From an uncultured Candidatus Saccharibacteria bacterium (GTDB lineage Bacteria; Patescibacteriota; Minisyncoccia; RBG-13-40-8-A; JAUWHN01), in assembly GCA_964449235.1 (NCBI GenBank), contig CAYVAX010000001.1, positions 20,814-84,813 of the forward strand: a stretch of DNA of 64,000 nt, written 5' to 3'. Below, piece after piece: positions 1 to 64,000 of the stretch. The notes below the pieces were generated by a model that worked only from the letters and a program-made list of their open reading frames with translations, was not told the origin of the DNA and made no database searches. The position numbers and the translations under genes are program-made. Positions within the stretch are counted from its first letter, which is position 1. Each line of letters starts with the position of its first letter.

Positions 1-1502
1 TAGAATATCTCCCTAAGTATGTTCAAAAATCCAAACAAGAAATAGAGGAAATAATTAATCGCCATGCTAATCTTTCTGTACCGATTGCAATTGATGAACA
101 TATCTCCAAGCAAACAGCATTGATTTTAGAAAGCAAATTTTCAGAAAATCCCGCAATATTGGTAGAAGCAGTAGGGCAAAGAGAGTATATAGACGGAAAA
201 TACTTCTCTCATATCACCGGTTACTTGGGAAAAATTAGTAAACCAGAATACAAACAATCTTCAGGATATTTTCTAGACGACTGGATCGGGAAAACAGGCC
301 TGGAATATGAATACGAAGATGCGCTTCGAGGCGTTCCTGGAGAAAAATTAGTAGAAGTTGATTCCCAGGGTGAAATTAAAAATATTTTTACTAAAACCGA
401 ATCCTCTTCCGGGCAAGCAATTCATCTTTCCATTGACAGTGATCTGCAAAAAAAATTATATCAGGAATTAAATTCAATGCTAAGGCGTTTAAATACTGAT
501 CGAGCTGCAGGAATTGTTTTAAACCCCAATAACGGTGAAATTTTAGCATTGGTTAGCTTTCCCAGTTTTGATAATAATCAATTTATTCAAGGGCTTTCCA
601 GTAAAGAATTTCAGCAAATAAGTCACGATCCAGACAAACCCCTATTTAATCGTGTAATTAAAGGAACTTATGCTCCCGGATCTACAGTCAAGCCGATTGT
701 TGCTGTGGGAGCAGTAACTGAAAAAATTATTGATCCTGCTAAAATTATTAACTGCCAGGGCTTGATACGGGTAGAGAATAAATATTACCCAGAGCTATTT
801 AGAATATATCACGACTGGAAAGTACATGGGCCAACAAATTTAGTAAAAGCAATTGCAGAGTCCTGTAATGTATATTTTTACACTATTGGTGGTGGATACG
901 GAGATATTCAAGGGCTGGGAATTGAAGGGTTAAATAAATATTTAACAAAATTCGGATTAGGGCAGCTTTCCGGAATTGATCTTCCTGGAGAAGCAAAAGG
1001 ATTAATTCCTAATGCTCAATGGAAACAGGAATATAAGGGAGAGAAATGGTATTTGGGGGATACGTATAATGTTTCTATTGGCCAGGGAGATGTAATGGTT
1101 ACTCCATTACAAATAGCTTTGGCTACTTCTGCAATTGCTAATCAAGGAATTTTATTTAAGCCTCAAGTTGTACATAAAATTGACAACCAAACTATTTCTC
1201 CAGAAGTAGCAAAACAAGACTTAGTTGAAGAACAAATCGTAAGTATTGTTGCCCAGGGAATGCGAGAAGCAGTAATTTCTGGTTCTGCCCAGCTTCTTTA
1301 TAGCTTGCCAGTAAAAGTTGCTGGAAAAACTGGAACTGCTCAAGCTCCTAACAATCCTGTTCCTCACGGCTGGTTTACGGGATTTGCTCCTTACGAAAAT
1401 CCAGAAATTGTTATTACAATCCTGATTGAAAATGGGGGAGAGGGAAGCGCAGTAGCAGTGCCGGTTGCAAAACAAGTTCTCCAATGGTATTTTTCTAAAT
1501 AG
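1..1502 (+). CDS. Penicillin-binding protein transpeptidase domain (PBP2/FtsI class); 5' end truncated by the window edge (frame is open back to nt 3; the 120 start in the track is only an in-frame TTG)
   Basis: Translated ORF carries the transpeptidase motifs S-T-V-K (SxxK), S-C-N (SxN) and K-T-G-T. The reading frame is open to the window start. Confidence 0.8.
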   Translation, partial: EYLPKYVQKSKQEIEEIINRHANLSVPIAIDEHISKQTALILESKFSENPAILVEAVGQREYIDGKYFSHITGYLGKISKPEYKQSSGYFLDDWIGKTGLEYEYEDALRGVPGEKLVEVDSQGEIKNIFTKTESSSGQAIHLSIDSDLQKKLYQELNSMLRRLNTDRAAGIVLNPNNGEILALVSFPSFDNNQFIQGLSSKEFQQISHDPDKPLFNRVIKGTYAPGSTVKPIVAVGAVTEKIIDPAKIINCQGLIRVENKYYPELFRIYHDWKVHGPTNLVKAIAESCNVYFYTIGGGYGDIQGLGIEGLNKYLTKFGLGQLSGIDLPGEAKGLIPNAQWKQEYKGEKWYLGDTYNVSIGQGDVMVTPLQIALATSAIANQGILFKPQVVHKIDNQTISPEVAKQDLVEEQIVSIVAQGMREAVISGSAQLLYSLPVKVAGKTGTAQAPNNPVPHGWFTGFAPYENPEIVITILIENGGEGSAVAVPVAKQVLQWYFSK

Positions 1503-1516
1503 TAATTTTTAATATT

Positions 1517-2296
1517 ATGGCTAAGATTTTAAATGGAAAAAAAATATCTCAGCAAATACTAGCTGAGCTTAAAAAAGAGGTTCCAAAATTAGAGCCTCTA
1601 AAGCTGGCAGTGGTTTTGGTGGGAAACAACTCTAAATCTTTAAAATACATCCATCAAAAGCAAAAAGCAGCTCAAAAAATTGGAGTCGGTTTTGAGGTAT
1701 ATAAATTTAATACAAATATTAGCAACCGGGATTTAATCACAGAGATTAATAAAGTTGTGAATGACAACCAAAATACAGGAATTATTGTCCAGCTTCCCTT
1801 GCCTGAGCATGTTCATACTCAGAAAATTCTAAATTTAATTCCTAATCATAAAGACGTTGATGGTTTATCTGTGGATAACCCTTTTCTTGAATCTCCAGCA
1901 GCTTCTGGTATAATAGAGTTGCTTAGGAGATATAATATTGAATTGGAATCCAAAAAGATAGTGATTGTTGGTAAGGGAAGGTTGGTGGGAAAACCATTGA
2001 TTAAGCTAATAAAACAAGCAGGTTTGGATTTTATTGCTTGCGACATCAATACTAAAAATATTTCCAAATATACTCTCAACGCTGACATTTTAATTTCTGC
2101 AACCGGACATCCGAAGTTAATAACTCCAGAGATGGTTAAGCCGGGAGTAATCGTTATTGACGCTGGAGTTGGAGACATTGACTTTGAAAATCTTAAATCT
2201 AAAGCCAGCTACATCACGCCCCCTATTGGCGGAGTGGGGCCGATGACAGTAGCAATGTTAATGAGTAATTTAATAAAATTAGCTAAACTTAGCTAA
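1517..2296 (+). CDS. folD: Bifunctional methylenetetrahydrofolate dehydrogenase/cyclohydrolase FolD
   Basis: 259 aa. N-terminal ...KISQQILAELKKEV...LAVVLVGNNSKSLKYI..K.KAAQKIG... and the C-terminal GGVGPMTVAML are typical of FolD. Confidence 0.8.
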   Translation: MAKILNGKKISQQILAELKKEVPKLEPLKLAVVLVGNNSKSLKYIHQKQKAAQKIGVGFEVYKFNTNISNRDLITEINKVVNDNQNTGIIVQLPLPEHVHTQKILNLIPNHKDVDGLSVDNPFLESPAASGIIELLRRYNIELESKKIVIVGKGRLVGKPLIKLIKQAGLDFIACDINTKNISKYTLNADILISATGHPKLITPEMVKPGVIVIDAGVGDIDFENLKSKASYITPPIGGVGPMTVAMLMSNLIKLAKLS

Positions 2297-2307
2297 TTTC
2301 CATTTAT

Positions 2308-2763
2308 ATGCAATATATTTCTGCACAAAAACTTAAAGAGTTAAAACAAGAACTAGAAAATCGTAAAACAGAAGTGCGTCAACAAATTTCTGAACGTATT
2401 CAGGAAGCGCAAACCCAGGGAGATATTTCTGAAAATCCTGAATATTCTGAAGCTAAAGATGCCCAGGCATTTAACGAGGGGCGGATTTTAGAATTGGAAA
2501 ACTTGATAAATAATGCAGTTGTAGTTTCTAAAAAAAGAAAAGGAGATTTTGTTCAGGTTGGTTCCCAGGTAGTTATTAAAGACAAAAATAACAAAAAGTT
2601 TGAGTTTTTGATTGTAGGCCCAGAAGATGCTGACCCTTCAGAGGGAAAAATTTCTAATGAATCTCCTTTAGGGCGAGCTCTATTAACCCACAAAAAAGGG
2701 GATGAGGTAGAGGCTCAAACTCCAAAAGGAAAAGTGAAGTATGAAATAATTAAGATAAAATAA
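2308..2763 (+). CDS. greA: Transcription elongation factor GreA
   Basis: 151 aa. Coiled-coil N-terminus, then the ...GDISENPEYSEAKDAQ... acidic finger region, then a C-terminal FKBP-like domain (...GDEVEAQTPKGKVKYEIIKI). Confidence 0.85.
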   Translation: MQYISAQKLKELKQELENRKTEVRQQISERIQEAQTQGDISENPEYSEAKDAQAFNEGRILELENLINNAVVVSKKRKGDFVQVGSQVVIKDKNNKKFEFLIVGPEDADPSEGKISNESPLGRALLTHKKGDEVEAQTPKGKVKYEIIKIK

Positions 2764-2767
2764 AGGA

Positions 2768-4150
2768 ATGGAAAGGATTTTAATTAAAAACACAATTAAA
2801 CATACTGATAAGAAAATTAAAGTTTCCGGATGGGTTAATTCTCGTCGCGATCACGGGAAAATAATTTTCATTGATCTCCGCGACCGCTCAGGACTACTTC
2901 AGGTTGTATTTACTCCTAAAAACAAGGAAGTATACAAGGTAGCTAATAATTTACGCCCGGAATGGGTAATTGAGGTAGAAGGAATGATTAATAACCGTCC
3001 CAAAGGAATGATTAATCCTGATCTTGGTACTGGAAAAGTAGAATTACTGGCAGAAAAATTAAATATTTTAACTAAATCCAAAACTCCTCCTTTTGAATTA
3101 AATAAAGACGCCTACAAAATTAAAGAAGAAAAGAGATTAAAATACCGCTATTTAGACCTACGCACCCAAAGAATGAAACAAAACATTATTTTCCGCCATA
3201 AATTTATTAAACTAATCCGGGATTATTTAGATAAACAAGGATTTCTCGAAATCGAAACTCCAATTTTAACTAAATCTACTCCCGAGGGAGCGCGGGATTT
3301 CTTAGTTCCTTCTCGGATACATCCTGGGGAATTTTATGCTCTTCCACAAGCTCCCCAGCAATTAAAACAATTGCTAATGGTTGCTGGTTTTGAGAAATAT
3401 TTTCAAATTGCCCGCTGCTTTCGGGACGAAGATTTAAGAGGGGATCGCCAGCCGGAATTTACACAACTAGACTTTGAAATTTCTTTTCCAACGCAAAAAC
3501 AGATTCTGAGAATTATTGAAGAATTAATGATTCAAACTGCTAATCTCGCTGGTAAAAAATTAACCTTTAAACCCTTTAAGATTTTGAGTTATGAGCAGGC
3601 AATAAAAGAATACAAAACCGACAAGCCGGATTTACGAAAAAACAAAAAAAATGATCAAGAATTAGCATTTGCCTGGATTATAAATTGGCCCTTATTTGAA
3701 TTCAATAAAGAAGAAAATCGCTGGGATCCTATGCATCATATTTTTACTGCTCCTAAAAAAGAAGATGTAAAGTTTTTAGATAAACATCCTGAAAAAGTAC
3801 ATTCCTGGCAGCATGATTTAGTGCTTAATGGTCAGGAAATTGGAGGTGGAAGTATTAGAATTCATGATCCAGAAATCCAAAGAAAAATCTTTAAGTTAGT
3901 GGGATTAAAAGAAAAAGAAGCAGAACAAAAATTCGGACATATGCTTAAAGCTTTTGAATATGGAGTTCCTCCGCATGGCGGTATTGCTCTGGGAATTGAT
4001 CGCATTATCGCTATTTTAAGAAACGAAGCCAGCATTAGAGAGGTAATTGCTTTTCCTAAAACTGGAGATGGAAAAGATTTAACCATGAATGCCCCCAGTA
4101 AAGTAAACCCAAAACAGCTTCGCGAACTGGGCATTAAATTTCAGAAATAG
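2768..4150 (+). CDS. aspS: Aspartyl-tRNA synthetase, short (type-2/archaeal-like, no GAD insertion); AsnRS not fully excluded
   Basis: 460 aa. N-terminal OB anticodon-binding fold. Class II motifs are present: FYALPQAPQQLKQLLMVAGFEKYFQIARCFRDEDLRGDRQPEFTQLDFE (motif 2), GGGSIRIHD and GIALGIDR (motif 3). Confidence 0.75.
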   Translation: MERILIKNTIKHTDKKIKVSGWVNSRRDHGKIIFIDLRDRSGLLQVVFTPKNKEVYKVANNLRPEWVIEVEGMINNRPKGMINPDLGTGKVELLAEKLNILTKSKTPPFELNKDAYKIKEEKRLKYRYLDLRTQRMKQNIIFRHKFIKLIRDYLDKQGFLEIETPILTKSTPEGARDFLVPSRIHPGEFYALPQAPQQLKQLLMVAGFEKYFQIARCFRDEDLRGDRQPEFTQLDFEISFPTQKQILRIIEELMIQTANLAGKKLTFKPFKILSYEQAIKEYKTDKPDLRKNKKNDQELAFAWIINWPLFEFNKEENRWDPMHHIFTAPKKEDVKFLDKHPEKVHSWQHDLVLNGQEIGGGSIRIHDPEIQRKIFKLVGLKEKEAEQKFGHMLKAFEYGVPPHGGIALGIDRIIAILRNEASIREVIAFPKTGDGKDLTMNAPSKVNPKQLRELGIKFQK

Positions 4151-4175
4151 CTTAAATAAACTAAGTCAATTATTT

Positions 4176-4203
4176 AAAATTCTGTCAATGTTGACAGAAT
4201 TTT
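4176..4203 (+). terminator. Hairpin (13-bp perfect stem aaaattctgtcaa/ttgacagaatttt, 2-nt loop) downstream of aspS; terminator-like
   Basis: Perfect inverted repeat seen in sequence. The stem ends in TTTT but there is no long U-tract after it. Confidence 0.45.
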
Positions 4204-4278
4204 AAATATGTAATAGCTTTAAATGAAGGGTTCTTTAATAAAAGAATACCGACATTTAAGAAAAGGAGGAAACTAATA

Positions 4279-6624
4279 ATGAATAAAGCAAGAAAAAGTT
4301 GGAAAAAGTGGACTAACGCTGAAAAAAGAGAATTAAAAAGAATTTGTAAACAAGTAAGGTCATGGAAAGAATTAAGGTCAGAATTAGAAAAATCAAGAAT
4401 TCTTAAAGATAGAAACTATCGAAATGAGCTTCGTCGAAAGGCAATGCATCTTAATCTGACAAGGCACTTTACTGACCGCAGAGCTAAAGTTTCCAAAGAA
4501 AAAGAAGTTAGGAATAAACAGTTTCTATTCTCAAAATCAGAGAAGATTGCTCCTGCAGAAACATTCAAAATTGAAACAGGGGTTTGGGATAGAAAGAGCA
4601 CAAACATTGGTTTAATTTCACGAATTGACTTCGGTTCAAAAGGTTTTAGAGCGGGATTAATTAAGCTGGCACTCGAGAAAACTGCTCAGCATGGACTTCG
4701 TTTTAATATTCTCGTTGGAGGACTGGTAAATAAAAAAGTGCTTAAAAAGAAACTCCGAGATAGAATTAAAGAACTGAATGATCGTTTGCGAGGCTTGAGG
4801 CTTTCAGTAGAGGAAAAAAGAGAAGAAAGAGCACAAGAGAAAGATGATTTTTATTTCGAATGCGCAAGAGAGTTGGCAAGGTTAATTCCTCAGGTTAAAA
4901 AACCAAACGGTAAACCCGTAAAGCTGTATATGTTCACAAGCTCACCTTTTGATGGAAAAATTGGCGATGAAATTGCAAGAAGATTAGCAGCTTTAAGAAA
5001 AGACAATGATATTGTTTATTGGGGATTTAATCCTGAATATCCATTGCTGGTTAAACATGTAAATAAAACTTTATTTCCTGTAGTTTCTCAGCGACAATCA
5101 TGGATGAGATCAGACTACTATAGTACTCCTGTGCAGAGAGAATTAAAGGATCTTTTAAAGCGGTCTTCTATGGAGCTGTCGGATATATACACTGTGGGTT
5201 GTTTTGCTTCTAGCGTGTTCAAGCCGGAAGGAGATTCAAGAGTTCCCTACATGTCCTTGCCTGCAATACATAAACTAGACGAAACTCGAACATCGGAAAA
5301 TCAAATTGGAATACGTATTGTCAAGTTTCGAAAAAACAGAGAGCTTACTGTTAAAACTATTTCTTTTAAGGATTTGATTCGAGAAGAACGAAAATTGATT
5401 ACAATTCCTTCAAGTTGTTCTGAATTCCAATCTGCAATTATCAAACAGCTTAAGATAGCTCCTATGAGCAGCGGCGTGCTTGAATATCACCTAAAAGAAA
5501 ATCCCCGTTGGAGAAATATCACTCGTAAAGATGTAATCAAGGCCATTGAAGACCTGAAAAGGTTTAGAGCAGGTATTAACTTTGATAATGTCTCTAATCT
5601 TTTTGACTTCAGCTCTGAATGGTTTCAGAAAAAAGCACCTTATGAAATGCCTGAAGAGGATAAGCTTGCAGAAGATACATTTGTAGCTTGCTCTTGTCTG
5701 CATACAGGTGCTCCTCAAACTAATTACCGATTCATTGTTGAAGCTATCCCTAATTATATTATCCAAACTGGAGCTAAATATCTTGTATTGTCAGGAGATA
5801 TTATTCAAGGAACTTATCACCGCATGCTTGAAAAAGGGCAGATATATCGAGGTCTCAACTATACTTATCAGGAAAAACTTGCTGCAGGCTTAATGGGAAT
5901 CGTTATAACAAAAGTTTTTGAAACTCGTTTTAGTAAAGCTATTCGAAATAAAAAAGAATTAAATCAGGATGAATTGAAAAAATTAATCTCCGATTCTCTG
6001 GTCACATTTATCTACTTAGAAGGAAATCATGATGCCTGGGAACGATCCGGAAGTTTTGTTCCCTTGGTCGTTTTTGAACAAGACTTAATTAACTTTATAG
6101 TCAGAGAAATAAAGAAAACGCTCAAAAAATTTGATGTTCGTATTAACGGTGTACACGGCATTGTGGTGAATAAAATAATTCAAGATGATCCAATTGAACA
6201 AATATTCTATAGAACACCTTCGGGATTGGCTGTAAAAGTGGGACATCCTTATACCGGACGAAGTATTACTGCCAGCATTTCTGGAGAAAAATTCATGAAA
6301 ATGCATCTGGAATCTCATCTTAATTTTGTTGGTAATTGGCACGTAGGACTAAGTATGGAACACTTTGACCAAGAAATTGGGCAAAGAGTTTATGTCCAGC
6401 TACCTACAATCCAGAGATATACCTTGTTTGAAACTAACAAAATGAAAAAGACAGATTTCGGTGTTGGCATTTGTAGGGTTAAGTCTCTTAATGGACGAGT
6501 TGTAACTAGCGAAACTGGTTTTTACGGCGATCGCTTTTACGGAGACGCACAGAAAAATCTTAAGAAAATAGATAATGAAATTATCGACGAAATTCTAGTT
6601 AAACTTGGCGTACCTCTTTCTTAG
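4279..6624 (+). CDS. Hypothetical 781-aa protein: Lys/Arg-rich N-terminal region (~90 aa) and a C-terminal calcineurin-like metallophosphoesterase-like domain (Mre11/SbcD-like motifs, divergent)
   Basis: Motifs seen in translation: ...ACSCLHTGAP (motif I, with Cys in the usual Asp position), ...YLVLSGDIIQG (motif II, GD), ...IYLEGNHDAWE (motif III, GNHD), ...INGVHG..., ...GNWHVGLSMEHF (GHxH-like). A strong SD (aaggagg) lies 8 nt upstream of the ATG. Confidence 0.4.
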   Translation: MNKARKSWKKWTNAEKRELKRICKQVRSWKELRSELEKSRILKDRNYRNELRRKAMHLNLTRHFTDRRAKVSKEKEVRNKQFLFSKSEKIAPAETFKIETGVWDRKSTNIGLISRIDFGSKGFRAGLIKLALEKTAQHGLRFNILVGGLVNKKVLKKKLRDRIKELNDRLRGLRLSVEEKREERAQEKDDFYFECARELARLIPQVKKPNGKPVKLYMFTSSPFDGKIGDEIARRLAALRKDNDIVYWGFNPEYPLLVKHVNKTLFPVVSQRQSWMRSDYYSTPVQRELKDLLKRSSMELSDIYTVGCFASSVFKPEGDSRVPYMSLPAIHKLDETRTSENQIGIRIVKFRKNRELTVKTISFKDLIREERKLITIPSSCSEFQSAIIKQLKIAPMSSGVLEYHLKENPRWRNITRKDVIKAIEDLKRFRAGINFDNVSNLFDFSSEWFQKKAPYEMPEEDKLAEDTFVACSCLHTGAPQTNYRFIVEAIPNYIIQTGAKYLVLSGDIIQGTYHRMLEKGQIYRGLNYTYQEKLAAGLMGIVITKVFETRFSKAIRNKKELNQDELKKLISDSLVTFIYLEGNHDAWERSGSFVPLVVFEQDLINFIVREIKKTLKKFDVRINGVHGIVVNKIIQDDPIEQIFYRTPSGLAVKVGHPYTGRSITASISGEKFMKMHLESHLNFVGNWHVGLSMEHFDQEIGQRVYVQLPTIQRYTLFETNKMKKTDFGVGICRVKSLNGRVVTSETGFYGDRFYGDAQKNLKKIDNEIIDEILVKLGVPLS

Positions 6625-6636
6625 CTAATAAAAATC

Positions 6637-6678
6637 AAAGGGCAGCCTTAAATAAGGTTTGCCCTTTTCTTTTTTCTT
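6637..6678 (+). terminator. Rho-independent terminator after the 781-aa gene
   Basis: aaagggcagcc-ttaaataa-ggtttgccctt, followed by tcttttttctt. Confidence 0.7.
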
Positions 6679-6763
6679 GATTTATGGTAAGATGAATTGA
6701 TAGGTTCTTTAAAAACTTTGCCTTTCAGTCATATATACAAATTTCAGCGAAAGGAGATAAGTT

Positions 6764-7219
6764 TTGGGCAAACAAGAAGAAAAAAAGCATGGTAGCATTC
6801 ATCACCTTATTGCTCGAAGCAGGGGAGGCCCTAAAAAAGCTTCCTGGAATAAAAGAAAAAAAATAGTTGAAAAACATCAGGCATTTCATACTTTAGCGCG
6901 CGCTTTATCTGAAAAAGCGGTAAATAAAAATTTACTTCCTTGTGAATTTATACATAAAATTATTGAACACTGGCAAACAAAATCAGGAAGCTTAAAAAAG
7001 AGCGCTTTAACAGACAAGCAAGAAAGGTCCTGGAAAGTATTGTTTAAAAATGCTTCTCCTGCAAAGGCAGCTAAGATTATAAGAAAATACTGGACAGTTA
7101 AGGATCAGCTGCATTTTAAAGGTTGCTTTAGCTATAAACAATGCTTTAAAAATAATAATTTTGAAAATCCCAATAAGAAATGCCCATTGGTAAAAATGTA
7201 CGAAAAAGGAGAAATATAA
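6764..7219 (+). CDS. Small HNH-endonuclease-like protein (TTG start, 7 nt after an AAGGAG SD)
   Basis: 151 aa. N-terminal ...HGSIHHLIARSRGGPKKASWNKRKKIVEKHQAFH... fits an H-H...N...H HNH core without Zn-Cys. The stop overlaps the next start (ataTAATGaat). Confidence 0.4.
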   Translation: MGKQEEKKHGSIHHLIARSRGGPKKASWNKRKKIVEKHQAFHTLARALSEKAVNKNLLPCEFIHKIIEHWQTKSGSLKKSALTDKQERSWKVLFKNASPAKAAKIIRKYWTVKDQLHFKGCFSYKQCFKNNNFENPNKKCPLVKMYEKGEI

Positions 7220-8511
7220 TGAATGAATACAAAATTAAGATTAATACCAAAAAAGAAAGTCCGATTATTGAAAATTTAAAGCAAAAAATACAACAAGAAG
7301 TAATTGGACAAGATCGCGCAATAAGACGATCCCTGCGAGCAGTTGCATCTTACTATAGCGGGCTAAAGGATCCTCGGCGGCCGATTGGAGGATTTATTTA
7401 TGCCGGTCCCACAGGAGTAGGAAAAACATTCGCCGCAAAAGTAAGTGCCAGACATTTTTTAGGAGGTAAACATAAATATCGCGACTATCTGGTTAGAATT
7501 GACGGCTCCACCCTCAGTGAAAGACATGAAGTTGCTAAGCTTAAAGGTGCTCCTCCAGGATATATTGGCTATGCTGAAACAAGCATTTTATCTCAAAAGA
7601 ATATTGATGCTTATCACTTTGACGTTTTAAATGAAGATAACGGTTACTGGGCAACTAAGCTGAAAAACTTTGACCAAGAAAAGCAAGCGGCCTTTCATGC
7701 TGGATCAAGAGAACAAGCTAGAAAAATTCAAGCATATCGTCTTTTAGAAGATGCATATGAAGCAAACAAGCCATATAAATCTGTGATTCTTTTTGATGAA
7801 ATTGAAAAAGCTCATCCTGCTATCTGGAATGTGTTGTTGCAAATTATGGAAGAGGGAAAAATTCAAATGGGAAAGGGCGTCGAAGAAACAGATTTCAGTA
7901 ATTCTCTGATAATCCTGACTACAAACATTGGACAAAGAAGCATCCAGGGATTAATCAGTAAAAATGCTCGTGTAGGATTTGATACTAGTCAGAATATTAC
8001 AGAAAGCAAATTAGACAAAAATATTTACGAATCCACTAAAAAACAGATTGAAAAAGAATTTCCTCCAGAATTATTCAAAAGACTGAATCTGGTAGTTTTC
8101 AGACCCTTATCAGAAGACAATTTTAAAAAAATTCTCGATAACTTTCTTGCCGACGAAGAAGAACTGCTTAATCAGCGAATAAAATATTTTTCCGCTCGTT
8201 CAATTGATATTGAGTATTCAAAATCAGCAAAGAAATTTTTATTAAAAAAGGGAATCGATGTTCATTACGGCGTAAGAACGCTAAGATCGGTTGTGGAAAA
8301 ATATGTTCGCGCTTCGCTTGCAAACGGATTAGCAAACAGAGAAATCCGTCCTGGTGATAGTATCTGGGTGGATGTTAAAAACAGTAAGTTGGTTTTTTTG
8401 AGAAAATACCGCAAACGCGGACCAAATGCTATTAAACGCAATCCCCAGCAATTTCAATCAAATTCAAATCAAGCTGGATTCCGCTTACTAAACGAAAAAT
8501 CCGAGCATTAA
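7219..8511 (+). CDS. Orphan Clp/Hsp100 D2-like AAA+ ATPase (single AAA module)
   Basis: Walker A YAGPTGVGKTFAAK; Walker B/sensor VILFDEIEKAHPAIWNVLLQIMEEGKI (Hsp100 D2 signature); ...LIILTTNIG. A ~50-aa insertion sits between Walker A and Walker B relative to ClpB D2. The ATG at 7219 has an AAGGAG SD 8 nt upstream; the track ORF starts earlier at 7180. Confidence 0.6.
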   Translation: MNEYKIKINTKKESPIIENLKQKIQQEVIGQDRAIRRSLRAVASYYSGLKDPRRPIGGFIYAGPTGVGKTFAAKVSARHFLGGKHKYRDYLVRIDGSTLSERHEVAKLKGAPPGYIGYAETSILSQKNIDAYHFDVLNEDNGYWATKLKNFDQEKQAAFHAGSREQARKIQAYRLLEDAYEANKPYKSVILFDEIEKAHPAIWNVLLQIMEEGKIQMGKGVEETDFSNSLIILTTNIGQRSIQGLISKNARVGFDTSQNITESKLDKNIYESTKKQIEKEFPPELFKRLNLVVFRPLSEDNFKKILDNFLADEEELLNQRIKYFSARSIDIEYSKSAKKFLLKKGIDVHYGVRTLRSVVEKYVRASLANGLANREIRPGDSIWVDVKNSKLVFLRKYRKRGPNAIKRNPQQFQSNSNQAGFRLLNEKSEH

Positions 8512-8520
8512 ATAAATACT

Positions 8521-8560
8521 AAGGAGAAAAGAATTTCTTTTCTCCTTTTTCTTTTTTTCT
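8521..8560 (+). terminator. Rho-independent terminator after the AAA+ gene
   Basis: aaggagaaaaga-att-tcttttctcctt (12-bp stem), followed by tttctttttttct. Confidence 0.75.
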
Positions 8561-8580
8561 AAATGCGATATAATTAACAT

Positions 8581-9204
8581 ATGAAGAACTTAATTTCACA
8601 ACTAATTAAGCAAAAATATCTTAAAACTCCAGATATAATTGAGGCCTTTGAACGTGTTGACCGTAAAGACTTTGTGCCTGAAGATCTTAAATCTGAAGCA
8701 AATGTAAATGCCCCTCTTCCTATTGGATTCGGGCAAACTATTTCTCAGCCATTAACTGTGGCATTTATGCTGGAATTATTGCAACCTAAGCCAGGAGATA
8801 AGATTTTAGATATTGGTTCTGGCTCAGGGTGGCAAACCGCTCTATTAGCCTATATCGCAAGCAAAAAACAAGGTGGGAAAGTATATGGCATTGAAAGAAT
8901 TCCGCAATTAGTAGAATTTAGTAAAAGAAATATAGAAAAGTACCAATTTATACAAAAAGGAATTGTAGAAATTCTAAATAAAGATGGAAGCAGGGGATTG
9001 AAGCAAGAAGCTCTGTTTGATAAAATTCTTGCTGCTGCTTCTGCTGAAGAAATTCCTGGTGCCTGGAAACAACAATTAAAAATTAAAGGAAGGTTAGTAA
9101 CTCCGGTTAAATCCAGTATTTGGCTATTAATCAAAAATGGAGAAGCTGAGTTTGAAAAAAAAGAATTTCCCGGATTTGCATTTGTCCCCTTAATTGAAGG
9201 ATAA
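8581..9204 (+). CDS. pcm: Protein-L-isoaspartate O-methyltransferase
   Basis: ...DFVPEDLKSEANVNAPLPIGFGQTISQPLTVAFMLELL...ILDIGSGSGWQTALLA: PIMT signature plus the SAM-binding GxGxG. Confidence 0.8.
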   Translation: MKNLISQLIKQKYLKTPDIIEAFERVDRKDFVPEDLKSEANVNAPLPIGFGQTISQPLTVAFMLELLQPKPGDKILDIGSGSGWQTALLAYIASKKQGGKVYGIERIPQLVEFSKRNIEKYQFIQKGIVEILNKDGSRGLKQEALFDKILAAASAEEIPGAWKQQLKIKGRLVTPVKSSIWLLIKNGEAEFEKKEFPGFAFVPLIEG

Positions 9205-10168
9205 AAATATGAGCAAGAGAATAAGAACAATACTAATAATTGCTGATATTGGGTTAATTATTGTTTTTATTTGCCTGCTCTTTTTTTATTACCAACTCCA
9301 AGCTCCTTTAGATAAATCCGGAGAAGAAAAACCAATTATTATTGAAAGCGGAGAGGGATTAGAACAAATTGCTCATAAGCTAAAAACAAAACAAGTCATT
9401 AGAAGTGAATGGATATTTGTATACTATGCCTGGTTAAAAAATAAAGAAGATAAGCTGCAAGCAGGAAAATATATTTTAAGTTCTTCTATGAATATTCCTG
9501 AAATTGTCCGCAAAATAACTAGCGGGGAAATAGTTCAGGAGTGGGTTAAAGTAACTATTCCCGAGGGTTGGACCAATGAACAAATTAAACAACGCTTGGT
9601 GAGTCTGGAATTAATTTCTGCAAATACGGATATTCCTTTAAGCCTTCAGGGGTATCTTTTTCCAGACACTTATTATTTTGATAAAGATGTTTCTGCTGAT
9701 GAAATAATCTCGCGAATGAAAAACAACTTTAATAAAAAAATTGACCAACAATTAATTGAAGAAATAGAAAAGCAAGACAAAATACTTGAAGGTATTTTGA
9801 TTATGGCTTCACTTTTAGAAAGAGAGGTGAGAAGTTACGAGGATATGAAAATTGTTTCTGGTATTTTTTGGAAAAGACTAGAAAATAATTATCCCTTACA
9901 GTCTTGCGCTACCATTGCTTATATCCTAAAACAAGACAAGTGGAGATACAGCTATGAAGACACCCGCATTCAATCTCCGTATAATACGTATACAAACACA
10001 GGCCTGCCTCCAACTCCGATTAATAATCCCGGACTATTAGCAATTAAAGCTGCTGTTTATCCTCAACAAAGCGCATATAATTTCTTTCTTACTGATCCTG
10101 AAACTGGGCAAACCATTTTTTCTGAAACCTTAGAAGAGCATAATGCAAACAAGCAAAAATATTTCTAA
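9194..10168 (+). CDS. mltG: Endolytic murein transglycosylase MltG (YceG-like)
   Basis: N-terminal TM helix. YceG motifs: ...LLEREVRSYEDMKIVSGIFWKRLENNYPLQSCATIAYIL... and ...YNTYTNTGLPPTPINNPGLLAIKAAVYP... Confidence 0.8.
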   Translation: MKDKNMSKRIRTILIIADIGLIIVFICLLFFYYQLQAPLDKSGEEKPIIIESGEGLEQIAHKLKTKQVIRSEWIFVYYAWLKNKEDKLQAGKYILSSSMNIPEIVRKITSGEIVQEWVKVTIPEGWTNEQIKQRLVSLELISANTDIPLSLQGYLFPDTYYFDKDVSADEIISRMKNNFNKKIDQQLIEEIEKQDKILEGILIMASLLEREVRSYEDMKIVSGIFWKRLENNYPLQSCATIAYILKQDKWRYSYEDTRIQSPYNTYTNTGLPPTPINNPGLLAIKAAVYPQQSAYNFFLTDPETGQTIFSETLEEHNANKQKYF

Positions 10169-10172
10169 TTGT

Positions 10173-10201
10173 AATCTAAGGATTTGTGAAATCCTTAGAT
10201 T
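10173..10201 (+). terminator. 13-bp perfect hairpin (aatctaaggattt-gtg-aaatccttagatt) immediately after the mltG stop; terminator-like but lacks a U-tract
   Basis: Inverted repeat seen in sequence. Confidence 0.4.
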
Positions 10202-10452
10202 GATATTATCCACAGGGGTGGGATTTTTTATTCTTATTTTATATGGTAAAATTATGATAGAATCGTATAATGTTGGAGAATATAGCAACACAGTGAGAAA
10301 TTTATAAAATTTAACCGTTAAGAACGGTAGATTTAAATATTTATGTGGAATAATTTATTTATGTCAAGCATATATTTATTTAATAGAGACCCCGAAGCAA
10401 TCCCTGCGAAATGCTACGAGGTAAGGAGACCTCAGTGCCAGGGTAAAGCTCG

Positions 10453-10503
<51 letters not shown>

Positions 10504-10572
10504 AATTTCGCCAAAATTTTAATTTGGAGCCGATTTAACTTTGGTTAAGTTGGTTTTTTTATTATTTCAGCG

Positions 10573-11580
10573 ATGATTAATTTAAAGAAATTTTTAAGAA
10601 TTGGTTTTATATTTTTAATAATAGTGGCTTGGATTTATTCCGGCTGGCCGAGGATTTGGCAAGAACCATCAGTTCCGCCGAAAATTCAAGAAGTATGGGC
10701 AGACACTGCTTATTATGACCCAACTTCTGATGTTGCAACTGGATGGACCTGTAGCGGAACAGACTGCGGAACAGGTCATTACGCAGTTTTAGACGATGGT
10801 ATTAGACAATCTAATACGCCAAGCACAAGCGATGATTATATTAGTCAAGATTCTAACGACGGATATACCGATGAACATTCAGTAAGCTCGGTTAGCGAAA
10901 GCAATATTAATTATATTACTCTCTGGGTATATGTTTCTACGGGCAGCGATCATCAAATGAACATAAGTTTTCAAAACGATGGTTCGGAAGTTGCGTCAAA
11001 AACAGTAAATCCAGGCACTGCTGAGTCTTGGGTGTATGCTACCTGGGACAGTCCTTCAAGTATCGGGACTTTAACAGCAGAATTTACTAGCACAAAAAAC
11101 GGAGCAGGTCAACCGCAACAGGGATATGTCTATGCTTGGTATATTGAAGTAGATTATACTGCTGCGGCAAATGTTTCTGTATCTGTTTCTGACGGCATCG
11201 TTGCTTATGGCACAATGGCAGAAAATACATCAAAAAGCACTTTGGATTTAACTGATACGCAAACAGCTACCAATGATGGGGATGTAACTGAAGATTTTAA
11301 TATTAAGGGCCAGGATGCTACTGGAGGAGGATGCACTTGGACTTTGGCTTCAACCAACGGCTCTGATCAGTATGTTCACGAATTTTGCAATGACACTGAT
11401 TTAGATTGTTCATCTCCACCGACAAATTATACTGCCTTAACCACTTCTTATCAGGTATTAGATACGGGGATTGCGGCAAGCGGCACAGTTGATTTTCAGC
11501 TGTACCTTACCACGCCCAATCCATCAAGTTGTTATGGTGAGCAGTCAGTTGATGTTACTGTCCAAGCGGTTCAACAATAA
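10573..11580 (+). CDS. Secreted/surface Thr-Ser-Asp-rich protein, paralog A (signal anchor MINLKKFLRIGFIFLIIVAWIYSGW)
   Basis: 335 aa. The C-terminal ~150 aa align with the whole of the next gene product (shared ...VSVSVSDG.V.YGT.....T.DL.DTQTATNDG.VTEDFNI.GQ...G..WTLA.T.GSDQYVH.F......T.ALTTS.....G.A..GT.DF.L...TP.S..Y.EQS.DVTVQAV). Confidence 0.6.
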   Translation: MINLKKFLRIGFIFLIIVAWIYSGWPRIWQEPSVPPKIQEVWADTAYYDPTSDVATGWTCSGTDCGTGHYAVLDDGIRQSNTPSTSDDYISQDSNDGYTDEHSVSSVSESNINYITLWVYVSTGSDHQMNISFQNDGSEVASKTVNPGTAESWVYATWDSPSSIGTLTAEFTSTKNGAGQPQQGYVYAWYIEVDYTAAANVSVSVSDGIVAYGTMAENTSKSTLDLTDTQTATNDGDVTEDFNIKGQDATGGGCTWTLASTNGSDQYVHEFCNDTDLDCSSPPTNYTALTTSYQVLDTGIAASGTVDFQLYLTTPNPSSCYGEQSVDVTVQAVQQ

Positions 11581-11668
11581 AAAACGACGATTGGAAACTT
11601 CTTTGGTAAAAAGATAAAAATTAAAGGTCGAGCCAAAGGTTAAAAATTAAATTAACAAATTAAATTAA

Positions 11669-12181
11669 ATGTTTATGAAAAAATTATTTGCGACAATCGG
11701 CATTCTAACAATGATTGGGATGGTTGTTGCCGTAGGTGTAGGCGCGGCAGATGAAGCAACAGTTACAGCAACGGTAACGGTGCAGAACATTTCTGTTTCT
11801 GTTTCTGACGGAACCGTGCCGTATGGAACATTAGGACTAGATTCAACAGAAAATACTTGTGATTTGCCTGATACTCAAACTGCTACTAATGATGGTAATG
11901 TTACTGAAGATTTTAACATTAGAGGGCAAAATTCTACTGATGGTTGGACATTGGCTGCTACCGCAGGAAGCGATCAATATGTTCATAACTTTTTTGCTTC
12001 TAGTGACAGCTGTGGCGACGGAACCGGAACGGCTCTAACTACCAGCTCTACAGAACTAACTTCAGGTGTAGCAGTAGATGGCACTTATGATTTTGACCTG
12101 GAAGTTAATACCCCCACTTCTACAAGTTCTTACGACGAGCAATCAATTGATGTGACAGTTCAAGCGGTTGCCAGCAGCTAA
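11669..12181 (+). CDS. Secreted Thr-Ser-Asp-rich protein, paralog B (cleavable signal peptide ...AVGVGAADEA)
   Basis: 170 aa. Paralogous to the C-terminal half of the upstream gene, with a conserved W-T-L tripeptide and a conserved C-terminal DVTVQAV. Confidence 0.6.
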   Translation: MFMKKLFATIGILTMIGMVVAVGVGAADEATVTATVTVQNISVSVSDGTVPYGTLGLDSTENTCDLPDTQTATNDGNVTEDFNIRGQNSTDGWTLAATAGSDQYVHNFFASSDSCGDGTGTALTTSSTELTSGVAVDGTYDFDLEVNTPTSTSSYDEQSIDVTVQAVASS

Positions 12182-12224
12182 TTTGAGAAAGGTTGAATAA
12201 TTGATTAATTTATTTTAAGGGTTT

Positions 12225-12839
12225 ATGAAAAAAGCCATAGTTGTAATTTTATTTGTGGCGCTATTTTTGCCCATTTTGGCATTTGCCAGAATCGGAGTTG
12301 GCGTTGGCACAGGGAAAATAGTGGTTGACCAACCGTTAAAACCCGGTCTTATTTACACCTTGCCGTCTTTATCGGTTTTAAACACAGGCGACGAGCCGGG
12401 AGAATACGAAGCTTCTATTGAATATCACGAAGGCCAGGAAACAAGAGATGATATGGGTTTGAAGCCGGCAAAAGAATGGTTTAGTTTTGAACCGGCTAAT
12501 TTCCATTTGGAACCGGGCCAATCCCAGCAAGTCCAAATTAAATTGTCTTTGCCGATTAAGGGCGTAAAGCCCGGAACTTATTTTGCCTACCTTGAGGGAC
12601 ACCCGGTTCAAAAAGATGTGACAGGCCAAACAAGAATTGGCGTGGCGGCCGCGGCAAAACTTTATTTTACTGTTGCGCCGGCTAATATCTTTCAGGGAAT
12701 TTATTATCGGTTTATCAGTTTGTATTCCCGTTATCATCCCTGGGACACTATAGTTCTGGTGTTTATTTTACTTGCCATTGCGTTTCGGTTTGTCAGCAAG
12801 CGCTTCAAATTTCAGATTGCGAAAAAATCCCGGCAGTAG
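12225..12839 (+). CDS. Surface protein: signal peptide + beta-sandwich-like ectodomain + C-terminal TM anchor
   Basis: 204 aa. N-terminal MKKAIVVILFVALFLPILAFA; ...VLNTGDEPGEYEASIEYHEGQ...; C-terminal hydrophobic helix TIVLVFILLAIAF, then a basic tail RFVSKRFKFQIAKKSRQ. Confidence 0.55.
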   Translation: MKKAIVVILFVALFLPILAFARIGVGVGTGKIVVDQPLKPGLIYTLPSLSVLNTGDEPGEYEASIEYHEGQETRDDMGLKPAKEWFSFEPANFHLEPGQSQQVQIKLSLPIKGVKPGTYFAYLEGHPVQKDVTGQTRIGVAAAAKLYFTVAPANIFQGIYYRFISLYSRYHPWDTIVLVFILLAIAFRFVSKRFKFQIAKKSRQ

Positions 12840-12886
12840 AACGCTATCACGTTCACTGCGCGGCAAGTAGATTTTTATTAGAATGA

Positions 12887-13888
12887 ATGAAACAAGAAAT
12901 TTATATAACAGCAATAATTTTTGTTGTATTTTCCGCAATTATAGGGGGAGGATTTTTAAGTTTTTCGCCAGCTGTTGCAGAAGAATCAACTACTGTTGAA
13001 GCGACCGCTAAAATTTCGATTTGCGGAAATGATGTTGCAGAAGGCGGGGAACACTGCGACAATGAGGATCTAAAAGGAAAAGCTTGCTCAGATTTAGGGT
13101 TTAGCAGTGGAGATTTGTCCTGTTCCGGTTCCTGCGAATTTATAACTTCTGCCTGCACCACAAGCGCAGAAGCAACAGATGAAACCGACTTTACTTCTTC
13201 TTCTGGCGGCGAAACCACTATTACCAATAACAGCAATCAAATAAAAATTACGCTGTCGGAAAATTTTTATACTGCCGATGTAAGATTACATGGTTTTTCC
13301 TACGCAAATAATTATTTTTCTTCCAGCAAGCCCGCTCTTTCAGGTAAAAGTTTCATCGGCAAAACCTATGACCTTGTTTTTATAGACACAAGCGCGAATG
13401 CGCTCTCAACGCTTTCTCAGTCGGCCACTCTTGTTTTAACATACACTGACGCAAATGTAAGCGGAATAAACGAAAGCTCTTTGGCGCCGTATCAATGGGG
13501 AAGCAGTGATTCATCGTGGCAATTGATTTCCGGAGCAACGGTTAATACAACAGACAACACAGTTACTTTTTCCACTGCTCAATTCAGCTCTTTTGCGCTT
13601 TTTGGAGAAGAAGAAGAGGAGGAAGAAGAGGAATCGTCTGGAGGAGGAGGAGGCGGAGGAAGCATTTCAAGAAGGACTCCTGAAATAGTTCCCAAACCCA
13701 AACCAAAGCCCGAGTCCAAGCCAAGTCCGGATTTTAATAAGGATAGCAAGGTGAATATCGTTGATTTAAGCATTATGCTTTATTGGTTTGGGAAAACAGG
13801 GCCGGAGATTATCCTTTATGACTTGCGCCAGGACAATAAAATAGACATTGCCGATGTTTCCATTCTTTTTTATTACTGGAAGGACTAA
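12887..13888 (+). CDS. Secreted modular protein: signal anchor, Cys-rich repeat (ICGNDVAEGGEHCDNED...C...C), beta-rich domain, poly-E/poly-G/(PK)n linker, C-terminal dockerin-like module
   Basis: C-terminus DFNKDSKVNIVDLSIMLYWFG...DLRQDNKIDIADVSILFYYW: two Ca-loop-plus-helix repeats, ~31 residues apart, with D1/N3/D5/D12 spacing. The linker is EEEEEEEEESSGGGGGGGS...PKPKPKPESKPSP. Confidence 0.6.
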   Translation: MKQEIYITAIIFVVFSAIIGGGFLSFSPAVAEESTTVEATAKISICGNDVAEGGEHCDNEDLKGKACSDLGFSSGDLSCSGSCEFITSACTTSAEATDETDFTSSSGGETTITNNSNQIKITLSENFYTADVRLHGFSYANNYFSSSKPALSGKSFIGKTYDLVFIDTSANALSTLSQSATLVLTYTDANVSGINESSLAPYQWGSSDSSWQLISGATVNTTDNTVTFSTAQFSSFALFGEEEEEEEEESSGGGGGGGSISRRTPEIVPKPKPKPESKPSPDFNKDSKVNIVDLSIMLYWFGKTGPEIILYDLRQDNKIDIADVSILFYYWKD

Positions 13889-13915
13889 TGAAATTTTTAA
13901 TGTTCAATTTTTAAT

Positions 13916-16729
13916 ATGCCAATAGCGTTATCTAAAAAATTAATTGCTTTAACACTTTTATTTTTTTCTGTTTTTATAACTTTATTGCCTGTTTGCGCGC
14001 AGGCAAGTGCTGTTTCCGTGGATATTAATTTAAGCGCAAATAATGTCGCGGCGGGATCAGAAGTGGAAGTAAGAATATTAATGACATCTCGCGAACCAGC
14101 AAACGCTTTTGATGTTACTTTGAAATATTCGCCAGAGATTTTTGAGCTTAGCCGGGCTTCAACCCAGCGTTCTATTGTTTCTTTTTGGAAATCTCTTCCC
14201 TTGGAAGATAAGGAGGGAGTGATACGATTTATTGGCGGAATGATTGAGCCGTTTTCAGGCAAAAACGGCGAGATTATAACCTTAGTTTTTAGGACTCGCG
14301 ATTTTGGTTCTGCTGATTTTGCAATTAAAAAAGCGGATTTTGCTTTAGCTGACGGTAAAGGTACGCTTGTTCGGGCAGGAGAAGCACGTTCTGGCGTTAT
14401 TGTTGCAGAAAGAGGTCAGCTAGCAAGCTCGGATCTTAAACCGTCTGCTCCGCAAATTTCTGAAGCAATAGTAACTAAGGACTCTGCCACCAGTAATCCA
14501 ATTATTTTAATAAAAACCCTAGATGACGGCGGAGTGAAAGAAATACTTGTGCGCAGCCGTTCATGGTTCTTATGGAGCGATTGGCAAAAAGCGCAATTGA
14601 CAGCCTCGATTCCAAAATACGCCTGGGCAATTCAACTTAAAGCATTTAACTGGGAAGGCAAGGAAGCCGAAACTATTGTATATCGCTGGCACATTATGGC
14701 ATTGAAATTTTTAGCAATTCTCGCTGCTTTAGCTGTTTTATGGTATATAGTACGGCGATTCGCAAAGAAGCGTGTTGTAATTGCGTTGGCAATTATTTTG
14801 GCGGGAATTGCGTTTTCAGGAACCGCCAACGCGGCTGTTATTTCCTTAAGTCCGGCAAGCGGAACTTTTCATGTTGGAGGCACTTTTGAAGCGCAAATCC
14901 TGCTTGACACTGAAGGCGAGAGCGTAAACGCTTTGGATATGCATTTGCTTTTTCCGCCGGATAAACTTCAGGTTGTTTCTTCTGGTGCTGGAAAATCCAT
15001 TGTAGATATTTGGACTAGCACTCCGAGATTTGACAATCAGCAGGGGAAAATATCTCTATCAGGAGGAATACCAAATGGTACTTTAGTGAATAAAGGGCTG
15101 ATTGCAACAATTGTTTTTCGAGTGAGGCAAGTTGGAAGCGCAGCAGTACGTTTTAGTGATGATACTCGCATTCTTTTGAACGACGGCAAAGGCACAGATA
15201 CTCTGCGGAAAACTCAAGGCGCTGTATATCAGATTGTTCTTCCAGCTCCGGCAGGGCCGATTGTGGCTTCTGAAACTCATCCCGACCAAACGCAATGGCA
15301 TGCTGTTTCAGATGTTATTTTGCGCTGGACAGCGCTATCCGCGGTTGGCGGCTACAGTTACATATTGGATAATTCTCCTATGACTGTTCCTGATAATATA
15401 GTGGATTCCACGAAAGATTCCGTCTTTTATAAAGATTTGTCATCAGGCACGCATTATTTTCATATTAAAGCCCAAAATTCCGACAATGCATGGGGTGGCA
15501 TAACTCATTTTGCAATAAATATTGACATTAATCCTCCCGCTAAATTTCCAATAGAAGTCCAGACCAGCCAACGCACCACTAGCCGGAACGTGGTATTTTC
15601 TTTTTCAACCACTGATGCTCATTCCGGCATTGATAAATATGAATATCAAATTATTCCTTTGCAACCCGCAAGCGTTGAACAGGGTTCTTTTTTCTTTGTA
15701 GAAACGCAGAGTCCTCAGGCGATGAATTTAGATATCGGAACATACGATATTATTGTAAGGGCGTACGACAAAACAGGCAATTTTCAAGAAAGCCAGGCAA
15801 GAGTACGAATAATGACGCCATTTGTATTTTGGGCTACTAACAAATATCTTTTAGGGGGTTTGCTTCTGCTTGTGATTTTATTTGCTGTTATAGCTCGGAG
15901 AATTTATGTTCGTCACCGCGAAATTGAGAAAAAACGAGACCAAAAAGAAATGCCCGATTCAGTGCAAAAAAAACTTAAGGATCTTGATAAATATCAGAAG
16001 AAATACGGTGCTTTGGTTCTTTTAATTTTAATTTTATTTGGGTCTTTATTGTTTGTGCCACAGGTCAGTGCGCAATCTTCGGAACTTGCTCCGCCAATTA
16101 TCACCACAGCGCCGCAACATATTTCCAATGAAGAAATTTTTTACCTCGGAGGCACAGCAGGTCTACCAAATGCAAAAATCATTATTTATATACAGAACTT
16201 GAGCACTGGCGAGATATTCAGTTATTCGGAGACTGCCGGAGAGAAAGGAGAATGGTTTTATCGTCACCCCTCGTTCCTTTCCGAAGGGAAATATATGATT
16301 TGGGTTCAATCCATGCTGGGAGATATGGTTAGTCCGCCAAGCCCTCAAATTAATGTTAGGGTTGTTTCGACAGCCATTCAATTTGGGGCCTCACGGTTGA
16401 GCTATGAAATGTTTTATTTACTGTGCGCCTTGATTCTGCTGGTAGCGCTTCTGGGTCTTTTAGCGTTTATTGTATTTCATGCCAAAAGCGGTCGGAAAAA
16501 ACGCAAAATGTTAATGAAAGAAATTCGTGAGGCCGAAAGAGCAGTGAAATCAGGATTTGATAAACTTAGGCATGATATTAAGGTTGAGCTAGCAGTAATC
16601 AAAAGAGCCAAGCTAAGCAAGGAGTTGTCCCGCGAGGAAGAAAAGAAAGAAAAACATCTACTTAAAGACCTGAAAGCAATTGAGCGCCATATTAGCAAAG
16701 AGGTGGAAGATGTGGAGAGAGCTGCTTGA
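13916..16729 (+). CDS. 937-aa polytopic surface scaffold with two cohesin-like modules, further Ig/Fn-like ectodomains, and a C-terminal cytoplasmic coiled coil
   Basis: Signal peptide ...LLPVCAQASA. Module 1: VSVDINLSANNVAAGSEVEVRILMTS...AFDVTLKYSPEIFEL...GVIRFIGGMIEPFSGKNGEIITLVFRTRDFGSADFAIKKADFALADGKGT. Module 2: ...ISLSPASGTFHVGGTFEAQILLDTEGESVNALDMHLLFPPDKLQVV...GKISLSGGIPNGTLVNKGLIATIVFRVRQVGSAAVRFSDDTRILLNDGKGT. There are six hydrophobic helices in total, three of them followed by AxA-like sites. Confidence 0.6.
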   Translation: MPIALSKKLIALTLLFFSVFITLLPVCAQASAVSVDINLSANNVAAGSEVEVRILMTSREPANAFDVTLKYSPEIFELSRASTQRSIVSFWKSLPLEDKEGVIRFIGGMIEPFSGKNGEIITLVFRTRDFGSADFAIKKADFALADGKGTLVRAGEARSGVIVAERGQLASSDLKPSAPQISEAIVTKDSATSNPIILIKTLDDGGVKEILVRSRSWFLWSDWQKAQLTASIPKYAWAIQLKAFNWEGKEAETIVYRWHIMALKFLAILAALAVLWYIVRRFAKKRVVIALAIILAGIAFSGTANAAVISLSPASGTFHVGGTFEAQILLDTEGESVNALDMHLLFPPDKLQVVSSGAGKSIVDIWTSTPRFDNQQGKISLSGGIPNGTLVNKGLIATIVFRVRQVGSAAVRFSDDTRILLNDGKGTDTLRKTQGAVYQIVLPAPAGPIVASETHPDQTQWHAVSDVILRWTALSAVGGYSYILDNSPMTVPDNIVDSTKDSVFYKDLSSGTHYFHIKAQNSDNAWGGITHFAINIDINPPAKFPIEVQTSQRTTSRNVVFSFSTTDAHSGIDKYEYQIIPLQPASVEQGSFFFVETQSPQAMNLDIGTYDIIVRAYDKTGNFQESQARVRIMTPFVFWATNKYLLGGLLLLVILFAVIARRIYVRHREIEKKRDQKEMPDSVQKKLKDLDKYQKKYGALVLLILILFGSLLFVPQVSAQSSELAPPIITTAPQHISNEEIFYLGGTAGLPNAKIIIYIQNLSTGEIFSYSETAGEKGEWFYRHPSFLSEGKYMIWVQSMLGDMVSPPSPQINVRVVSTAIQFGASRLSYEMFYLLCALILLVALLGLLAFIVFHAKSGRKKRKMLMKEIREAERAVKSGFDKLRHDIKVELAVIKRAKLSKELSREEEKKEKHLLKDLKAIERHISKEVEDVERAA

Positions 16730-16842
16730 CAAGATTTTATATAATGTTAAACTGATAACAGTCGTAGACAGTGGGCAATTTTTTGCATAAGTCCCGCCGA
16801 GACAATAATTAATTTTAGATTCTAATTTTTAGACTCTAATTC

Positions 16843-16868
16843 GTCTGCGACTATGCAGACATTTTTTT
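16843..16868 (+). promoter_or_regulatory. Hairpin (gtctgc-gactat-gcagac) plus T7 tract directly abutting the rplJ start codon; candidate rplJ leader attenuator/regulatory structure
   Basis: Seen in sequence. There is no SD between the structure and the ATG. Confidence 0.3.
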
Positions 16869-17381
16869 ATGCTAAACAAACAACAAAAAAAACAATTAGT
16901 AGAAGAACTATCTGATAAACTCAAACGTCAAAATATTTTGATTTTTACTGATTTTAGGGGATTAAAGGTGGATGAGATGCAAGAACTGAGAGAAAAGCTC
17001 AGGGAAGCGGATGGTGAGTATAAGGTGGCCAGAAAAACATTAATAAAGTTGGCTCTAGAAAAAGCAGACAAGGAAATGGATATGAATCAGTTTGAAGCTT
17101 CTCTAGCTTTGACTTTTGGTTTTTCAGACCCGATTATTCCTACTAAAATCATCAGTAAATTTTCCAAAGAGCATAAAGAGTTAGGCGTTTTAGGAGGAAT
17201 GATGGATGACAAGGTTTTAAGCGCAGAAGAAATTAAAGAACTGGCCAAGATTCCTTCTCAGGAAGAATTATTAGCAAAATTAGTAGGCAGCATTAAATCT
17301 CCAATCAGTGGATTTGTTAATGTCTTAAAGGGTAATATTAGAAACTTAATTGGTGTATTAAGCGCAATAGATAATAAATAA
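16869..17381 (+). CDS. rplJ: 50S ribosomal protein L10
   Basis: 170 aa. MLNKQQKKQLVEELSDKLKRQNILIFTDFRGLKVDEMQELREKLREADGEYKVARKTL... is typical of L10. Confidence 0.85.
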   Translation: MLNKQQKKQLVEELSDKLKRQNILIFTDFRGLKVDEMQELREKLREADGEYKVARKTLIKLALEKADKEMDMNQFEASLALTFGFSDPIIPTKIISKFSKEHKELGVLGGMMDDKVLSAEEIKELAKIPSQEELLAKLVGSIKSPISGFVNVLKGNIRNLIGVLSAIDNK

Positions 17382-17460
17382 GCAACTTCTTAATTTTGGG
17401 ATTTGTCAGCTTCATTTAATAACGGGCTGACAAGCTAATTCTTAAGAAGTTAATATAAAA

Positions 17461-18018
17461 ATGGCTGAAGAAAAAAAAGACGAACAAAAAAAAGCTTCTG
17501 AAGAAGCTGGACAAGAAAAGACTGAGGAGTCTAAACAAAAGCCTGAGCAAAAAGAACCTAAAAAAGAAGAGCCCAAGCAGGAATCAAAAAAAGAAGAAAA
17601 AAAAGTAGCTGATAAGGCGGAAAACAAAGAAGTGAAAGTACCGGCTAAATTTAAAAAATTGGTTGACGAAATTGAGCAAATGAGTGTTTTGGATTTAGCA
17701 GAATTGGTTAAACTTTTGGAAGAAAAATTTGGAGTTAGTCCTATGGCCGCAGTAGCAGCTCCAGCAGCAGGAACAGCAGGCAGTGGAGAAGAGGAAGGTG
17801 AAGAAAAAAGTGTTTTTAACATTGAACTAAAAGATGCAGGCGCTAAAAAGATTGACGTTATTAAAGCGCTTCGAAAAATCATGGACAAAGGATTAAAAGA
17901 AGTCAAGGGATTAGTTGATGATGCGCCTCAGGTTGTAAAAGAAAATGTTAAAAAGGAAGAGGCTGAAGAAATTAAGAAAAAGCTAGAAGAAGCAGGAGCA
18001 ACTGTAGAATTGAAATAA
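17461..18018 (+). CDS. rplL: 50S ribosomal protein L7/L12 with a ~60-aa Lys/Glu-rich N-terminal extension
   Basis: The core ...[40 protein letters not shown]...[70 protein letters not shown] aligns with L12. The preceding [11 protein letters not shown]...[16 protein letters not shown] is low-complexity. Confidence 0.85.
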
Positions 18019-18040
18019 TATATTTAATTTCTTGTTAATC

Positions 18041-18067
18041 AAAAAAGCCGTATTTACGGCTTTTTTG
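18041..18067. terminator. Bidirectional intrinsic terminator between convergent rplL and the 18091-20235 gene
   Basis: aaaaaagccgt-att-tacggctttttt. Confidence 0.7.
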
Positions 18068-18090
18068 CTATTATTAATACAATCTAAGAT

Positions 18091-20235
18091 CTATAATTTG
18101 AGTTTAAATACTTTTTTTTCACATAAAAAATAAATTTCTTTTTCATTTCCAGTAACCCAAAAATCAGAAAGTCGGTTAAATTCTTTATTCACATACTGAT
18201 TTATTATCTCTCCTTTCCTGTTTAAAACAATTAAGCGCCTGTTCTCTGGATCGGATATATATAAATGCTTAAAATCAGATTCAACAAATAATTTGTTATT
18301 CCCGGATAATTGCTGATTTAATTTTAATGGTATTTGGCGAACTTCTTTTCCTTGAAAATACTCAGTTATTGTTCCTTGGGAATTGAGAACATAGATTGCG
18401 CCATCAATAGCCATGGATTGAGCAGTCTTTAATCCTTCTTCAGGCTGCGATAACCAACTTTTTCCATTAATGGTTTCTGCCTGTATTGACGATAAAGGAT
18501 ATTTTATAATCTCACCCTGCTGGGAATTTAATATGTAGAAATTAGAAAGAAACCTTCCCAAGCTTTGAATTTTTTCAATAGAGATTTCCGGGCTTAACAG
18601 GTAAGCTTCATGTTCTTTTGTGGCGCTGTTGTAAATATAAGCTTTGCCGCTTTGTCCAAACAAGATTATTTGTCCAGAATTTAAAGAAATCATTTTCCTT
18701 AATTCGTCTTTTGCGGAAATGAATATTAGGGTTAAAGAATTTTTTTCTTCTGTACTCAAATCTGACTTATAAAGAATGCCTGAATCCAATTCGTAAAAAT
18801 ATAGACTATTTTCTGCTTTACTAATTCCTGCAGGATTAACAATAAATCCAGTCTTAGAAAAATTTAAAACCTCCTCGAGCTGATTCACCCTAATTACGTT
18901 ATTAATGCTGTCTTGCTGATTTTGATATTTTTCCTCTAAGGTAAAGGCTCTGGCAATGACCTGCTCATTGTTTTTTAAGGATGCTTGTCGGGCATGATCA
19001 ATAAGACTAGAAAGCAAGGACTGGTTTCTTTCTATTAATGCTCGGGCCTTATCTTGCTGTTGGTAAATTAAGGCAGAATCTATCTTTTTTTGAATTGCTT
19101 GAACTTTTTCAGCTAACTGATTAAATGCATGCAGCTTGGTTAAATAATTAATCTTTTGAACAGTAAAATAGGGGAGAATTAAAATTAATAAAATTAAAAT
19201 TAATGAAATAATAAATGCAGGTTTGTTTTGATCTTTTAAATAATAATATTTTTTTCTAATTTTGTATTTTTCATTTAGTTTTTGAGGAATTTTGCGAGTG
19301 GTTATTGTTATCCGCTGGCAAACTGCAGTTTTTCCTATTGCTCTGGTTACTGGCCTCAAAAGCCTGAATCCTTTGCCCAGGAGTATAAATATAACTTTGA
19401 ATGTGGTTCCGATTTTTAAAATTATAGGTCTAAGCTTTCCAATGCTAATTCTTTTTTGCTTGGTTATTTTTTGTTCAATTTCAGGGCTAGTTTTTACTAT
19501 CTGAGGAGCAGTATCAGTAACAAACACTGGTTTTGCCTCTAATACCAGACTGACTAATGGAGGCTTAATTGATTTAGCCCTGGCTAAATTTTCAAAATTC
19601 AATATTATCCGATTACAATCTTTTGTAGAAAGCGCTTTCAGCTCTTTCAGGGAAGCAAGAGTTAGAATGTTTTTAGTGCCTAATACTAGTTTATCCCCGG
19701 GTATAATTTTTCCACTAGCAATATTATTAAATGTTTTTAGGGGAGGAACTTTTTCTGAGTCTGTGAATTTTTTTTCAATGTGGCTTACGCCCCCTTCTCT
19801 AAACAACTTAATCATTATATCTCCAGCCTGAGTGACATGAAGCGTGTTTTCGGTTAAAACACCACAAACAAAATGAAAATTGCCCATCCATTCTGTGTTT
19901 CCTTTTTCAGCAAAGTCGGCTAAATAAAGGTTTGCCTTGTTAAGGCTGGCCTCTAAAGCTTCTGCCCCGGAACGTTTAAAATCAGAATAAAATTCACGCT
20001 TAATTACCGAAATTAGCAGATTTAAAAGAAAGTCAGTGCTTTTATACTTGTTCTTGGGAATATTATCTATTTTTCCCAACATAAAAAGAGTACCCAATTT
20101 GGCCTCCTCAATGTTTTTTGGCTCATAGACAAAAAAATCATAAACACAGTCTGGATGTTTAGTTTTTCCTATCCCAGGGCTTTCTACTGGCCTAATAAAC
20201 TCTTTAGAATAAAATTGAAGATTATCTTCTGACAT
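18091..20235 (-). CDS. Hypothetical bitopic membrane protein: ~330-aa cytoplasmic N-domain (weak PP2C/PPM-like motifs, tentative), one TM helix, ~360-aa extracytoplasmic coiled-coil plus beta-propeller-like repeat region
   Basis: TM helix KPAFIISLILILLILILPYFTV. N-domain ...FHFVCGVLTENTLHVTQAGDIMIKLFREGG... resembles PPM motifs only loosely. The C-terminus has repeated ...LYISD...RLIVLN... beta-strand patterns. Confidence 0.35.
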   Translation of the reverse strand: MSEDNLQFYSKEFIRPVESPGIGKTKHPDCVYDFFVYEPKNIEEAKLGTLFMLGKIDNIPKNKYKSTDFLLNLLISVIKREFYSDFKRSGAEALEASLNKANLYLADFAEKGNTEWMGNFHFVCGVLTENTLHVTQAGDIMIKLFREGGVSHIEKKFTDSEKVPPLKTFNNIASGKIIPGDKLVLGTKNILTLASLKELKALSTKDCNRIILNFENLARAKSIKPPLVSLVLEAKPVFVTDTAPQIVKTSPEIEQKITKQKRISIGKLRPIILKIGTTFKVIFILLGKGFRLLRPVTRAIGKTAVCQRITITTRKIPQKLNEKYKIRKKYYYLKDQNKPAFIISLILILLILILPYFTVQKINYLTKLHAFNQLAEKVQAIQKKIDSALIYQQQDKARALIERNQSLLSSLIDHARQASLKNNEQVIARAFTLEEKYQNQQDSINNVIRVNQLEEVLNFSKTGFIVNPAGISKAENSLYFYELDSGILYKSDLSTEEKNSLTLIFISAKDELRKMISLNSGQIILFGQSGKAYIYNSATKEHEAYLLSPEISIEKIQSLGRFLSNFYILNSQQGEIIKYPLSSIQAETINGKSWLSQPEEGLKTAQSMAIDGAIYVLNSQGTITEYFQGKEVRQIPLKLNQQLSGNNKLFVESDFKHLYISDPENRRLIVLNRKGEIINQYVNKEFNRLSDFWVTGNEKEIYFLCEKKVFKLKL

Positions 20236-20322
20236 CGTTCTTATTGTAGCAGTTTTTAAGATGCTTTACAAGCTTTTAAAATAGGGTTATTATTAAAATA
20301 TATCAGGTTAATCAATAAAAAT

Positions 20323-21315
20323 ATGGCAAAATCTAAAACAAAAAAGAGTTCTAAAAAAAGAACTACAAAAAAAAGAAATAAAAGAAGAACAAAGAAAAGA
20401 ACAACTCCAAAGAGAAAAACAAAGTCAAGAAAAAAAACTCTTAAAAAGAGGCCCACTAAGAAAAGAAAATCCTCCAAAAAGAGGGGAGCTTCTCGAAAGC
20501 CTAAAAAAAGAACTACAAGAAAGAAACCAACAAAAACAAAGAGGTCCTATAGAAAAAAAAGAAAAACACCTAGAAAAAAGTATAGAACCAGAAAAAAACC
20601 AAAAACAAGAAAGACAACCAGGCGAAAACCAAAACAAAGATCACAAAAGAGAAAATCAGTTAAACGAAAGCGGGCCAAGAAAAAATATGCTCCTAAAAAG
20701 AAAACTAGAACATATCCTAACAAAGGATCTCTAGAGCAGTTATTTGAATCCGGTCCAAAGGTAAGGATTATGAAGCTATTTTTCAGAAATCCTGAAGAAA
20801 GCTTTTTATTTAAAGATGCAGCAAAACTAATGAGGATGAGAGCAGACACAGCCAGAAAAGAAATGAAAAAATTAGAAACAATTGGACTGTTAAGAAGTAG
20901 AAAAATATCCCCCCGAAAACAATTATTTTCTATTGACCACAGCTTTAATTTCCTTAACGAGCTTCGAGAATTAATCTTAAAGGCCAGTCCAGTCCCCAAA
21001 GACAGACTATTAAAAACAATCAGAAAATTGGGGAAAATTAAAATGGTTCTGGTTTCAGGAATATTTCTCGGAGAAGATGCCCCTAAAACTAATCGCGGAA
21101 CAACTCGTACAGATTTGCTGATTGTAGGAGATAATGTTAGCTCTAGAAAAGTAAGCCGGTTTATAAAAAACATTGAAGCTGAAGCAGGAACAAATGTAAA
21201 CTGCGCAGTAATGAGCGCTAAAGACTTTAAATATCGGTATAACATGTACGACAGATTTGTAAGGGACTTGATTAACGAAAAATCAGAGTTTTTAATGAAT
21301 AAATTGAAGTTTTAA
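20323..21315 (+). CDS. Histone-H1-like basic-tail protein: ~125-aa K/R/T-rich low-complexity N-terminus + C-terminal winged-helix-like and nucleotidyltransferase-like (degenerate) region
   Basis: N-terminus KSKTKKSSKKRTTKKRNKRRTKKRTTPKRKTKSRKK... (over 60% K/R). C-terminus ...VRIMKLFFRNPEESFLFKDAAKLMRMRADTARKEMKKLETIGLL... and ...LVSGIFLGEDAPKTNRGTTRTDLLIVGD... Confidence 0.5.
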   Translation: MAKSKTKKSSKKRTTKKRNKRRTKKRTTPKRKTKSRKKTLKKRPTKKRKSSKKRGASRKPKKRTTRKKPTKTKRSYRKKRKTPRKKYRTRKKPKTRKTTRRKPKQRSQKRKSVKRKRAKKKYAPKKKTRTYPNKGSLEQLFESGPKVRIMKLFFRNPEESFLFKDAAKLMRMRADTARKEMKKLETIGLLRSRKISPRKQLFSIDHSFNFLNELRELILKASPVPKDRLLKTIRKLGKIKMVLVSGIFLGEDAPKTNRGTTRTDLLIVGDNVSSRKVSRFIKNIEAEAGTNVNCAVMSAKDFKYRYNMYDRFVRDLINEKSEFLMNKLKF

Positions 21316-21387
21316 GGGCATTTAGTTCAGTGGTAGAACGTTCGCTTCACATGCGAAAGGTCGCAGGTTCGATCCCTGCAGTGCCCA
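21316..21387 (+). tRNA. tRNA-Val (anticodon CAC), no encoded CCA; starts on the nucleotide after the preceding gene's stop
   Basis: Cloverleaf read by hand: acceptor GGGCATT/AGTGCCC (one G-U pair), D-arm GTTC-AGTGGTA-GAAC, anticodon stem TTCGC/GCGAA with loop TTCACAT, T-arm GCAGG-TTCGATC-CCTGC, discriminator A. Confidence 0.9.
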
Positions 21388-21391
21388 TTTT

Positions 21392-21424
21392 AAACGATTA
21401 AATTTAATTTAATCGTTTTTTTGT
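21392..21424 (+). terminator. Rho-independent terminator after tRNA-Val
   Basis: aaacgattaaa-tttaa-tttaatcgttt + tttttt. Confidence 0.75.
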
Positions 21425-21440
21425 TTATGGTATAATAAAA

Positions 21441-21842
21441 ATGATGAGATTGATTTTGAAAAAACCAATAATTTTGCAGTTTTGGAAATGGTATTATACA
21501 GAAGCAATAAAAAGCCTGATTAACATTTGGAAAAATTTTATTATCTTTGTTCAGGAATACTATTCTATTCCTTTGCTGTTAAAAACTTTAGTTGCTCCTT
21601 GGAAAAGGGATGTTACTCGCAAGCCTCGAGGTTTGGATATTAAAAAACTTCTTGAGGCTTTTACTTTTAATGCTATTTCCAGAACTATTGGATTTTTTGT
21701 TAGGTCAGTAACAATTGTTTTTGGCTTAATTTGTTTGTTGGGCGTAATTATTTTAGGATTTGTAGCTTTAATTATTTGGTTAATCCTTCCGTTTGCACTA
21801 ATATTCCTTGTTATTATGGGAATATTGTTGCTTGCAGGTTAA
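21441..21842 (+). CDS. Small hypothetical membrane protein (C-terminal 2 TM helices)
   Basis: 133 aa. ...VTIVFGLICLLGVIILGFVALIIWLILPFALIFLVIMGILLLAG. Its stop immediately precedes the ATG of the next gene (ggtTAAtATG). Confidence 0.45.
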   Translation: MMRLILKKPIILQFWKWYYTEAIKSLINIWKNFIIFVQEYYSIPLLLKTLVAPWKRDVTRKPRGLDIKKLLEAFTFNAISRTIGFFVRSVTIVFGLICLLGVIILGFVALIIWLILPFALIFLVIMGILLLAG

Positions 21843-21843
21843 T

Positions 21844-24390
21844 ATGGGGTTTGATTTAAAATCAACAACTATTTATCAGATAGTTAAATTGGCAAAAGTA
21901 TTTTCTCCCAAGTTAGTACTTGTTATGAACTGGCTGTTTTTAATTATTACTTTTTCGTTATTAGTAGTGTTTTTAGGCAATCAACCGTTTTTACAATTGA
22001 GCTCTGGTCAAGTATTCGGTCTCTTTTTAATTGTATTAAGCTTTAATATTTTTGGATGGATTTGGTTAATATTTTTTAAGGCTGTTTTAAGAGAAAATAC
22101 TTTACTCAAGGTTCCTTTAGAAAAAGTAACCTCTTTTACAGAAATTGAAAATTTAAATTTAGCTGAATATTTAGACTTTATAATCGTAGATGCTTTAATT
22201 GATGCTATTAACTTTTGCAAACGAAAAAGGATTTCGCTTACGGCCTTAATAGTAGTATTGTTCTTATTCAAGAATGAACGGGTAAATAAAGTATTTGATA
22301 AATTAGGAATTGCTAAAAAGGAAATAAAAAGGGCTGTAAGCAAAAAAGAGGCAAATCTAAAACCCAGCAAGTTATTGTACAGTCAAAACTTTTTAAAAAT
22401 TATTAACCAATCGGCAAAAGCAGCAATTGCAAATTTTCACCGCCAAATAGAGGTTAAGGATTTTTTAGTAACTGCTGCAGAATACGATAATGATTTTAGG
22501 GAAATTTTATTTGACAACGATCTTGAATATGCTGATGTAAATCACGTAATTGCCTGGGACAATTTTATCACCTACGAAGCTGAATGGAAAAGCAAGTTCT
22601 GGAAACTAGAAAATCTTTTAAAAAGGCCCGGAATTGGAAAACAATGGGCAGCCGGGCATACTGTCAATGTTGATAAATACGCTACAGATGTTACCAAATT
22701 AATAAAACATAAAGACATTCCTCTTCACGTTGTAGGAAGAAAAACGGAAATTGAAACCATTGAAAGAATCCTTTCGCGCAGAGGAGAAAATAATGTATTG
22801 GTGATTGGTAAGCCTGGAGGAGGAAGATCAACAATTGTTTACAGTTTTGCTAAAAAAATCATGGAAGGAAGATCTGTTCCGGGATTGAATTACAAACGAG
22901 TATTGGAAATAGATATGCAAGCAATGTTTGCAGGATTAAAAACCCATGGAGAAATTTTGGATAGATTTAAAATTGTTTTTTCAGAAGCAGCAAATGCTGG
23001 CAATGTCATTTTAATAATTGACGACATTCATAACTATATTGGAGAACAAAAAGGAGTAGGAGGATTGGATATTTCCTCAGCATTAACCTCTTATCTTGGC
23101 TCTCCTGAACTTCAAGTTATTGGGGTAACTACTTTTTCAGGATTTCATAAAAACATTGAAACCAATCCCGCAGTTATGAACTTCTTTGAAAAAGTTGAAA
23201 TTGAAGAACCTTCTAAAAAAGAATCAATGTTTGTTTTAGAAGATTTGCTTCCTAAATTTGAAAAAGAATATGGTTTAAAGGTGGGATATAAAGGGTTAAG
23301 AACGGTTATTGACCTCACCGACCGATACATTCAGGATGTTCCTTTTCCGGAAAAAGCAATTGATTTCTTGGGAGAGGTAATGGTGTATGTAAAAACACAA
23401 ACCAATTCTCGAGTCGTTCTTCCGGAGCATGTTGCCCAGGTTATTTCTCAAAAAACTAAAATACCAGCTGGAGAAATTCAAAAGACTGAAAAAGAAAAAC
23501 TATTAAAACTAGAAGAATACATTCACCAGCGGGTTGTTGACCAGGAAGAAGCTGTTAATGCTCTAGCAGATGCAATGAGAAGAAGTCGGGCAGGAGTTGC
23601 TGGACGGAATAAGCCTATTGGGACATTTTTGTTTCTTGGTCCCACAGGGGTAGGAAAAACAGAAACTTCCAAAGCATTAGCAGAATCATATTTTGGCTCA
23701 GAAAAAGAAATGATCCGATTAGATATGTCTGAATACCAAAGCATACAATCAATCAATCGCCTTATTGGCTCTTCAGACGGAACTCAGGGACTATTAACCA
23801 ATGCTATTAGGGAAAGACCTTTTTCTTTGGTTTTGTTAGATGAAATAGAAAAAGCTCATCCGAACATTTTAAATTTATTTCTCCAGGTTTTAGATGAAGG
23901 ACGTTTGACTGATAATTTGGGCAGGACAGTAAGCTTTCGAAATTCAATTATTATTGGAACATCCAATGCTGGCGCAGAATTTATACGCCAATATCTCGGT
24001 CAAGAAAAAAAACCTAGCTACGATTATGCTGCATTTAAAAAAGAACTGATAAATAATCTTTTAGAGCGGGGCATTTTTCGACCAGAATTTCTTAATCGTT
24101 TTGATGCTACAATAACCTTTAAGCCTTTGTCTCCAGAAGATTTAACATTGATTGCGAAATTAATGCTCCAGAAATTAAACCAACGTCTTGTTCATGGAAG
24201 AGGAATTCAGTTAGTAATAACTGATGAGCTGGCAAAGAAAGTAGCAGAATTGGGATATAATCCTGAATTTGGAGCAAGACCGATGAATAGGGTTATCCAG
24301 GATAGGATCGAAAATAAAATTGCTAAAAAAATACTATCTGGCCAGCTTAGAAAAGGAGATGCTATAGAATTAAAAACTGAAGAAATTTAA
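21844..24390 (+). CDS. Membrane-anchored ClpB/ClpC-like Hsp100 protein: polytopic TM N-terminus, degenerate (pseudo-ATPase) D1, intact D2, no M-domain and no ClpP-binding IGF loop
   Basis: D1 Walker A is VLVIGKPGGGRST (Lys to Arg), Walker B is ILIIDDIH (Glu to Asp), and the Arg-finger position reads NFFEK. D2 is intact: FLFLGPTGVGKTETSKALAE, LVLLDEIEKAHPNILNLFLQVLDEGRLTDNLGRTVSFRNSIIIGTSNAG, GARPMNRVIQ. N-terminal TM helices MNWLFLIITFSLLVVFLG, VFGLFLIVLSFNIFGWIWLIFF. The track ORF begins at 21808; the ATG at 21844 is used here. Confidence 0.65.
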   Translation: MGFDLKSTTIYQIVKLAKVFSPKLVLVMNWLFLIITFSLLVVFLGNQPFLQLSSGQVFGLFLIVLSFNIFGWIWLIFFKAVLRENTLLKVPLEKVTSFTEIENLNLAEYLDFIIVDALIDAINFCKRKRISLTALIVVLFLFKNERVNKVFDKLGIAKKEIKRAVSKKEANLKPSKLLYSQNFLKIINQSAKAAIANFHRQIEVKDFLVTAAEYDNDFREILFDNDLEYADVNHVIAWDNFITYEAEWKSKFWKLENLLKRPGIGKQWAAGHTVNVDKYATDVTKLIKHKDIPLHVVGRKTEIETIERILSRRGENNVLVIGKPGGGRSTIVYSFAKKIMEGRSVPGLNYKRVLEIDMQAMFAGLKTHGEILDRFKIVFSEAANAGNVILIIDDIHNYIGEQKGVGGLDISSALTSYLGSPELQVIGVTTFSGFHKNIETNPAVMNFFEKVEIEEPSKKESMFVLEDLLPKFEKEYGLKVGYKGLRTVIDLTDRYIQDVPFPEKAIDFLGEVMVYVKTQTNSRVVLPEHVAQVISQKTKIPAGEIQKTEKEKLLKLEEYIHQRVVDQEEAVNALADAMRRSRAGVAGRNKPIGTFLFLGPTGVGKTETSKALAESYFGSEKEMIRLDMSEYQSIQSINRLIGSSDGTQGLLTNAIRERPFSLVLLDEIEKAHPNILNLFLQVLDEGRLTDNLGRTVSFRNSIIIGTSNAGAEFIRQYLGQEKKPSYDYAAFKKELINNLLERGIFRPEFLNRFDATITFKPLSPEDLTLIAKLMLQKLNQRLVHGRGIQLVITDELAKKVAELGYNPEFGARPMNRVIQDRIENKIAKKILSGQLRKGDAIELKTEEI

Positions 24391-24465
24391 AGCTTTAAAA
24401 GCGAATATAGTTTAAATAACCCAAAATAGGGGATAAAGTGTGGAAAAATAAATAGGTTTAAATCC

Positions 24466-24496
24466 AAAAATGGCTCTGTAGAGCCATTTTTATTTT
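24466..24496 (+). terminator. Rho-independent terminator after the ClpB-like gene
   Basis: aaaaatggctc-tgta-gagccattttt + atttt. Confidence 0.75.
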
Positions 24497-24530
24497 ACAA
24501 ACTAATTGGTCTTTAGCTGAAATCCCAGGG

Positions 24531-24599
24531 TTGACAGAGGACATAAAGGTGGGGTAGAATTAAATTGTAGTGGGTAATTGTGGATAATTTTGGGGATAA
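24531..24599 (+). promoter_or_regulatory. Candidate mraZ promoter (TTGACA-N18-TAGAAT) followed by three 10-bp-phased direct repeats (GTGGGTAATT / GTGGATAATT / TTGGGGATAA): candidate MraZ operator
   Basis: -35 at 24531-24536, -10 at 24555-24560, repeats at 24570-24599, with an additional GGTGGGG at 24548-24554 one helical turn pair upstream. In E. coli, MraZ binds direct GTGGG repeats with 5-nt spacers upstream of mraZ (established). Confidence 0.45.
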
Positions 24600-24621
24600 A
24601 TAGCTGAATTTGTGAATAACT

Positions 24622-25053
24622 ATGCTAATTGGAGAATACAAACATACAATTGATATTAAAAAAAGGTTGGCTATTCCTTCTAAGTTAAGAAGAGAGTTGG
24701 GTGCAAAGGCAGTTATTACCAGGGGATTGGATAATTGTCTTTTTGTTTTTCCTCAAAAACAATGGAGCAAGTTAATTCAAAAATTAAGCAAATTACCCTT
24801 AGGGCAAAGAGACACAAGAGGATTTACGCGATTGATGCTGGCAGGTGCAAGCGAGACGGGATTAGACAAATTAGGGAGAATTCTAATTCCTGACTATTTA
24901 AAAAAATATGCAGGACTAAAAAAGAATGTAGTTATTGCCGGAGTATATAATCGTTTGGAGATTTGGGACGAAAATAAATGGAAGTTGTTTAAACAAAGCA
25001 CTGAAAAGGAAGTAGATAATATGGCTGAACGTTTGGGTGAAATTGGCGTATGA
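24622..25053 (+). CDS. mraZ: Transcriptional regulator MraZ
   Basis: 143 aa. MLIGEYKHTIDIKKRLAIPSKLRRELG... has the duplicated MraZ/SpoVT-AbrB-like halves. The stop overlaps the rsmH start. Confidence 0.85.
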   Translation: MLIGEYKHTIDIKKRLAIPSKLRRELGAKAVITRGLDNCLFVFPQKQWSKLIQKLSKLPLGQRDTRGFTRLMLAGASETGLDKLGRILIPDYLKKYAGLKKNVVIAGVYNRLEIWDENKWKLFKQSTEKEVDNMAERLGEIGV

Positions 25054-25955
25054 CAATTCACCAACCTGTTCTTTTAGATAAAGTTATTGAATATTTAAAT
25101 CCAAAACCAAAAGAAAACTTTGTTGATTGTACAGTTGGAGCCGGGGGACATAGTCTGGCTATTTTACAAAAAAATTCTCCTGGTAAAGTGCTAGCTATTG
25201 ACTGCGATCCTCAAAGCTTAAAATATCTTAAAGCTAAAATCAGAGACTTAAAACCGAGCACTGGTACGAGCACTAGTAAAAGATTGATTTTAGTTAATGA
25301 CAACTTTAAAAATTTAGAAAAAATTGTCCAGAAACAAAAGTTTAAACCTGTAAGTGGAATTCTATTTGATCTTGGTTTATCCAGCTGGCATTTGGAAAAA
25401 AGCAAACGGGGATTTAGTTTTAAAAACAATGAACCCTTAAAGATGGGCTTTAGTCCCCAGTCCGAGATTGCTGCCAAGGTTATAAACCAAAGCTCAGAAA
25501 AAGAATTAGCGGAAATTTTTAAACAATATGGAGAAGAAAGATACAGTTACAGAATCGCAAGAGCAATAAAAAAAGCAGAAAAGCCAATTTATACTACTGA
25601 ACAATTACGAACAATCATTAAACGTGCTGTTCCTTATCATAAAACCAAGCGCGGACAGATAAATAGAGTATTAGCAAGAATTTTTCAGGCTTTAAGAATC
25701 GTTGTTAATGATGAATTAGAAAATTTAAAACAAGGACTTGAGCAGGGAATAAGAATTTTAGAGCCCCGGGGAAGAATGGCAGTAATATCTTTTCATTCCC
25801 TGGAAGACAGAATAGTCAAACATTTTTTTAAGCAAAAAAAACAACAGAAAATCATAGAGATCCTTACTAAAAAGCCAACCACTGCTAGCCAGCAAGAAGT
25901 TGAAAATAATCCTCGCAGTAGAAGTGCAAAATTAAGAGCAATAATAAAAACTTGA
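25050..25955 (+). CDS. rsmH: 16S rRNA (cytosine1402-N4)-methyltransferase RsmH (MraW)
   Basis: ...FVDCTVGAGGHSLAIL...AIDCDPQ...FDLGLSSWHLE...RGFSF...; 301 aa. Confidence 0.85.
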   Translation: MTIHQPVLLDKVIEYLNPKPKENFVDCTVGAGGHSLAILQKNSPGKVLAIDCDPQSLKYLKAKIRDLKPSTGTSTSKRLILVNDNFKNLEKIVQKQKFKPVSGILFDLGLSSWHLEKSKRGFSFKNNEPLKMGFSPQSEIAAKVINQSSEKELAEIFKQYGEERYSYRIARAIKKAEKPIYTTEQLRTIIKRAVPYHKTKRGQINRVLARIFQALRIVVNDELENLKQGLEQGIRILEPRGRMAVISFHSLEDRIVKHFFKQKKQQKIIEILTKKPTTASQQEVENNPRSRSAKLRAIIKT

Positions 25956-26096
25956 ATTTAAAATTTAAATTAATTTCGCGATAGGAGTTATTAAATTTAA
26001 CATTGAGGTTTACCCAAGGTCTTGAGTGCTTCTACTCAAGCCAAGCTTGGGTCCTTAGGTGGGGAAGCACCCCACCCAAAGACCTAAGATAAATAT

Positions 26097-26462
26097 ATGT
26101 CTTATTCTGTAAGCTTTGCTCAAAAAAATAGTGTTTACTATCGAAGTAAACAACGTTCCTTTTCTGCAAGAAAGGGAAGTAAAAAAAGAACAATTGCTTT
26201 TCTGTTGATTTTTTCTATAATTTTATTTAGTATAATATATATAATTCAAGCAAATAGTTTGGCTACCGGAGGATATAAGCTTCAGGAACATAAACAAGAA
26301 TTAACAGAATTGCAAACAAAACACACAAATCTTAAATTGAAGTTATCTGAAATTCGCTCACTTCAATACTTGGAGCAAAGAGTCGAAAGCCTTAACATGA
26401 AGGCAATAAGCGGAGTTGAGGTAAAATATCTATCTCCGACTACTCAGGTGGCCGCACGATAG
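26097..26462 (+). CDS. ftsL: Cell division protein FtsL-like (single TM + coiled coil)
   Basis: 121 aa. TM helice IAFLLIFSIILFSIIYIIQA, followed by a heptad-rich segment. Lies between rsmH and ftsI. Confidence 0.5.
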   Translation: MSYSVSFAQKNSVYYRSKQRSFSARKGSKKRTIAFLLIFSIILFSIIYIIQANSLATGGYKLQEHKQELTELQTKHTNLKLKLSEIRSLQYLEQRVESLNMKAISGVEVKYLSPTTQVAAR

Positions 26463-26466
26463 AAAT

Positions 26467-28182
26467 ATGAAAAATTCCCGCATCTATATTCTAGTAGCCT
26501 TTATTTTTTGTCTTGGTTTTGTTTTAATTTTTCGTCTATTCTCTGTTCAGGTTGCAAATCACACTTTCTATAAAGAACTGGCCTTCAACCAACACCAAAC
26601 ACATCAAATCCTCTTTCCTGCAAGAGGAGAAATTTTTATAAAAGACAGGTTTTACAACCAAGACTCCTCTTCAGAGCTTTTTCCATTGGCATTAAATAAA
26701 GAATGGTCAATGGCTTATGCTGTTCCTGAAAAAATCAAAGACGTTAAGGAGACAACAGAATTATTAGCTCCTTTGCTGGAAATGGATAAGCAAAAATTAG
26801 AGCAAATTTTAAGCAAAAAAAACGATCCTTACGAGCCTTTAAAACATAAGCTTTCTAATGAGATTGCTGAACAAATAAAAAATTTAAATATTCCGGGCAT
26901 AAAATTAACTTCTGAAATTTGGCGTTATTATCCTGCTAATGATTTTGCTAGCCATGTATTAGGATTTGTTGGGTTTTCTGAAAATAAGCGGGAAGGACAA
27001 TACGGAGTAGAAGGTTACTATGAAAAAGAACTTAGCGGAAAAACTGGATTTGTTGAAGGGGAAAAAGACAACCAGGGTCGCTTAATCGCCATTGCCAAGC
27101 AATACCTTCAACCTGCCAAAGATGGAGGAGATTTAATCTTAACTCTTGATCCTAATGTCCAGTTTTTTATAGAAAAGCAGCTTAATCAGGTTGTTGATCG
27201 CTACAACGCTGAGGGAGGAACAATTATTGTGCTTGATCCCGTGACTGGAGCTACTAAGGGATTGGCAAACCAGCCCAGCTTTAATCCCAATGAATATTCA
27301 GAAGTGGAAGATATTAATGTTTTTCTGAATCCAGCCACACACAATATTTTTGAACCGGGATCAATATTTAAACCCTTTACTGTAGCTACGGCTTTAGATA
27401 AAAAATTATTAACTCCTCAAACTACGTACACAGATAAGGGATATGTTGTTGTCGGAAGTCATACAATTTATAACTCTGATCCCAAACCTCAAGGAACTCA
27501 AACTGTAACCCAAATTCTTCAAAAATCTCTAAACACAGGAACAGTTTTCATTCAGGAGCTAATCCCTAAAGAAACTTTTAAAGAATATTTAAAAAAATTC
27601 GGTTTTTCTCAAAAAACTGGAATTGATTTAAAGGGAGAAACAACAGGAAACATTTCCAATTTAAATACAGGTCGGGATATAGAGTTTGCTACTGCTTCTT
27701 TTGGGCAGGGGATTGCAATCACTCCAATAGAATTAGTAACTGCAATGTCTGCAATTGCCAACCAGGGAAAAATGGTAACTCCGCATTTAGTTGAAAGGAT
27801 AATTTATGACAATGACAAAGAAAAAATTATTCAGCCAAAAATCAAAGGGCAGATAATCTCTCCAGAGACAGCAGAGCAATTGGTAAAAATGATGGTGAAA
27901 GTAGTAGATGACGGCAGCGGAAGCAATGCCAAGATTCCTGGATATTTTATTGCTGGTAAAACCGGAACTGCGCAAGTACCCAATAGTGACCAGCCAGGAT
28001 ATTCAGAAAAAACTATTCATTCTTTTGGCGGGTTTTTTCCTGCTTTTGAACCTCGATTTTTAGTATTAGTAAAATTAAATAATCCCCAAGGAGTGCGATT
28101 CGCAGCTGTTTCCGTTGCTCCTGTATTTAAAGAAATAGCAGAATATATTTTAAATTATTATGAAATACCGCCTAGCCGCTAA
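26467..28182 (+). CDS. ftsI: Peptidoglycan D,D-transpeptidase FtsI (class B PBP)
   Basis: N-terminal TM helix. Motifs S-I-F-K, S-L-N, K-T-G-T-A. Lies within the dcw cluster. Confidence 0.8.
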   Translation: MKNSRIYILVAFIFCLGFVLIFRLFSVQVANHTFYKELAFNQHQTHQILFPARGEIFIKDRFYNQDSSSELFPLALNKEWSMAYAVPEKIKDVKETTELLAPLLEMDKQKLEQILSKKNDPYEPLKHKLSNEIAEQIKNLNIPGIKLTSEIWRYYPANDFASHVLGFVGFSENKREGQYGVEGYYEKELSGKTGFVEGEKDNQGRLIAIAKQYLQPAKDGGDLILTLDPNVQFFIEKQLNQVVDRYNAEGGTIIVLDPVTGATKGLANQPSFNPNEYSEVEDINVFLNPATHNIFEPGSIFKPFTVATALDKKLLTPQTTYTDKGYVVVGSHTIYNSDPKPQGTQTVTQILQKSLNTGTVFIQELIPKETFKEYLKKFGFSQKTGIDLKGETTGNISNLNTGRDIEFATASFGQGIAITPIELVTAMSAIANQGKMVTPHLVERIIYDNDKEKIIQPKIKGQIISPETAEQLVKMMVKVVDDGSGSNAKIPGYFIAGKTGTAQVPNSDQPGYSEKTIHSFGGFFPAFEPRFLVLVKLNNPQGVRFAAVSVAPVFKEIAEYILNYYEIPPSR

Positions 28183-28202
28183 ATAATTTTATAATCCCAA
28201 CA

Positions 28203-29477
28203 ATGCGTAAAATCCTACAATTCATACTTAAAATATTAACTAAGCTTGTGCTCTGGAAGTATAAGCCAGTGATTGTTGCTGTAACTGGAAGCGTTGGTAA
28301 AACTTCGACCAAGGAAGCTATTTATGCAGTTTTAAAAAATCATTTTGGAGAAAATCAAGTACGCCGCAATCAACTTAATTATAATAATGAAATTGGGGTG
28401 CCCTTAACTGTGTTTGGGCTAGAAACAGGAGGAAGGTCTATAATTTCTTGGCTAATCAAGTTTATTAAAATCTTCTTGATGTTGATAGTCAGAGAACGAT
28501 ACCCCAGAATCTTGATTGTAGAAATGGGGGCAGATAAACCCAACGACATCGGCTATCTTACAAATTTTGTTAAGCCCAAAGTAGGGATTGTGACTGCAAT
28601 TGGAGAAATCCCTGTTCATGTTGAATTCTTTAAAAGCCCCCGGGAGTTAATTTCAGAAAAGAAAAAATTGATTGACTGCCTAACCGATAAAGGAGTGGCA
28701 ATACTAAACTATGATGATCCCATAGTAAGAGAAATGAAAGTAAGGTCAAAAGCAAAAACCATGACTTATGGATTTGAAGAAGGCGCAGAAATACGAGCTA
28801 CTAATTTTGAGTCTAAAATCGTTGATTCTGAAAAAGAGGGAATTTTTGGATTCACCACCTTTAAATTGAACTATAAAGGAAGTGCAGTTCCTGTAAGGCT
28901 AACTAATGCTCTGGGAAAACACCAAATTTATCCAGCATTGGCAGCAGCAGCTGTGGGTATAATTTTTAATTTGAATTTAGTGGAACTTTCTGAAGGATTA
29001 AGAAAATACAAATCTCTTCCTGGAAGAATGAAACTAATCAAGGGAATTAAAAATAGTTTAATCATTGATGACAGTTATAACGCTGCTCCGCTTTCCACAT
29101 TGGGAGCTTTGGAGTGTTTACAACAATTCAATCAAAGAAGAAAAATTGCTGTCTTAGGCGACATGTTAGAAATCGGAAAATATGCCCCTGAAGCTCATCA
29201 GAGAACAGGTCGAAAAGCTGCTGAAGCTGTTGACTTGTTACTCACGATTGGTCAGCGTTCTAAATTCATTGCCAAAGGAGCAAGAGAAAAGGGTATGCAG
29301 AAAAACAAAATTTCTGAATTCTATACCTCTGAAGAAGCAGGCAAGCCGCTTCAAAAAATTATTGAGTCCGGAGATATAATCTTGGTAAAGGGATCGCGTT
29401 CAATGAAAATGGAAAAAATTGTCGAAGAAATAATGGCTGAACCTGAAAAAGCAAAAGAGTTGTTAGTTCAGGAATAA
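28203..29477 (+). CDS. murF: UDP-N-acetylmuramoyl-tripeptide--D-alanyl-D-alanine ligase MurF
   Basis: Mur ligase P-loop VTGSVGKTSTKE and the MurF-type IIDDSYNAAPLS signature; 424 aa. Confidence 0.7.
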   Translation: MRKILQFILKILTKLVLWKYKPVIVAVTGSVGKTSTKEAIYAVLKNHFGENQVRRNQLNYNNEIGVPLTVFGLETGGRSIISWLIKFIKIFLMLIVRERYPRILIVEMGADKPNDIGYLTNFVKPKVGIVTAIGEIPVHVEFFKSPRELISEKKKLIDCLTDKGVAILNYDDPIVREMKVRSKAKTMTYGFEEGAEIRATNFESKIVDSEKEGIFGFTTFKLNYKGSAVPVRLTNALGKHQIYPALAAAAVGIIFNLNLVELSEGLRKYKSLPGRMKLIKGIKNSLIIDDSYNAAPLSTLGALECLQQFNQRRKIAVLGDMLEIGKYAPEAHQRTGRKAAEAVDLLLTIGQRSKFIAKGAREKGMQKNKISEFYTSEEAGKPLQKIIESGDIILVKGSRSMKMEKIVEEIMAEPEKAKELLVQE

Positions 29478-29503
29478 ATTCTAAATTTTAAACTAATTAT
29501 TTT

Positions 29504-29537
29504 AAAAACCGTTTCTGCAAAGAATTCGGTTTTTATT
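29504..29537 (+). terminator. Terminator-like hairpin + U-tract after murF
   Basis: aaaaaccg-(15-nt loop containing gaattc)-cggttttt + att. Confidence 0.5.
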
Positions 29538-29542
29538 AACTC

Positions 29543-29570
29543 TTGACAAATTCTCTTAATGTGATATAAT
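29543..29570 (+). promoter_or_regulatory. Near-consensus sigma70 promoter with extended -10 (TTGACA-N16-TGaTATAAT) for the downstream membrane-protein gene
   Basis: -35 TTGACA at 29543-29548; TG at 29562-63; -10 TATAAT at 29565-29570. A strong SD AAGGAGG 6 nt upstream of the TTG start at 29628. Confidence 0.55.
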
Positions 29571-29627
29571 TTAATTAAGATTAGTGCGAAATGAAGCTCA
29601 TTTAAAATTTGTTTAAGGAGGATAATA

Positions 29628-30212
29628 TTGAATATCAAAAATATTTTTTCTGTTTTTGCTGGATTATTGTTCGCTTTTGGATTTGTACCGTACATCAGAG
29701 CAATTTTACGCGGTGAAACAAAGCCAGCAAAAGCTAGCTGGATAATCTGGGGCACGCTTGACTTAATAGTGCTTATTGGAATGATATCAGCTGGCGCTAT
29801 TAACGGACAAATTCTTTCTGCCGTAATTTGTGCCTGGTTGGTGGTAATATTTGCCTTTAAGTGCGGTACATCTGGATGGAATTGGAATTTACTGGATAAA
29901 TTCTGTTTGGTGGGAGCTGGAGTTGGGATTTTGCTTTGGATTTTTCTTAAAAATCCTATCTTCTGTATTATAATTAGCCTGAGCGTCATGTTTATTGGTT
30001 CAATTCCTACATTCGCATCTGCGTGGCAAGACCCTACTCGTGAAAATAAGATTGCTTGGACATTATTCTGGATATCCTGTATTTTTACAGTTTTAGCCAT
30101 TCCTGTATGGACACTAAGCGATGCAAGTCAACCTATTATGTTTCTCATAATCCAAAGCATAATGATGCTCATTTTATTTTTCCGTCCTCAAAAAAAATCA
30201 CAAAAGAGATAG
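29628..30212 (+). CDS. Hypothetical polytopic membrane protein (~6 TM), TTG start
   Basis: 194 aa, hydrophobic throughout. Preferred over the overlapping antisense ORF 29468-30100 because it has a promoter, an SD and the same orientation as its neighbours. Confidence 0.5.
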   Translation: MNIKNIFSVFAGLLFAFGFVPYIRAILRGETKPAKASWIIWGTLDLIVLIGMISAGAINGQILSAVICAWLVVIFAFKCGTSGWNWNLLDKFCLVGAGVGILLWIFLKNPIFCIIISLSVMFIGSIPTFASAWQDPTRENKIAWTLFWISCIFTVLAIPVWTLSDASQPIMFLIIQSIMMLILFFRPQKKSQKR

Positions 30213-30308
30213 CAGTATTGCTATCTCTTTTCTGTCAATTTGTGCAAGAATTATTAAGATTTGCCCTCTCTTTCTTATTCCCTTAAATTTTGCTAAAATT
30301 AATATAGT

Positions 30309-31283
30309 ATGCCTAGGAAGAATATAGCAGTTTTAATGGGCGGAATGTCTTCAGAGCATGAAGTTTCTTTAAATACCGGGAAAAATGTAGTTAAACACTT
30401 GGATAAGCAAAAATACAGGATTAGAACGATTACAATTAGCAAGAATGGAGGATGGATAGTAAATAGCAAGAAAATAGGCATTGAGCAGGCACTGGAGGGG
30501 ATTGAGGTGGTATTTAATGCCCTTCATGGTGAATACGGAGAAGATGGCCGTATCCAGGGCTTATTAGACTGTATTGGCATTCCCTATACCGGTTCTGGGG
30601 TTTTAGCCAGTGCTGTAGGAATGAATAAAGTGATAAGCAGAAACCTATTTGAATCCCGGGGATTAAAAATACCGCAAGCAGTTATTGCCCAAGATGCATC
30701 CCAGTGCTTGAAACAAAACTTAGCGCGTTTAGGAAAAAAATTAGTGATTAAACCTTCTTGTCTGGGATCGAGCGTAGGAATTAAAATTATTGACAGCAGA
30801 GATAAAAAGGGCCTTAAGCAAGCTATAAGCCAAGCGCGAGAAAAGTGCAATAAAGTTATTATTGAAGAATATATTCCTGGCCTGGAAGTTACTTGTGGAA
30901 TATTAGACCCCGGACCTGATGACAAAAACAAAATTTTAGCTTTGCCAGTAACTGAAATTATTCCCCCAAATGGAAAGTTTTTTGATTACAAAGTTAAGTA
31001 TGACGGCTCTACGCAAGAAATTACTCCTGCAAGAATTAATAAAAAACTCTCTAAAACAATCCAGGAACAGGCAATTAAAGCTCACCGATCACTAGAATGT
31101 CGAGGTTATTCCCGGGTAGATTTCATTTTAAAAAATAAAAAAATTCCCTATGTCTTGGAAGTTAATACCTTGCCGGGATTAACCAGTGAATCTCTTTTGC
31201 CAAAAGCGGCAAAAGAAGCAGGTATTGAATTTTCAAAATTATTGGATATAATAATTAGGAATGCTTTTGGCCCCGTCGTCTAG
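30309..31283 (+). CDS. ddl: D-alanine--D-alanine ligase
   Basis: MPRKNIAVLMGGMSSEHEVSLNTGKNV...; ATP-grasp motifs ...EEYIPGLEVTCGIL... and ...YSRVDFIL...LEVNTLPGLT. The last 15 nt overlap the tRNA-Glu. Confidence 0.85.
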   Translation: MPRKNIAVLMGGMSSEHEVSLNTGKNVVKHLDKQKYRIRTITISKNGGWIVNSKKIGIEQALEGIEVVFNALHGEYGEDGRIQGLLDCIGIPYTGSGVLASAVGMNKVISRNLFESRGLKIPQAVIAQDASQCLKQNLARLGKKLVIKPSCLGSSVGIKIIDSRDKKGLKQAISQAREKCNKVIIEEYIPGLEVTCGILDPGPDDKNKILALPVTEIIPPNGKFFDYKVKYDGSTQEITPARINKKLSKTIQEQAIKAHRSLECRGYSRVDFILKNKKIPYVLEVNTLPGLTSESLLPKAAKEAGIEFSKLLDIIIRNAFGPVV

Positions 31284-31341
31284 CGGCCGAGGACATCAGG
31301 TTCTCATCCTGAAAACAGGGGTTCGAGTCCCCTCGGGGCTA
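31269..31341 (+). tRNA. tRNA-Glu (anticodon CTC), 73 nt with discriminator, no encoded CCA
   Basis: Acceptor GGCCCCG/CGGGGCT (G1-U72), anticodon stem TCAGG/CCTGA with loop TTCTCAT, T-arm AGGGG-TTCGAGT-CCCCT. Overall similarity to bacterial tRNA-Glu (GTCTAG.GGCC.AGGAC D-arm). Confidence 0.85.
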
Positions 31342-31368
31342 TAGTTATTTAATGTTAAGAATATATTC

Positions 31369-34110
31369 ATGGCCAAATCCAAACAAACAAACCTTAGTTG
31401 GCACGCACTAAGCATAAGTGCGACCCTGAAAGAAGCAAAAACTAATAAAAAAGGACTAACTGAAAAAGAAACTAAAGAACGATTAAAGAAATTTGGACCA
31501 AACAGATTACCGGAGAAAAAGAGAATGCCAGCTATAAAAATATTTTTAAACCAATTTTCTAGTCCGCTAATATATATTTTGGTAATTGCCGGAGTGGTTA
31601 CCTTGGCAGTACAAGACTGGACAGACTCAGTAGTTATTTTCGCTGCTGTTTTTTTAAATACAATCGTAGGATTTTTCCAGGAAAATAAAGCCTCTAAAAT
31701 ATTTGATAAATTAAAAAAATTGGTTAAGCAGCAAGCAATTGTTATCCGAAATGGCCAGGAAAAACAAGTGCAGCAAGAAAATTTAGTGCCTGGAGACATA
31801 ATTATGCTTCAACCTGGAGATAAAATTCCTGCAGACGCACGGGTAATCAAGCAAGATAATCTCAAGATTAATGAATCCGCCTTAACCGGAGAGTGGCTTC
31901 CCACCGACAAAACAACTAAAACTCTTCCTGAAAAAACAAATTTAGCAGATAGAAAAAATATGGTGTTTACAGGAACTGTGGTTGAGAATGGAAGAGGAAG
32001 GGCAATGGTCGTAGCCACAGGATTGAATACGGCCTTGGGGGAAATCGCTGTTTCCATACGAGAATCCAAAGAAGAAAAAACCCCATACCAAAAACGACTA
32101 ATTCATTTTGGTAGAATTATTACTGCAGTAGTGGGAATTTTTTCAGCAGCAATATTTATCGGGGGAATAATTGCTGGAAAAGATTTTTTAGAAATGTTTG
32201 TAACTGCAATTGCAGTTGCAGTCGCAGCAATCCCAGAGGGACTTCCGGTTGCTATGACTGTGATCCTGGCATTAGGCATGGAAAGAATTTCCAGAAAAAA
32301 AGGACTAGTAAGAAAATTAGTAGCCACTGAAACTTTAGGTTCAACCCAAATAATTGGCACAGATAAGACCGGAACTTTAACTCAGGCTAAAATGCAGGTT
32401 GCAGGCGTATATACTGGAAAACAGGCAATTGCAGGAGATGGTAAAAAGTATTTACGAAAAATAGATAACAAGAATGAGCGCAGCACTCCTAGTTTAGCTT
32501 TAAAAATCGGGGCATTGTGCAATGAAGCATTTATCGAAAATCCTGAAGACGCAATGTCTAACTGGAAAATTAGAGGAACCCCCACTGAAAAAGCTCTTTT
32601 ATTAGGAGCTATTCATGCAGGACTAAATAGAAAAGAAATCACCAAACGGCAACCAGTAGTAGACAGTTTGCCGTTTGAGCCCGTTTACAAATATTCAGCA
32701 AACGTACATCAATTAAATAAGAAAAAGAACGTAATCTATGTTCTCGGCGCTCCGGAAATAATTTTAGAAAATGCCAAATATTTGACATTGGACGGTAAAA
32801 AGGAAAAGCTGTCTCCAAAAAAAGTAAAAGAGCTTACTAAAATGTATGAAAAATTGGACAGTAAGGGATTAAGAGTGTTGGCTACCGGATATAAAGAGAT
32901 TAAAAAGGGAACTGTGGAGAATAAAATTAAGGAGTTAGAAAAATCCAAAAAAGGAGATTATTTAGAAAAACAAAAAATTTATGAACAAGAATTTCAGGAA
33001 ATGGTGTTTGTGGGATTTATCGCTCTTAGAGACCCATTACGAAAAAAAGTTAAGCAAGCAATGAAACTATGTAGAAAAGCAGGCATGACCCCTATAATTA
33101 TTACTGGAGACCATCGCTTGACCGCGCAAGCAATTGCTAAGGAATTAGGATTTTCAATAAAAGATAAAAATATTATTGAAGGTAAAAATTTAGAAGAAAT
33201 GGACGATGAAAAATTCAATAATCAGCTTAAAAACTTCAAAATTTACGCACGCGTAGAGCCTAAGCAAAAATTAAGGATTATTAAGGCCTGGCAGGGAAAA
33301 GGGAGAGTGGTAGCAATGACTGGAGACGGCGTAAATGACGCTCCGGCTTTAAAACAGGCAGATGTTGGTGTAGCTCTGGGTTCAGGAACAGATGTTGCTA
33401 AAGAAGCTTCAGATTTAATCCTTCTAACTGATTCCTTTTCGGTTATTGTGGCTGCAATTGAAGAGGGGAGAGCAATTCTTGATAACATTAGAAAAGTAAT
33501 TACTTTTCTATTCGCGGATGCTTTCACAGAAATAATTTTAATTGGATTAAGTATATTAGGACAACTTCCCTTGCCTCTTCTTCCTGCTCAAATATTGTGG
33601 GTTAATCTCATAGAGGGCAGCCTTCCTGCTGTTGCTTTGGGGTTTGAGCCCCAGGAAAAAGACGTAATGAAGCGCGACCCTGAAGATCCTAAGGCCCCGC
33701 TATTAACCAAGGAGATGAAAGTAATTATATTTATTATTGGACTCATTACCACCTTAATTTTATTTGGTTTATTTTTATGGCTTTTAAGATTGAATCTTGA
33801 CTTGGCTGAAGTTAGAACGATTATATTTGCCGCCTTGACCATTGATTCTATCTTCTATATCTTCTCCTGTAAAAACTTACGAAAAAATATTTGGCAGATA
33901 AGAATCTTTTCTAACCGGTTCTTGATATTAAGCTGGCTGTTTGCAGTCTTTATGTTGCTTATTGGTGTCTACGTTCCTGTTTTTCAAACCCTAATTAAAA
34001 CCGTACCCCTTAATTTGTTTGATTGGGTGTTAGTATTTGGTATCGGGTTTATCAATTTATTTGCTATTGAACTAACTAAATTTTTGTTTATAAGGAAAAA
34101 AATAAAATGA
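31369..34110 (+). CDS. Cation-transporting P-type ATPase (type II, Ca2+/Mg2+-ATPase-like)
   Basis: 913 aa. Phosphorylation motif DKTGTLT, hinge TGDGVNDAPALKQADVGVALG, and 10 predicted TM segments. Confidence 0.85.
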   Translation: MAKSKQTNLSWHALSISATLKEAKTNKKGLTEKETKERLKKFGPNRLPEKKRMPAIKIFLNQFSSPLIYILVIAGVVTLAVQDWTDSVVIFAAVFLNTIVGFFQENKASKIFDKLKKLVKQQAIVIRNGQEKQVQQENLVPGDIIMLQPGDKIPADARVIKQDNLKINESALTGEWLPTDKTTKTLPEKTNLADRKNMVFTGTVVENGRGRAMVVATGLNTALGEIAVSIRESKEEKTPYQKRLIHFGRIITAVVGIFSAAIFIGGIIAGKDFLEMFVTAIAVAVAAIPEGLPVAMTVILALGMERISRKKGLVRKLVATETLGSTQIIGTDKTGTLTQAKMQVAGVYTGKQAIAGDGKKYLRKIDNKNERSTPSLALKIGALCNEAFIENPEDAMSNWKIRGTPTEKALLLGAIHAGLNRKEITKRQPVVDSLPFEPVYKYSANVHQLNKKKNVIYVLGAPEIILENAKYLTLDGKKEKLSPKKVKELTKMYEKLDSKGLRVLATGYKEIKKGTVENKIKELEKSKKGDYLEKQKIYEQEFQEMVFVGFIALRDPLRKKVKQAMKLCRKAGMTPIIITGDHRLTAQAIAKELGFSIKDKNIIEGKNLEEMDDEKFNNQLKNFKIYARVEPKQKLRIIKAWQGKGRVVAMTGDGVNDAPALKQADVGVALGSGTDVAKEASDLILLTDSFSVIVAAIEEGRAILDNIRKVITFLFADAFTEIILIGLSILGQLPLPLLPAQILWVNLIEGSLPAVALGFEPQEKDVMKRDPEDPKAPLLTKEMKVIIFIIGLITTLILFGLFLWLLRLNLDLAEVRTIIFAALTIDSIFYIFSCKNLRKNIWQIRIFSNRFLILSWLFAVFMLLIGVYVPVFQTLIKTVPLNLFDWVLVFGIGFINLFAIELTKFLFIRKKIK

Positions 34111-35060
34111 TCTTTGTTTATTTAGGATTACTTTTCCTATCTATTTATATATTAATTAAGAGCGGAACAGTGGCAATTAAAAAATTAGTGGCCATGGCCC
34201 GCTATTTAAGAATGTCAGAATACATTCTGGCGTTTATTCTTATGGCTTTAGCGACCAGCTTGCCGGAATTTTTCATTGGAATCAACGCCGCTTTTAAACA
34301 AACCTCTGTTCTTTCTCTGGGAAATGTAATCGGCTCGAATATAGTTAATCTTAGTTTTGTGTTGGGAATGGTGGTAATTATTGGAAGAGGAATTAGAATT
34401 GAAAGTAAGATCGCTAAACGGGACGCCTGGCTGGTATTCTTTATTTCCATTTTGCCATTGCTGTTAATAATTGATAAGAATTTGTCTCGCACTGACGGCA
34501 TTGTGCTTCTGCTGGTTTTTGTTTGGTATCTTAAGCATATTCTCAAATCCAAAGAAGCATTTGAAAAAAGAGTTAACCATTTAAAGCCCAGCGTTGAGGA
34601 ATTTAAACGATTTACCAAGAATTTATTTATCTTCATCGTAGCAATAACTATTCTGTTGGCAAGCTCCTGGGGAACTGTAGAAACCGCTACTTTAGTAGCA
34701 GAAAGTTTTTCTCTGCCCTTGATCCTGATCGGGATCATCTTGGTAGCTATTGGAACCTCTCTTCCGGAGCTAGTATTTGGAATCAAATCCGTAATTATTA
34801 AACATGAAGGAATGAATCTGGGAAACTTGATCGGAAGTACAGTTATTAATTCCACCATGGTTTTAGGGGTTACTTCTATAATTTCTCCGATTAAAATAAA
34901 GAATCTTGATATGATTATGATCGGAGGATTATTTATGATCTTTACAATTTTACTTGCTAACTTCTTTATTGCCACCAAGGAAAAAATCTCCTGGAAAGAG
35001 GGAGTAATTTTAATCCTTGTTTACTTAATATTCTTAGTAGCTGAATTCTTGTTGGGATAA
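34107..35060 (+). CDS. Ca2+/Na+ antiporter family (CaCA, YrbG-like) membrane protein
   Basis: Two alpha-repeat motifs: GNVIGSNIVNLSFVLG and GNLIGSTVINSTMVLG. Start overlaps the ATPase stop (ATGA). Confidence 0.75.
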   Translation: MIFVYLGLLFLSIYILIKSGTVAIKKLVAMARYLRMSEYILAFILMALATSLPEFFIGINAAFKQTSVLSLGNVIGSNIVNLSFVLGMVVIIGRGIRIESKIAKRDAWLVFFISILPLLLIIDKNLSRTDGIVLLLVFVWYLKHILKSKEAFEKRVNHLKPSVEEFKRFTKNLFIFIVAITILLASSWGTVETATLVAESFSLPLILIGIILVAIGTSLPELVFGIKSVIIKHEGMNLGNLIGSTVINSTMVLGVTSIISPIKIKNLDMIMIGGLFMIFTILLANFFIATKEKISWKEGVILILVYLIFLVAEFLLG

Positions 35061-35083
35061 TTAAAAAATGTTAAAGTGAATTC

Positions 35084-36097
35084 ATGACCCAATATCTATA
35101 CATCACAATTTTTATTCTATTAGCAATTATTATTTACCTGATTATTAAAAAAAGGGCCGGCGCAGGAGTGCAATCTCTGCTTGGAGAAATAAAGGAGATT
35201 CGAAAAGAACTGTCTGAAGCCAGAGAAAAAAGCATGGATTCAATGCAAAAACAATTGCAAGAAAGCAGTAAGTTAGTTAAAGATGTTACTTCGCAATTAG
35301 AAAAAATCCATTCTGATCACCAGCATGTTAAAGACGTTAAGGGGCAATTAGATAAGTTGAGCAACATTTTGGCAAATCCCAAGCAAAGGGGAATATTAGG
35401 AGAATATTTCCTGGAAACATTATTAAAGAATGTATTTCAACCTAATCAGTACCAACTCCAATACAAATTTAAAGACGGAGAAATAGTAGACGCAGTTATT
35501 TTTCTTAAAGATAAAATTATTCCCATTGACTCCAAATTTTCTTTAGAGAATTATAATAAACTTTATGAGCAAAAAGATCCCCATAAGAAAAAAGGGTTGG
35601 AAAAAATGCTAAGGCAGGATTTGAAAAAAAGAATCGATGAAACTGCTAAATACATCCGACCCACAGAAAAAACCACAGATTTTGCATTCATGTTCATTCC
35701 CTCTGAGGGAATATACTATGACCTCTTGATAAACCGCGTAGGAGCTGTTAAAATAAGCACATATGATTTAATAGAATATGCATTTAAAGAAAAGCATGTG
35801 ATTATTGTTTCTCCAACCTCGTTCTACGCTTATTTACAAACCGTACTTCAGGGTTTAAGAGCATTAGAAATTGAAGAATCAGCAAAAGATATTCGAGAAA
35901 GAGTAGAAACTCTTAGAAGGCATTTATTGAATTACAATAATTTTTTAGACAAACTAGGATCTCATTTAAGCACGACCGTAAATACGTATAATAAGGCACA
36001 CAAGGAATTTTCAAAAATAGAAAAAGATACTGCAAAATTGACTGAAAAAAAGAACAAAATAAAGCCGAAAAAAATAAAAAAACCTAAAAAATCATAA
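35084..36097 (+). CDS. rmuC: DNA recombination protein RmuC
   Basis: N-terminal TM helix, long coiled coil, then ...RGILGEYFLETLLKNVFQPNQYQLQYKF.DGEIVDAVIFLKDKIIPIDSKFSLENY... (RmuC domain). Confidence 0.75.
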   Translation: MTQYLYITIFILLAIIIYLIIKKRAGAGVQSLLGEIKEIRKELSEAREKSMDSMQKQLQESSKLVKDVTSQLEKIHSDHQHVKDVKGQLDKLSNILANPKQRGILGEYFLETLLKNVFQPNQYQLQYKFKDGEIVDAVIFLKDKIIPIDSKFSLENYNKLYEQKDPHKKKGLEKMLRQDLKKRIDETAKYIRPTEKTTDFAFMFIPSEGIYYDLLINRVGAVKISTYDLIEYAFKEKHVIIVSPTSFYAYLQTVLQGLRALEIEESAKDIRERVETLRRHLLNYNNFLDKLGSHLSTTVNTYNKAHKEFSKIEKDTAKLTEKKNKIKPKKIKKPKKS

Positions 36098-36110
36098 TTT
36101 ATTTTCCAAT

Positions 36111-36524
36111 ATGTTAGCAATTATTAAAACTGGAGGTAAGCAATATATTGTTTCTCCTGGTGACAAAATAAAGATTGAAAAAATAAAGGGTAAAAAAAGT
36201 GATAAAGTTGAATTCACGGATGTTTTAATGGTGGAAAAAAATAAAAAAATTGAAATTGGCAAACCAACTGTAAAAACTGCTAAAGTAGTTGGAGAAATTA
36301 TCAAACAGGGAAGAGGAAAGAAGGTTATTGTATTTAAGTATAAATCTAAAAAACGATACAAAAAGAAAAGAGGACATAAGCAGCCATTTACAGAGGTTGA
36401 AATAAAAGATATTCGCAACAAAAAAACTAAAAGAACAGCAGGTAAACAATCTTCTCCCAAAAAGAAAAAACAAACAAAAAAACCAGCAAAAAAGCCGGTT
36501 AAGAAAAAATCAAACAAGAAATAA
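36111..36524 (+). CDS. rplU: 50S ribosomal protein L21 with a Lys-rich C-terminal extension
   Basis: MLAIIKTGGKQYIVSPGDKIKIEKI... L21 core (~100 aa), then ...RNKKTKRTAGKQSSPKKKKQTKKPAKKPVKKKSNKK. Confidence 0.85.
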   Translation: MLAIIKTGGKQYIVSPGDKIKIEKIKGKKSDKVEFTDVLMVEKNKKIEIGKPTVKTAKVVGEIIKQGRGKKVIVFKYKSKKRYKKKRGHKQPFTEVEIKDIRNKKTKRTAGKQSSPKKKKQTKKPAKKPVKKKSNKK

Positions 36525-36543
36525 ATATAAACAGAAAATATAT

Positions 36544-36579
36544 AAAGCTTAAACCTCTATTTAAGCTTTTTTTATTTTC
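36544..36579. terminator. Bidirectional intrinsic terminator between convergent rplU and cysS
   Basis: aaagcttaaa-cctcta-tttaagcttt + tttttatttt, with an A-tract on the other side. Confidence 0.65.
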
Positions 36580-37940
36580 ACCCCTTCAGGAGTGTCTTCC
36601 ATCCAATATCCCTGCTGCTTGATTTTCTCTCTAATTTTATCTGCTTGTTCCCATTTTTTTTCTTGTCTTGCTTTTTCTCTTTGTACTATTAATTGTTGAA
36701 TTTTCTTGGGAATTTTAAGTTCTTTTTTTGTTAATAAATCTAACCCCAATACTGTATCCATTGCTTGAATTGTATTTAGCTTTCCCAGAGCCCTTTTATC
36801 TCTCAGCATATTCCATAAAATACTTAATCCTTTGGGCATATTTAGATCGTCGTTAATTGCTTTCTCAAACTGGGAAAAATATTTCTTGTTATTTTTTTTA
36901 TCCAATTTTAATCCTGCAATAATATTTTTCATACGATCATAGCTCTCCTGAGCTTTTTTTAAATTTTTCAAAGAAAAATCAAGCAAGGAACGATAATGGG
37001 CAGTGAGTGTAAAATAGCGGTAGGCTAGGGGAGTAAAGCCCCTTTTTTGTAAATCTGAGATAGTGTATAACCCCCCTGTGCTTTTGCTTATCTTTTCCCC
37101 TTTAAAAACTAAGAAAGCGCCGTGCATCCAATAGTTAACTGATTTTTTATCGGTAGCAGCTTCATTTTGGGCAATTTCATTAGTATGGTGAACAGGAATA
37201 TGGTCTGTTCCTCCAGTGTGAATATCAAACGGAACCCCCAGGTATTTCATTGACATTGCTGAACATTCAACATGCCAGCCAGGAAATCCAACTCCCCAAG
37301 GACTGCTCCATTCTTGCTGTCTTTCTCCGGGTTTCTTGGAAAATTTCCACAATGCAAAATCAGTAATATTTTTCTTTTCTCTCAAATCCACTCTTTTCCC
37401 GGGTTTGAGTTTTTTCTTTTTTAATCTTGCTAATTTTCCGTAATCTGACAATTTAGAAGTGTCAAAATATATACCATCCTTTGTTTTGTAAGTATATCCT
37501 TTTTTCTCAAGAACTTTTACCAAATCAATCTGTTCCTGTATATGTTTGGTTGCTTTCGACCAAATATCGGGCTCAATTATATTCAACTTTTCAAAATCTT
37601 GCTTAAAAGCCTTCCAGTAATAATCTGCAATTTCACTGGCTTTCTTTTTTTCTTTTTTAGCTGCTTTTTCTATTTTATCCTCGCCAGTATCAGCATCACT
37701 AGTTAAATGCCCAACATCGGTTACATTCATTACATGTTTTACAGTATAGCCATTATGGACTAAGCTGCGTTTCAAAATGTCTGCGAAGATATAGCTTCTT
37801 AGATTTCCAATATGCTGATAAGAATAAACAGTTGGCCCACAGCTGTAAAGGCCAACTTTTTTATCTTTTATAGGTTTAAAAACTTCTTTTTTTCTCGTAA
37901 GAGTATTGTACAGTTTAAGCATAAGAACTTTTATAGCCAC
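36561..37940 (-). CDS. cysS: Cysteinyl-tRNA synthetase
   Basis: ...[19 protein letters not shown] (HIGH), ...KISKSTG (KMSKS), class I Rossmann fold; 459 aa. Confidence 0.85.
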
Positions 37941-38845
37941 TTTTGTTTTTTAAAGAAAACCAGCATTCCTGCAGTAGCAACTAGCATAATCCCAAAAATC
38001 ATCCAAAAATCATATTCGTGCCCCACAAGAGGAAGAAATTGAGTATTCATTCCAAAGATTGAAGCCAGTAATGTGAGCGGAAAAACAATTACGGAAAATA
38101 TAGTTAAAATCCGCATAATGCGATTGGTGCGGTTGGAGACTAAGGAATCATTAGTTTCTCTTAGAGCTTCAATGGTTTCTTTGTGATTTTCAAGTATATT
38201 CCAAACGCGTATATAGTCTCCGATGATATCCATAAAGTATGGACGCATGTCTTTGCCAAAAAATTTTAATCCTCTAATTTTTAATGATTCCAAAACAGTT
38301 TTTTGGGGCTTGATTGTTTTTCTAAAATCAAATATATCTCTTCGAACCCAGGAAATTATCTTTACCACCTTTTCACTTCCACCCTCTTTAAAGGTCTTAT
38401 CTTCAATCTGATTTACTTTTTTACTGATATGATCCAACTGTCTTAGAGAAAAATTATACAGTTTTTCAAGTATGCAATGCAGAAGCAGAGCAGGGGTTTC
38501 ACTTAAGGCGCGCTCCCGGGATGTTCTATCTGTCTGGCATTTTGCCAAAAACTGTTTTAAAGGAAGAAGATCTTCATAGTGAACAGTAATTAAAGCATTG
38601 GGGGTAATCAGAAAATCTACCTCTATAGATTTATTTGTTTTTTTCTGGCTATCATAGAAGGGGAAATGAATGACCATGAATAAATAATGATCGTAATGCT
38701 CTACCCGGGGACGAATAGTGGGAGTTAAAAGCTCATCTAGGGTAACGGGGTGAAATTTAAATTTTTTCTTTAAATAATCAAGATCTTTTTTACTGGGGTT
38801 TTTAACATCAATCCAAATATTCTTTTTATGTTTAATAATATTCAT
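37931..38845 (-). CDS. corA: CorA-family divalent cation transporter
   Basis: Two C-terminal TM helices and the F-G-M-N-T-Q signature (GMN); 304 aa. Confidence 0.75.
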
Positions 38846-38940
38846 AATTGTTTATAGTTTATTTCTTAACTTAACCTTAAATATATTATATCACATCTAG
38901 AAATATTTTCCTAACAACTTTGTGGATACATGCACAGGGG

Positions 38941-38969
38941 TTGACAGGTTTTTCCCGCACGATTATAAT
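38941..38969 (+). promoter_or_regulatory. Consensus sigma70 promoter TTGACA-N17-TATAAT upstream of hrcA
   Basis: ttgaca(38941-46)-ggtttttcccgcacgat-tataat(38964-69). Confidence 0.6.
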
Positions 38970-38973
38970 ACAA

Positions 38974-39000
38974 TTAGCAGTCTTCTCTTAAGACTGCTAA
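38974..39000 (+). promoter_or_regulatory. CIRCE-like HrcA operator: TTAGCAGTC-N9-GACTGCTAA (perfect 9-bp inverted repeat, one swapped position relative to the canonical TTAGCACTC-N9-GAGTGCTAA)
   Basis: Lies between the -10 hexamer and the hrcA ATG (39006). Confidence 0.65.
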
Positions 39001-39005
39001 TCAAA

Positions 39006-39722
39006 ATGACTGACCGCCAAAAAAAAATTATTACCCTCTTAATCAAGGAATACGTAAAGCGGCCAAGGCCAGTGAGCTCTAGCTTATTAGCTCAAAAATA
39101 CAAGCTGGGATTAAGTCCGGCAACAATCAGAAATGAAATGAAAATATTGGAAAGGCTAGGATACTTAGCCCAGCCGCATACATCAGCTGGACGTGTGCCT
39201 ACAGAGAAAGCTTATCGTTTGTTTATTAACTCTTTAAGAGAAAAAGAGGGAAAAGAATCTCCAAAGCCCTTAAAGAAAGCTTCGAAAAATTTAAAATTAA
39301 AACAATCTGAAGAAATTCTCAGAGAAACAACTAAAAAGTTAGCGCAAATGTCAGGAGGATTTGCATTTAGCAGCACTGAAGAAGGGGAATTTCTTCACCA
39401 GTTTGGTTTAGCGAATTTACTGAAAGAAGCAGAGTTGGAAGATGAAGATTTTTTTACAGAAATAACTCAAATAATGGAAGAACTTGATAAACACTTTGAT
39501 AAACTGCTTAAAAAAGTAATTGAGAATGAAACCAAGGTGTTTATCGGCAAAGAAAATCCATTAGGAAAAACTAAAAAATTAACTTTAATTATTTCCAGCT
39601 GTAAAACTCCTGAGCATAAACAAGGAATAATCGGGCTATTGGGTCCAATGCGCATGCGTTACGAACAAAATATCCCGTTAATAAATAAATTAAAGGAGAT
39701 ATTAGAAGAACATGAGCAATAA
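39006..39722 (+). CDS. hrcA: Heat-inducible transcription repressor HrcA (short form, 238 aa)
   Basis: MTDRQKKIITLLIKEYVKRPRPVSSSLLAQKYKLGLSPATIRNEMKILERLGYLAQPHTSAGRVPTEKAYRLFIN: wHTH of HrcA. The track ORF starts at 38922, but the promoter and CIRCE place the true start at the ATG at 39006. Confidence 0.75.
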   Translation: MTDRQKKIITLLIKEYVKRPRPVSSSLLAQKYKLGLSPATIRNEMKILERLGYLAQPHTSAGRVPTEKAYRLFINSLREKEGKESPKPLKKASKNLKLKQSEEILRETTKKLAQMSGGFAFSSTEEGEFLHQFGLANLLKEAELEDEDFFTEITQIMEELDKHFDKLLKKVIENETKVFIGKENPLGKTKKLTLIISSCKTPEHKQGIIGLLGPMRMRYEQNIPLINKLKEILEEHEQ

Positions 39723-40224
39723 AAAAGGGGATGATAAATTAGAATATGAACCGGAAGACGACAAAGATTTTTCAGAGAAAATAAAAAAGCTTAAGAGTAA
39801 GCTCAAATCCTGCCAAAAAGAAAAGGCAGAATATCTTGCTGGCTGGCAGCGGGCAAAAGCGGATTTAATTAATTACAAAAAAGAGCAGGAGAATAAAATC
39901 TCTGAATACTACAAATTTGCAAACGAAGGATTAATTTTAGAAGTTTTACCAGTTTTAGACAGTTTTGAACAAGCATTAAAGCACATTTCTAAACCTGAAA
40001 AAGAAAATATTCAGCAAATATACAAACAATTAAAAAATATTTTAAAAACCAATGGAGTTGAAGAGATTCCAGTAATAGGAAAAAAATTTAACCCTGAATT
40101 TCACGAAGCAGTTGAAGAAGTTAAATCTAATAAAAAATCCGGAGTTATTATTGAGGAAGTTCAGAGGGGATATAAGCTCCATGGAAAAACAATTAGAGCA
40201 AGTAGGGTTAAAGTTAGTAAATAA
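39712..40224 (+). CDS. grpE: Nucleotide exchange factor GrpE
   Basis: 170 aa. Coiled-coil N-terminus and a C-terminal ...GYKLHGKTIRASRVKVSK beta-sheet domain. Confidence 0.8.
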   Translation: MSNKKGDDKLEYEPEDDKDFSEKIKKLKSKLKSCQKEKAEYLAGWQRAKADLINYKKEQENKISEYYKFANEGLILEVLPVLDSFEQALKHISKPEKENIQQIYKQLKNILKTNGVEEIPVIGKKFNPEFHEAVEEVKSNKKSGVIIEEVQRGYKLHGKTIRASRVKVSK

Positions 40225-40368
40225 TTCTATCCGCTGCCCACAAAGGTTAAAGGAGATAAATCCAGTACAACTTCAGAAAACGGAATGTTAAAAATTTCTC
40301 TTCCTAAAAAAACCGAAACTAAAAAGAAAAAATCTCTGTTAAAATTAAAAATAAAAAGAAATAAATAA
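40225..40368 (+). pseudogene. Relic of a small heat-shock protein (Hsp20/alpha-crystallin) C-terminus, in frame immediately after the grpE TAA
   Basis: Translation FYPLPTKVKGDKSSTTSENGMLKISLPKKTETKKKKSLLKLKIKRNK* contains the sHSP beta9 strand consensus (..ENGVL.I.LPK) and a C-terminal I-x-I-like (KIK) tail. No alpha-crystallin domain precedes it. Confidence 0.45.
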
Positions 40369-40457
40369 CAATTTTGAGATTAAAAATTTATGATTAGGGA
40401 ATTTGAATAGGTGATTAATTCCCTAAGTCAAAATTTTTGATCTCTAATCTTATTACC

Positions 40458-42395
40458 ATGAGCAAAATACTAGGTATTGATTTAGGAACCACTAACTCTG
40501 CTATGGCAATAGTAGAAGGTGGGGAACCAAAGATAATTGAAAATAAAGAAGGAAACAGGACAACCCCTTCGATAGTTGCAATTTCCAAAGATAAAGAAAG
40601 ATTAGTTGGCCTTTTAGCTAAAAGGCAGGCAGTTACTAATCCTAAAAACACGATTTTTTCTACTAAACGATTAATCGGCCGTAAATTTTCTGATCCCGAA
40701 GTGCAAAGAGATAAAAAGCTGTTACCTTTTGAAATGCAAGGGTCTAAAAACGAAGGAGTAGAAATTAAATTATCTGATAAATGGTACCGACCAGCAGAAA
40801 TATCAGCAATGATTCTACAAAAAATGAAAAACGATGCCGAAGATAGGTTGGGTGAAAAAATAGAAGAAGCAGTAATCACTGTTCCTGCATATTTTAACGA
40901 TTCTCAACGAAAAGCAACTAAGGATGCCGGTAAAATCGCAGGATTAAAGGTTAAACGAATAATCAACGAACCTACTGCAGCTGCCCTAGCTTATGGATTA
41001 AATAAAAAGAAGGATGAACAAATTGTAGTTTTCGATTTTGGGGGAGGAACCTTTGATGTTTCTGTTCTAGAGGTTTCTGAAAATACTGTAGAGGTAAAAG
41101 CTACAGGTGGAGATACCCACCTAGGAGGAGACGATTTTGACCAAAAAATCATTGACTGGCTAGTTGAGGAATTCAAAAAAGATCAAGGAATTGATTTGTC
41201 AAAAGATCAATTAGCCCTGCAAAGATTAAAAGAAGCAGCAGAAAAAGCAAAGCATGAACTATCTTCAACCCTAGAAACCGAGGTTAATATCCCCTTTATT
41301 ACCACTGATTCCAGCGGGCCCAAACATCTTAATATAAAGTTGAGTAGGGCTAAATTAGAAGATCTGGTAGGAGAATACATTGACCGCGCGACCAAGAAAA
41401 CCAAGGAAGTGATTAAAGATTCTGGATTTAAAATCTCTGACATTGATGAGGTGGTTTTGGTTGGCGGACAAACCAGAATGCCAGCAATCCAAGAAGCAGT
41501 TAAAAAACTATTTGGAAAAGAGACTCACAAAAATATTAACCCCGACGAAGTGGTAGCTGTTGGAGCAGCAGTTCAAGCAGGAATTTTCCAGGGAGATGTA
41601 AAAGATGTATTACTGCTTGATGTCACTCCTCTTTCTTTAGGAATTGAAACCTTGGGAGGGGTAATGACCAAATTAATCGAAAAAAACACTACTATTCCTG
41701 CTTCTAAAAGTCAAATTTTTTCAACTGCCGCTGACAATCAACCCTCTGTAGAGGTTCACGTTCTTCAAGGAGAAAGACCAATGGCCGCAGATAATAAAAC
41801 TTTGGGTAAATTCATCTTAGACGGCCTTCCTCCTGCACCCAGAGGAGTTCCACAAATTGAAGTAAGTTTTGATATTGACGCTGATGGTATTTTAAGTGTT
41901 TCTGCTAAAGATAAGGCAACTGGAAAAGAACAGTCGATTAGAATAGAGGCATCTTCAGAATTATCCAAAGAAGACATAGAAAGAATGAAAAAAGAAGCAG
42001 AGGCTCATATAGAAGAAGACAAAAAGAAAAAAGAAAAGATCGAAGTTAAGAATAAAGCTGATACTTTAGTGTACACTACTGAAAAGACGCTTCGAGAACA
42101 CGGTGATAAGGTAGATTCCAAAGCAAAGCAAGAAATTGAACAAAAGATTGAAGCCCTTAAAAAGGTAAAAGACGGAAACAACTTTGAAGAAATTAAAAAA
42201 GCCTCTGACCAATTATCTCAAGCCATCCAAAAAATCGGATCTGATCTTTATAAGGCCCAACAAGAAGCTCAAAAACAAGAAGAGAAGTATAAGGATGTTA
42301 AGGGTGACAAAAAAGATAAAAAAGAGAATGAAGACATAGAAGAGGGCGAAGTAGAAGAAAACGATGATGAAAATAAGGATAAAGATAAAAATTAA
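40458..42395 (+). CDS. dnaK: Chaperone DnaK (Hsp70)
   Basis: [29 protein letters not shown]..., ...[15 protein letters not shown]..., ...[11 protein letters not shown]...; acidic C-terminal tail. The ATG at 40458 is preferred over the track start at 40437. Confidence 0.9.
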
Positions 42396-42403
42396 ATATT
42401 CAC

Positions 42404-42443
42404 ATTAATATCCACTGGCGTTTAAGCGTCAGTGGATATTAAT
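42404..42443 (+). terminator. 14-bp perfect hairpin (attaatatccactg ... cagtggatattaat) after dnaK; terminator-like, no U-tract
   Basis: Inverted repeat seen in sequence. Confidence 0.4.
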
Positions 42444-43253
42444 AAATCAAATTCTATGTTTAAATTTTCTAGCGTTCAAAAGCAAATTATTTTAGGGATA
42501 AAGATCGTTGTTTTTGGTTTATTGGTCTGGCTCTTCTTGCACCAAGTATTTTATTCGGAATTAAATTTAAGTTTTTTAATTCTAGCTATACTAAGTTTAA
42601 TATTCTGGACAATAGCTTTTTCTATCGGAATTCTTGTTTTAGATAAAAAATTCCTATATCCGGCATTTATTTTGAGCTTGTTTTCCTTTTTTATTTTTTT
42701 CCAGGGATCGGGCGTGGGACCGTTAGAATTCAGAGAAGCGCTATATTACTTCTTAATCTTGGCTTTGGTTTTTGTTAGTTTTATTCTTTTTCGAACAAGG
42801 GTATTGCATGATAAAAAAACAAGAATAAAATTGCACTTTTGGAAAATTTTGAGAAGAAAGGGGCTTGGCTGGATGTTTACTCTTCTTTGCTTGTTAATAG
42901 CTTTTGTCTATTATTTTTCTCCTGCTCTGGGAGCATTTTCTTCAGAAGCTGGTTTCCAAATTTCTGAAGGTCTTATGAACACAATTTTGAAACCATTAAG
43001 CTCTTTGGGTCCGGAAATAGAAGATTTTGCTCGTGAGTTTATTAATTCCCAAATCAGCAGCAGCCAGGGACCAATAAAAACTTATGTGCCTATTGCCTTA
43101 GCTGTGGGATTGTTTTTATCCTTAAGAATAGCTGTTATCGTCTTGGTTCCAATTGTATTATTGCTAACAGTACTCTCTATTAAGCTATCTGTCAGTTTGG
43201 GATTTGTTAATATTGATATTCAAAAAGTTGATGCTGAAAAATTGGAATTATAA
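42432..43253 (+). CDS. Hypothetical polytopic membrane protein
   Basis: 273 aa, 6-7 hydrophobic helices, no recognisable motif. Confidence 0.4.
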   Translation: MDINKSNSMFKFSSVQKQIILGIKIVVFGLLVWLFLHQVFYSELNLSFLILAILSLIFWTIAFSIGILVLDKKFLYPAFILSLFSFFIFFQGSGVGPLEFREALYYFLILALVFVSFILFRTRVLHDKKTRIKLHFWKILRRKGLGWMFTLLCLLIAFVYYFSPALGAFSSEAGFQISEGLMNTILKPLSSLGPEIEDFAREFINSQISSSQGPIKTYVPIALAVGLFLSLRIAVIVLVPIVLLLTVLSIKLSVSLGFVNIDIQKVDAEKLEL

Positions 43254-43287
43254 AAAGCCCATCAACTAAAGACAGGCTTTTAATGTT

Positions 43288-44232
43288 TTATTTTGTTTTT
43301 TCAAAAATGTGATTTGCAAAAAAATCTTTTTGAATTAATTTCCCTTTTATTTCAAAGTCAGTTATACGAAAATATCTTTCCTTTAAACCGCATTCTTTAG
43401 CAATTTTTCTTATAAGTCTGGGGTCTGGCTGTGAAAAATATTTTACATTTCCAGTAGAAGAAATGAGTAGCTTGTTGTACTTTCCTGGAATTTGTTCTTG
43501 AATGTAGCTAAGGGAAAACTTTCCATTGGGCTTTAATAAATCAATTACTGCTTTTAATGAAGAATAAATCATTTGTTTGGGCGTATGAACAAGCAAAGAC
43601 GCACAAGACCAAATGCCATCAAAAATTTCCGAGCAAGAAGAAGATAAGTTGTGCATATCTCTTTGAATAATTGCAGGAAAATATTTAGGATCAATTGTTT
43701 TAGCATATTTAGCAATTATTTTAGCAGTGGCTTTAAGCATTTCTTTAGATCTGTCCAGAGCAATTACTCTTAGCTTTTTTCTAGGAACAGCAAATTTATC
43801 AATAACCCTTTCCCCTTGATAAATTCTTTGCATTAACTGTTTTCGTAGTTTCTGACTCTTAGTGGCCATAAAAAGGGTATCTCGGCCATTCCCACAGCCA
43901 AGATCGCAAATACAGGCATCTCTGTTTAGCTTTTGCATAAAAACAAGCAATTCGTCTACAACTCCTTCAGTTATATGAGGATCGGAATTAAAGTGATTAA
44001 TGGTCCGATCGTAAACTTCAATGGCGTGATGAATTAAATCCGATGCCGACAGTGAATTAATTATTTCTTCAGTATGTTTATCCAGTTGCTTTTGGTTAAT
44101 TTGTCTAAATTCCTCTTTTTTCCGAATACTTAATGCGCTCATCACTACTTTTTCTAGATTAGTTAAATCTTCCAATTTTACCTCCTTGTTTTTAAGGTTC
44201 AATTCTAGAAATTTTATACTAACACAAAACAA
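43288..44232 (-). CDS. Class I SAM-dependent methyltransferase (substrate unknown); true start probably the internal ATG at 44142
   Basis: SAM motif I ...[16 protein letters not shown]... and downstream acidic motif II/III pattern. The track start at 44232 would leave only 4 nt to the divergent dnaJ start. Confidence 0.6.
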
Positions 44233-44236
44233 AAAT

Positions 44237-45328
44237 ATGTCAAAAGATTATTACACAATATTAGGAGTTTCTAAAAATGCCTCTAATCAGGATATAAAGC
44301 AGGCTTACCGTAAGCTTGCTCATAAATATCATCCGGATAAAAAAGGAGGCGACGAAAAAAAATTCAAACAAATAAATGAAGCTTACCAGGTGCTTTCCAA
44401 TGATCAAAAGCGAGCCCAATATGACCAATTTGGTTCTGCTTTCCCCGGACAAGGAGGACCATCTGGAGCTTGGGGGAATGGAAATTTTGAAGATATTTTT
44501 AGAAACTTTGGAGGTTTTCGTAGTGCTAATTTTGACTTTGATGATATTTTTTCTTTTTTCAGCGGTTCTCCAGGAGGACAAAAAAGAACCAGGGAGTATA
44601 AGTCTAAAGCCAAAGACATTGTAGTAGATTTAGAGATTACCCTGGAAGAAATTTATAACCGTGCGAATAAAGAAATAAAGTTGAGAAAAAATGTAAAATG
44701 TCCAAAATGCAACAGTAGCGGACGGGAGCCAGGAAGCGCAATGAAAAAATGTTCAACCTGCAACGGCAATGGAGAAATTCATCAAACCCAAAAAACCATC
44801 TTCGGTTCTTTCAGCCGAATAACTGTTTGCCCTGATTGCCACGGGGAGGGAGAAATTCCTGAAAAAGCATGCACTAAATGTCGAGGTAGGGGAACAATTA
44901 AAGATGTTCAAGCTATAACTATTAATGTCCCTGCTGGAGTTGACGATGGCCAAATTATTAAATTAGAAAGACAAGGAGAAGCAGGAGGTAAAGGAATAAT
45001 TCCTGGCAATTTATATATCCGCATTCATCTTGAAAAACATAAAGATTTCACCAAAAAAGGAAATGATATTTATTACGAACTCCCAATAAAGTTTACTCAA
45101 GCGGCCCTGGGAGATAAGGTTGAAATACCTACTCTTGAAAAAAAAGTTAAATTAAAAATTCCTTCAGGCGTAGAGTCAGGAAAACTTTTAAGGATAAAAA
45201 ATAAAGGATTGCCTCAAGCAGATGGAAGCAGGGGAGACCAGCTTGTTAAAATCAAAATCAATACCCCTGAAAAACTCTCTAAAAAAGAAAGGGAGCTTTT
45301 GGAAAAACTAAAAAAAGAAGGTCTTTAA
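44237..45328 (+). CDS. dnaJ: Chaperone DnaJ
   Basis: J-domain [38 protein letters not shown]-rich region, four CxxCxGxG zinc-finger repeats ([32 protein letters not shown]). The track ORF starts at a TTG at 44186. Confidence 0.9.
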
Positions 45329-45370
45329 AATTTACAATTTTTAAAAATTGCAATATAATACTTAAAGAAA

Positions 45371-46450
45371 GTGTTTGTAGCTAATTTAAACATGGATAAT
45401 AACAAGTTTTTAAAAAATACCCACGATCAACTTTATAAGCAGAAAATAAAAAAACCTCTCAAGAAGAGGATTATTTTGATTGTGGGCATAATATTAGCCT
45501 TAATCATTTTTGGAGGATTTTTTTATAAAGCTGGATTTACATTTAGTAAAATTATTGAAATTAAAAATATTACCTGGAATAAAATTTTTGGAGAAGAATT
45601 GCCTCCCAGTGAATATACTCCGCCCAAGGACGAGGATAGAATGAACTTTTTACTGTTAGGAATTCGCGGAATAGGAGACGATAACGGCGGAATGCTTACC
45701 GACAGTATAATGATAGTAAGTTACAAAAAAAGCACTGGGCAAGTCGCTTTAATTTCTATTCCGCGAGATCTTTATTTAAAAATGCCTGGGGAAAAGTTTT
45801 ATGAAAAAATTAACAGCGCTTATGTCTCAGGTGAGAAATTATACGGCAATGGACTGGATTACAGTAAAAAAACAATTGGTTTTATAACTGGTTTATACGT
45901 TGACCACGCAGTAGCAGTGGATTTCCAGGCTTTTGAATCTGTTATTGATACTTTGGGAGGAATAAGCATTCATTTAGATCAACCGTTTATTGAAGACAAG
46001 CAATGGTGGTGTGATGAAAATGGAGAGAATTGTAAAAAATTTGTTATTCCTGCCGGAGATCAGGTTTTGGATGGCGAAACAGCCTTATTGTACGTAAGGT
46101 CAAGATTTTCAAGTAATGATTTTGATCGAGCGCGTCGTCAACAGCAAGTAATGCTTGCAGTTAAAGATAAGTTGCTTTCTTTAGATGCATTGACTAATCC
46201 TAAAATAATCAATAACTTGTTTAATATCGTTGCGGACAATGTTAAAATTGATACTATGCCTTGGAAGTTTCCGAGTTTAATTAATCTCGCTGCAAAAGCT
46301 GATGCTGAAAATATTATTAGAAAAGTTTTTGACACCTCAGAAGACGGCCTTCTCGAAGAAACTCAAAAAGATGGAATTTATGTTCTCATTCCCAAGCAGG
46401 GAAATTTCAGCGAAATCCGAAAAACCTGCCAGCAGATTTTTGAATTATGA
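45371..46450 (+). CDS. LytR-CpsA-Psr (LCP) family cell-envelope phosphotransferase (start may be the ATG at 45392 rather than the GTG at 45371)
   Basis: N-terminal TM helix; LCP core ...NFLLLGIRGIGDDNGGMLTDSIMIVSY...ALISIPRDLY... Confidence 0.75.
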   Translation: MFVANLNMDNNKFLKNTHDQLYKQKIKKPLKKRIILIVGIILALIIFGGFFYKAGFTFSKIIEIKNITWNKIFGEELPPSEYTPPKDEDRMNFLLLGIRGIGDDNGGMLTDSIMIVSYKKSTGQVALISIPRDLYLKMPGEKFYEKINSAYVSGEKLYGNGLDYSKKTIGFITGLYVDHAVAVDFQAFESVIDTLGGISIHLDQPFIEDKQWWCDENGENCKKFVIPAGDQVLDGETALLYVRSRFSSNDFDRARRQQQVMLAVKDKLLSLDALTNPKIINNLFNIVADNVKIDTMPWKFPSLINLAAKADAENIIRKVFDTSEDGLLEETQKDGIYVLIPKQGNFSEIRKTCQQIFEL

Positions 46451-47253
46451 GTCTATCAATTATTGTTACCCATCATCATACTCCAGAATTGCTAGATCTT
46501 TGTTTGAAATCAATTCAGAATACTTTAAAAAGTATTGATTACGAAATAGTTGTGGTTGATAGTGAAACTAGTTGTAAAACTAAAGAGTTAATTCGGGAGA
46601 AATATCCTCACGCCCAACTTATTACATTCAAAAACAATATCGGCTACGCTAAAATAGTAAACGCAGGATTGAAAAAAATAAAAGGAAACTTTGTTTTAAT
46701 TTTAAATGCTGATATTATTATTCTTGAAGGTGCTGTTCAAAAAATGTTAAAATATATTCAAGAGCGTCCTAGTGTTGGAATAGTAGCTCCGCAACTAATA
46801 GATTTTACCAACAATATTCAAGATTCTTGTTTTGCCAATCCTAGCCTGAAAGCAATAATTGCTCGCAGAACCTTTTTTAAAAAAACCAAACGGGGAGCAA
46901 AAGCAATTAATAAGTTTATTATCCAGGGCAAGAAAATTAAAACGCCAACAGAAGTAGACTGGGTTCAGGGGTCTGTTATGCTAATTAGCAAACAAGCAAT
47001 CAGAAAAGTGGGTTTTCTAGATGAACGTTTTTTTATGTATTTTGAGGATGCTGATTGGTGTAGAAGGTTTTGGCAAAAAGGATATAAGGTTATTTATTTG
47101 CCCACTGCTCAAATGGTTCACTATTACCATCGCAGCAGTAAAAAATGGGGAGGATTTATAGATATTCTTTTAAATAAATATACTCGAGTTCATGTCATAA
47201 GTGCATTAAAATATTTTTGGAAACATCGAAAATCAAAGAAAAATGAATCCTAA
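46447..47253 (+). CDS. Family 2 glycosyltransferase
   Basis: MSLSIIVTHHHTPELLDLCLKSI...VVDSETS... (DxD-type GT-A N-terminus); 268 aa. Confidence 0.65.
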   Translation: MSLSIIVTHHHTPELLDLCLKSIQNTLKSIDYEIVVVDSETSCKTKELIREKYPHAQLITFKNNIGYAKIVNAGLKKIKGNFVLILNADIIILEGAVQKMLKYIQERPSVGIVAPQLIDFTNNIQDSCFANPSLKAIIARRTFFKKTKRGAKAINKFIIQGKKIKTPTEVDWVQGSVMLISKQAIRKVGFLDERFFMYFEDADWCRRFWQKGYKVIYLPTAQMVHYYHRSSKKWGGFIDILLNKYTRVHVISALKYFWKHRKSKKNES

Positions 47254-48478
47254 AACAAAAAAATACATTTTAATACCGGCTATAATCATCCTGGTCGCTG
47301 TAATTTTCAGCGGAGGCTTTTATTTGGGAAAGAAGTCAATACCAAAACCGACCCCCTCTGATACTATAATCATCAATCGAGAACTGGGGCAACCAGAGTC
47401 AGTTGATTTTAGTCTTTTCTGGCAGGCTCTAAAAAGATTAGAAGAAAAGTTTGTTGATCGGGAAAAGATTGACTATCAAGAAATTGTTTATGGGGCAATT
47501 TCCGGAATGGCTAATTCTTTAGATGACCCCTATACTGTTTTTATGAAGCCGAAAAAAACAGATGAGTTTACTGAGGCTGTAGAAACCGGAGGAAGTTTTG
47601 AGGGCGTAGGAATGGAAATAGGAATTAAAGGCGGAATTCTTACTGTAATTGCCCCTTTAGAGGGCACACCTGCATATAAAGCAGGAATTAAAGCTAAAGA
47701 TAAAATCCTTAAAATCGACAATGTTTCTACAGAAGATTTGCTTCTAGAAGAAGCAGTGAATTTAATCCGTGGAGAAAGGGGAACCGAGGTTGTTTTAACT
47801 GTTTCTCGAAAAGGTTTTGATGAGCCTAAAGAAATACCTATTGTCAGAGATAGAATTCAAATCCCAATAGCAAAATGGGAGTTGAAATCTGGACAAAACA
47901 AACAATCAAATATTGCATACATTAAAATTTATCATTTTACTGGAAATTTGCCTAAAAAGTTTCAAGAAATTGCTTCTGAAATCTTAAAAGTAAATATTGA
48001 CGGCTTTATTTTGGACTTACGAAATAATCCTGGTGGATATCTTGAAACAGCAGTAGAAATATCTAGTTGGTTTATTCCCAAGGGAGAAGTAGTAGTTATT
48101 GAAGATTGGGGAGAAAATAAAGATCAAGAAAAACACAGAAGTAAGGGTTATAAAAAATTTCAAGATATTCCGATAGTAGTTTTAATCAATGGGGGATCAG
48201 CTTCTGCCTCTGAAATTGTGGCTGGGGCATTAAAAGATATTCGAGGAATAGAGCTGGTAGGAGAAAAAACTTTTGGAAAGGGGTCCATACAGAACCTGGA
48301 AACATTTCGAGACGGCTCTTCCATAAAAATAACTATAGCAAAGTGGCTTACTCCTTCAGGTATATCAATATCCGAAGAAGGTTTAACGCCAGATATAGAA
48401 ATAGAGTTAACTGAAGAAGATTTTAATGCTGATAGAGACCCCCAACTAGATAAAGCAATAGAATTGTTAAGTAATTAA
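47243..48478 (+). CDS. Carboxyl-terminal processing protease (S41, CtpA-like) with PDZ domain
   Basis: N-terminal TM helix; PDZ ...GVGMEIGIKGGILTVIAPLEGTPAYKAGIKAKDKILKID...; S41 ...LDLRNNPGGYL..., ...INGGSASASEIVAGAL..., ...GEKTFGKG. Confidence 0.8.
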   Translation: MNPKTKKYILIPAIIILVAVIFSGGFYLGKKSIPKPTPSDTIIINRELGQPESVDFSLFWQALKRLEEKFVDREKIDYQEIVYGAISGMANSLDDPYTVFMKPKKTDEFTEAVETGGSFEGVGMEIGIKGGILTVIAPLEGTPAYKAGIKAKDKILKIDNVSTEDLLLEEAVNLIRGERGTEVVLTVSRKGFDEPKEIPIVRDRIQIPIAKWELKSGQNKQSNIAYIKIYHFTGNLPKKFQEIASEILKVNIDGFILDLRNNPGGYLETAVEISSWFIPKGEVVVIEDWGENKDQEKHRSKGYKKFQDIPIVVLINGGSASASEIVAGALKDIRGIELVGEKTFGKGSIQNLETFRDGSSIKITIAKWLTPSGISISEEGLTPDIEIELTEEDFNADRDPQLDKAIELLSN

Positions 48479-48505
48479 TTACTATGCTATAATAAAACTA
48501 GAATC

Positions 48506-48964
48506 ATGAGAATAATCCTTCTTAAAGATGTAGAAAAATTAGGTAAAAAGGGTGAAGCAAAGGAAGTAGCTGGCGGTTACGCTAGAAATTTTTTAATTCC
48601 CAAGAAATTAGCAAAACCTGCAACTAAAAAAGCCTTGGAAAAATTAGAAAGAGAGAGGCAAGTAGCTGCCCAAAAAGCAGAAAAAGAGCTTAAGCAAATT
48701 CAAGAGCAAGTTTCTAAAATTGACAGGCAGGAAATAGAAATCCCTGTTAAGATCAAAAAAAATGAAGAAATCTATGGATCGATTACTCCTCGTAAAATTA
48801 GTCAGGCTTTAAAGAAAAAAGGATTTAAAGTTAAAAAACATCAAATAAAATTGAAGGAGTCTATTAAAGAATTAGGGGAATATCCAGTTACTGTTAGTTT
48901 TGCTCATGGACTGGAGGCAGAAATAAAAGTAAATATAACTGAAGAACAAAAAGAGAAAAAATGA
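48506..48964 (+). CDS. rplI: 50S ribosomal protein L9
   Basis: MRIILLKDVEKLGKKGEAKEVAGGYARNFLIPKKLA... 152 aa. Confidence 0.85.
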   Translation: MRIILLKDVEKLGKKGEAKEVAGGYARNFLIPKKLAKPATKKALEKLERERQVAAQKAEKELKQIQEQVSKIDRQEIEIPVKIKKNEEIYGSITPRKISQALKKKGFKVKKHQIKLKESIKELGEYPVTVSFAHGLEAEIKVNITEEQKEKK

Positions 48965-50598
48965 GTAAATATATTTTTGTGGTTGGCGGTGTTATGTCCG
49001 GAATAGGAAAGGGGATTGCCACCTCTTCTATTGGTGCAATCCTTCAGAGCAAAGGATTCAATGTCACTGCTATTAAAATTGATCCTTACATAAACGTTGA
49101 CGCTGGAACAATGAACCCGATTGAGCATGGTGAGGTTTTTGTGACTGATGACGGCGTGGAATGCGATCAAGATATAGGAAATTATGAACGATTTTTAAAC
49201 AAAGAAATTTATTCTGATAATTACATGACCACCGGTAGAGTTTATGAGGCAGTTATTAAACGAGAGCGAAATTTAGAATACGAGGGACGATGTGTAGAGG
49301 TAGTTCCACACATTCCAGATGAAGTTATCAGGAGAATCCAAAAAGTTGCCAAAAATTCCAAGGCAGACTTTGTGCTCATAGAAGTCGGAGGCACAATCGG
49401 AGAGTATCAGAACCTTTTATTTTTAGAAGCAGCCCGCATGATGCACTTAAGACATCCCAAGGATGTCTTATTTGTTTTGGTAAGCTATTTACCAGTCCCT
49501 AAAATAATTGGAGAAATGAAAACTAAGCCCACTCAATATGCTGTACGAACCTTAAACTCAGCTGGGATACAGCCAGACTTTATCATTGCCCGCAGCGAGG
49601 TACCGCTAGATAAACCTAGAAAAAGGAAAATTTCTGTGTTTTGCAATATCAATAAAGAAGATGTTATTTCTGCTCCAGACATTAAGTCGATTTATGAAGT
49701 GCCGATCAATTTTGAAAAAGACGATCTAGGGCAAAGAATTTTAAGCAAGGTTAATTTACGATCTAGAAAACAAGGAAAAGGGTTAAATAAATGGTCTCGT
49801 TTATTGAAAAATATTCACAATCCTCGAGAAAAAGTTAATATTGGAATTATTGGTAAATATTTTGATACTGGTGATTTTACGTTATCTGATTCTTATATCT
49901 CCGTGATCGAAGCTGTGAAACATGCCTGCTGGAAATTTCATAAAGAACCAGAAATCCATTGGCTAAGTTCTGAAAAATACGAAAAAGATAAAAACAATCT
50001 CAAAGAATTAAATAAGATGGATGGGATTATTATCCCCGGCGGTTTCGGAAGCAGGGGAGTAGAGGGTAAGATTAAGGCCATAGAATTTGCTCGAAAGAAA
50101 AAAATTCCTTTTTTGGGATTATGCTACGGAATGCAATTAGCAGTAGTGGAATTTGCTAGAAATATTTGCGGACTTAAAAACGCTAATACTACCGAAATCA
50201 ACAAAAATACCGAGTTCCCAATCATTGACGTCCTGCCGGAGCAGAAAGGAAATATTAGAAAAAAGAATTTCGGAGCTTCAATGAGGTTGGGAGCTTATTC
50301 TTGTCAATTAGCTAAAGGAACTAAAAGTCACAAGGCTTACAGTCAAGATAACACTTCCGAGCGCCATCGCCACCGCTATGAACTAAACAATAAATTTAGA
50401 AAAACTTTAGAAGAAAACGGAATGTCAGTTGCTGGAATTAATCCCGAACGAAATTTAGTGGAAATAATAGAATTAAAAAAGCACCCCTTCTTTGTGGGTA
50501 CTCAATTTCATCCAGAATTAAAATCTCGACCTCTAAATCCTCATCCTTTATTTAAAGAATTTATTAAATCCTGCATCAGTTCTTCAAAACAACATTAA
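48961..50598 (+). CDS. pyrG: CTP synthase
   Basis: [64 protein letters not shown]...; C-terminal glutamine amidotransferase (...[10 protein letters not shown]...FHPE). Confidence 0.9.
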
Positions 50599-50857
50599 CC
50601 ATTTTGGTTTTCCTTGAATTCCCGTCAAATTTCTTCTTGCTCACAGCTTGAAACTGAACAACCCCCTTAGCAGTAGCATACAGGGTATCATCATTTCCCC
50701 GGCGAACATTTTTGCCGGGGATAAATTTTAATCCTCGTTGGCGAATAATAACTCCGCCGGGTTTTACTTTTTGCCCGGCAAATAACTTTACCCCCAGGTA
50801 TTTGGGGCGAGAATCACGACCTAATTTAGTTGAACCAGCGGATTTTGTTTTTGCCAT
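50576..50857 (-). CDS. rpmA: 50S ribosomal protein L27
   Basis: [51 protein letters not shown]... 93 aa. The 3' end overlaps the pyrG 3' end (convergent). Confidence 0.85.
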
Positions 50858-50900
50858 ACGACTTATATTCTATTATAAATTGAAAAATTTATCAAGGGCT

Positions 50901-52073
50901 TTAACCTTCTTTTTTGATTTTTAATGTTTTATATTCTTTATTTTTCTTTTTGGCTTTTTCAATTTGTCTGCGAATAGAGCGGGGGAGAGTTTTAAGTATA
51001 TTTTTAAGCTTTTTATCGTCAACCGTTAACACTTCTTCCCATCTTCCTATGGGTTCTAAAATTTTCTTTATTTTACGATCTTCGTACTTAAAACGAGCCT
51101 GAGACGAGCGGGTAATATATCCAAAATCAGAAAAAATACGTTCTATATTTTTTTTATCAAGATACTGATTAATTAATTCTTTCAATTCTCCGATACGATT
51201 GCGGTTTTTTTTATTCTGCTCTTTTAACTCAAAAAATTCTTTAGTGATTTCTTCAATTTTTTTATCATCGGTAGTTTCCTCTTTTTCAAATTTATGCTTC
51301 CACATCGGACAAATATTCTTATATCCGCACCAATCACAAAGAACAGAAGGGCGGGGCTTAAATTCCTTATTCTTGATTTCAGCTAATCTCTCCCAGATTT
51401 CTTGCTCAACCTCTTTTAGTTGTTGCTTGTTTCTGGTGGTACTGATTGCTTCCTGGTGTTTTAAATAATAGAAAGTTAATTTAATATTCTCCAGCCCTCG
51501 TTCAGTAAGCTTTGGCCAACGATTAATTAATCCCAAACAGTAAAGAGAGAGTTGAAGACTGTTGTCAGCAGTTTGCTGTGAAGGAAGTCGTTTTGCAGTT
51601 TTATAATCAATAATCTCTATGCCGTGTTTTGTTTTGTCAATCCTGTCAATAATTCCCCTCAAAACACATTGCGAGGGAATTGATTTTGTCTGCGATGGAT
51701 TTTTCAGAGTTACTGTAAAATTAACCTCTGTGTCAATTACAGTAAATTTACCTTTATTTTTTAAATAGTATTGGTTATAATAATTCTTTAGGATATTAAC
51801 TGCTTCTGAAAAATATACTAAATCTTCTTGTTCGTCATTGAAAGATTCACTTTCCCAAATATCTTTCAAATAATTAAGCAACTCATCAAGGGTTGGGGGA
51901 GCAGGTTGCTGAGAATGAAAATATTGTAATGCTTTGTGAAGCTTACTGCCAAAGATTGCCTCTTTAGACTTTGGAGTCTTTATTTTGTCTATATGTCGAA
52001 ACTTATATTTGAGCGGGCATTGACGAAAAGTATCGAGTGCAGAATATGATGTTTTTACTTGACTATCTTTCAT
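50901..52073 (-). CDS. PD-(D/E)XK superfamily nuclease, RecB/Cas4-like, with C-terminal Cys cluster and a K/E-rich coiled-coil tail
   Basis: ...SYSALDTFRQCPLKYKF... (N-terminal Cys), ...GIIDRIDKTKHGIEIIDYKTAKR... (D...E.K), ...QLSLY..., ...CDWCGYKNIC... (3 Cys). The start is taken at the internal ATG (MKDSQ...); the track ORF extends to 52169. Confidence 0.6.
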   Translation of the reverse strand: MKDSQVKTSYSALDTFRQCPLKYKFRHIDKIKTPKSKEAIFGSKLHKALQYFHSQQPAPPTLDELLNYLKDIWESESFNDEQEDLVYFSEAVNILKNYYNQYYLKNKGKFTVIDTEVNFTVTLKNPSQTKSIPSQCVLRGIIDRIDKTKHGIEIIDYKTAKRLPSQQTADNSLQLSLYCLGLINRWPKLTERGLENIKLTFYYLKHQEAISTTRNKQQLKEVEQEIWERLAEIKNKEFKPRPSVLCDWCGYKNICPMWKHKFEKEETTDDKKIEEITKEFFELKEQNKKNRNRIGELKELINQYLDKKNIERIFSDFGYITRSSQARFKYEDRKIKKILEPIGRWEEVLTVDDKKLKNILKTLPRSIRRQIEKAKKKNKEYKTLKIKKEG

Positions 52074-52180
52074 GTTTATGTTAGAATAAAAACACAAGAA
52101 AAGAAATAAATTTTTGTTATATTTTACTCTACTATAACAAAAATTATGAACTTTTACAATTTTAAACAAAGGAGGAAAAA

Positions 52181-53200
52181 ATGAGTAAAAAAATTCTTAT
52201 TCTTAGTTTAGTAGCCTTTTTGGCTGTATCCTGTAAGTTTGATATAGTTGGTCCTTCGAAGATTACCGAAGACTCCACCGCTTCAGTTTTGGCAAATTGG
52301 GATCCATATATCGGAGTACATGCATTCAATACTGCGATCCAGAAACCTCATTTAGAAAAGCTGATTCAAGCTGGACAAATGAGCGGAGCTCGTCTAGATA
52401 TAGACAGTCCAGAATCTCAAGAGCTAAGTAGATGGTTTTCAAGCAGGGGACTTGAAGTATTGGGAATTTTTCCCAACAAATATCTCAGAGATCCTAATGT
52501 ATGTCAGATTTTTAGCAGCAAGGTAAGCCTCAACGGAAATATTAACTATTGGGAAATCGGAAATGAAGTGAGCGGTTTTATCAACATGAACCCAGAAGAA
52601 TACATGAAAATTTTTAAAAAGGTGTTCTATTATGCTAAATCCCATCATCCGAATATTACTGTCATAAATCAGCCGCCTCCTGGTAATGGAGGTGGAGCAG
52701 ATAACTTTAGAAGAATGATCGATGCTGGACTTGATGATCTCTGCAGAGACGGACTTGAAATTGTTAGCATCCATTTTTACTCTGAAAGTAGCACTCGAAT
52801 TCATGAATTCAAGCAGCAGATAAGTCGATTACCTATTAATACTAGAATCTGGATTACAGAAGCTAATCATCTGCCTGGAGATTGGTCAAAACATATTGAA
52901 TATGTCAATAAGGTCTATCCTCAGCTCAGAAATTCTTTAAGAGCTGAACGTATTTACTGGTACGTATTTTCGGCAAGAAGTAGTGAGTTTAGCCTTGTCA
53001 AAGGACTTGCAGACGGTTTAGCAGCAGAATATAGTCCGCTAATGAACATTCTCGTAGGAGAAACCAGCACTAGCACTATCAGTAACACCGATGATTATAA
53101 CTACACAACCCTTGAAGATCCGGAAAGTATTCCAACACATCACAGGAGAACAAAAACAACCAAAGAGGAAAGAGTCAACAAATTAAGGAGGAAAAAGTGA
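52181..53200 (+). CDS. Lipoprotein with a clan GH-A-like (TIM-barrel glycoside hydrolase) catalytic core
   Basis: Lipobox ...LAVSC. Acid/base-like ...NYWEIGNEV... and nucleophile-like ...RIWITEANH... about 100 residues apart. AGGAGG SD upstream. Confidence 0.45.
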   Translation: MSKKILILSLVAFLAVSCKFDIVGPSKITEDSTASVLANWDPYIGVHAFNTAIQKPHLEKLIQAGQMSGARLDIDSPESQELSRWFSSRGLEVLGIFPNKYLRDPNVCQIFSSKVSLNGNINYWEIGNEVSGFINMNPEEYMKIFKKVFYYAKSHHPNITVINQPPPGNGGGADNFRRMIDAGLDDLCRDGLEIVSIHFYSESSTRIHEFKQQISRLPINTRIWITEANHLPGDWSKHIEYVNKVYPQLRNSLRAERIYWYVFSARSSEFSLVKGLADGLAAEYSPLMNILVGETSTSTISNTDDYNYTTLEDPESIPTHHRRTKTTKEERVNKLRRKK

Positions 53201-53844
53201 GGATACTTAGAATTAAAACATTTCTCATTTTATTTGTAGCGCTTACTATTACAGTTAATGCTGAAACTACGATTAAAACTGGATTATCTTTTAACTTCGG
53301 ACAAGTTGAAGATTATAAATTTAACATTAACAGCGTAGAACTAGAAGTAGAACAGTCGATCTATAAAGGATTTGGTTTGGGGATTGGGATCAGAAAAGAT
53401 ATAGACTGGCTTCATAGCGGCATATATCTCAGGCTGTATCCTAGCTATCGAATACAAATTTCTGATAATTTCTCTCTACCAGTAGCAGCCGGAGTAGAAT
53501 ATGGTATGCCTGCTAGTAAATACAACAATTACAGCACAGAATATGATGGCAATAAACTGATTTCTCATAAGTGGATATACATCATTCAGAACGCGTCCTT
53601 TCCTGATAAACTTAAAGAAGGTAATACTGGCACCATTTACCCATTCATTTCTTTGGCCGCCAGTTATCAGTTAACAAAAAGATTATTTATGGAAGTGGGG
53701 GTTCGAGCTCAGTTTATTAAATTTCGAGTAGAAAGTTGCAAATTCCACCCTTCAATAGAAGTTGATGAAAGTAGCAAATGGAGTCCAATTGGGACGATTA
53801 CAATCAAAATCGGCTACAAATTTTTCAAAAAAAATGACGCTTGA
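53197..53844 (+). CDS. Secreted beta-strand-rich hypothetical protein (signal peptide ...TITVNAET)
   Basis: 215 aa. Alternating hydrophobic/polar residues, aromatic-rich; C-terminus ...IGYKFFKKNDA. Confidence 0.4.
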   Translation: MRILRIKTFLILFVALTITVNAETTIKTGLSFNFGQVEDYKFNINSVELEVEQSIYKGFGLGIGIRKDIDWLHSGIYLRLYPSYRIQISDNFSLPVAAGVEYGMPASKYNNYSTEYDGNKLISHKWIYIIQNASFPDKLKEGNTGTIYPFISLAASYQLTKRLFMEVGVRAQFIKFRVESCKFHPSIEVDESSKWSPIGTITIKIGYKFFKKNDA

Positions 53845-53897
53845 GTCAATCAAGCGTCATTTTCTTATGGGCTCAACTTTTTACCGCTCATTCTTGT

Positions 53898-54842
53898 TTA
53901 TTCTTTTAACGGATGATATTTTTTATGGATTTTGTGAGCAAAGCGATCTGAGCCATGAACATAACGAGTGGTTGTATCCAAAGACTCATGACCTAACAAT
54001 ACCTGTATTGCGGCTGGATTAGCGCCTGCCTCTGCTAAATAAGTAGCAAATCCATGGCGAATTGAATGTGCAGAAAGCGGAATATTAATACCCAACATTT
54101 CCCTGTATTGTTTTATTTTTCTTTGTAAATAACTCGGGTCTAATTTTTTGTTTTTTTCCTTGGTCCTACTACCAGAATAGGGGATAAAGGCAAATGAGGA
54201 ATCATCTATTCTTTGTTCTAAATAATTATTTAGATGTTTTTGTGCTCGCGGAGTTAGATAAACAAACCTTTCTTTTTTTCCTTTCCCTTGAATAAAAATT
54301 CTGCCCTGCTTATCAATTTGGTTTAATTTAAAATTTAATAGTTCAGAAATTCTCATTCCGGTGGAAAAAAGAACTTCTAACATCGCTCTATTTCTTAAAG
54401 CAATTAATTTATTCTTTTCAAATCTAGTAGGTGATTCTATTATTTTTTTAATTTCCTCAAATTCTGATACTCTGGGATGTTTTTTTTCGGTCTTAATTAA
54501 TTTTATTGCCTCAGCCGACAAAGGAGATTTATAGTCCATATCAATTAAATATTTGACATATGAACGAAGAACCGAAAGCATTCTATTAATAGAGTAACTG
54601 CTTAATTTCTTAGTTCCTGCTTGGTTTTTAGGAGTTTTTCTATCAATCGAAGTTAGATATGCTTTATAGTTAAGAATTGTTTTTTTATCAATATTTTCAA
54701 ATTCGATTCCTTCTTCATCTAGAAAATCTTCGAACACCTTTAAATCTCTTTCGTAATTATAAAGAGTTTCATCAGATAAATTATTTGTTTTAAGGCTTAG
54801 AAGAAAGTCGTCTAAATAAGGGAGAACAATTTTTTTTTCCAT
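53898..54842 (-). CDS. Tyrosine site-specific recombinase (XerC/XerD / phage integrase family)
   Basis: C-terminal catalytic ...HSIRHGFATYLAEAGANPAAIQVLLGHESLDTTTRYVH... (R..H.R..Y pattern); N-terminal SAM-like core-binding domain; 314 aa. Confidence 0.8.
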   Translation of the reverse strand: MEKKIVLPYLDDFLLSLKTNNLSDETLYNYERDLKVFEDFLDEEGIEFENIDKKTILNYKAYLTSIDRKTPKNQAGTKKLSSYSINRMLSVLRSYVKYLIDMDYKSPLSAEAIKLIKTEKKHPRVSEFEEIKKIIESPTRFEKNKLIALRNRAMLEVLFSTGMRISELLNFKLNQIDKQGRIFIQGKGKKERFVYLTPRAQKHLNNYLEQRIDDSSFAFIPYSGSRTKEKNKKLDPSYLQRKIKQYREMLGINIPLSAHSIRHGFATYLAEAGANPAAIQVLLGHESLDTTTRYVHGSDRFAHKIHKKYHPLKE

Positions 54843-55168
54843 AAGCTAAGTTATGTTATTAGTTCTATTATGTATTCTTCTGATAGTTTTAGTAGGGTAG
54901 TTACTCTTTTTTTGATAACTTAAAAAGTCTAATATATACTGAGATAAAAATTTTTGATTTATGCAGTGGTTTAGTTTTTTAGGATAATGTTTAATCTAGT
55001 TTTAATTTATTTAAAGATTAGAAGGGGAGTGGTACTAAATTTATTTACGTAATAATTTGTATTCATTGTTCAGTGCAAGGGTTATTATACTGCATTATCT
55101 ATATCTTTATAATAACTGACCTCTAAGCGGTGTCAACACTCCCCTTGTGGATAAATGTCTTACAAAAA

Positions 55169-55882
55169 TTATTTTTTATTTTTAATTTCTCTTAAAATTC
55201 CCATGGGAGTACTCTCATCGCTTTGCCCTAAGGGATTATCTTTTAATGCTTTGGCTATTATTTTTTTGGTTCTTTTCTTAATTTCTGGACTAGCCCCTAA
55301 TATTCTTACTCCCAAATCATTGGCATCAACAATAACTACCGGACATCCTGTCTTGTTAGCTATCTGTTTGGCTACTTTTTTAGGATTTTTAGGAGCTTTA
55401 CTAGCATATTTATTATATGGAGGAATTGCGTAAGGAACCGGACCATCAACCCCCCTGGCCTGATCCCCGGCAATTTTATAAAAAACTCCTTTAATTTTAA
55501 ATAATTTTGCTAATCCTCCAATGCCAGCTGCTAGAAGTATTCGCAAAGGTCCAACCTCTTCAATCGCTAATTGCATTGTTTCCGGAGACGCTAACCCTAT
55601 TCCTCCGGGATTTTTGTATACATACTTACTTAAAAAAACAGCCATTTTAGACGGTTCTATCTCCTTTACTGGATAAGCGCGTCCTTGATTAATGGCTACA
55701 ATTTTTTCAGCTATAAATAATATGTCTCCCTTTTTAAGTAATTCCTTGGTATATTTTTTAATTAATTCTGTTAAATTTTTATCTTCCAACTTGATCAATT
55801 TGGTTTTAATTGGATAACGGGCAAACTTTTTACCATTAACCTCAATAATTAATTTTTTCTCCGGATTGGGCTTTGTGTTCAT
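55169..55882 (-). CDS. CofE/FbiB-like gamma-glutamyl ligase family protein (annotation class: coenzyme F420-0:L-glutamate ligase-like)
   Basis: ...KKGDILFIAEKIVAINQGRAYPVKEI... and ...GCPVVIVDANDLGVRILG... resemble the CofE signature regions; 237 aa. Confidence 0.4.
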   Translation of the reverse strand: MNTKPNPEKKLIIEVNGKKFARYPIKTKLIKLEDKNLTELIKKYTKELLKKGDILFIAEKIVAINQGRAYPVKEIEPSKMAVFLSKYVYKNPGGIGLASPETMQLAIEEVGPLRILLAAGIGGLAKLFKIKGVFYKIAGDQARGVDGPVPYAIPPYNKYASKAPKNPKKVAKQIANKTGCPVVIVDANDLGVRILGASPEIKKRTKKIIAKALKDNPLGQSDESTPMGILREIKNKK

Positions 55883-55888
55883 AAAACT

Positions 55889-56437
55889 TTAATAATGAAT
55901 AATTACCGGCGTGCCTATGTCCGTCCAGTTATAAACCAGCTCTGCCTCCCCTATTCCCAGCCTCACACAGCCATGAGAAATCGAATGTCCTAAACTCCAA
56001 GCTGATTCTCTAACTCCGTTAATAAATGGAAGCTCGTGAATGCCATTCTCTTGCCCTCCAGCGTTATAAATCCCTATCCAATAAGGCATTGTCCATCTTT
56101 GCCCATAAGTTCCCCCATAAGCCACAGGGAGCTTAGTGAGCGCTAAAAATTCCCCGGTTTTTGTTGGTGTGCTTGACTTTCCTGTGGAAACAAGAAATTC
56201 ACCAACTATTCGTTCGTCTTCCCAGAGAATTAATTTGTGAGTAGATAAATTTATTTCTATTTTCTTAACAATATCTTTTATCTCTGGAAAAACAGAGGGC
56301 TTGGTAGGTTGAATTACAGGAGGGTAGAAATAAGGGTTAGAGGTAATCGGAATTGGAAAAATAAGAACAGTACTTATAAAAACAGCTAAAATAATAGCGC
56401 TAATCCATTCTAATTTCTCAGAACGCCTTTTTGTCAT
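55889..56437 (-). CDS. L,D-transpeptidase (YkuD domain)
   Basis: N-terminal TM helix; catalytic ...GHSISHGCVRLG... Confidence 0.75.
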   Translation of the reverse strand: MTKRRSEKLEWISAIILAVFISTVLIFPIPITSNPYFYPPVIQPTKPSVFPEIKDIVKKIEINLSTHKLILWEDERIVGEFLVSTGKSSTPTKTGEFLALTKLPVAYGGTYGQRWTMPYWIGIYNAGGQENGIHELPFINGVRESAWSLGHSISHGCVRLGIGEAELVYNWTDIGTPVIIHY

Positions 56438-56438
56438 A

Positions 56439-57680
56439 TTACAAATAATCCATTGGATTTAATGTTGCTCCTGTAGGCACTAATCCGCAAGATCCGACTC
56501 GTTTTAAATAAAAAGTGTTAGAAGCATAAACTCCAAAATGTAAATGACTTCCTGAAGAATATCCCGAGCTCCCTTCATAGCCGACAATATCACCTGTGCT
56601 CACCTTGTCTCCTATGCTGTATTTACCGTAAGCAGATAAGTGAGCATATAAAGTGGTTAAATTATTTCCGTGTTTTACAGCAATCCAGCGCCCATATGAA
56701 CCGCCAAGGCAATAATTATCTGTATTTCCTATAGCCCTTACTTCCCCGTCGCTAGCCGCTCTAATTGGCGCTCCGTATCCAGCAGCAATGTCTATGCCAT
56801 TATGAAAGCCGCTTTTATATAACTGCCTACTCCAGGGGGTAACTCCGTACCCTTGAGTCAAAATGCCTTCATGGGGCCAAGAAAGAACTCCTGAGCGAGG
56901 ACTGGGAACACTTTCAGGATCAAGGGTTAATCGCAGCTCTTCTTCAATTTTAAATATTTCTTCTCTAATTTGACGCTGTTTTTCTTCAAGCTCGCTTAAC
57001 AAGCTTTGGTAGTGTCTTTCCTCTCCTCTGGTCTGTTGTAAAAGATAGCTTTTTTGAGACCTTTGCCTGCCCTCAATCTGTTTCTGGCTATAAAGCTGGG
57101 CATTATACTCCTCAAGATCTTTCTTTTTTGCTTCCAGGTCTGCCTTTTTTTCTTGTAGAACTGCCTTTAGAGCTTTCAGAGATTCTAGATTTTTTTGAAG
57201 ATTTTTTTGAAGCAATTTAATGTATTGAACTTGGTTGAGAAAATCTGAAAGGCGTTCGTTTTCTAAAACCATTTCTAACAAGCTCCGTTTGTCATATTCA
57301 TAAATAGTTCGAATGGTTCCGGCAATACTTTGCTTGTTTTTTTCAATCTCTTTTTCTTTTTCATATATTCCTAAATTCAGTTCTTGGATTTGGAAACTGG
57401 TAGCATCAATTTTGGCAGAAGTGAGATTAATTGCATTCTGTAATTTTCCAATTCGACCCTCAATTATTGATAGCTGACTCTGAAGAGTGTTTTTCTCTTG
57501 CTGCGCTACATACAATCCTTGTTCATATTCTTCAGCTCGTGCTTCTAATTGCTGAATTTCTGCTTCTTTTTCCTTAATTTTAGTCCTTAGATCATCGAGT
57601 GTTCCTGCCTGACTTTTTTGCACAGGCAAAAAAATTAAACTAAGGCATATAATACAAATAATTACTATTGTTTTTTTCAT
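56439..57680 (-). CDS. M23 family peptidase with long N-terminal coiled coil (EnvC-like)
   Basis: Signal peptide; ~230-aa coiled coil; ...HNGIDIAAGYGAPIRAASDGEV...LYAHLS...GSSGYSSGSHLHFGVY. Confidence 0.8.
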   Translation of the reverse strand: MKKTIVIICIICLSLIFLPVQKSQAGTLDDLRTKIKEKEAEIQQLEARAEEYEQGLYVAQQEKNTLQSQLSIIEGRIGKLQNAINLTSAKIDATSFQIQELNLGIYEKEKEIEKNKQSIAGTIRTIYEYDKRSLLEMVLENERLSDFLNQVQYIKLLQKNLQKNLESLKALKAVLQEKKADLEAKKKDLEEYNAQLYSQKQIEGRQRSQKSYLLQQTRGEERHYQSLLSELEEKQRQIREEIFKIEEELRLTLDPESVPSPRSGVLSWPHEGILTQGYGVTPWSRQLYKSGFHNGIDIAAGYGAPIRAASDGEVRAIGNTDNYCLGGSYGRWIAVKHGNNLTTLYAHLSAYGKYSIGDKVSTGDIVGYEGSSGYSSGSHLHFGVYASNTFYLKRVGSCGLVPTGATLNPMDYL

Positions 57681-59203
57681 TTTAACAATGTTTGAGCATA
57701 ATTAACTCTAGCCAAACTTTCTTCTTTTCCTAAAATGTCAGCAATTTCAAAGGGTCCGGGAGAAGCCTTTTTCCCTGACAAAGCAACTCTTAATGGCCAA
57801 AGAAGTTTTCCCCTATCCCCTATTTTTTCTGCTTCTGGCATCAATCTTGCTTTTAGTTGTTTAGTAGTAAATTCACTTTCTTTAATTTTAGACAAGATTT
57901 TTTCTAATTTGTCAAGAACTTCTGTAAGTTGTTTTTTTGACATCTGTTTCCATGTTAATAATTCTGGTTTGTAGTCGGGCTGCCTAAAGAAAAACTTAGT
58001 TAACTCTCCTATTTCAGAAAGCTTTTTTATCCTTGTTTGTTCCAGGGCAATAATTTTTTTAATTTTTTCAACTTCAATTCCTTTTTTTGTCTGGGTGTTA
58101 ATAAATTTTTGCTCAATATAATATCCTCCATAAGCCGGAGGGTATTGTTCATTTTTAAACTCCGGTGCTATTATCTCGCTTTTTACTAAGTACGGCAGAC
58201 ATAACTTTGTAAGCTTATCAATTGAAAGCTGCCTGATATAGTAACCGTTGAACCAATCTAATTTTTCAATATTAAATATCGCTCCTCCTTTTTGAACTTT
58301 GTCTAGAGAAAATTTCTTGATTAACTCTGTCATCGAAAAAATCTCTTCTTCTTGCTTGCTGCGATTATCTGGTCCCTGGGCAGACCAGCCTAAAAGAGCC
58401 ATAAAATTAATCATTGCTTGCGGCAAATATCCCTGCTGTTTATACTCAGCAATAGAAACTGATCCATGACGCTTGCTAAGTTTAGTCTTGTCCGGTCCTA
58501 AAATCAAAGGCAGATGAGCAAATTCCGGAACTGGTATTCCTAATGCCTTGTAAAGTAAAATCTGTTTAGGGGTATTGGAAATATGATCTTCTCCCCTAAT
58601 TACATGACTGATTTTCATTTCATAATCATCAACAACTACTGCAAAATTATACAACGGAGTTTGTAAGTCTTTAGCTATAGAAAAATCCCCTAATAAGCTG
58701 CAATCAAATTCTATTTTTCCCCGAATTAAATCATTAAACACAATTTTATTTTTGTCCGGTCTAAATCTTAAAATTCCCTTCTGTTTATTTTTACCAGGGG
58801 GTTGTTTGTTAAAATGATTACAAATATGCACTGGGGGCTGTTTTCTTTTTAGTTTTTCTTTTCGTTCTTCCTCTAGTTCTTTTTCACTGTGATAACAATA
58901 GAATGCTTGTCTGGAGTTTAAAAGTTTTTTTAAATATTTAGCGTATGTTTTGGTACGCTCGCTTTGTTTATAAAATTCATCCCATTTAATTCCTAGCCAG
59001 CTAAGACCGTCGATAATGTCTTTTTCGTATTTAGGATCAGAACGTTTTAAATCAGTATCTTCAATGCGTAAAATAAATTTTCCCTTATGGTGGTTTGCAA
59101 ATAAATAGTTGAATAAGGCTGGTCGTGCTGTTCCAACATGCAGCAATCCAGTAGGAGAAGGGGCAATTCTTACTCGTGGTTTTTTATTAATTTTTATTGG
59201 CAT
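57677..59203 (-). CDS. gltX: Glutamyl-tRNA synthetase
   Basis: ...VRIAPSPTGLLHVGTARPALFNYLFA... (HIGH-class), ...KLSKRHG (KMSKS); 508 aa. Confidence 0.85.
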   Translation of the reverse strand: MPIKINKKPRVRIAPSPTGLLHVGTARPALFNYLFANHHKGKFILRIEDTDLKRSDPKYEKDIIDGLSWLGIKWDEFYKQSERTKTYAKYLKKLLNSRQAFYCYHSEKELEEERKEKLKRKQPPVHICNHFNKQPPGKNKQKGILRFRPDKNKIVFNDLIRGKIEFDCSLLGDFSIAKDLQTPLYNFAVVVDDYEMKISHVIRGEDHISNTPKQILLYKALGIPVPEFAHLPLILGPDKTKLSKRHGSVSIAEYKQQGYLPQAMINFMALLGWSAQGPDNRSKQEEEIFSMTELIKKFSLDKVQKGGAIFNIEKLDWFNGYYIRQLSIDKLTKLCLPYLVKSEIIAPEFKNEQYPPAYGGYYIEQKFINTQTKKGIEVEKIKKIIALEQTRIKKLSEIGELTKFFFRQPDYKPELLTWKQMSKKQLTEVLDKLEKILSKIKESEFTTKQLKARLMPEAEKIGDRGKLLWPLRVALSGKKASPGPFEIADILGKEESLARVNYAQTLLK

Positions 59204-60309
59204 AATTTTAAAATTTCCTCAGCAATTTTTTGATTATTATCGGACTTATAAAACGACTTCGCCTTGTCTCCCATCTCTTGCGCTTTTTGAGGATTATCGG
59301 CAATCTCAAAGATGTTGCTCAAAAATAAATTCATGGTTAGGTTGTTCTCTTCAAGGGCAACTGCCCCTCCAAGACTGGTTAAAGCCTGGGCATTTTTAGC
59401 TTGGTGGTTAGAAGCGGAATTAGACAGAGGAATAAGGATGCTGGGCTTGCCAACAGCAGCGATTTCAAAAATTCCTCCTGCCCCTGCACGACTAATTATT
59501 AAGTCGCTAACAGCGTAAGCGTGTTTTAATTTTTCCTGGCTTAAAAAAGGATAAATATGGTAGCTTCCCTTCCTGTTCGGTCCAGAACTGTGTAATAATT
59601 TTTCTTTTTCTTGTTGAATAAATTTAAAATTGTTTTTTCCGCAAATATGAATCAGTTCATATTTTTCCAACAATCGAGGCAGAGTATTTAATACCAATTG
59701 ATTTATTCTTCTTGCGCCCTGAGATCCTCCCATAATTAAAATCACTGGCTTTTCTGAAATTAAATTAAATATCTTTCTAGCTTTTTCTTTATCTCCGTCA
59801 AGCAATTCTTTTCTTACAGGGTTTCCTAAAACAGTTGTCTTTTTTTTAGGAAAATAATCAGTCGCCTCTGAAAAAGACACTATAACTTTCCTAGCAAAGC
59901 GAGCTAGCAATTTATTGGACAATCCCGGAACACTGTCAGATTCATGAATGATAACTGGAATTCTATATAACCAGCTGGCAAGTACTACTGGAAAACTTCC
60001 ATAGCCGCCCTTAGAAAATACCACATCGGGCATTATTTGAAATAAATGCCATAGGGACTGAATAAAACCAATAGGAATTTTCAATAAATCAATAAAATTG
60101 GCTAAGCTAAAATATCTGCGAAATTTTCCAGCTAAAATGAATTTGGCTTGTAATTCTTCTTTTTTAAAAGCGGTTTTGGCAAAACTATCTGGACCTAAAT
60201 AGAAAAACCTTATCTGATGATTATCAATTGTTTTTTCAACTTCAGATTTAATTGCAATAATTGGATATACATGGCCACCAGTGCCACCGCCGGTAAATAG
60301 AATTTTCAT
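59194..60309 (-). CDS. murG: Lipid II synthase MurG (undecaprenyldiphospho-muramoylpentapeptide beta-N-acetylglucosaminyltransferase)
   Basis: MKILFTGGGTGGHVYPIIAI... GT-B fold, 371 aa, adjacent to ftsW. Confidence 0.85.
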   Translation of the reverse strand: MKILFTGGGTGGHVYPIIAIKSEVEKTIDNHQIRFFYLGPDSFAKTAFKKEELQAKFILAGKFRRYFSLANFIDLLKIPIGFIQSLWHLFQIMPDVVFSKGGYGSFPVVLASWLYRIPVIIHESDSVPGLSNKLLARFARKVIVSFSEATDYFPKKKTTVLGNPVRKELLDGDKEKARKIFNLISEKPVILIMGGSQGARRINQLVLNTLPRLLEKYELIHICGKNNFKFIQQEKEKLLHSSGPNRKGSYHIYPFLSQEKLKHAYAVSDLIISRAGAGGIFEIAAVGKPSILIPLSNSASNHQAKNAQALTSLGGAVALEENNLTMNLFLSNIFEIADNPQKAQEMGDKAKSFYKSDNNQKIAEEILKLCQ

Positions 60310-61427
60310 GTTTTTGTATATTTAGATATGTTAATTAATATTCCCATTCCTATTAAGGACATTATCATTGAAGATGCCCCATAACTTATAAACGGTAATG
60401 TAATTCCCGTTAATGGAATAAGCCCAACAATAGCTCCGACATTTACAAACGCCTGAATTATAATCCAAAAAGTAATTCCTGCTGCCGTCAATCCAGCAAA
60501 TTTATCCGGACTATTTTTAGCTATTCTTAATCCTCTTACCGCTAGTCCTAAAAACAACATAATCAAGATTGTTGCCCCCACAAAACCTAATTCCTCAGCA
60601 GTAATCGCAAAAACCGAATCACTAGCTGGTGAAGGCAGATAATTATATTTCTGCCTGCTATGCCCCCATCCTAGCCCAAATAAACCGCCTGAACCTACAG
60701 CTAATAATGCCTGCCTTATTTGATAGCCAATGCCCAGGGGGTCAATTTCAGGATTAAGAAATGCTAAGAGCCTATTCATTCGGTATGGAGCCAGCTTAAT
60801 TAATACAAATAAGGCCGCTATTCCTGCTAGCCCAATACTTAAAACATGCATAAACCGTGCACCAGCTAAAAAGAAAACTGCAATTGCAATTGCCGCTATT
60901 ACCACCAGAGTCCCGATATCAGGTTGAGCAATAATAAGTACTCCGATTGCTGTTAACATTAGCAAAAAAGGAAGCGCGCTGTAAGAAAACGTTTTTATTT
61001 CCGATCCCTTTTTTTCTAACCAGGCAGCTAAATATATTATTAATCCTAATTTAAGCACTTCTGAAGGTTGAAATGTAAATATTTTTAAATCTATCCAGCG
61101 TTTTGCTCCCCCATAGCCAAATCCTAGATTGGGTATAAATATTAAAATCAAACAAGATATTGCGATAAATAAAATAGCTAAAGCCCACTTTTTCCAAAAC
61201 CGATAATTAGTTTTGGAAACAATAAAACAACACAATAACCCCACACCAACCCCATAAAAGAGTTGATGAAAAAAATAATAATATGGCTTGCCATAATGCT
61301 CTCGTGATACTTCTGTAGACGCGCTGGCTAAAATCAACAGGCCCATTCCAAGAATACAAAACAAAATAACAATCAAAGTCTTATCCGGCTGATGAGCTTT
61401 TATTGGTTTTTTAATTTTTCTACCCAT
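60306..61427 (-). CDS. ftsW: SEDS-family peptidoglycan glycosyltransferase FtsW/RodA
   Basis: 10-TM profile, 373 aa, located between murD and murG. Confidence 0.8.
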   Translation of the reverse strand: MGRKIKKPIKAHQPDKTLIVILFCILGMGLLILASASTEVSREHYGKPYYYFFHQLFYGVGVGLLCCFIVSKTNYRFWKKWALAILFIAISCLILIFIPNLGFGYGGAKRWIDLKIFTFQPSEVLKLGLIIYLAAWLEKKGSEIKTFSYSALPFLLMLTAIGVLIIAQPDIGTLVVIAAIAIAVFFLAGARFMHVLSIGLAGIAALFVLIKLAPYRMNRLLAFLNPEIDPLGIGYQIRQALLAVGSGGLFGLGWGHSRQKYNYLPSPASDSVFAITAEELGFVGATILIMLFLGLAVRGLRIAKNSPDKFAGLTAAGITFWIIIQAFVNVGAIVGLIPLTGITLPFISYGASSMIMSLIGMGILINISKYTKT

Positions 61428-62749
61428 AATTTAAATTTTTTTCCACGATCAAATTCATGTTTAAATAATCCAAAACTTGCGCAACCAGGAGAAAGAAGCA
61501 CTATATCTCCTTTTTTAGCGTGTTTACTGGCTTTTTCAACCGCTTTTTCCATATTACCTACTTCTATGGTCTGCTGTTTGTTTACTTCCTTTTTAATTTT
61601 AGTCGTAGCTGTCCCCGGAAGAAGAATTAAAAATTTGGTTTTTTTATTTACCTCTCTAATTAATTCTTCAAAATTTAAATTTTTGTCAGCCCCTCCAGCG
61701 ATTAGAATAATATTTTGGCCTTGCTTTGATTTAGTATTCAGGCAAGATAATGATTTTAGAGCTTCTATAGTTGCTTCTGGAATTGTAGCCGTGGTATCGT
61801 TATAATATTTTACTCCTCTGATTTCTCCTATAAACTCCATCCTCCCCTCTAATCCCTTAAACCTCTTAAGGGTTTTCTTAATTGAGATATCAGGTATTTT
61901 AAATATTTTAGCAACAAGAATAGCGGCTGAAATATTATATAAATTATGCTCCCCAATTAATTGAATATTATTTACGTACTCCCCTGCTTGCTTCTTGGAA
62001 AACAATATCGACCTTGCCTTGGACTGATTGGTAAATTGCCGAACAATATTATCATCCTTGTTTAATATTAAAAAATCTTTTGCTGTCTGAAATTTAAAAA
62101 TATTCTTTTTGGCTTGGATATAATCTTCCATGCCCTGATGACGATTTAAGTGATCGGGTATTATATTCGTCACAACCGCTATATGAGGACTTTTCTTGTA
62201 CAACCCCAGATCTTCCAGCTGCCAACTAGACATTTCTAGAACTACGACTGTATTGTTGTCAACTTTTGAAAGTATTTCTAAGGCCGAAACTCGAATATTA
62301 CCGGCTAATACTGTATTATATTTAGTTTTAAGCAACTTTGTAATTAAGGTGGCAATTGTAGACTTCCCCTTAGTGCCGGTTACGCCAATAATTTTTTTCG
62401 AAGGACAGAGTTTGAAAAATAATCCGATGTCTGTCTCTATGGAAGCTCCGCTCTTTTCAGCTATTTTCAAATATTCTGAATTTCTGGGTACTCCTGGATT
62501 TTTAATAATCAAATCAGCATTTTTAAAATCCCTTATCCGATGTTTTCCTAAAACATATTCTATGTTTTCAAATTCTTTTAACTTGTTTAGGGATTTTTTA
62601 AGATCCTTTCTGTTTTTCTTGTCAGTTACTAAAACCCTTGAGCCTTGTTTTGCAAAAAACTTTGTTGCACCTACTCCTCCGCCGTGCAACCCTAGACCCA
62701 TGATCACTACTTTCTTATTTTGAAAATTTTGCCTCATTAAAATATCCAA
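61400..62749 (-). CDS. murD: UDP-N-acetylmuramoylalanine--D-glutamate ligase MurD
   Basis: ...KVVIMGLGLHGGGVGATKFFAKQG... (Rossmann N-domain), ...IGVTGTKGKSTIATL... (P-loop); 449 aa. Confidence 0.8.
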   Translation of the reverse strand: MDILMRQNFQNKKVVIMGLGLHGGGVGATKFFAKQGSRVLVTDKKNRKDLKKSLNKLKEFENIEYVLGKHRIRDFKNADLIIKNPGVPRNSEYLKIAEKSGASIETDIGLFFKLCPSKKIIGVTGTKGKSTIATLITKLLKTKYNTVLAGNIRVSALEILSKVDNNTVVVLEMSSWQLEDLGLYKKSPHIAVVTNIIPDHLNRHQGMEDYIQAKKNIFKFQTAKDFLILNKDDNIVRQFTNQSKARSILFSKKQAGEYVNNIQLIGEHNLYNISAAILVAKIFKIPDISIKKTLKRFKGLEGRMEFIGEIRGVKYYNDTTATIPEATIEALKSLSCLNTKSKQGQNIILIAGGADKNLNFEELIREVNKKTKFLILLPGTATTKIKKEVNKQQTIEVGNMEKAVEKASKHAKKGDIVLLSPGCASFGLFKHEFDRGKKFKLWVEKLKNQ

Positions 62750-62767
62750 AAATTCCGTTACAACTCT

Positions 62768-64000
62768 TTAGCTTTTTCGCAATACCCTTCCGTTCATTTT
62801 TTCAATCTGTCTGCCTTTTTTTATTGCCAGCTCTCCATTAACAATCACGTATTCAATCCCTTGAGGGTATCTAAATGGATTTTCAAAATTGGCTTTGTCA
62901 ATAATTGTTTTAGGATTCAGAATGGTTACGTCCGCAAAATTTCCCTTCTTTAGCTCGCCCCTGTTATGTAAGCCAATTTTTTCAGCCGGTCCTTTAGTCA
63001 TTTTGTAAACAGCTTTTTCCCAGCTCATCAATTTTTCTTCTCTTACGTATTTACCTAAAACCCGGGGGAAAGTTCCAAAACAACGCGGGTGAACCAATTC
63101 TTTTCTTCGCTTGTAATAATTAATATCATATCCAGATCCGTCAGAAGCAATAAATCCTAATGGATGCTTTAGAGCTATTTTAACATTCTCCTCATTAAGA
63201 GTTTCGAAAAAAGTAATAACCCTTCCTTCGGAGGCAATAAGAATATTAATGATCGCTTCTTCTACGGATATATTTTGAGTTTGGGCAATTTCAGTAATTT
63301 TTTTACCAATAAAGGTTTTGTCTGCCGGGGAAATAGCTACTGTAACTTTGTCGTATTCATACGGCTGAGTTTCCTGCATTTCTTTAATAACTTTTTGTTT
63401 CACAGTAGGATCTTTTAGTCGTTTAATCAGCATCTGCTTTCCGCCTTCAGCTACCCAATCTGGCAAAAGGATGTACAGCACAGAGCCGGTTTTGTCGTAA
63501 GGATAAGCATCAAAATTTAAATTTATTCCCTGTTTAGCTGCTTTTTCAATCATTTGAATAACTTTTGAGAAATTGGGCCAATTTTTCTTGCCCATCGCCT
63601 TAAGATGAGAAATTTCTGCAGAGATTTTAGATTTGCGAGCTATTGTAATTGTCTCCTTAATTGCCGGAATCAATTCTTCAGCTTCTCCCCGGATATGACT
63701 GGTATACACACCGCCTGCCTTTTTAGCAACTTTAGCTAGTTTAATAATCTCTTCTGTGGAAGCTACTTTGGCATGACTATAAGCTAGTCCAGTTGATAAT
63801 CCAAACGCTCCTTGGGATAAGCCCTCTTTTAACATCTTCTCCATGGTTTTCATCTCTTTTGGTTTTAATTTTCTGAACTCTTCGCCAATAAGTCCCCTTC
63901 TTAAAGTGGAATGTCCTATTAAAGTAGCAAAGTTTATTCCTAGTTTTTTCTTTTCTAAAGTGCTTAAGAACTCCTCCATGCTTAACCAATTTACATTTAC
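62768..64000 (-). CDS. Amidohydrolase-superfamily protein (N-acyl-D-amino-acid deacylase-like); 5' end lies beyond the window
   Basis: ...GLSTGLAYSHAKVASTEEIIKLAKVAKKAGGVYTSHIRGEAEELIPAIKETITIARKSKISAEISHLKA... pattern. The frame is still open at nt 64000. Confidence 0.45.
   Translation of the reverse strand, partial: VNVNWLSMEEFLSTLEKKKLGINFATLIGHSTLRRGLIGEEFRKLKPKEMKTMEKMLKEGLSQGAFGLSTGLAYSHAKVASTEEIIKLAKVAKKAGGVYTSHIRGEAEELIPAIKETITIARKSKISAEISHLKAMGKKNWPNFSKVIQMIEKAAKQGINLNFDAYPYDKTGSVLYILLPDWVAEGGKQMLIKRLKDPTVKQKVIKEMQETQPYEYDKVTVAISPADKTFIGKKITEIAQTQNISVEEAIINILIASEGRVITFFETLNEENVKIALKHPLGFIASDGSGYDINYYKRRKELVHPRCFGTFPRVLGKYVREEKLMSWEKAVYKMTKGPAEKIGLHNRGELKKGNFADVTILNPKTIIDKANFENPFRYPQGIEYVIVNGELAIKKGRQIEKMNGRVLRKS

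What the first reader, a model, noticed from the sequence alone, without database searches (positions are those of the whole stretch)
13916..16729. Scaffold protein with ectodomains separated by TM hairpins and internal signal-peptide-like sites
Seen: six hydrophobic helices. Helix 1 (LLFFSVFITLLPVCAQASA), helix 3 (...ILAGIAFSGTANAAV) and helix 5 (...LFGSLLFVPQVSAQSS) each end in an AxA-like signal-peptidase motif and are each followed by a beta-rich module (cohesin 1, cohesin 2 + Ig/Fn-like, Ig-like). Helices 2, 4 and 6 are followed by short basic stretches (RRFAKKR, RRIYVRHRE, HAKSGRKKRK). The C-terminus is a ~90-aa charged coiled coil. Inference: either a beads-on-a-membrane topology, with three ectodomains tethered by TM hairpins and a cytoplasmic coiled-coil tail, or a polyprotein processed by signal peptidase into three secreted or anchored pieces. 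Both are unusual for a cohesin scaffold.
Basis: partly seen in the sequence, partly recalled or inferred. Interest (0 to 1): 0.5.

Follow-up and report, generated by a model that had tools for sequence, protein, structure and literature searches.

The report
Three membrane proteins fused into one
This 937-residue gene from an ultra-small (Patescibacteria/CPR) bacterium joins three ordinary "signal peptide – surface domain – membrane anchor" proteins head to tail; relatives encode them as two or three separate genes, and the two internal signal peptides still carry conserved cutting sites, so the cell probably cuts the protein back into three pieces of a surface complex that holds a dockerin-tagged partner.

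Summary

The gene is one end of a fusion series:
- Most relatives encode module 1 as a separate ~300-aa gene just upstream of a ~680-aa core (modules 2+3).
- A fully syntenic relative (L086) has the two genes overlapping by 26 nt.
- Some lineages (L089-L091) also encode module 3 separately, with its own Met and signal peptide.

The fusion is not an artefact. The identical protein occurs in independent assemblies, and diverged fused orthologs exist.

At the internal site before module 3, position -1 is Ala in 67/78 sequences and -3 is V/A/T/S/I in 70/78, within otherwise variable sequence. The hydrophobic core of that helix matches N-terminal signal peptides and is shorter than the anchors.

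A signal-peptidase-processed polyprotein is favoured (about 0.55). An uncleaved "beads on a membrane" protein remains possible. A gene with a C-terminal dockerin precedes the cohesin genes in 65/66 loci.

The parts
13916..16729 (+). Whole ORF, 937 aa plus stop: three concatenated type-I membrane-protein precursors (module 1, module 2, module 3 with cytoplasmic tail)
13916..14005 (+). Helix 1, the N-terminal signal peptide (aa 1-30). Putative cleavage at AQA|SA after A30, or ASA|VS after A32
   Evidence: low pLDDT at 20-30
14012..14404 (+). Cohesin-like module 1 (aa 33-163)
   Evidence: AF2 beta-sandwich; cross-hit to the module-2 HMM, i-E 3e-15; homologous to the separate upstream gene of L001 (E 4e-23)
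14456..14683 (+). Small Ig-like domain of module 1 (aa 181-256)
14687..14761 (+). Helix 2, the stop-transfer membrane anchor of module 1 (aa 258-282), followed by the basic RRFAKKR
14765..14833 (+). Helix 3, an internal signal peptide (aa 284-306: KKR n-region, VVIALAIILAGIAF core, SGTANA|A). It is homologous to the N-terminal signal peptide of the ~680-aa core proteins
   Evidence: pLDDT below 50 and not modelled as a helix
14834..15238 (+). Cohesin module 2 (aa 307-441)
15260..15811 (+). Stalk of module 2: an Fn3/Y_Y_Y-like domain (aa 449-536) and a Big_13-like Ig domain (aa 546-632)
15842..15904 (+). Helix 4, the stop-transfer membrane anchor of module 2 (aa 643-663)
15905..16003 (+). Conserved basic cytoplasmic loop (aa 664-696). 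It corresponds to the C-terminal tail of module 2 plus the n-region of module 3's signal peptide (ELP..QL.ELK.Y..KYG)
16004..16072 (+). Helix 5, an internal signal peptide (aa 697-719) ending PQVSA|QSS. Across the family -1 is Ala in 67/78 sequences
   Evidence: pLDDT below 50
16094..16399 (+). Ig-like ectodomain of module 3 (aa 727-828)
16412..16480 (+). Helix 6, the membrane anchor of module 3 (aa 833-855)
16481..16726 (+). Conserved cytoplasmic helical (coiled-coil-like) tail (aa 856-937)
12887..13888 (+). Upstream partner gene, 333 aa: signal peptide, Cys-rich segment, beta domain, acidic/Gly/PK linkers, and a C-terminal dockerin (aa 282-333, nt 13730-13885)
   Evidence: Pfam Dockerin_1 at 18 bits, below threshold. 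48% identical to the dockerin of L001. Partner proteins in related loci pass the Pfam threshold. A C-terminal-dockerin ORF lies directly upstream of the cohesin genes in 65/66 loci

Best explanation
The gene is an evolutionary head-to-tail fusion of three adjacent genes. Each ancestral gene encodes a type-I membrane protein precursor: a signal peptide, a beta-sandwich ectodomain, a membrane anchor and a basic cytoplasmic stub.

Proposed sequence of events:
1. The Sec machinery threads the chain so that helices 1, 3 and 5 start translocation and helices 2, 4 and 6 stop it. All cohesin and Ig modules end up outside. The two basic loops and the helical tail stay in the cytoplasm. This step is well supported.
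2. Signal peptidase I then cuts after A30/A32, A306 and A719. This regenerates the three subunits that relatives make from separate genes. This step is inferred from conservation and has not been shown. The products would be:
   - cohesin-1-Ig with a membrane anchor,
   - cohesin-2-Fn3-Ig with a membrane anchor and a cytoplasmic stub,
   - Ig with a membrane anchor and a conserved cytoplasmic helical tail.
3. The first two fragments each keep the cleaved signal helix as a C-terminal hairpin.
4. The cohesins hold the C-terminal dockerin of the secreted protein encoded immediately upstream. That protein's N-terminal part varies between lineages. The result would be a conserved membrane 'socket' that displays a variable surface protein. 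This step is inferred from synteny and from what cohesin-dockerin pairs are known to do.

Fusion guarantees 1:1:1 production of the three subunits.
For: Fusion series:
- About 110 of 120 homologs are 660-700 aa and align from query residue ~284, which is exactly helix 3, to 937.
- In 68 loci a ~290-320-aa module-1 gene sits directly upstream of the core, for example with a GTGA stop/start overlap in L001.
- L086 has the same gene order as the window (PCMT, YceG ... L10, L12) but has separate genes of 299 and 666 aa that overlap by 26 nt.
- L091, L090 and L089 encode module 3 as its own gene with Met, signal peptide and AxA. L089 has an in-frame stop 5 codons upstream of the Met.
- 23 of 147 representative clusters are such standalone forms.

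Fusion is real:
- The identical protein is found in SRR7048218 and SRR7048220 as well as in an NCBI record.
- Fused orthologs occur in L003, L006 and L007.

Topology:
- K+R bias in the window protein and across 81 orthologs.

Cleavage:
- At the internal site, -1 is A in 67/78, -3 is V/A/T/S/I in 70/78, +1 is Q/E in 62/78 and never P. Position -2 is variable, and the surrounding segment is gappy and unconserved.
- This is at least as conserved as the N-terminal signal-peptide site of the same proteins, where -1 is A in 56/78.
- All fused forms keep AxA before cohesin-2.
- The hydrophobic core of helix 5 has median 15 residues, the same as N-terminal signal peptides (15; p=0.48). It is shorter than TM4 (19; p=1e-10) and TM6 (22; p=5e-23).
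- AlphaFold gives pLDDT below 50 and no helix for helices 3 and 5, but confident helices for 2, 4 and 6.
- Fused and unfused forms are interleaved within one clade, as expected if the two states are functionally equivalent.
- Patescibacteria encode signal peptidase I and the Sec system, shown for strain TM7x (10.1101/2022.03.25.485537).

Partner:
- A dockerin ORF lies upstream in 65/66 loci.
- Dockerin_1 scores above the Pfam threshold in 5/6 partners tested.
- The cohesin fold is confirmed.
Against: - No proteomic or N-terminal data exist, so cleavage is inferred only from conservation.
- Internal signal peptides that follow a tight hairpin (the loop is only about 8 aa between helices 2 and 3) may be poor signal-peptidase substrates.
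- In the window protein alone the hydrophobic cores of helices 3 and 5 (18 and 16 residues) are not clearly shorter than TM2 and TM4 (15 and 16). The length argument holds only at family level.
- 3 of 78 sequences have a non-permissive residue (V, N or H) at the aligned -1 position.
- No signal peptidase I gene was seen in the window or the fetched loci by a motif search. This is expected for such small samples of each genome.
- Cohesin-dockerin binding, and which cohesin binds, is untested.
- The role of the conserved cytoplasmic tail is unknown.
Confidence: 0.55

Rival explanations
1. Uncleaved polytopic protein ('beads on a membrane'). Only the first signal peptide, or none, is removed. Helices 3 and 5 persist as transmembrane segments paired with helices 2 and 4. 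The three ectodomains therefore stay covalently tethered through two membrane hairpins. The AxA motifs are relics of the ancestral signal peptides.
For: - The topology is the same as in the favoured model.
- Fusion could have been selected precisely to tether the subunits.
- In the window protein the cores of helices 3 and 5 (18 and 16 residues) are long enough to span a membrane.
- AxA-like motifs after transmembrane helices are common and are not always cut (general knowledge).
Against: - A relic motif should decay. Instead, -1 Ala is kept in 86% of 78 sequences that have diverged to about 40% identity, inside an otherwise unconserved and length-variable linker. It is kept as well as at the true N-terminal site.
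- The core length of helix 5 matches signal peptides, not anchors.
- AlphaFold finds no packing or helix for helices 3 and 5.
- Fused and split states interchange within one clade.
Confidence: 0.35
2. Assembly, frameshift or annotation artefact. Two or three real genes were joined by a sequencing or assembly error.
For: Most orthologs have module 1 as a separate gene. The closest syntenic relative (L086) has overlapping separate genes.
Against: - The identical 937-aa protein is encoded in two independent Logan assemblies as well as the NCBI contig.
- Fused orthologs with 47-65% core identity occur in unrelated samples (L003 from JGI, L006, L007 from Zambryskibacteria, and P0007, P0008).
- The junction differs from L086 by a substantial rearrangement of the overlap region, not by a single-base indel.
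- The module 2-module 3 junction is in one ORF in 81 distinct orthologs.
Confidence: 0.02
3. Separate products arise by internal translation initiation, not by proteolysis. Ribosomes would start again in front of helix 3 and helix 5.
For: - An in-frame ATG (M683, nt 15950) lies 14 codons before helix 5.
- Ancestral genes were translationally coupled, with overlapping stop and start.
Against: - M683 is not conserved: the family has ELP where the window has EMP.
- There is no in-frame ATG or GTG before helix 3, only a TTG inside the hydrophobic core.
- No Shine-Dalgarno-like sequence is evident at either site.
- This model would not explain the conserved -3/-1 motif.
Confidence: 0.03

Closest known systems
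Non-cellulosomal cohesin-dockerin pairs (for example the Archaeoglobus fulgidus cohesin, PDB 2xdh, and the Clostridium perfringens GH84C/GH33 cohesins, PDB 2w1n and 2vo8)
   Same: - A cohesin followed by an Fn3 domain, as in 2w1n.
- A partner protein that ends in a type-I-like dockerin.
- No cellulose-degrading context.
   Different: - Here the cohesins sit on type-I membrane proteins anchored by transmembrane helices.
- They are arranged in a strictly conserved dockerin-cohesin-cohesin gene cassette across Patescibacteria.
- The cohesin proteins are fused through internal signal peptides.
Cellulosome anchoring scaffoldins (ScaC, OlpA/OlpC, SdbA; PDB 4uyp, 3ul4, 4dh2)
   Same: - They are cell-surface proteins whose cohesins dock dockerin-bearing partners.
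   Different: - No SLH or sortase anchoring, no CBM, and no glycoside-hydrolase partners were found.
- There is one cohesin per module, not a string of cohesins on one exported chain.
- The modules are separated by membrane hairpins.
Bradyrhizobium japonicum FbcH cytochrome b/c1 polyprotein (cited from my own knowledge: Thony-Meyer et al., Cell 1989 and PNAS 1991; not retrievable in the paper library)
   Same: A bacterial membrane polyprotein in which a downstream subunit keeps its signal peptide as an internal segment and is released by cleavage at that internal signal.
   Different: - FbcH has one internal site that joins two respiratory subunits.
- Here there are two internal sites that join three surface-protein precursors.
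- All fusion states (3, 2 and 1 genes) still exist among relatives.
- Cleavage has not been shown here.
Viral structural polyproteins processed by host signal peptidase (flavivirus prM-E-NS1, bunyavirus Gn-Gc). General knowledge; bunyavirus example in PMC6784171
   Same: Alternating stop-transfer and internal signal sequences. Ectodomains are separated by membrane hairpins and cut on the external or lumenal side at (-3,-1) sites.
   Different: Those are eukaryotic ER systems processing viral proteins. They have no evolutionary relationship to this protein.

Membership tests
Cohesin module (Pfam PF00963) | Beta-sandwich (jelly-roll) fold of about 140 aa that superposes on solved cohesins | tested here: met
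   [not shown]
Cohesin module (Pfam PF00963) | Sequence match to the Pfam cohesin profile | tested here: inconclusive
   The window protein gives no PF00963 hit at E<0.1. About 50 of 120 aligned homologs carry a precomputed PF00963 hit, and sources name them 'cohesin domain-containing protein'. A family profile hits the ScaC cohesin 4uyp_A only weakly (E 0.071).
Cohesin-dockerin system | A partner protein that carries a dockerin (duplicated Ca-binding F-hand segment) | tested here: met
   The window partner (12887-13888) scores 18 bits against Dockerin_1, below the cut-off of 22.9. Its homologs in related loci score 23.4-33.5 bits in 5 of 6 tested. A C-terminal dockerin ORF lies directly upstream of the cohesin genes in 65/66 loci.
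Cohesin-dockerin system | Physical, Ca-dependent cohesin-dockerin binding | not testable with these tools
   No multimer prediction or binding assay was available. Binding is inferred only from conserved gene neighbourhood.
Cellulosomal scaffoldin | Several cohesins on one exported chain, together with a CBM and dockerin-bearing carbohydrate-active enzymes | tested here: not met
   There are no CBM or glycoside-hydrolase domains in the protein, its partner or its neighbours. The cohesins lie on separate membrane-anchored modules.
Sec-type signal peptide cleaved by signal peptidase I (applied to helices 3 and 5) | Positively charged n-region, hydrophobic core of about 10-18 residues, polar c-region with small residues at -3 and -1, and no Pro at +1 | tested here: met
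   Helix 3 reads KKR / VVIALAIILAGIAF / SGTANA|A. Helix 5 reads KKYG / ALVLLILILFGSLLFV / PQVSA|Q. Across the family, -1 is A in 67/78, -3 is V/A/T/S/I in 70/78 and +1 is never P. Core length has median 15, the same as the N-terminal signal peptides.
Sec-type signal peptide cleaved by signal peptidase I (applied to helices 3 and 5) | Located at the N-terminus of the precursor | tested here: not met
   Both are internal in this protein. They are, however, positionally homologous to N-terminal signal peptides in split orthologs.
Sec-type signal peptide cleaved by signal peptidase I (applied to helices 3 and 5) | Actual cleavage by the enzyme | not testable with these tools
   No proteomic data and no SignalP-type predictor were available. 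The enzyme is known in Patescibacteria (strain TM7x) but was not found in this window.
Membrane polyprotein processed at internal signal peptides (FbcH-like or viral-like) | Alternating stop-transfer and start-transfer helices, with ectodomains on the trans side | tested here: met
   Six helices with alternating flanks. The positive-inside bias holds in the window protein and in 81 orthologs.
Membrane polyprotein processed at internal signal peptides (FbcH-like or viral-like) | The same subunits are encoded by separate genes in related organisms | tested here: met
   Three-gene, two-gene and one-gene forms of the same cassette were all found.

The most novel reading that the evidence does not exclude
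A natural bacterial membrane polyprotein. One Sec-inserted precursor would be cut at two internal signal peptides into three type-I subunits. In the commoner two-gene form, found in hundreds of Patescibacteria species, there would be one internal cut. The subunits would assemble a conserved cohesin 'socket' with a conserved cytoplasmic helical tail. This socket would display a lineage-variable dockerin-tagged surface protein, possibly a cell-surface or host-contact organelle of these episymbiotic bacteria. The coexistence of 3-, 2- and 1-gene forms would make it a natural experiment on how signal peptides survive gene fusion.
Probability: 0.35. Interest if true: 0.7.

Novelty: new variant of a known kind. 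Interest (0 to 1): 0.55.

Why it matters
Internal signal-peptidase sites that turn one bacterial gene into several membrane proteins are textbook for viruses in eukaryotic cells. In bacteria they are known from very few cases.

Here the arrangement is conserved. The two-gene form gave 515 confirmed matches in species-representative genomes. All intermediate fusion states survive, so the hypothesis is directly testable and evolutionarily informative.

The work also defines an uncharacterised cassette that is nearly universal in Paceibacteria-type CPR bacteria: a dockerin protein, one or two cohesin membrane proteins, and an Ig domain with a membrane anchor and helical tail. No curated family exists for it, and no literature was found in the library searched. 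It is a candidate for how these reduced, surface-dependent bacteria mount variable proteins on their envelope.

In practice, annotators should not treat the 680-aa and 937-aa proteins as simple multi-pass membrane proteins.

Tried and rejected
- **Family scans.** Pfam and NCBIfam on the protein gave only sub-threshold Y_Y_Y, Big_13 and OmpL47-barrel hits. The 170-aa and 204-aa neighbours gave nothing.
- **Literature.** Searches for cohesin or dockerin in Patescibacteria, CPR or Parcubacteria, and for bacterial internal-signal polyproteins or FbcH, found nothing relevant.
- **Signal peptidase I gene.** Motif searches in the window and in 88 loci found none. This is uninformative given how little of each genome was sampled.
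- **Transcription signals and RNA families.** Promoter and terminator scans were at chance level, and Rfam found nothing in 10000-18200.
- **Lipoprotein signal in helix 1 (LLPVC).** Considered and rejected: Val at -1 is atypical for a lipobox, and the Cys is absent in L086.
- **Internal start at M683.** Considered and rejected: it is not conserved.
Full report
**1. The observation**

The ORF at 13916-16729 (+) exists and encodes 937 aa.

Hydropathy analysis gives six hydrophobic helices, at about aa 9-27, 260-278, 287-301, 645-663, 699-717 and 835-853.
- Helices 1, 3 and 5 are followed by PVCAQA|SA, GTANA|AV and PQVSA|QSS.
- Helices 2, 4 and 6 are followed by RRFAKKR, RRIYVRHRE and HAKSGRKKRK.
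- The last ~83 residues are highly charged (26 K+R, 17 D+E) and are modelled as two long helices.

An AlphaFold2 model built on 78 homologs has mean pLDDT 81.8. It shows confident beta domains at 33-163, 181-256, 307-441, 449-536, 546-632 and 728-828.

Pfam does not see a cohesin in this sequence itself. About 50 of 120 homologs do carry PF00963, and several sources name them 'cohesin domain-containing protein'. The description is therefore accurate.

**2. What the homologs show**

A search of 5.8 billion proteins gave 128 hits.
- About 110 of the 120 listed are 660-700 aa and align to query residues ~284-937. They begin exactly at helix 3, which is their N-terminal signal peptide.
- Only P0002, P0003, P0006, P0007 and P0008 share the six-helix form of about 940 aa.

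Gene neighbourhoods explain this pattern.
- In L001 a 297-aa gene homologous to module 1 (E 4e-23) ends in a GTGA overlap with the start of the 674-aa core.
- Module HMMs were mapped onto 85 loci from species-representative genomes; the genome scan itself gave 515 confirmed pattern matches.
- That mapping shows a separate upstream cohesin gene in 68 loci and fusion in only L003, L006 and L007, besides the window. Modules 2, 3 and the tail lie in one ORF in every intact case.
- Record titles place the loci in Zambryski-, Kaiser-, Nomura-, Jorgensen-, Lipton-, Colwell-, Harrison-, Staskawicz-, Brenner-, Specht-, Veblen- and Doudnabacteria and in 'Paceibacterota'. These are all Patescibacteria/CPR.

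**3. The fusion is real and recent**

L086 has the same gene order as the window (PCMT, YceG, three small genes, dockerin gene, then L10, L7/L12). It nevertheless carries module 1 (299 aa) and the core (666 aa) as separate genes that overlap by 26 nt. The junction DNA differs by more than a single-base indel.

The identical 937-aa protein is encoded in two independent read-set assemblies and in an NCBI record. In a neighbour-joining tree of the core region the fused forms fall mainly in one clade, with the unfused P0004, P0005 and P0009 nested among them. The junction has therefore toggled between fused and split.

**4. The older junction also exists in split form**

An exhaustive search with residues 690-937 found 732 relatives at E<=1e-3.

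Among the 147 retrieved representatives:

| Class | Count |
|---|---|
| Core-type (module 2 + module 3) | 55 |
| Other N-terminal architectures | 29 |
| Standalone (Met, one hydrophobic helix, AxA, Ig domain, membrane anchor, helical tail) | 23 |

Standalone examples:
- P0155: MKKLTITLWISALLISVPLFVSA|VENS...
- P0163: ...LMAPVVFA|QELS...

Genomic checks support these as real separate genes.
- L089 has an in-frame stop five codons upstream of the Met.
- L090 and L091 show the upstream module-2 gene ending in its cytoplasmic tail just before the module-3 gene.
- L091 carries the whole cassette as four genes: dockerin 195 aa, cohesin-Ig-TM 391 aa, cohesin-Fn3-Ig-TM 452 aa, and Ig-TM-tail 251 aa.

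The same system therefore exists in 3-gene, 2-gene and 1-gene forms. The window holds the most fused one.

**5. Topology**

In the window protein, K+R density is as follows:

| Segment | K+R density |
|---|---|
| Loop between helices 2 and 3 | 0.62 |
| Loop between helices 4 and 5 | 0.37 |
| C-terminal tail | 0.31 |
| Ectodomains | 0.05-0.12 |

Across 81 orthologs the medians of K/R residues per 15 residues are 4 after TM4, 5 before helix 5, 1 after helix 5 and 5 after TM6.

**6. Cleaved or not?**

Four comparative observations favour cleavage.

(a) Motif conservation.
- At the end of helix 5 the aligned -1 residue is Ala in 67/78 sequences, with S, T or G in 8 more.
- Position -3 is V/A/T/S/I in 70/78. 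Position -2 is free (R, F, Q, L, Y, N). Position +1 is Q/E in 62/78 and never Pro.
- The surrounding linker is gappy and unconserved.
- This is the classical (-3,-1) signal-peptidase pattern. It is kept at least as well as at the proteins' real N-terminal site, where -1 is Ala in 56/78.

(b) Fused forms. All of them keep the motif in front of cohesin-2.

(c) Hydrophobic core length.

| Helix | Median core length | Comparison with helix 5 |
|---|---|---|
| Helix 5 | 15 | - |
| N-terminal signal peptides | 15 | p=0.48 |
| TM4 | 19 | p=1e-10 |
| TM6 | 22 | p=5e-23 |

(d) AlphaFold. It gives no helix and pLDDT below 50 for helices 3 and 5, but confident helices for 2, 4 and 6.

The enzyme is plausible in this phylum. 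The cultivated Patescibacterium TM7x has two predicted signal peptidase I genes plus SecA/SecY (10.1101/2022.03.25.485537).

Points against cleavage:
- In the window protein alone the helix lengths do not discriminate.
- The hairpin between helices 2 and 3 is tight.
- No signal peptidase gene lies in the sampled DNA.

I put cleavage at about 0.55-0.6 and the uncleaved polytopic form at about 0.35. Internal translation starts are unlikely: M683 is not conserved, and no start codon precedes helix 3.

**7. What the complex does**

In 65 of 66 loci with enough upstream sequence, a same-strand ORF that ends in a dockerin lies directly upstream of the first cohesin gene. Dockerin_1 passes Pfam's threshold in five of six partners tested. 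The window's partner scores 18 bits and is 48% identical to L001's over the dockerin segment. It is the only dockerin in the 64-kb window.

The N-terminal parts of the partners vary in length, with median 295 aa and up to 450 aa. Their domains vary too: Fn3 with Big_6-like Ig domains, DUF4215 Cys-rich repeats, or none recognised.

The core is well conserved. This includes its cytoplasmic loop (ELP..QL.ELK.Y..KYG) and its tail (EAEESIRRGFAVLRRDIEAEL...).

The most economical model is a conserved membrane socket of two cohesins that displays a variable dockerin-tagged surface protein, with a third subunit providing a conserved cytoplasmic helical domain. This model is inferred and has not been tested. 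It is not a cellulosome: no CBM or glycoside hydrolase is involved.

**8. Comparison and novelty**

The closest known systems are these:
- Non-cellulosomal cohesin-dockerin pairs and anchoring scaffoldins. They share the fold and the docking logic but differ in anchoring and context.
- The Bradyrhizobium FbcH cytochrome b/c1 polyprotein (from my own knowledge) and viral glycoprotein polyproteins. They share the logic of internal signal peptides between stop-transfer anchors but are unrelated in sequence.

No curated family and no paper in the searchable library describes this cassette. I rate it a new variant of known kinds.

It is of moderate interest. It is real, conserved and unusual, and it can be tested by looking for specific N-terminal peptides. 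The key mechanistic step is still inferred.

Noticed in passing
window 10573-11580 (+) and 11669-12181 (+); also L003 4734-5288: The C-terminal half of the 335-aa protein is a paralog of the 170-aa secreted protein. Shared motifs are VSVSDG.V.YGT, TQTATNDG.VTEDFNI.GQ, a W-T-L motif, SDQYVH.F and EQS.DVTVQA. From memory only, and together with the next gene, this recalls WxL/Csc-type surface clusters of Firmicutes. Pfam and NCBIfam give no hit.
   Followed up: partly
window 12225-12839 (+): A 204-aa protein with a signal peptide, a beta domain starting RIGVGVGTG, and a C-terminal membrane anchor with a basic tail. It is conserved next to the 170-aa gene in L003 (200 aa) and L086 (203 aa) but not in most other loci. 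It is therefore a clade-specific addition to the cassette. Function unknown.
   Followed up: partly
window 12887-13888 (+), aa ~45-92: The dockerin partner carries a Cys-rich segment (CGNDVAEGGEHCDNEDL...CSGSCEFITSAC). This resembles the DUF4215 repeats that Pfam detects in the L022 partner (E 6e-14). It is followed by poly-Glu, poly-Gly and PKPKPKPE linkers before the dockerin.
   Followed up: partly
dockerin partner ORFs directly upstream of the cohesin genes in L058 (2628-4004), L035 (4549-5844), L067 (1866-3191), L020 (4221-5525), L050 (4569-5930), L028 (1337-2719) and L001 (6317-7099): Many partner proteins share an N-terminal motif with two SS.NF/Y..L repeats that ends ...GQS..QTAIGKS.S..FQLWSGFQYF. 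It is followed by an Fn3 domain, a poly-Gly linker and Ig-like domains. The N-terminal motif has no Pfam match.
   Followed up: no
L047 11796-13538; L050 12031-14981; L065 4815-5906: L047 has a second, 581-aa paralog with the cohesin-stalk module and the cytoplasmic tail but without the module-3 Ig domain. L050 has two further dockerin-bearing ORFs downstream. In L065 the dockerin partner itself contains a module-3-like Ig domain.
   Followed up: no
L023 2700-4751: The core gene is broken into three ORFs of 221, 258 and 177 aa. This is either a pseudogene or an assembly error. It is the only non-intact core among the 85 loci.
   Followed up: no
window 10526-10557 and 16843-16860 (+): Terminator-like hairpins with T-runs lie just before the 335-aa gene and just before rplJ. 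They bracket 10573-16729 as a possible transcription unit. The overall scan is no better than chance (8 found against 7.0 expected).
   Followed up: no
window 18091-20235 (-) and 4279-6624 (+): Two large proteins (714 and 781 aa) have no Pfam match. The 714-aa protein is conserved in position in L086 (727 aa, same strand arrangement).
   Followed up: no
P0182 (5344 aa) and P0223 (1517 aa), representative proteins: The module-3 Ig domain recurs 13 and 10 times in tandem in these giant proteins. The domain is therefore also used as a repeat unit in large surface proteins.
   Followed up: no

Follow-up and report, generated by a model that had tools for sequence, protein, structure and literature searches.

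Introduction

The MNT antitoxins of HEPN-MNT (type VII) systems catalyse AMPylation and have HEPN partners, and other Pol-beta-fold enzymes, the CCA-adding enzymes and the MenT toxins, act on tRNA ends. Tails of the histone H1 and PAKKA types are rich in lysine, alanine and proline and poor in arginine. The Patescibacteria (CPR) account for a large share of bacterial diversity and have tiny genomes; to our knowledge almost nothing is known of how their DNA is organised and regulated. MNT/HEPN pairs are common and mobile (PMC3710099, PMC12988326). PDC-M05, a candidate system in PADLOC composed of a nucleotidyltransferase (NTase) and a HEPN protein, is enriched in archaea, and its antiviral role is unconfirmed (PMC12988326). 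A precedent for the fusion of an H1-like tail to a bacterial regulator is Streptomyces DdbA (PMC3643593).

The window, that is, the whole 64-kb stretch of DNA analysed here, encodes a protein of 330 aa with a strongly basic N-terminal tail. By sequence this protein is a homologue of the wHTH-NTase protein PDC-M05A, here without partner or catalytic residues, an ancestry unnoticed earlier. It belongs to a large family that is specific to Patescibacteria and occupies one of their most conserved gene blocks. The family has neither a Pfam nor an NCBIfam model and is annotated as hypothetical only, and the literature on lysine-rich and nucleoid proteins in Patescibacteria and on wHTH-MNT fusions yielded nothing on it.

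Architecture and kinship with PDC-M05A

In the ORF list the TAA stop is included in the coordinates of the gene, and an identical protein (P0001) is present on public contigs. Neither the whole protein nor its core gave a significant match in Pfam, NCBIfam or the PDB sequences. For residues 131-330 a confident fold was predicted, a MarR/ArsR-like winged helix followed by a minimal-nucleotidyltransferase (MNT) fold with the alpha-beta-alpha-beta-alpha-beta core of active Pol-beta-superfamily MNT proteins. Both the winged-helix-like segment and the degenerate minimal nucleotidyltransferase-like (Pol-beta superfamily) domain proposed by a first-pass annotation of the sequence were thereby borne out. 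The winged helix-turn-helix (wHTH) gave weak sequence signals to HTH_20, MarR, Rrf2, TrmB and Lrs14, all Pfam and NCBIfam matches lying below curated cut-offs, and a Foldseek match to Sso10a-2. MarR/ArsR-family regulators and the archaeal chromatin protein Sso10a have the wHTH fold in common with the window protein, which differs from MarR in lacking its dimerisation helices and in carrying an unrelated C-terminal partner domain.

Table 1. Features of the gene, its protein and the adjoining tRNA gene, in window coordinates.
Feature	Position	Strand	Remarks
Promoter-like TTTACA-17 nt-TATTAT	20265..20293	+	putative; ~30 nt 5' of start codon; 10/12 consensus match
CDS: poly-K/R tail, wHTH and NTase-like putative pseudo-enzyme domain	20323..21315	+	pI 11.7, 39 kDa
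N-terminal polycationic tail, aa 1-130	20323..20712	+	60% K/R, no D/E, net +78
Winged helix-turn-helix, aa 136-205	20728..20937	+	conserved basic residues in third helix (R178, K179) and wing
Minimal-nucleotidyltransferase-fold domain, aa 226-330	20998..21312	+	
Degenerate hG[GS] motif, S245-G246 then I247	21055..21060	+	aligned M05A FGS is SGI here
Degenerate DxD motif, R262-T263-D264	21106..21114	+	M05A SDIDL is TRTDL here, SRVDL in relatives
F-x-Y-R-Y-x-M-Y-D-R-F-V-R-D, aa 302-315	21226..21267	+	most conserved motif of the family; two C-terminal helices
tRNA-Val(CAC)	21316..21387	+	ARAGORN; Rfam 72 bits; CCA not encoded
Intrinsic terminator, 12-bp AT-rich perfect hairpin and U-run	21392..21422 (hairpin 21392..21418)	+	-9.8 kcal/mol

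Kinship with component A of PDC-M05 was found in both search directions. The PADLOC model PDLC04368 (PDC-M05A) matched the 200-aa core at E = 1e-21, core residues 8-197 aligning with 8-191 of 201, four further PDC-M05A models matched it at 1e-10 to 2e-3, and another family member, P0089, matched PDC-M05A at E = 6e-28. With a bona fide M05A from a Bradyrhizobium plasmid as query, phmmer found 86 family ORFs at E <= 1e-3, the best at 1e-16. The window protein has both elements of component A, a wHTH and a Pol-beta-type NTase matching the models. The two are alike in length (~200 aa), in the order of wHTH, linker helices and MNT fold, and in the columns G246, D264, G269 and D310. M05A keeps FGS and SDID and reaches the Pfam Polbeta/NTP_transf_2 thresholds, whereas the Patescibacteria family has SG[IV] and [RK]xD; its median net charge is +13, against +1 and +2 for M05A; a tRNA or rRNA stands where the partner would in M05A loci, in a fixed ribosomal-protein neighbourhood; and one of its clades carries a polycationic tail. 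Compared with the type VII MNT antitoxins (Shewanella SO_3166, PDB 5yep; 8xeh; 7ae2; HI0073, 1no5), the window protein has degenerate motifs, an added N-terminal wHTH and tail, and no partner that could be found.

The tRNA-Val junction and the conserved neighbourhood

ARAGORN and Rfam both start tRNA-Val at 21316 and the TAA ends at 21315, so that the tRNA gene begins directly after the stop codon, as the first-pass annotation had stated. The terminator said to be shared by gene and tRNA was located as a hairpin and U-run just downstream; its hairpin has z = -3.5, 0 of 200 shuffles folded as well, and the AT-rich stem explains why a consensus scanner failed to report it. A single promoter-like site precedes gene and tRNA and a single terminator follows them, and a CTTTACAA box stands at the equivalent position upstream of tailed orthologues L003, L017, L018, L019, L037 and L038. 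Gaps between gene and tRNA measure 0-15 nt, or there is a 1-nt overlap, which leaves a separate tRNA promoter no room. The arrangement points to co-transcription of the gene with tRNA-Val, one part of the joint reading given below, which we put at even chances. An internal tRNA promoter picked out by eye within the final 50 nt of the gene (TTGATT-17-TTTAAT) is unlikely, its -10 lacking the critical A2 and the scan being silent there. Elsewhere in the same genome ddl overlaps tRNA-Glu by ~15 nt; tight or overlapping gene-tRNA junctions are thus a habit of this genome, which makes the zero-nt gap less remarkable than the conserved pairing.

That pairing, the conservation of which the first-pass annotation had suggested checking, is kept far beyond the host genome. 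A same-strand tRNA-Val(CAC) lies downstream in 53 of 80 species loci (at most 20 nt away in 23), and rplJ-rplL-X-tRNA-Val(CAC), X being the family gene, forms a conserved block in 53/80. The gene is followed by 23S rRNA in 8/80 loci, and most loci have a same-strand rplL that ends 3-250 nt before X. In the tailed clade a divergent 714-aa gene lies between rplL and X, and X has its own predicted promoter. If X is transcribed together with a tRNA, and in most relatives also with rplJL, it is probably highly expressed. The conserved gene order among these reduced genomes may nevertheless reflect inertia rather than functional coupling. The family is present in at least 478 species genomes, with 620 clusters matching at E <= 1e-30 and ~1,850 50%-identity clusters at E <= 1e-10; no homologues were found in phage genomes, and a second deep search with a C-domain profile returned family members alone.

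Proposed role of the family

The reading that we prefer, and to which we give about an even chance, is that X is a catalytically dead wHTH protein of antitoxin type that has been domesticated, binds nucleic acid and is co-transcribed with tRNA-Val; the nucleoid-associated or RNA-binding function suggested by the first-pass annotation is plausible. The ancestor would have been a wHTH-MNT protein of the PDC-M05A or MNT-antitoxin type, normally paired with a HEPN toxin. The winged helix would dock on nucleic acid, most likely duplex DNA, like its MarR/ArsR-like and antitoxin relatives, and the dead NTase domain would serve as a module for oligomerisation, partner binding or nucleotide sensing. 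The tail would be a disordered polyanion clamp that raises non-specific affinity and neutralises charge, in the manner of the C-terminal tails of linker histone H1, mycobacterial HupB and Streptomyces DdbA, and in the tailed clade it may have turned a site-binding protein into a nucleoid-coating one. A single transcript of mRNA and tRNA-Val would run from the TTTACA/TATTAT promoter to the common terminator, and RNase P, by cutting at tRNA position +1, would leave the mRNA with a 3' end that coincides with the stop codon; in six species the end so made would fall inside the stop codon. Stop codons that abut or overlap tRNA 5' ends raise the question of how translation is terminated on RNase P-processed transcripts. 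If the preferred reading is true, an enzyme of toxin-antitoxin or defence type has lost both its catalysis and its partner and become established as a nucleic-acid-binding protein with a housekeeping role, and one clade, by adding a histone-tail-like polycation to it, provides a natural experiment.

A broader proposal, which we regard as doubtful, has antitoxin-derived X recruited into the stable-RNA/translation block as a chromatin/transcription or ribosome-biogenesis factor. Under the first option X would be lineage-specific and serve the loci of r-proteins, tRNAs and rRNAs. Under either, tRNA punctuation of the mRNA would physically couple the output of X to tRNA-Val, and in the Portnoybacteria-like clade a tail of 24-285 aa would make of X a linker histone analogue, a winged helix with a basic disordered tail, that condenses the nucleoid.

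Alternatively, X could be a factor linked to RNA or the ribosome: an assembly factor, a chaperone or an RsfS-like silencer that binds pre-tRNA, rRNA or the ribosome itself, with the K/R tail working like the basic extensions of ribosomal proteins. We consider this a tentative possibility. The sequence homology of X is to wHTH-MNT antitoxin-type proteins, however, and not to RsfS: the RsfS/Iojap/MALSU1 silencing factors gave low Z scores against the window protein (3.9-4.7) with no sequence match, lack a wHTH, and have a gene neighbourhood unlike that of X. The top sequence matches of the wHTH are DNA-binding regulators. Synteny is by itself weak evidence for such a role; in the tailed clade, moreover, X is set apart by the divergent 714-aa gene before it and its own predicted promoter.

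The basic N-terminal tail

Residues 1-130 consist of K (39%), R (21%), T (15%), S (8%), P (6%) and A (3%), with no D or E, which agrees with the K/R/T/P/S-dominated N-terminus first described, and the strings then quoted (TTKKR, RKKPTKTKR and PRKKYRTRKKPK) are all present in the protein. The tail has the highest K/R density of all ORFs in the window (0.65 in a 40-aa window; runner-up 0.475). The strong charge of the core (pI 10.2) was given less weight as a sign of nucleic-acid binding because basic proteins are the rule in the window (median pI 9.5, n = 54). Adenine makes up 60% of the tail DNA and purines 75%, compared with 53% purines in the window; it is thus the purine-rich low-complexity tract that had been reported. 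A strict tandem repeat or array was rejected, Tandem Repeats Finder giving weak, overlapping, low-score periodicities alone; the tail is compositional low complexity. Over the tract, antisense ORFs at 20256..20477, 20425..20637 and 20547..21245 and one alternative plus-strand frame are open. The longest antisense open stretch spans 254 codons here against a median of 91 in orthologues, so that the long antisense ORF is not conserved; these frames, already called spurious, were rejected as real genes and are by-products of T-poor DNA. The tail itself must be translated, since in-frame ATG, GTG and TTG are absent from codons 2 to 138 and the nearly invariant LEQLFxS helix begins at residue 137.

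The tail, which is 24-285 aa long, was gained once, in a monophyletic, Portnoybacteria-like clade that includes the host genome. According to the first-pass annotation, a basic region missing from orthologues would count against its reading; the tail is present throughout the orthologous clade but is absent from most of the family (it occurs in ~5 of the best 150 50%-identity clusters), and therefore cannot define the function of the family. Its sequence turns over quickly at constant composition. Against the closest orthologue identity is 40% in the tail and 85% in the core, and the 72 matches in the tail alignment barely exceed the shuffled expectation of 60 +/- 4. This, together with the range of lengths across the clade, the A-rich DNA and a family that mostly works tail-less, would suit a tail that is a selectively neutral, functionless by-product of poly-purine slippage and AT bias, as would a second K-rich tail in the window, on ribosomal protein L21, which indicates that mutational bias contributes. 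We nevertheless think a neutral origin unlikely. The single gain was kept while cores of the tailed clade diverged down to ~45% identity; D/E make up 0-3% of the tail in every orthologue, although GAA/GAG are one purine substitution from AAA/AAG; the reading frame is always kept through to the core, whereas other frames usually have stops; and a Sungbacteria relative independently acquired a K/R-rich insertion in the wing of its wHTH.

The resemblance to linker histones that had been proposed holds for composition and architecture but not for descent. No match to Linker_histone (PF00538) was found at E <= 1 in the window protein or 66 family members, nor was there a match to HU, and a histone H1 homologue was rejected for lack of the domain match. 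H1/H5 tails are C-terminal and K/A/P-rich; the tail here is N-terminal, A-poor and R/T-rich. What the window protein has in common with H1 and with bacterial H1-like proteins (Chlamydia Hc1/Hc2, mycobacterial HupB/MDP1, Streptomyces HupS and DdbA, Deinococcus HU) is a long, disordered, acid-free polycation on a small nucleic-acid-binding globular domain, to which it adds an NTase-fold domain. The globular domain of H1 is also a winged helix; the likeness is architectural and presumably a physico-chemical analogy.

The nucleotidyltransferase-like domain

The signature residues of active NTases are degenerate throughout the family. G246 is invariant, but the next residue is I, V or L in 66/66 sequences where active NTases have Ser or Gly. 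The carboxylate pair [DE]h[DE]h of strand 2 is likewise broken: the first metal-binding Asp is replaced by R or K in 56/66 family members and the second, D264, is alone retained and invariant. The earlier statement that one of two acidic residues remains was thus upheld, the register being fixed by aligning SDIDL of bona fide M05A with TRTDL. The hG[SG]-x17-TDLLIVGD motif was also found, though with a spacing of 16 rather than 17 residues, 7 of which belong to an insertion that most family members lack. The column before strand 3, assigned by sequence register only, holds E or D in 54/66 members and N291 in the window protein. The window protein has no match to Pfam NTP_transf_2 or Polbeta at gathering score, and P0089 just reaches that of PF01909 (21.5 vs 21 bits). 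In the C-terminal motif (aa 302-315) F, R and D are invariant, and conservation of Y, M, R and D reaches 90% or more; only columns D310, F312, V313 and R314 are shared, in part, with M05A. The family-wide loss of the G-S and first-Asp residues suggests that the domain is catalytically dead, a component of the preferred reading held at the same even confidence.

Near-invariance of D264, D270, E285, E287, R305, D310, R314 and D315 makes a non-canonical active or ligand site conceivable. X might accordingly still be an enzyme, a non-canonical nucleotidyltransferase using D264 with D270, E285 and E287, perhaps on the 3' end of tRNA-Val or another RNA; the invariant G246, the absence of CCA from the tRNA-Val gene and the action of Pol-beta-fold enzymes at tRNA ends would fit. 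Such an activity is improbable given a cationic residue at the first metal-binding position, a hydrophobic one at the Ser/Gly of hG[GS], Asn at the presumed third carboxylate, and no Pfam NTase model that the window protein reaches.

Search for a HEPN partner

In both plasmid loci examined, M05B follows the M05A gene at a distance of 0-11 nt. When phmmer was run with two bona fide M05B queries on the six-frame ORFs from the window and from 92 family loci, none came up at E <= 1; the M05A query run on the same data as a positive control found its 86. The neighbouring orf133 and 714-aa protein gave no PADLOC M05B match, and the adjacent HEPN component (PDC-M05B) of the system is thus missing here; the gene for a HEPN partner may lie beyond the 64-kb window. 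That X is a genuine toxin-antitoxin or phage-defence component of PDC-M05 type, with a HEPN partner elsewhere or too diverged, would agree with the significant full-length PADLOC match and the mobility of MNT/HEPN pairs but is very improbable, because M05B was not found in the window and the 92 loci where M05A was, the residues for AMPylating a toxin are lost, and hundreds of species have inherited X vertically at one fixed housekeeping site, just the reverse of what a defence island shows; membership in such a system was rejected. Defence-system finders may consequently flag PDC-M05 component A in CPR genomes that have no defence module.

Results and Discussion

An AlphaFold2 model of the core of X (residues 131-330), derived from an alignment of 66 sequences, was confident (pLDDT 89, pTM 0.80); in it a winged helix (136-205) is joined through two linker helices to an alpha/beta domain. 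Foldseek searches of the PDB matched the winged helix, already suspected in the first-pass annotation, to MarR-type regulators and the archaeal chromatin protein Sso10a-2, and returned no chain spanning both core domains. The profile of the family (Patescibacteria homologues of X) matched wHTH regulators in the PDB (E = 6e-5), and many wHTH models of Pfam and NCBIfam were touched, every one below threshold. Modelled by itself, the C-terminal domain reached pLDDT 74; by sequence it matched nothing in Pfam or the PDB, the sole exception being the family protein P0089, which barely attains the NTP_transf_2 gathering score across the entire domain. In the PADLOC library, the 200-aa core aligned end to end with PDC-M05A, the wHTH-nucleotidyltransferase of a candidate system (E = 1e-21, and down to 6e-28 for relatives). 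The reading we favour, with about an even chance of being right, is a package of nucleic-acid-binding wHTH, dead NTase module and polyanion-clamp tail, encoded on one gene-tRNA transcript.

Database searches showed the family to be large and restricted to Patescibacteria. X has 125 close matches; at least 478 GTDB species genomes carry the family (Portnoy-, Paceibacter-, Sungii-, Azam-, Zambryski-, Ryan- and Moraniibacteria labels), and 50%-identity clusters number 620 at E <= 1e-30 and 1,849 at E <= 1e-10. Neighbourhoods were counted in 80 species loci. In a large majority, rplJ-rplL lies directly upstream on the same strand, with rplL ending 3-250 nt from the start. The pairing of gene and tRNA proved to be conserved, tRNA-Val(CAC) following on the same strand in 53/80 loci, within 20 nt in 23 of these; barring two exceptions, the downstream tRNA is always this one. 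In 8/80 loci, and additionally in loci L007 and L009, the gene is followed at 0.3-2 kb by a 23S rRNA of the same orientation; in 3/80 the 23S comes after the tRNA. Frequently mraZ-rsmH and the division/cell-wall cluster are downstream. This synteny is that of a housekeeping, vertically inherited gene, the reverse of a defence island. Distant family loci with this placement of 23S rRNA are L007, L009, L059, L077, L083, L086, L088 and L090, besides the two in the table.

In the window, ARAGORN and Rfam agree that tRNA-Val(CAC) begins directly after the stop codon, as first described. The hairpin beyond it (-9.8 kcal/mol, z = -3.5) was matched in folding by 0/200 shuffles, and is absent from the consensus terminator scan because that scan demands three G-C pairs. 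A promoter scan found one sigma-70-like site and no other on the + strand from there through to tRNA-Val. X and tRNA-Val would form a single transcript, cut by RNase P at the stop codon. In six species (L005, L031, L034, L039, L042, L073) tRNA-Val(CAC) takes its nucleotide +1 from the stop codon, the G of TAG serving both, an overlap confirmed by eye for L005, and the 7-bp acceptor stem requires that G. RNase P processing at these junctions would leave mRNAs ending in UA, which recalls mitochondrial tRNA punctuation. Similarly, the ddl mRNA would lose its stop codon upon processing of tRNA-Glu(CTC). As this ddl overlap shows, genes and tRNAs are habitually packed close together in this genome; it is the conserved pairing that informs, not the zero-nt gap after X.

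Features in the window and at family loci (L-numbers, public contigs)
Feature	Location	Strand	Remarks
L7/L12 ORF	17461..18018	+	185 aa; Pfam domains only from residue 65
714-aa protein	18091..20235	-	no Pfam match; weak PADLOC RdrB match, E = 4e-4
Sigma-70-like site	20265..20293	+	TTTACA-17-TATTAT
X	20323..21315	+	330 aa, TAA stop
tRNA-Val(CAC)	21316..21387	+	ARAGORN, Rfam
Terminator hairpin	21392..21418	+	perfect 12-bp AT-rich stem, then U-run; 4 bases past tRNA
133-aa protein	21441..21842	+	hydrophobic C-terminus; no family match
ClpB-like double-AAA ATPase	21808..24390	+	860 aa, TTG start
ddl (D-Ala-D-Ala ligase)	30309..31283	+	overlaps tRNA-Glu(CTC) 5' end by ~15 nt
tRNA-Glu(CTC)	31268..31342	+	contains ddl TAG stop
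Ribosomal protein L21	36111..36524	+	Pfam E = 3e-35
Stop/tRNA-Val junction	L005 6580-6582		
23S rRNA	L078 4967-8453		5S rRNA follows
23S rRNA	L087 4966-8052		group I intron at 7782-8052
tRNA-like matches	L083 4892-5046; L007 10135-10207		within 23S spans
Ribosomal L10 leader RF00557	L016 120-240; L038 490-608		upstream of rplJ
Split family gene	L092 2158-2463 and 2501-2890		wHTH ORF + NTase-domain ORF; Sungbacteria lineage

The gene neighbours of X point to the main rival, an RNA- or ribosome-linked role, for which RsfS, a ribosome-bound pseudo-enzyme with an NTase fold, provides a precedent; we consider it less likely than the favoured package. In the favoured package the winged helix would bind nucleic acid, DNA being the likelier ligand because the domain is MarR/ArsR-like and of antitoxin ancestry. 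The basic charge of the core was down-weighted as evidence since the median pI of the 54 window proteins is already 9.5; that of tail-less homologues is 9.8, and whole X has a pI of 11.7.

The tail (residues 1-130) is 39% K, 21% R, 15% T, 8% S, 6% P and 3% A with no D/E, much as the first-pass annotation described it, and its net charge is +78. Its best 40-aa window contains 0.65 K+R vs 0.475 for the next-ranked among all ORFs of the 64 kb, the C-terminal tail of ribosomal protein L21. The DNA coding for the tail of X (A 60%, purine 75%) is of compositional low complexity with no repeat array. Its low T content leaves one further + frame and several on the antisense strand without stops; orthologues do not preserve the long antisense ORF, and the overlapping ORFs are therefore by-products, spurious as had been supposed. 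The tail itself must be translated, because no in-frame ATG, GTG or TTG occurs between codons 2 and 138 and LEQLFxS, the helix that opens the core and is nearly invariant, starts at residue 137.

Among the 120 closest proteins, ~70 have an N-terminal extension of 27-157 aa (50-67% K/R, 0-3% D/E), and the remainder, 30-45% identical in the core, have no more than a few residues ahead of it; the longest tail observed (P0122) is 285 aa. In a neighbour-joining tree of cores all tailed proteins fall in one Portnoybacteria-like clade, whose few 'tail-less' members are genes that were called too short, so the tail arose a single time. The basic region thus holds for orthologues throughout the tailed clade and not for the remaining family, only ~5 of the best 150 50%-identity clusters being tailed. 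The two closest proteins are 85% identical in the core vs 40% in the tail, and global alignment of their tails gave 72 matches vs 60 +/- 4 for shuffled tails (~3 SD above). Sequence and length drift rapidly while the charge character is kept. A purely neutral origin is improbable, given retention of the tail in the clade and its strict absence of acidic residues. The tail may be a disordered polyanion clamp, comparable in action to the C-terminal domain of H1 and to the HupB, HupS and DdbA tails (PMC3643593, PMC11229371); the likeness to histone H1 is analogy only. Since in the tailed clade a divergently oriented ~700-aa gene sits between X and rplL, and a conserved CTTTACAA box lies upstream of X, tailed members putatively have their own promoter.

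A Sungbacteria relative has an independent K/R-rich insertion in the wHTH wing. The split gene of L092 encodes a 101-aa wHTH part, ending in a K/R-rich wing insertion, and a 129-aa NTase-like part; such splits recur on at least 24 contigs, so they are not sequencing errors.

PDC-M05 combines a nucleotidyltransferase with a HEPN-domain protein, an arrangement typical of toxin-antitoxin pairs, and is enriched in archaea, its antiviral role being unconfirmed (PMC12988326). By tblastn, two bona fide M05A proteins of ~200 aa were found on Bradyrhizobium and Comamonas plasmids. They score 250-273 bits on M05A and exceed the Pfam Polbeta and NTP_transf_2 thresholds; in each case a protein of 127-146 aa, scoring 185-205 bits on M05B, the HEPN partner, is encoded no more than 11 nt downstream. 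Aligning them with the Patescibacteria proteins fixed the register of the motifs, FVFGSV....SDIDLMVIGD of M05A corresponding to LVSGIF....TRTDLLIVGD in X and VLSGVF....SRVDLLIVGD in P0089. TRTDL lies opposite SDIDL with the second Asp kept, in line with the single acidic residue reported initially. Family-wide, I/V/L follows the invariant Gly of hG[GS], vs Ser/Gly in active enzymes; R/K replaces the first metal-binding Asp in 56/66 sequences, leaving only the second, and where a third carboxylate is usual, 54/66 have E/D and X has Asn. From these family-wide changes the canonical active site is, as judged by alignment, lost throughout the family and not in X alone. Unlike active minimal nucleotidyltransferases, X fails two of three catalytic motifs, and residual catalysis is very unlikely. 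D270, E285, E287, R305, D310, R314, D315 and the motif FxYRYxMYDRFxRD are nearly invariant, which argues that some functional surface is conserved; the dead domain may be a structural, partner-binding or ligand-sensing module.

X resembles component A of PDC-M05, but the defining second component was not found: phmmer (E <= 1) detected no M05B-like protein across the window and 92 family loci, while a plasmid M05A, searched in the same way, hit 86 family ORFs (best 1e-16). That X belongs to a genuine toxin-antitoxin pair whose partner lies elsewhere is very unlikely.

Neither domain fold is new; the closest described relative is PDC-M05A, and the ancestry lies in a candidate family already known. 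No literature on the family was found, and databases name its members only 'hypothetical protein' or by a generic guess. What appear to be undescribed are an inactivated M05A without a partner, the fixation of this form in an rplJL-tRNA-Val/23S block across a whole bacterial radiation, and the polycationic tail gained once. The family is no categorical surprise, and is a good target for work on CPR chromatin, gene regulation and toxin-antitoxin domestication.

Several neighbouring features were also observed. No RF00557 leader was found upstream of 16869 in the window at the gathering threshold. The L7/L12 ORF either has a 60-aa N-terminal extension or a miscalled start. L21 carries a ~35-aa K-rich C-terminal extension (KKTKRTAGKQSSPKKKKQTKKPAKKPVKKKSNK), which ranks second in the window for K/R richness. 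The 714-aa protein, transcribed divergently from X, has a hydrophobic central segment, and its homologues lie between X and rplL in the tailed clade and a few tail-less loci (L050, L066). The family domain of P0189 (1071 aa, public metagenome) follows an 870-aa N-terminal region that contains Ser/Thr-rich linkers and a lipase-like GHSMGG motif; this fusion or read-through may be a gene-call artefact. The ClpB-like ATPase lacks a recognisable Clp_N domain, its N-terminal region being hydrophobic instead; its ORF is overlapped by the 133-aa ORF by 35 nt, and the pair is kept downstream of X in the tailed clade.

Follow-up and report, generated by a model that had tools for sequence, protein, structure and literature searches.

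The Hsp100/Clp proteins are the textbook soluble threading motors. Elsewhere among AAA+ proteins, in NSF and Pex1/Pex6, catalysis is confined to one ring, the motor; the other ring, though inactive, is conserved and presumably acts as a scaffold.

In ClpB, the pore-loop residues Y251 and Y653 grip and thread the polypeptide and are essential for translocation, which also needs the D2′ residues E639/K640/H641 that touch the substrate (PMC6546751). A further study describes the D1 arginine pair as essential for oligomerisation and activity of ClpB (PMC4239642). The Torsins, in turn, are AAA+ proteins related to Clp. They have no aromatic pore loops, associate with a membrane, need transmembrane (TM) cofactors and are believed not to be threading enzymes (PMC5425593). 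FtsH and Msp1, as described in two reports, thread via aromatic pore loops, FtsH carrying a protease domain in addition (PMC7949044, PMC12793716).

Here we describe a Clp-family ATPase gene in a 64,000-nucleotide stretch of DNA from an uncultured Candidatus Saccharibacteria bacterium (hereafter, the window; positions are counted from its first letter). Full-text literature searches found no paper on a membrane-anchored or pore-loop-less bacterial Hsp100, and transcriptome papers on TM7x, concerned mostly with clp genes of its host and otherwise with a single TM7x "clp protease" gene left unnamed, contain nothing about the present family.

Results

Identity and overall architecture of the ATPase

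As summarized in Table 1, the gene encodes a two-ring Clp/Hsp100 protein with Pfam matches to AAA_2, ClpB_D2-small and AAA_lid_9, and the tandem D1 and D2 modules typical of class I Hsp100/Clp proteins, with AAA_lid_9 and ClpB_D2-small, were present by Pfam and by AF2/Foldseek. Its closest solved structures were ClpB, ClpC and ClpA, as determined by phmmer and by Foldseek on the AF2 model, with E values against ClpC/ClpB of 4e-136 and 2e-48, respectively. The domains were arranged in the order TM hairpin, Clp_N-like domain, conserved linker, D1 and D2, and relatives in Saccharibacteria exhibited the same architecture. An alternative start codon (TTG 21808, 860 aa) was dropped in favor of ATG 21844, as the homologues, 838–852 aa in length, align from an M-x-F-D-L motif at their beginning.

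More than 110 homologues in Patescibacteria (36–89% identity) shared the features of the ATPase. The family motif statistics reported below are based on 113 sequences, and the TM analysis on a full-length subset of 102 homologues. A scan of the genome collection with the family alignment identified about 19 of 80 loci as the TM-anchored type, the rest showing generic Clp patterns (GPTGVGKTE), so that the scan yielded little taxonomic information, and these ~19 loci constituted the sample for the synteny and motif checks. When the N-terminal 262 aa were searched against 1.84 billion cluster representatives, 62 clusters were obtained at E ≤ 1e-3, a number that is no measure of family size, since this region evolves too fast to be gauged by a single-sequence search.

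Databases name the homologues "ATP-dependent Clp protease ATP-binding subunit ClpC". Nevertheless, all NCBIfam equivalog scores of the 848-aa protein were far under the respective cut-offs, namely 551 bits vs 1232 for ClpB (TIGR03346), 487 vs 993 for ClpA (TIGR02639) and 446 vs 885 for ClpV (TIGR03345). No T6SS genes were found in the window or in the related loci examined.

Table 1. Features of the two-gene unit and its flanks (window positions).
Feature	Position	Strand	Basis
Terminator-like AT-rich hairpin and U7 run	21392..21418	+	−9.1 kcal/mol, z −3.3 (fold prediction)
Extended −10-like element TGgTATAAT	21428..21436	+	read from sequence
Small partner gene, 133 aa (132 aa from ATG 21444)	21441..21842	+	KD scan, homologues, AF2
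Membrane-anchored Hsp100/Clp-family ATPase gene, 848 aa	21844..24390	+	starts with ATG, 1 nt past partner stop codon
Predicted TM helix 1, residues ~23–45	21910..21978	+	KD maximum 2.64; AF2 helix 22–44, pLDDT ~90
Predicted TM helix 2, residues ~56–80	22009..22083	+	KD scan; AF2 helix 54–82; family-wide hydropathy
Divergent Clp N-domain, residues ~110–250, two four-helix repeats	22171..22593	+	hhalign, AF2
Family-specific linker, residues ~251–277, KFWKLENLLKRPGIGKQWAAGHTVNVD	22594..22674	+	family alignment
D1 AAA+ module (large + small subdomain) lacking an M-domain insertion	22675..23409	+	alignment, motifs
D1 Walker A GKPGGGRST, R328 replacing catalytic Lys	22807..22833	+	ClpB alignment, motif tables
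D1 pore loop AGLKTHGEI, T367 replacing KYR tyrosine	22930..22956	+	ClpB alignment, motif table
D1 Walker B LIIDDIHN, D394 replacing catalytic Glu	23011..23034	+	ClpB alignment, motif table
D1 Arg-finger region PAVMNFFEKV, N446/F447 replacing RR	23167..23196	+	ClpB alignment, motif table
D2 AAA+ module and ClpB_D2-small, catalytic site intact	23521..24378	+	Pfam AAA_2 8e-48, D2-small 3e-24
D2 Walker A GPTGVGKTE	23638..23664	+	K, T in 112/112 aligned residues
D2 pore loop GSSDGTQG, GYVGY segment gone, non-aromatic, shortened	23767..23790	+	phmmer to ClpB
D2 Walker B LLDEIEKA	23833..23856	+	family motif table
Intrinsic-terminator-like hairpin, then UUUUUAUUUU	24466..24491	+	−13.7 kcal/mol, z −5.1
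Sigma-70-like match TTGACA-18-TAGAAT, 11/12	24531..24560	+	consensus scan; 5′ of mraZ

Membrane anchor and N-domain

An initial annotation of this DNA had described several TM helices within the N-terminal ~200 aa that stood in place of the Clp N-domain. N-terminal TM helices were indeed predicted, all TM calls being based on hydropathy (KD) and AF2 only, but they were two in number and confined to the first ~82 residues, and the N-domain turned out to be kept behind them. The family mean KD value of TM helix 1 was 2.23. The loop joining the two helices was short (~12 aa) and poor in K/R, and the K+R counts across the family followed a positive-inside pattern, both of which are consistent with an N-in/C-in hairpin. 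The hairpin was kept in the 102 full-length homologues, whose best 19-aa hydropathy never fell below 1.76 (median 2.63), whereas canonical ClpC did not exceed 1.17; the membrane tether proposed earlier thereby gained support.

With regard to the N-domain, the family profile aligned with canonical ClpC N-domains in hhalign with a probability of 95.2% (E 2.6e-8, 122 columns), the AF2 model placed eight helices in the ~110–250 region, and the ClpA profile alignment began at residue 117. The 848-aa protein itself gave no direct Pfam match to Clp_N, and weak PF02861 matches were detected in several of its homologues. In the linker that follows, N257 and L258 were invariant in the family alignment, and F252, W253, W268, G271, T273 and D277 were conserved in at least 90% of the sequences.

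Degeneration of the D1 ring

The substitutions in D1 were read from the alignment to E. coli ClpB and from the family motif tables. They confirmed the Walker A K→R and Walker B E→D changes and the loss of the Arg finger that had been noted initially, and the statistics of the 113 members lent support to the view of D1 as a pseudo-ATPase. At the Walker A position the family had R in 97 and K in 13 of the 113 members, at the Walker B Glu position E in 60, D in 36 and N in 15, and at the Arg-finger pair R in only two members at the first position and in none at the second. The pore-loop KYRG was changed to KTHG, with Tyr in 0/113 members. Catalytic competence of both rings, a trait of ClpC, ClpA and ClpE, was therefore lacking in the window protein, in which D1 carries R328, D394 and N446/F447. 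As the D1 substitutions were conserved in the more than 110 patescibacterial homologues, and the same changes ran through the 113-member family, they are lineage-conserved and not sequencing errors, a point that the initial annotation had wanted checked by alignment.

The mean pairwise identity in the family was 0.54 for the D1 large and 0.50 for the D1 small subdomain, and 0.33 for the N-domain; the alignment indicates that D1 is degenerate yet under purifying selection. More distant relatives, including those in Saccharibacteria, displayed the same losses but retained GK[ST] in D1, and therefore the loss of the pore loop and Arg fingers looks ancestral and the K→R change clade-specific. Given that ClpB requires Arg fingers to oligomerise, their loss from D1 speaks against taking ring assembly of the ATPase for granted.

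Intact D2 site and missing Clp elements

In D2, Walker A/B, the sensor-1 Asn, the Arg finger and the sensor-2 GAR were all canonical and invariant in 109–112 of the 113 members, in agreement with the earlier reading of Walker A/B and both sensors, and the Arg finger R752 was invariant in the family. Its pore loop was of a different kind. The sequence GSPPGYVGYEEGG was replaced by GSSDGTQG, a loop 3–6 residues shorter with a mean net charge of −1.2, and the phmmer alignment to ClpB showed a 5-residue gap at GYEEG and T in place of Y653. Across the family the loop was 7–10 residues long vs 13 in canonical ClpC, F or Y occurring at position 2 or 3 in 10/111 members, and the D2′ loop positions corresponding to ClpB E639/K640/H641 were variable in the family consensus. 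The Tyr pore loops of class I Hsp100 proteins, KYR in D1 and GYVG in D2, were absent from the window protein as well as from the 113 members.

The initial annotation had overlooked the loss of the pore-loop tyrosines in both rings. Its statements that the protein has neither a long M-domain nor a ClpP-docking tripeptide proved correct. The ClpA profile aligned in one stretch, the ClpB alignment was split with its M-domain region unmatched, and D1-small in the AF2 model (residues 456–522) contained no coiled-coil insertion. The ClpP-docking [ILV]G[FLM] loop was not found between the D2 sensor-1 and Arg finger of the window protein, and occurred in 1/113 family members vs 5/6 canonical ClpC. No ClpP was detected by Pfam among the 48 window ORFs scanned, the window being a 64-kb part of the genome. 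At 7180–8511 the window also encodes another Clp, which is single-ring, has its GYIGY loop intact and could cover ordinary unfolding, and other Patescibacteria possess canonical ClpC/B in addition (loci L048 and L073).

Small partner gene and genomic context

The product of the gene preceding that of the ATPase begins with a conserved, aromatic-rich stretch of ~85 residues for which a cytoplasmic location is predicted, and ends in a predicted TM hairpin (~81–133); its AF2 model was all-helical (pLDDT 84). Residues W17, Y19, W30, P53-W54, R81 and R88 belong to the conserved head. It matched nothing in Pfam, NCBIfam, PHROG or PADLOC; its 68 homologues, every one unnamed or "hypothetical", shared 26 invariant columns. 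As had been pointed out, the start codon of the ATPase gene directly abuts the stop codon of this two-TM protein gene (TAAtATG). In the patescibacterial loci, a partner homologue was situated directly upstream of the Clp-like gene in 15/19 cases and, in a further locus, 2 kb ahead of it, which supports the functional link suggested previously, and the two genes were separated by ~20 nt or less or overlapped. The spacing suggests that the partner and the ATPase may be co-translated. Synteny indicates that the locus is a two-gene unit widely conserved across the ultra-small Patescibacteria.

The unit is flanked by putative transcription signals. The upstream hairpin sits between a K/R-rich gene and the two-gene unit. 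The TGgTATAAT element lies 4 nt 5′ of ATG 21441 and 7 nt 5′ of ATG 21444 and was not reported by the consensus promoter scan, having no −35 match; it suggests a promoter of the unit's own and possibly a leaderless mRNA. The downstream hairpin, for which 0/200 shuffles were as stable, closes the unit ahead of the promoter-like site of mraZ (24622–25053, identified by Pfam). Because this site precedes mraZ, the dcw cluster appears, from the sequence, to be transcribed separately from the two-gene unit.

In the window, mraZ-rsmH-ftsL-ftsI(-murE) comes immediately after the unit, as it does in homologous loci of 78%, 51% and 42% identity, and in a locus of 43% identity one gene was inserted before mraZ; in several other clades the mraZ adjacency was missing. 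The neighborhood as a whole is of a housekeeping character (rplJ-rplL ... mraZ). A role in a defense system was considered and rejected: the PADLOC matches covered only the generic D2, PHROGs gave nothing, and the neighborhood is housekeeping.

Discussion

Proposed mechanism and alternative readings

The reading that we favor, with a probability of roughly 0.55, is that the protein is a membrane-tethered remodeling ATPase driven by D2 only, which works with the small partner independently of ClpP and DnaK and is unlikely to thread in the canonical manner. The ATPase would be held at the inner membrane face by its own N-terminal TM hairpin with the N-domain face directed towards the bilayer, and in the tethered ring D1 would serve as a non-hydrolyzing scaffold, possibly still binding nucleotide, with D2 as the sole motor. 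Acting without ClpP and without DnaK, it would use ATP hydrolysis to drive the remodeling or switching of the partner, or of membrane-proximal clients bound via the N-domain and linker, in an action resembling that of a Torsin with its TM cofactor; processive threading, disaggregation and protease delivery would be less likely. Non-threading remodeling seems the most likely activity because the gripping residues are absent and the channel loops are short, polar/acidic and variable. Envelope or division proteins would be the first client candidates, because the gene often lies immediately upstream of mraZ-rsmH-ftsL-ftsI. The job of the protein thus probably differs from the protein threading implied by the "ClpC" label.

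Non-canonical loops do serve some AAA+ machines in translocation, and the initial annotation had proposed an unfoldase or extractase. A membrane-tethered enzyme of this type, which like Msp1 or FtsH would draw membrane proteins from the bilayer via its central channel, using non-canonical pore loops and with D1 as a passive ring, would accord with the N-terminal anchor, which turns the N-domain (entry) face to the membrane as in those two proteins, with the complete D2 motor, with the overall ClpC/ClpB-like fold, and with the minority of homologues whose D2 loop has F or Y close to its beginning. We nonetheless regard it as doubtful, since the aromatic pore-loop residues are missing from both rings throughout the family (113/113), the D2 loop is shortened, and the variable D2′ positions are those essential for translocation in ClpB (PMC6546751).

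The dcw genes that immediately follow the unit, both in the window and in the three homologous loci mentioned above, would also fit a dedicated regulator of division or peptidoglycan synthesis that assembles, disassembles or times the divisome and envelope-synthesis proteins. This appears improbable, however, considering that the adjacency to mraZ is missing in other clades, that the units have between them a hairpin resembling a terminator as well as a promoter-like site of mraZ's own, and that synteny in small genomes can last without a functional link.

At a similarly low probability, the TM-anchored Hsp100 and its partner might form an AAA+ membrane machine of a new, non-threading kind, present in all Patescibacteria. 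Such a machine would be a hexamer with 12 + 12 TM helices over a ring whose polar/acidic channel does not grip, and hydrolysis in D2 would power the gating, assembly or movement of something at the membrane or across it, for which envelope or division components, or material exchanged with the host cell, would be candidates.

It is very improbable that the protein is an ordinary diverged ClpC/ClpB orthologue working as a disaggregase or ClpP partner. The database name and the top profile and structure matches to ClpB and ClpC point in that direction; against it stand the sub-cut-off equivalog scores, the lack of the M-domain, ClpP loop and pore tyrosines, the inactive D1, the TM anchor, and the truly canonical ClpC/B that other Patescibacteria carry besides. 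Finally, the idea of a decaying gene, or of D1 substitutions that arose through faulty sequencing or assembly, has nothing but the unusual motifs to recommend it and was refuted by the family alignment, where the substitutions recur, in intact frames and with a D1 identity of 0.54, in over 100 metagenomic homologues independent of one another.

The family described here would represent a superphylum-wide Hsp100 branch that is membrane-anchored, driven by one ring, devoid of gripping tyrosines and accompanied by a dedicated small membrane protein, and it points to a conserved uncharacterized component of patescibacterial membrane biology. If the favored remodeling reading holds, the Clp scaffold was repurposed in bacteria for a non-threading membrane job, as with the Torsins in eukaryotes, a systematic "ClpC" mis-annotation in thousands of patescibacterial genomes would be corrected, and the way in which AAA+ rings work without pore loops could be studied in a tractable bacterial model; relatives of the window ATPase occur in cultivable Saccharibacteria, for example Nanosynbacter or Southlakia. 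Were the improbable universal machine real, bacteria would have an equivalent of the Torsin systems, which themselves still await explanation, and these episymbionts would have a function that defines their lineage.

Comparison with known systems

The window ATPase resembles ClpC, ClpB and ClpA in the order Clp_N, D1, D2 and D2-small and in its canonical D2 site, and ClpA also in having no M-domain. It differs from the group in its TM hairpin and obligate-looking small membrane partner gene, in a D1 without the catalytic Lys, Glu and Arg fingers, and in the lack of the pore Tyr in D1 and D2, of the ClpP-docking loop and of a coiled-coil M-domain. With NSF and Pex1/Pex6 it shares the combination of one conserved inactive ring and one motor ring, whereas those proteins are soluble members of a different AAA+ clade that rely on adaptors for their recruitment and whose active ring still has its aromatic pore loops. 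FtsH, Msp1/ATAD1 and Bcs1 are similar in that an N-terminal TM anchor sets the ring at the membrane surface, but they have a single classical-clade AAA module without Clp_N or D2-small, and the window ATPase showed neither a Pfam match to Peptidase_M41 nor an aromatic pore loop. The PADLOC profiles of the ClpB-like ATPases DolB (of the anti-phage system Dodola) and PDC-M37B matched D2 with E values of 6e-34 and 8e-32; this match was confined to the generic D2, and the locus has no partner defense gene and no defense island.

The Torsins with LAP1/LULL1 resemble the present system in the absence of aromatic pore loops, the membrane association and the TM partner, a resemblance that is functional only. 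Torsins have one AAA+ module, reside in the ER lumen and receive their Arg finger from the cofactor, while the window ATPase has two modules and a D2 with its own Arg finger, R752, and its partner is a 133-aa helical protein and not a degenerate AAA+ fold. The parallel between the two is, as we see it, one of analogy, not membership.

Assignment of TM-Clp to the Hsp100 family

The overall relationship of TM-Clp, the membrane-anchored protein with two Hsp100/Clp-type rings (D1 and D2), was assessed by profile, sequence and structure comparisons. Pfam identified AAA_2 (residues 590-755, 8e-48), ClpB_D2-small (762-842) and AAA_lid_9 (457-555), and returned merely weak generic AAA matches for D1. 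The NCBIfam matches, to ClpB, ClpA, ClpK, ClpV and ClpG, all fell well under the curated cut-offs (ClpB, 551 vs. 1232; ClpA, 487 vs. 993), and positions 8-733 of the ClpA profile were aligned to residues 117-844 as one stretch. The nearest solved structures by sequence were ClpB and ClpC (E ~1e-136 to 1e-131), and a Foldseek search of the PDB with the TM-Clp model likewise gave ClpC and ClpB as the top matches (E 2e-48). A search of 5.8 billion proteins yielded ~110 homologues spanning most or all of TM-Clp with 36-89% identity, whose source was almost always Patescibacteria or CPR metagenomes; those with a name were called "ClpC" or "AAA family ATPase". No description of a membrane-anchored or pore-loop-less bacterial Hsp100 was found in a full-text literature search. 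The architecture of TM-Clp is solid; its mechanism is what we infer below.

Features of the TM-Clp locus and its surroundings
Feature	Position	Strand	Remarks
TM-Clp ORF	21844-24390	+	848 aa; ATG to stop, read in the sequence
Partner ORF	21441-21842	+	133 aa
Tandem ATGs of the partner gene	21441-21446	+	at 21441 and 21444; database calls take the second (132 aa)
Terminator-like hairpin, then U7	21392-21418		upstream of the pair; -9.1 kcal/mol, z -3.3
Terminator-like hairpin, then U-run	24466-24491		downstream of the pair; -13.7 kcal/mol, z -5.1
N-domain/D1 linker motif	22594-22674	+	TM-Clp residues ~251-277
Stand-alone single-ring ClpB-D2-like ATPase	7180-8511	+	443 aa; AAA_2 + ClpB_D2-small
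Heat-shock cluster hrcA-grpE-dnaK ... dnaJ	38922-45328
Unannotated ORF between dnaK and dnaJ	42432-43253	+
Unannotated ORF between dnaK and dnaJ	43288-44232	-
K/R-rich protein	20323-21315	+	330 aa
Protein without family match	18091-20235	-	714 aa; internal hydrophobic segment
Large ORF without Pfam match	4279-6624	+	781 aa
Large ORF without Pfam match	13916-16729	+	937 aa

N-terminal hairpin, N-domain and linker

The initial annotation had proposed several TM helices instead of the Clp N-domain. TM helices were indeed predicted, but just two of them: hydropathy located hydrophobic segments at residues ~23-45 and ~56-80, and the AlphaFold2 model (mean pLDDT 81.5, pTM 0.70) placed helices at 22-44 and 54-82 (pLDDT around 90), with eight helices further on, from 112 to 250. 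The highest-scoring 19-aa hydropathy window within the first 110 residues of 102 full-length members had a median of 2.63 and never fell below 1.76, compared with a maximum of 1.17 in canonical ClpC. The K+R counts (3.6 ahead of TM1, 1.0 for the ~12-residue loop, 3.3 over the 21 residues past TM2) fit a predicted N-in/C-in hairpin that leaves the ATPase on the cytoplasmic side. As for the N-domain, the family profile (residues 95-262) was aligned over both repeats to canonical ClpC N-domains (hhalign probability 95.2%, E 2.6e-8) and a few homologues gave weak PF02861 matches; TM-Clp has thus kept its Clp N-domain, with the TM hairpin added in front of it rather than put in its place.

The interval between the N-domain and D1 carries a family-specific, very conserved motif, FW.LENLLK..GIGK.WAAG.TVN.D, in which N257 and L258 are invariant and W268, G271 and T273 are conserved in at least 90%. 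Canonical ClpB/C contain nothing equivalent, and the motif is a candidate for the site where the partner or clients dock. In agreement with the first reading, no M-domain was found in the profile and E. coli ClpB alignments or in the AlphaFold2 model.

Motifs of D1 and D2

Residue-by-residue alignment with E. coli ClpB confirmed the initially noted changes in D1, namely Walker A GKPGGGRST for GEPGVGKTA (K→R328), Walker B LIIDDIH for LFIDELH (E→D394) and AVMNFFEK for ALERRFQK at the Arg-finger pair, together with the canonical D2 motifs GPTGVGKTE, LLDEIEKAHP, TSNAG, FLNRFD and GARPMNRV. Both pore loops, which the initial annotation had not mentioned, were also altered: AGLKTHGE replaces AGAKYRGE in D1, and GSSDGTQ-----G replaces GAPPGYVGYEEGG in D2, the latter corresponding to Y653→T plus a five-residue deletion.

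Motif positions in 113 family members, with six canonical ClpC matches as controls
Position	Residues (n=113)
D1 Walker A Lys	R97, K13, other 3
Residue after D1 Walker A Lys	S68, K22, T6, other
D1 Walker B Glu	E60, D36, N15
D1 Arg finger 1	N81, S15, K8, R2
D1 Arg finger 2	L62, F30, R0
D1 pore Tyr	Y0
D1 sensor-1 Thr	kept in 104
D1 sensor-2 Arg	R82, K15
D2 Walker A K+T, Walker B D+E, sensor-1 N, Arg finger R, sensor-2 R	invariant (109-112/113 aligned residues)
D2 pore loop	7-10 residues vs. 13; mean net charge -1.2; Tyr position never aromatic
ClpP-type [ILV]G[FLM] motif	1/113 vs. 5/6 canonical ClpC

The prevalence of Arg at the D1 Walker A Lys position showed that the D1 substitutions are lineage-conserved rather than sequencing errors, and the scarcity of the ClpP-type motif bore out the reported lack of a docking IG[FL] tripeptide. 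In distant relatives on genome contigs, including several Saccharibacteria, both pore-loop tyrosines and the D1 Arg fingers were likewise lost and D1 GK[ST] was kept, which suggests that these losses date back to the ancestor of the family and that the K→R substitution is clade-specific. Mean pairwise identity was 0.54 for D1 large, 0.50 for D1 small, 0.67 for D2 large, 0.33 for the N-domain and 0.32 for the TM region; judged by its sequence, D1 is not decaying. TM-anchored-type relatives without pore Tyr also occurred in four MAGs labelled 'uncultured Gammaproteobacteria' (loci L003, L024, L042 and L070, the last with a weak partner match upstream, E 4e-4); this may reflect mislabelled patescibacterial bins or a family range that goes beyond Patescibacteria.

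Partner gene, neighbourhood and other chaperones

A single base separates the TAA of the partner gene from the TM-Clp ATG (TAAtATG), as first noted. The partner protein had no match in Pfam, NCBIfam, PHROGs or PADLOC, and all of its 68 detectable homologues were unnamed or "hypothetical". Its first ~85 residues are aromatic-rich and strikingly conserved, followed by a hydrophobic C-terminal hairpin, and the alignment contains 26 invariant columns, including W17, Y19, W30, P53-W54, D57, R81 and R88. Of 19 patescibacterial loci, 15 (five of them Saccharibacteria) had a partner-HMM match immediately before the Clp-like gene and one more had it 2 kb upstream, and the spacing in relatives was ~20 nt or less, or an overlap. 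Given the bracketing terminator-like hairpins, a TGgTATAAT element just ahead of the partner gene and a separate promoter-like match of mraZ (TTGACA-18-TAGAAT), the two genes look like an autonomous bicistronic unit. Since 7 nt separate TGgTATAAT from the second ATG, the partner transcript could be leaderless.

The window is AT-rich (GC ~0.32-0.42), and its genes, which include rplJ-rplL, mraZ-rsmH-ftsL-ftsI-murE-ddl, hrcA-grpE-dnaK...dnaJ and several tRNA synthetases, are those of a small patescibacterial genome. The order rplJ-rplL, ~700-aa minus-strand unknown, K/R-rich 282-330-aa protein, partner, TM-Clp, mraZ-rsmH-ftsL-ftsI-murE recurred at loci with 78% and 51% identity. mraZ directly followed a TM-Clp homologue at 42% identity, was one gene away at 43%, and was not adjacent in other clades; a link of TM-Clp to the envelope or division is suggestive, no more. 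The K/R-rich protein, nearly all K, R, T and S in its first ~130 residues and folded in its C-terminal part, had no match in Pfam or NCBIfam; its slot is occupied at four related loci (L081-L084), compared by position only, by a 282-323-aa ORF without Pfam match, and that between rplL and the K/R-rich gene at three (L081, L083, L084) by an unannotated 667-727-aa minus-strand gene. One of the two large ORFs had a sub-threshold OmpL47-type NCBIfam match as its sole match, and the 937-aa ORF lies within a higher-GC stretch (0.41-0.42 at 12-16 kb vs. 0.32-0.37 around).

Neither ClpP nor canonical ClpB/C was detected among the 48 window ORFs scanned; a canonical ClpC/B-type protein is present in other Patescibacteria (loci L048 and L073). 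The stand-alone ATPase has canonical Walker A and B, an intact pore loop (GAPPGYIGY), sensor-2 GVR and a ~55-residue insertion past the pore loop. It belongs to its own small family of ~25 close homologues (372-443 aa, labelled 'ClpC' or 'ClpA') and might be the Clp that actually does the threading in this cell.

Proposed mechanism

Because Lys, Glu and both trans arginines are missing, we infer that D1 cannot hydrolyse ATP, in support of the pseudo-ATPase ring suggested by the initial annotation; in ClpB, the D1 arginine pair is described as essential for oligomerisation and activity (PMC4239642). The P-loop glycines, Ser/Thr, Walker B Asp, sensor-1 and sensor-2 are kept in D1, and these residues, together with the selection on D1, suggest that the ring probably serves as a scaffold and may still bind nucleotide. 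The only motor would be D2. DnaK is encoded in the window, yet TM-Clp lacks the M-domain required for DnaK coupling; with neither M-domain nor ClpP loop, it would work without coupling to either DnaK or ClpP.

ClpB clamps the backbone of its substrate with Y251 and Y653, and its pore-loop motifs are essential for translocation (PMC6546751). Canonical threading by TM-Clp appears unlikely, since both tyrosines are gone, the D2 loop is short and polar/acidic, and the D2' contact positions are variable in the family; this tells against the unfoldase or extractase role originally envisaged. We favour a model in which TM-Clp is tethered so that its N-domain side faces the membrane and uses ATP to drive remodelling or switching, with the small partner and membrane-proximal clients as the proteins on which, or through which, it would act. 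Its nearest functional precedent is Torsin, which is Clp-related, devoid of aromatic pore loops, membrane-associated and dependent on a TM cofactor (PMC5425593); TM-Clp differs from Torsin in having two rings and in keeping an Arg finger of its own in D2.
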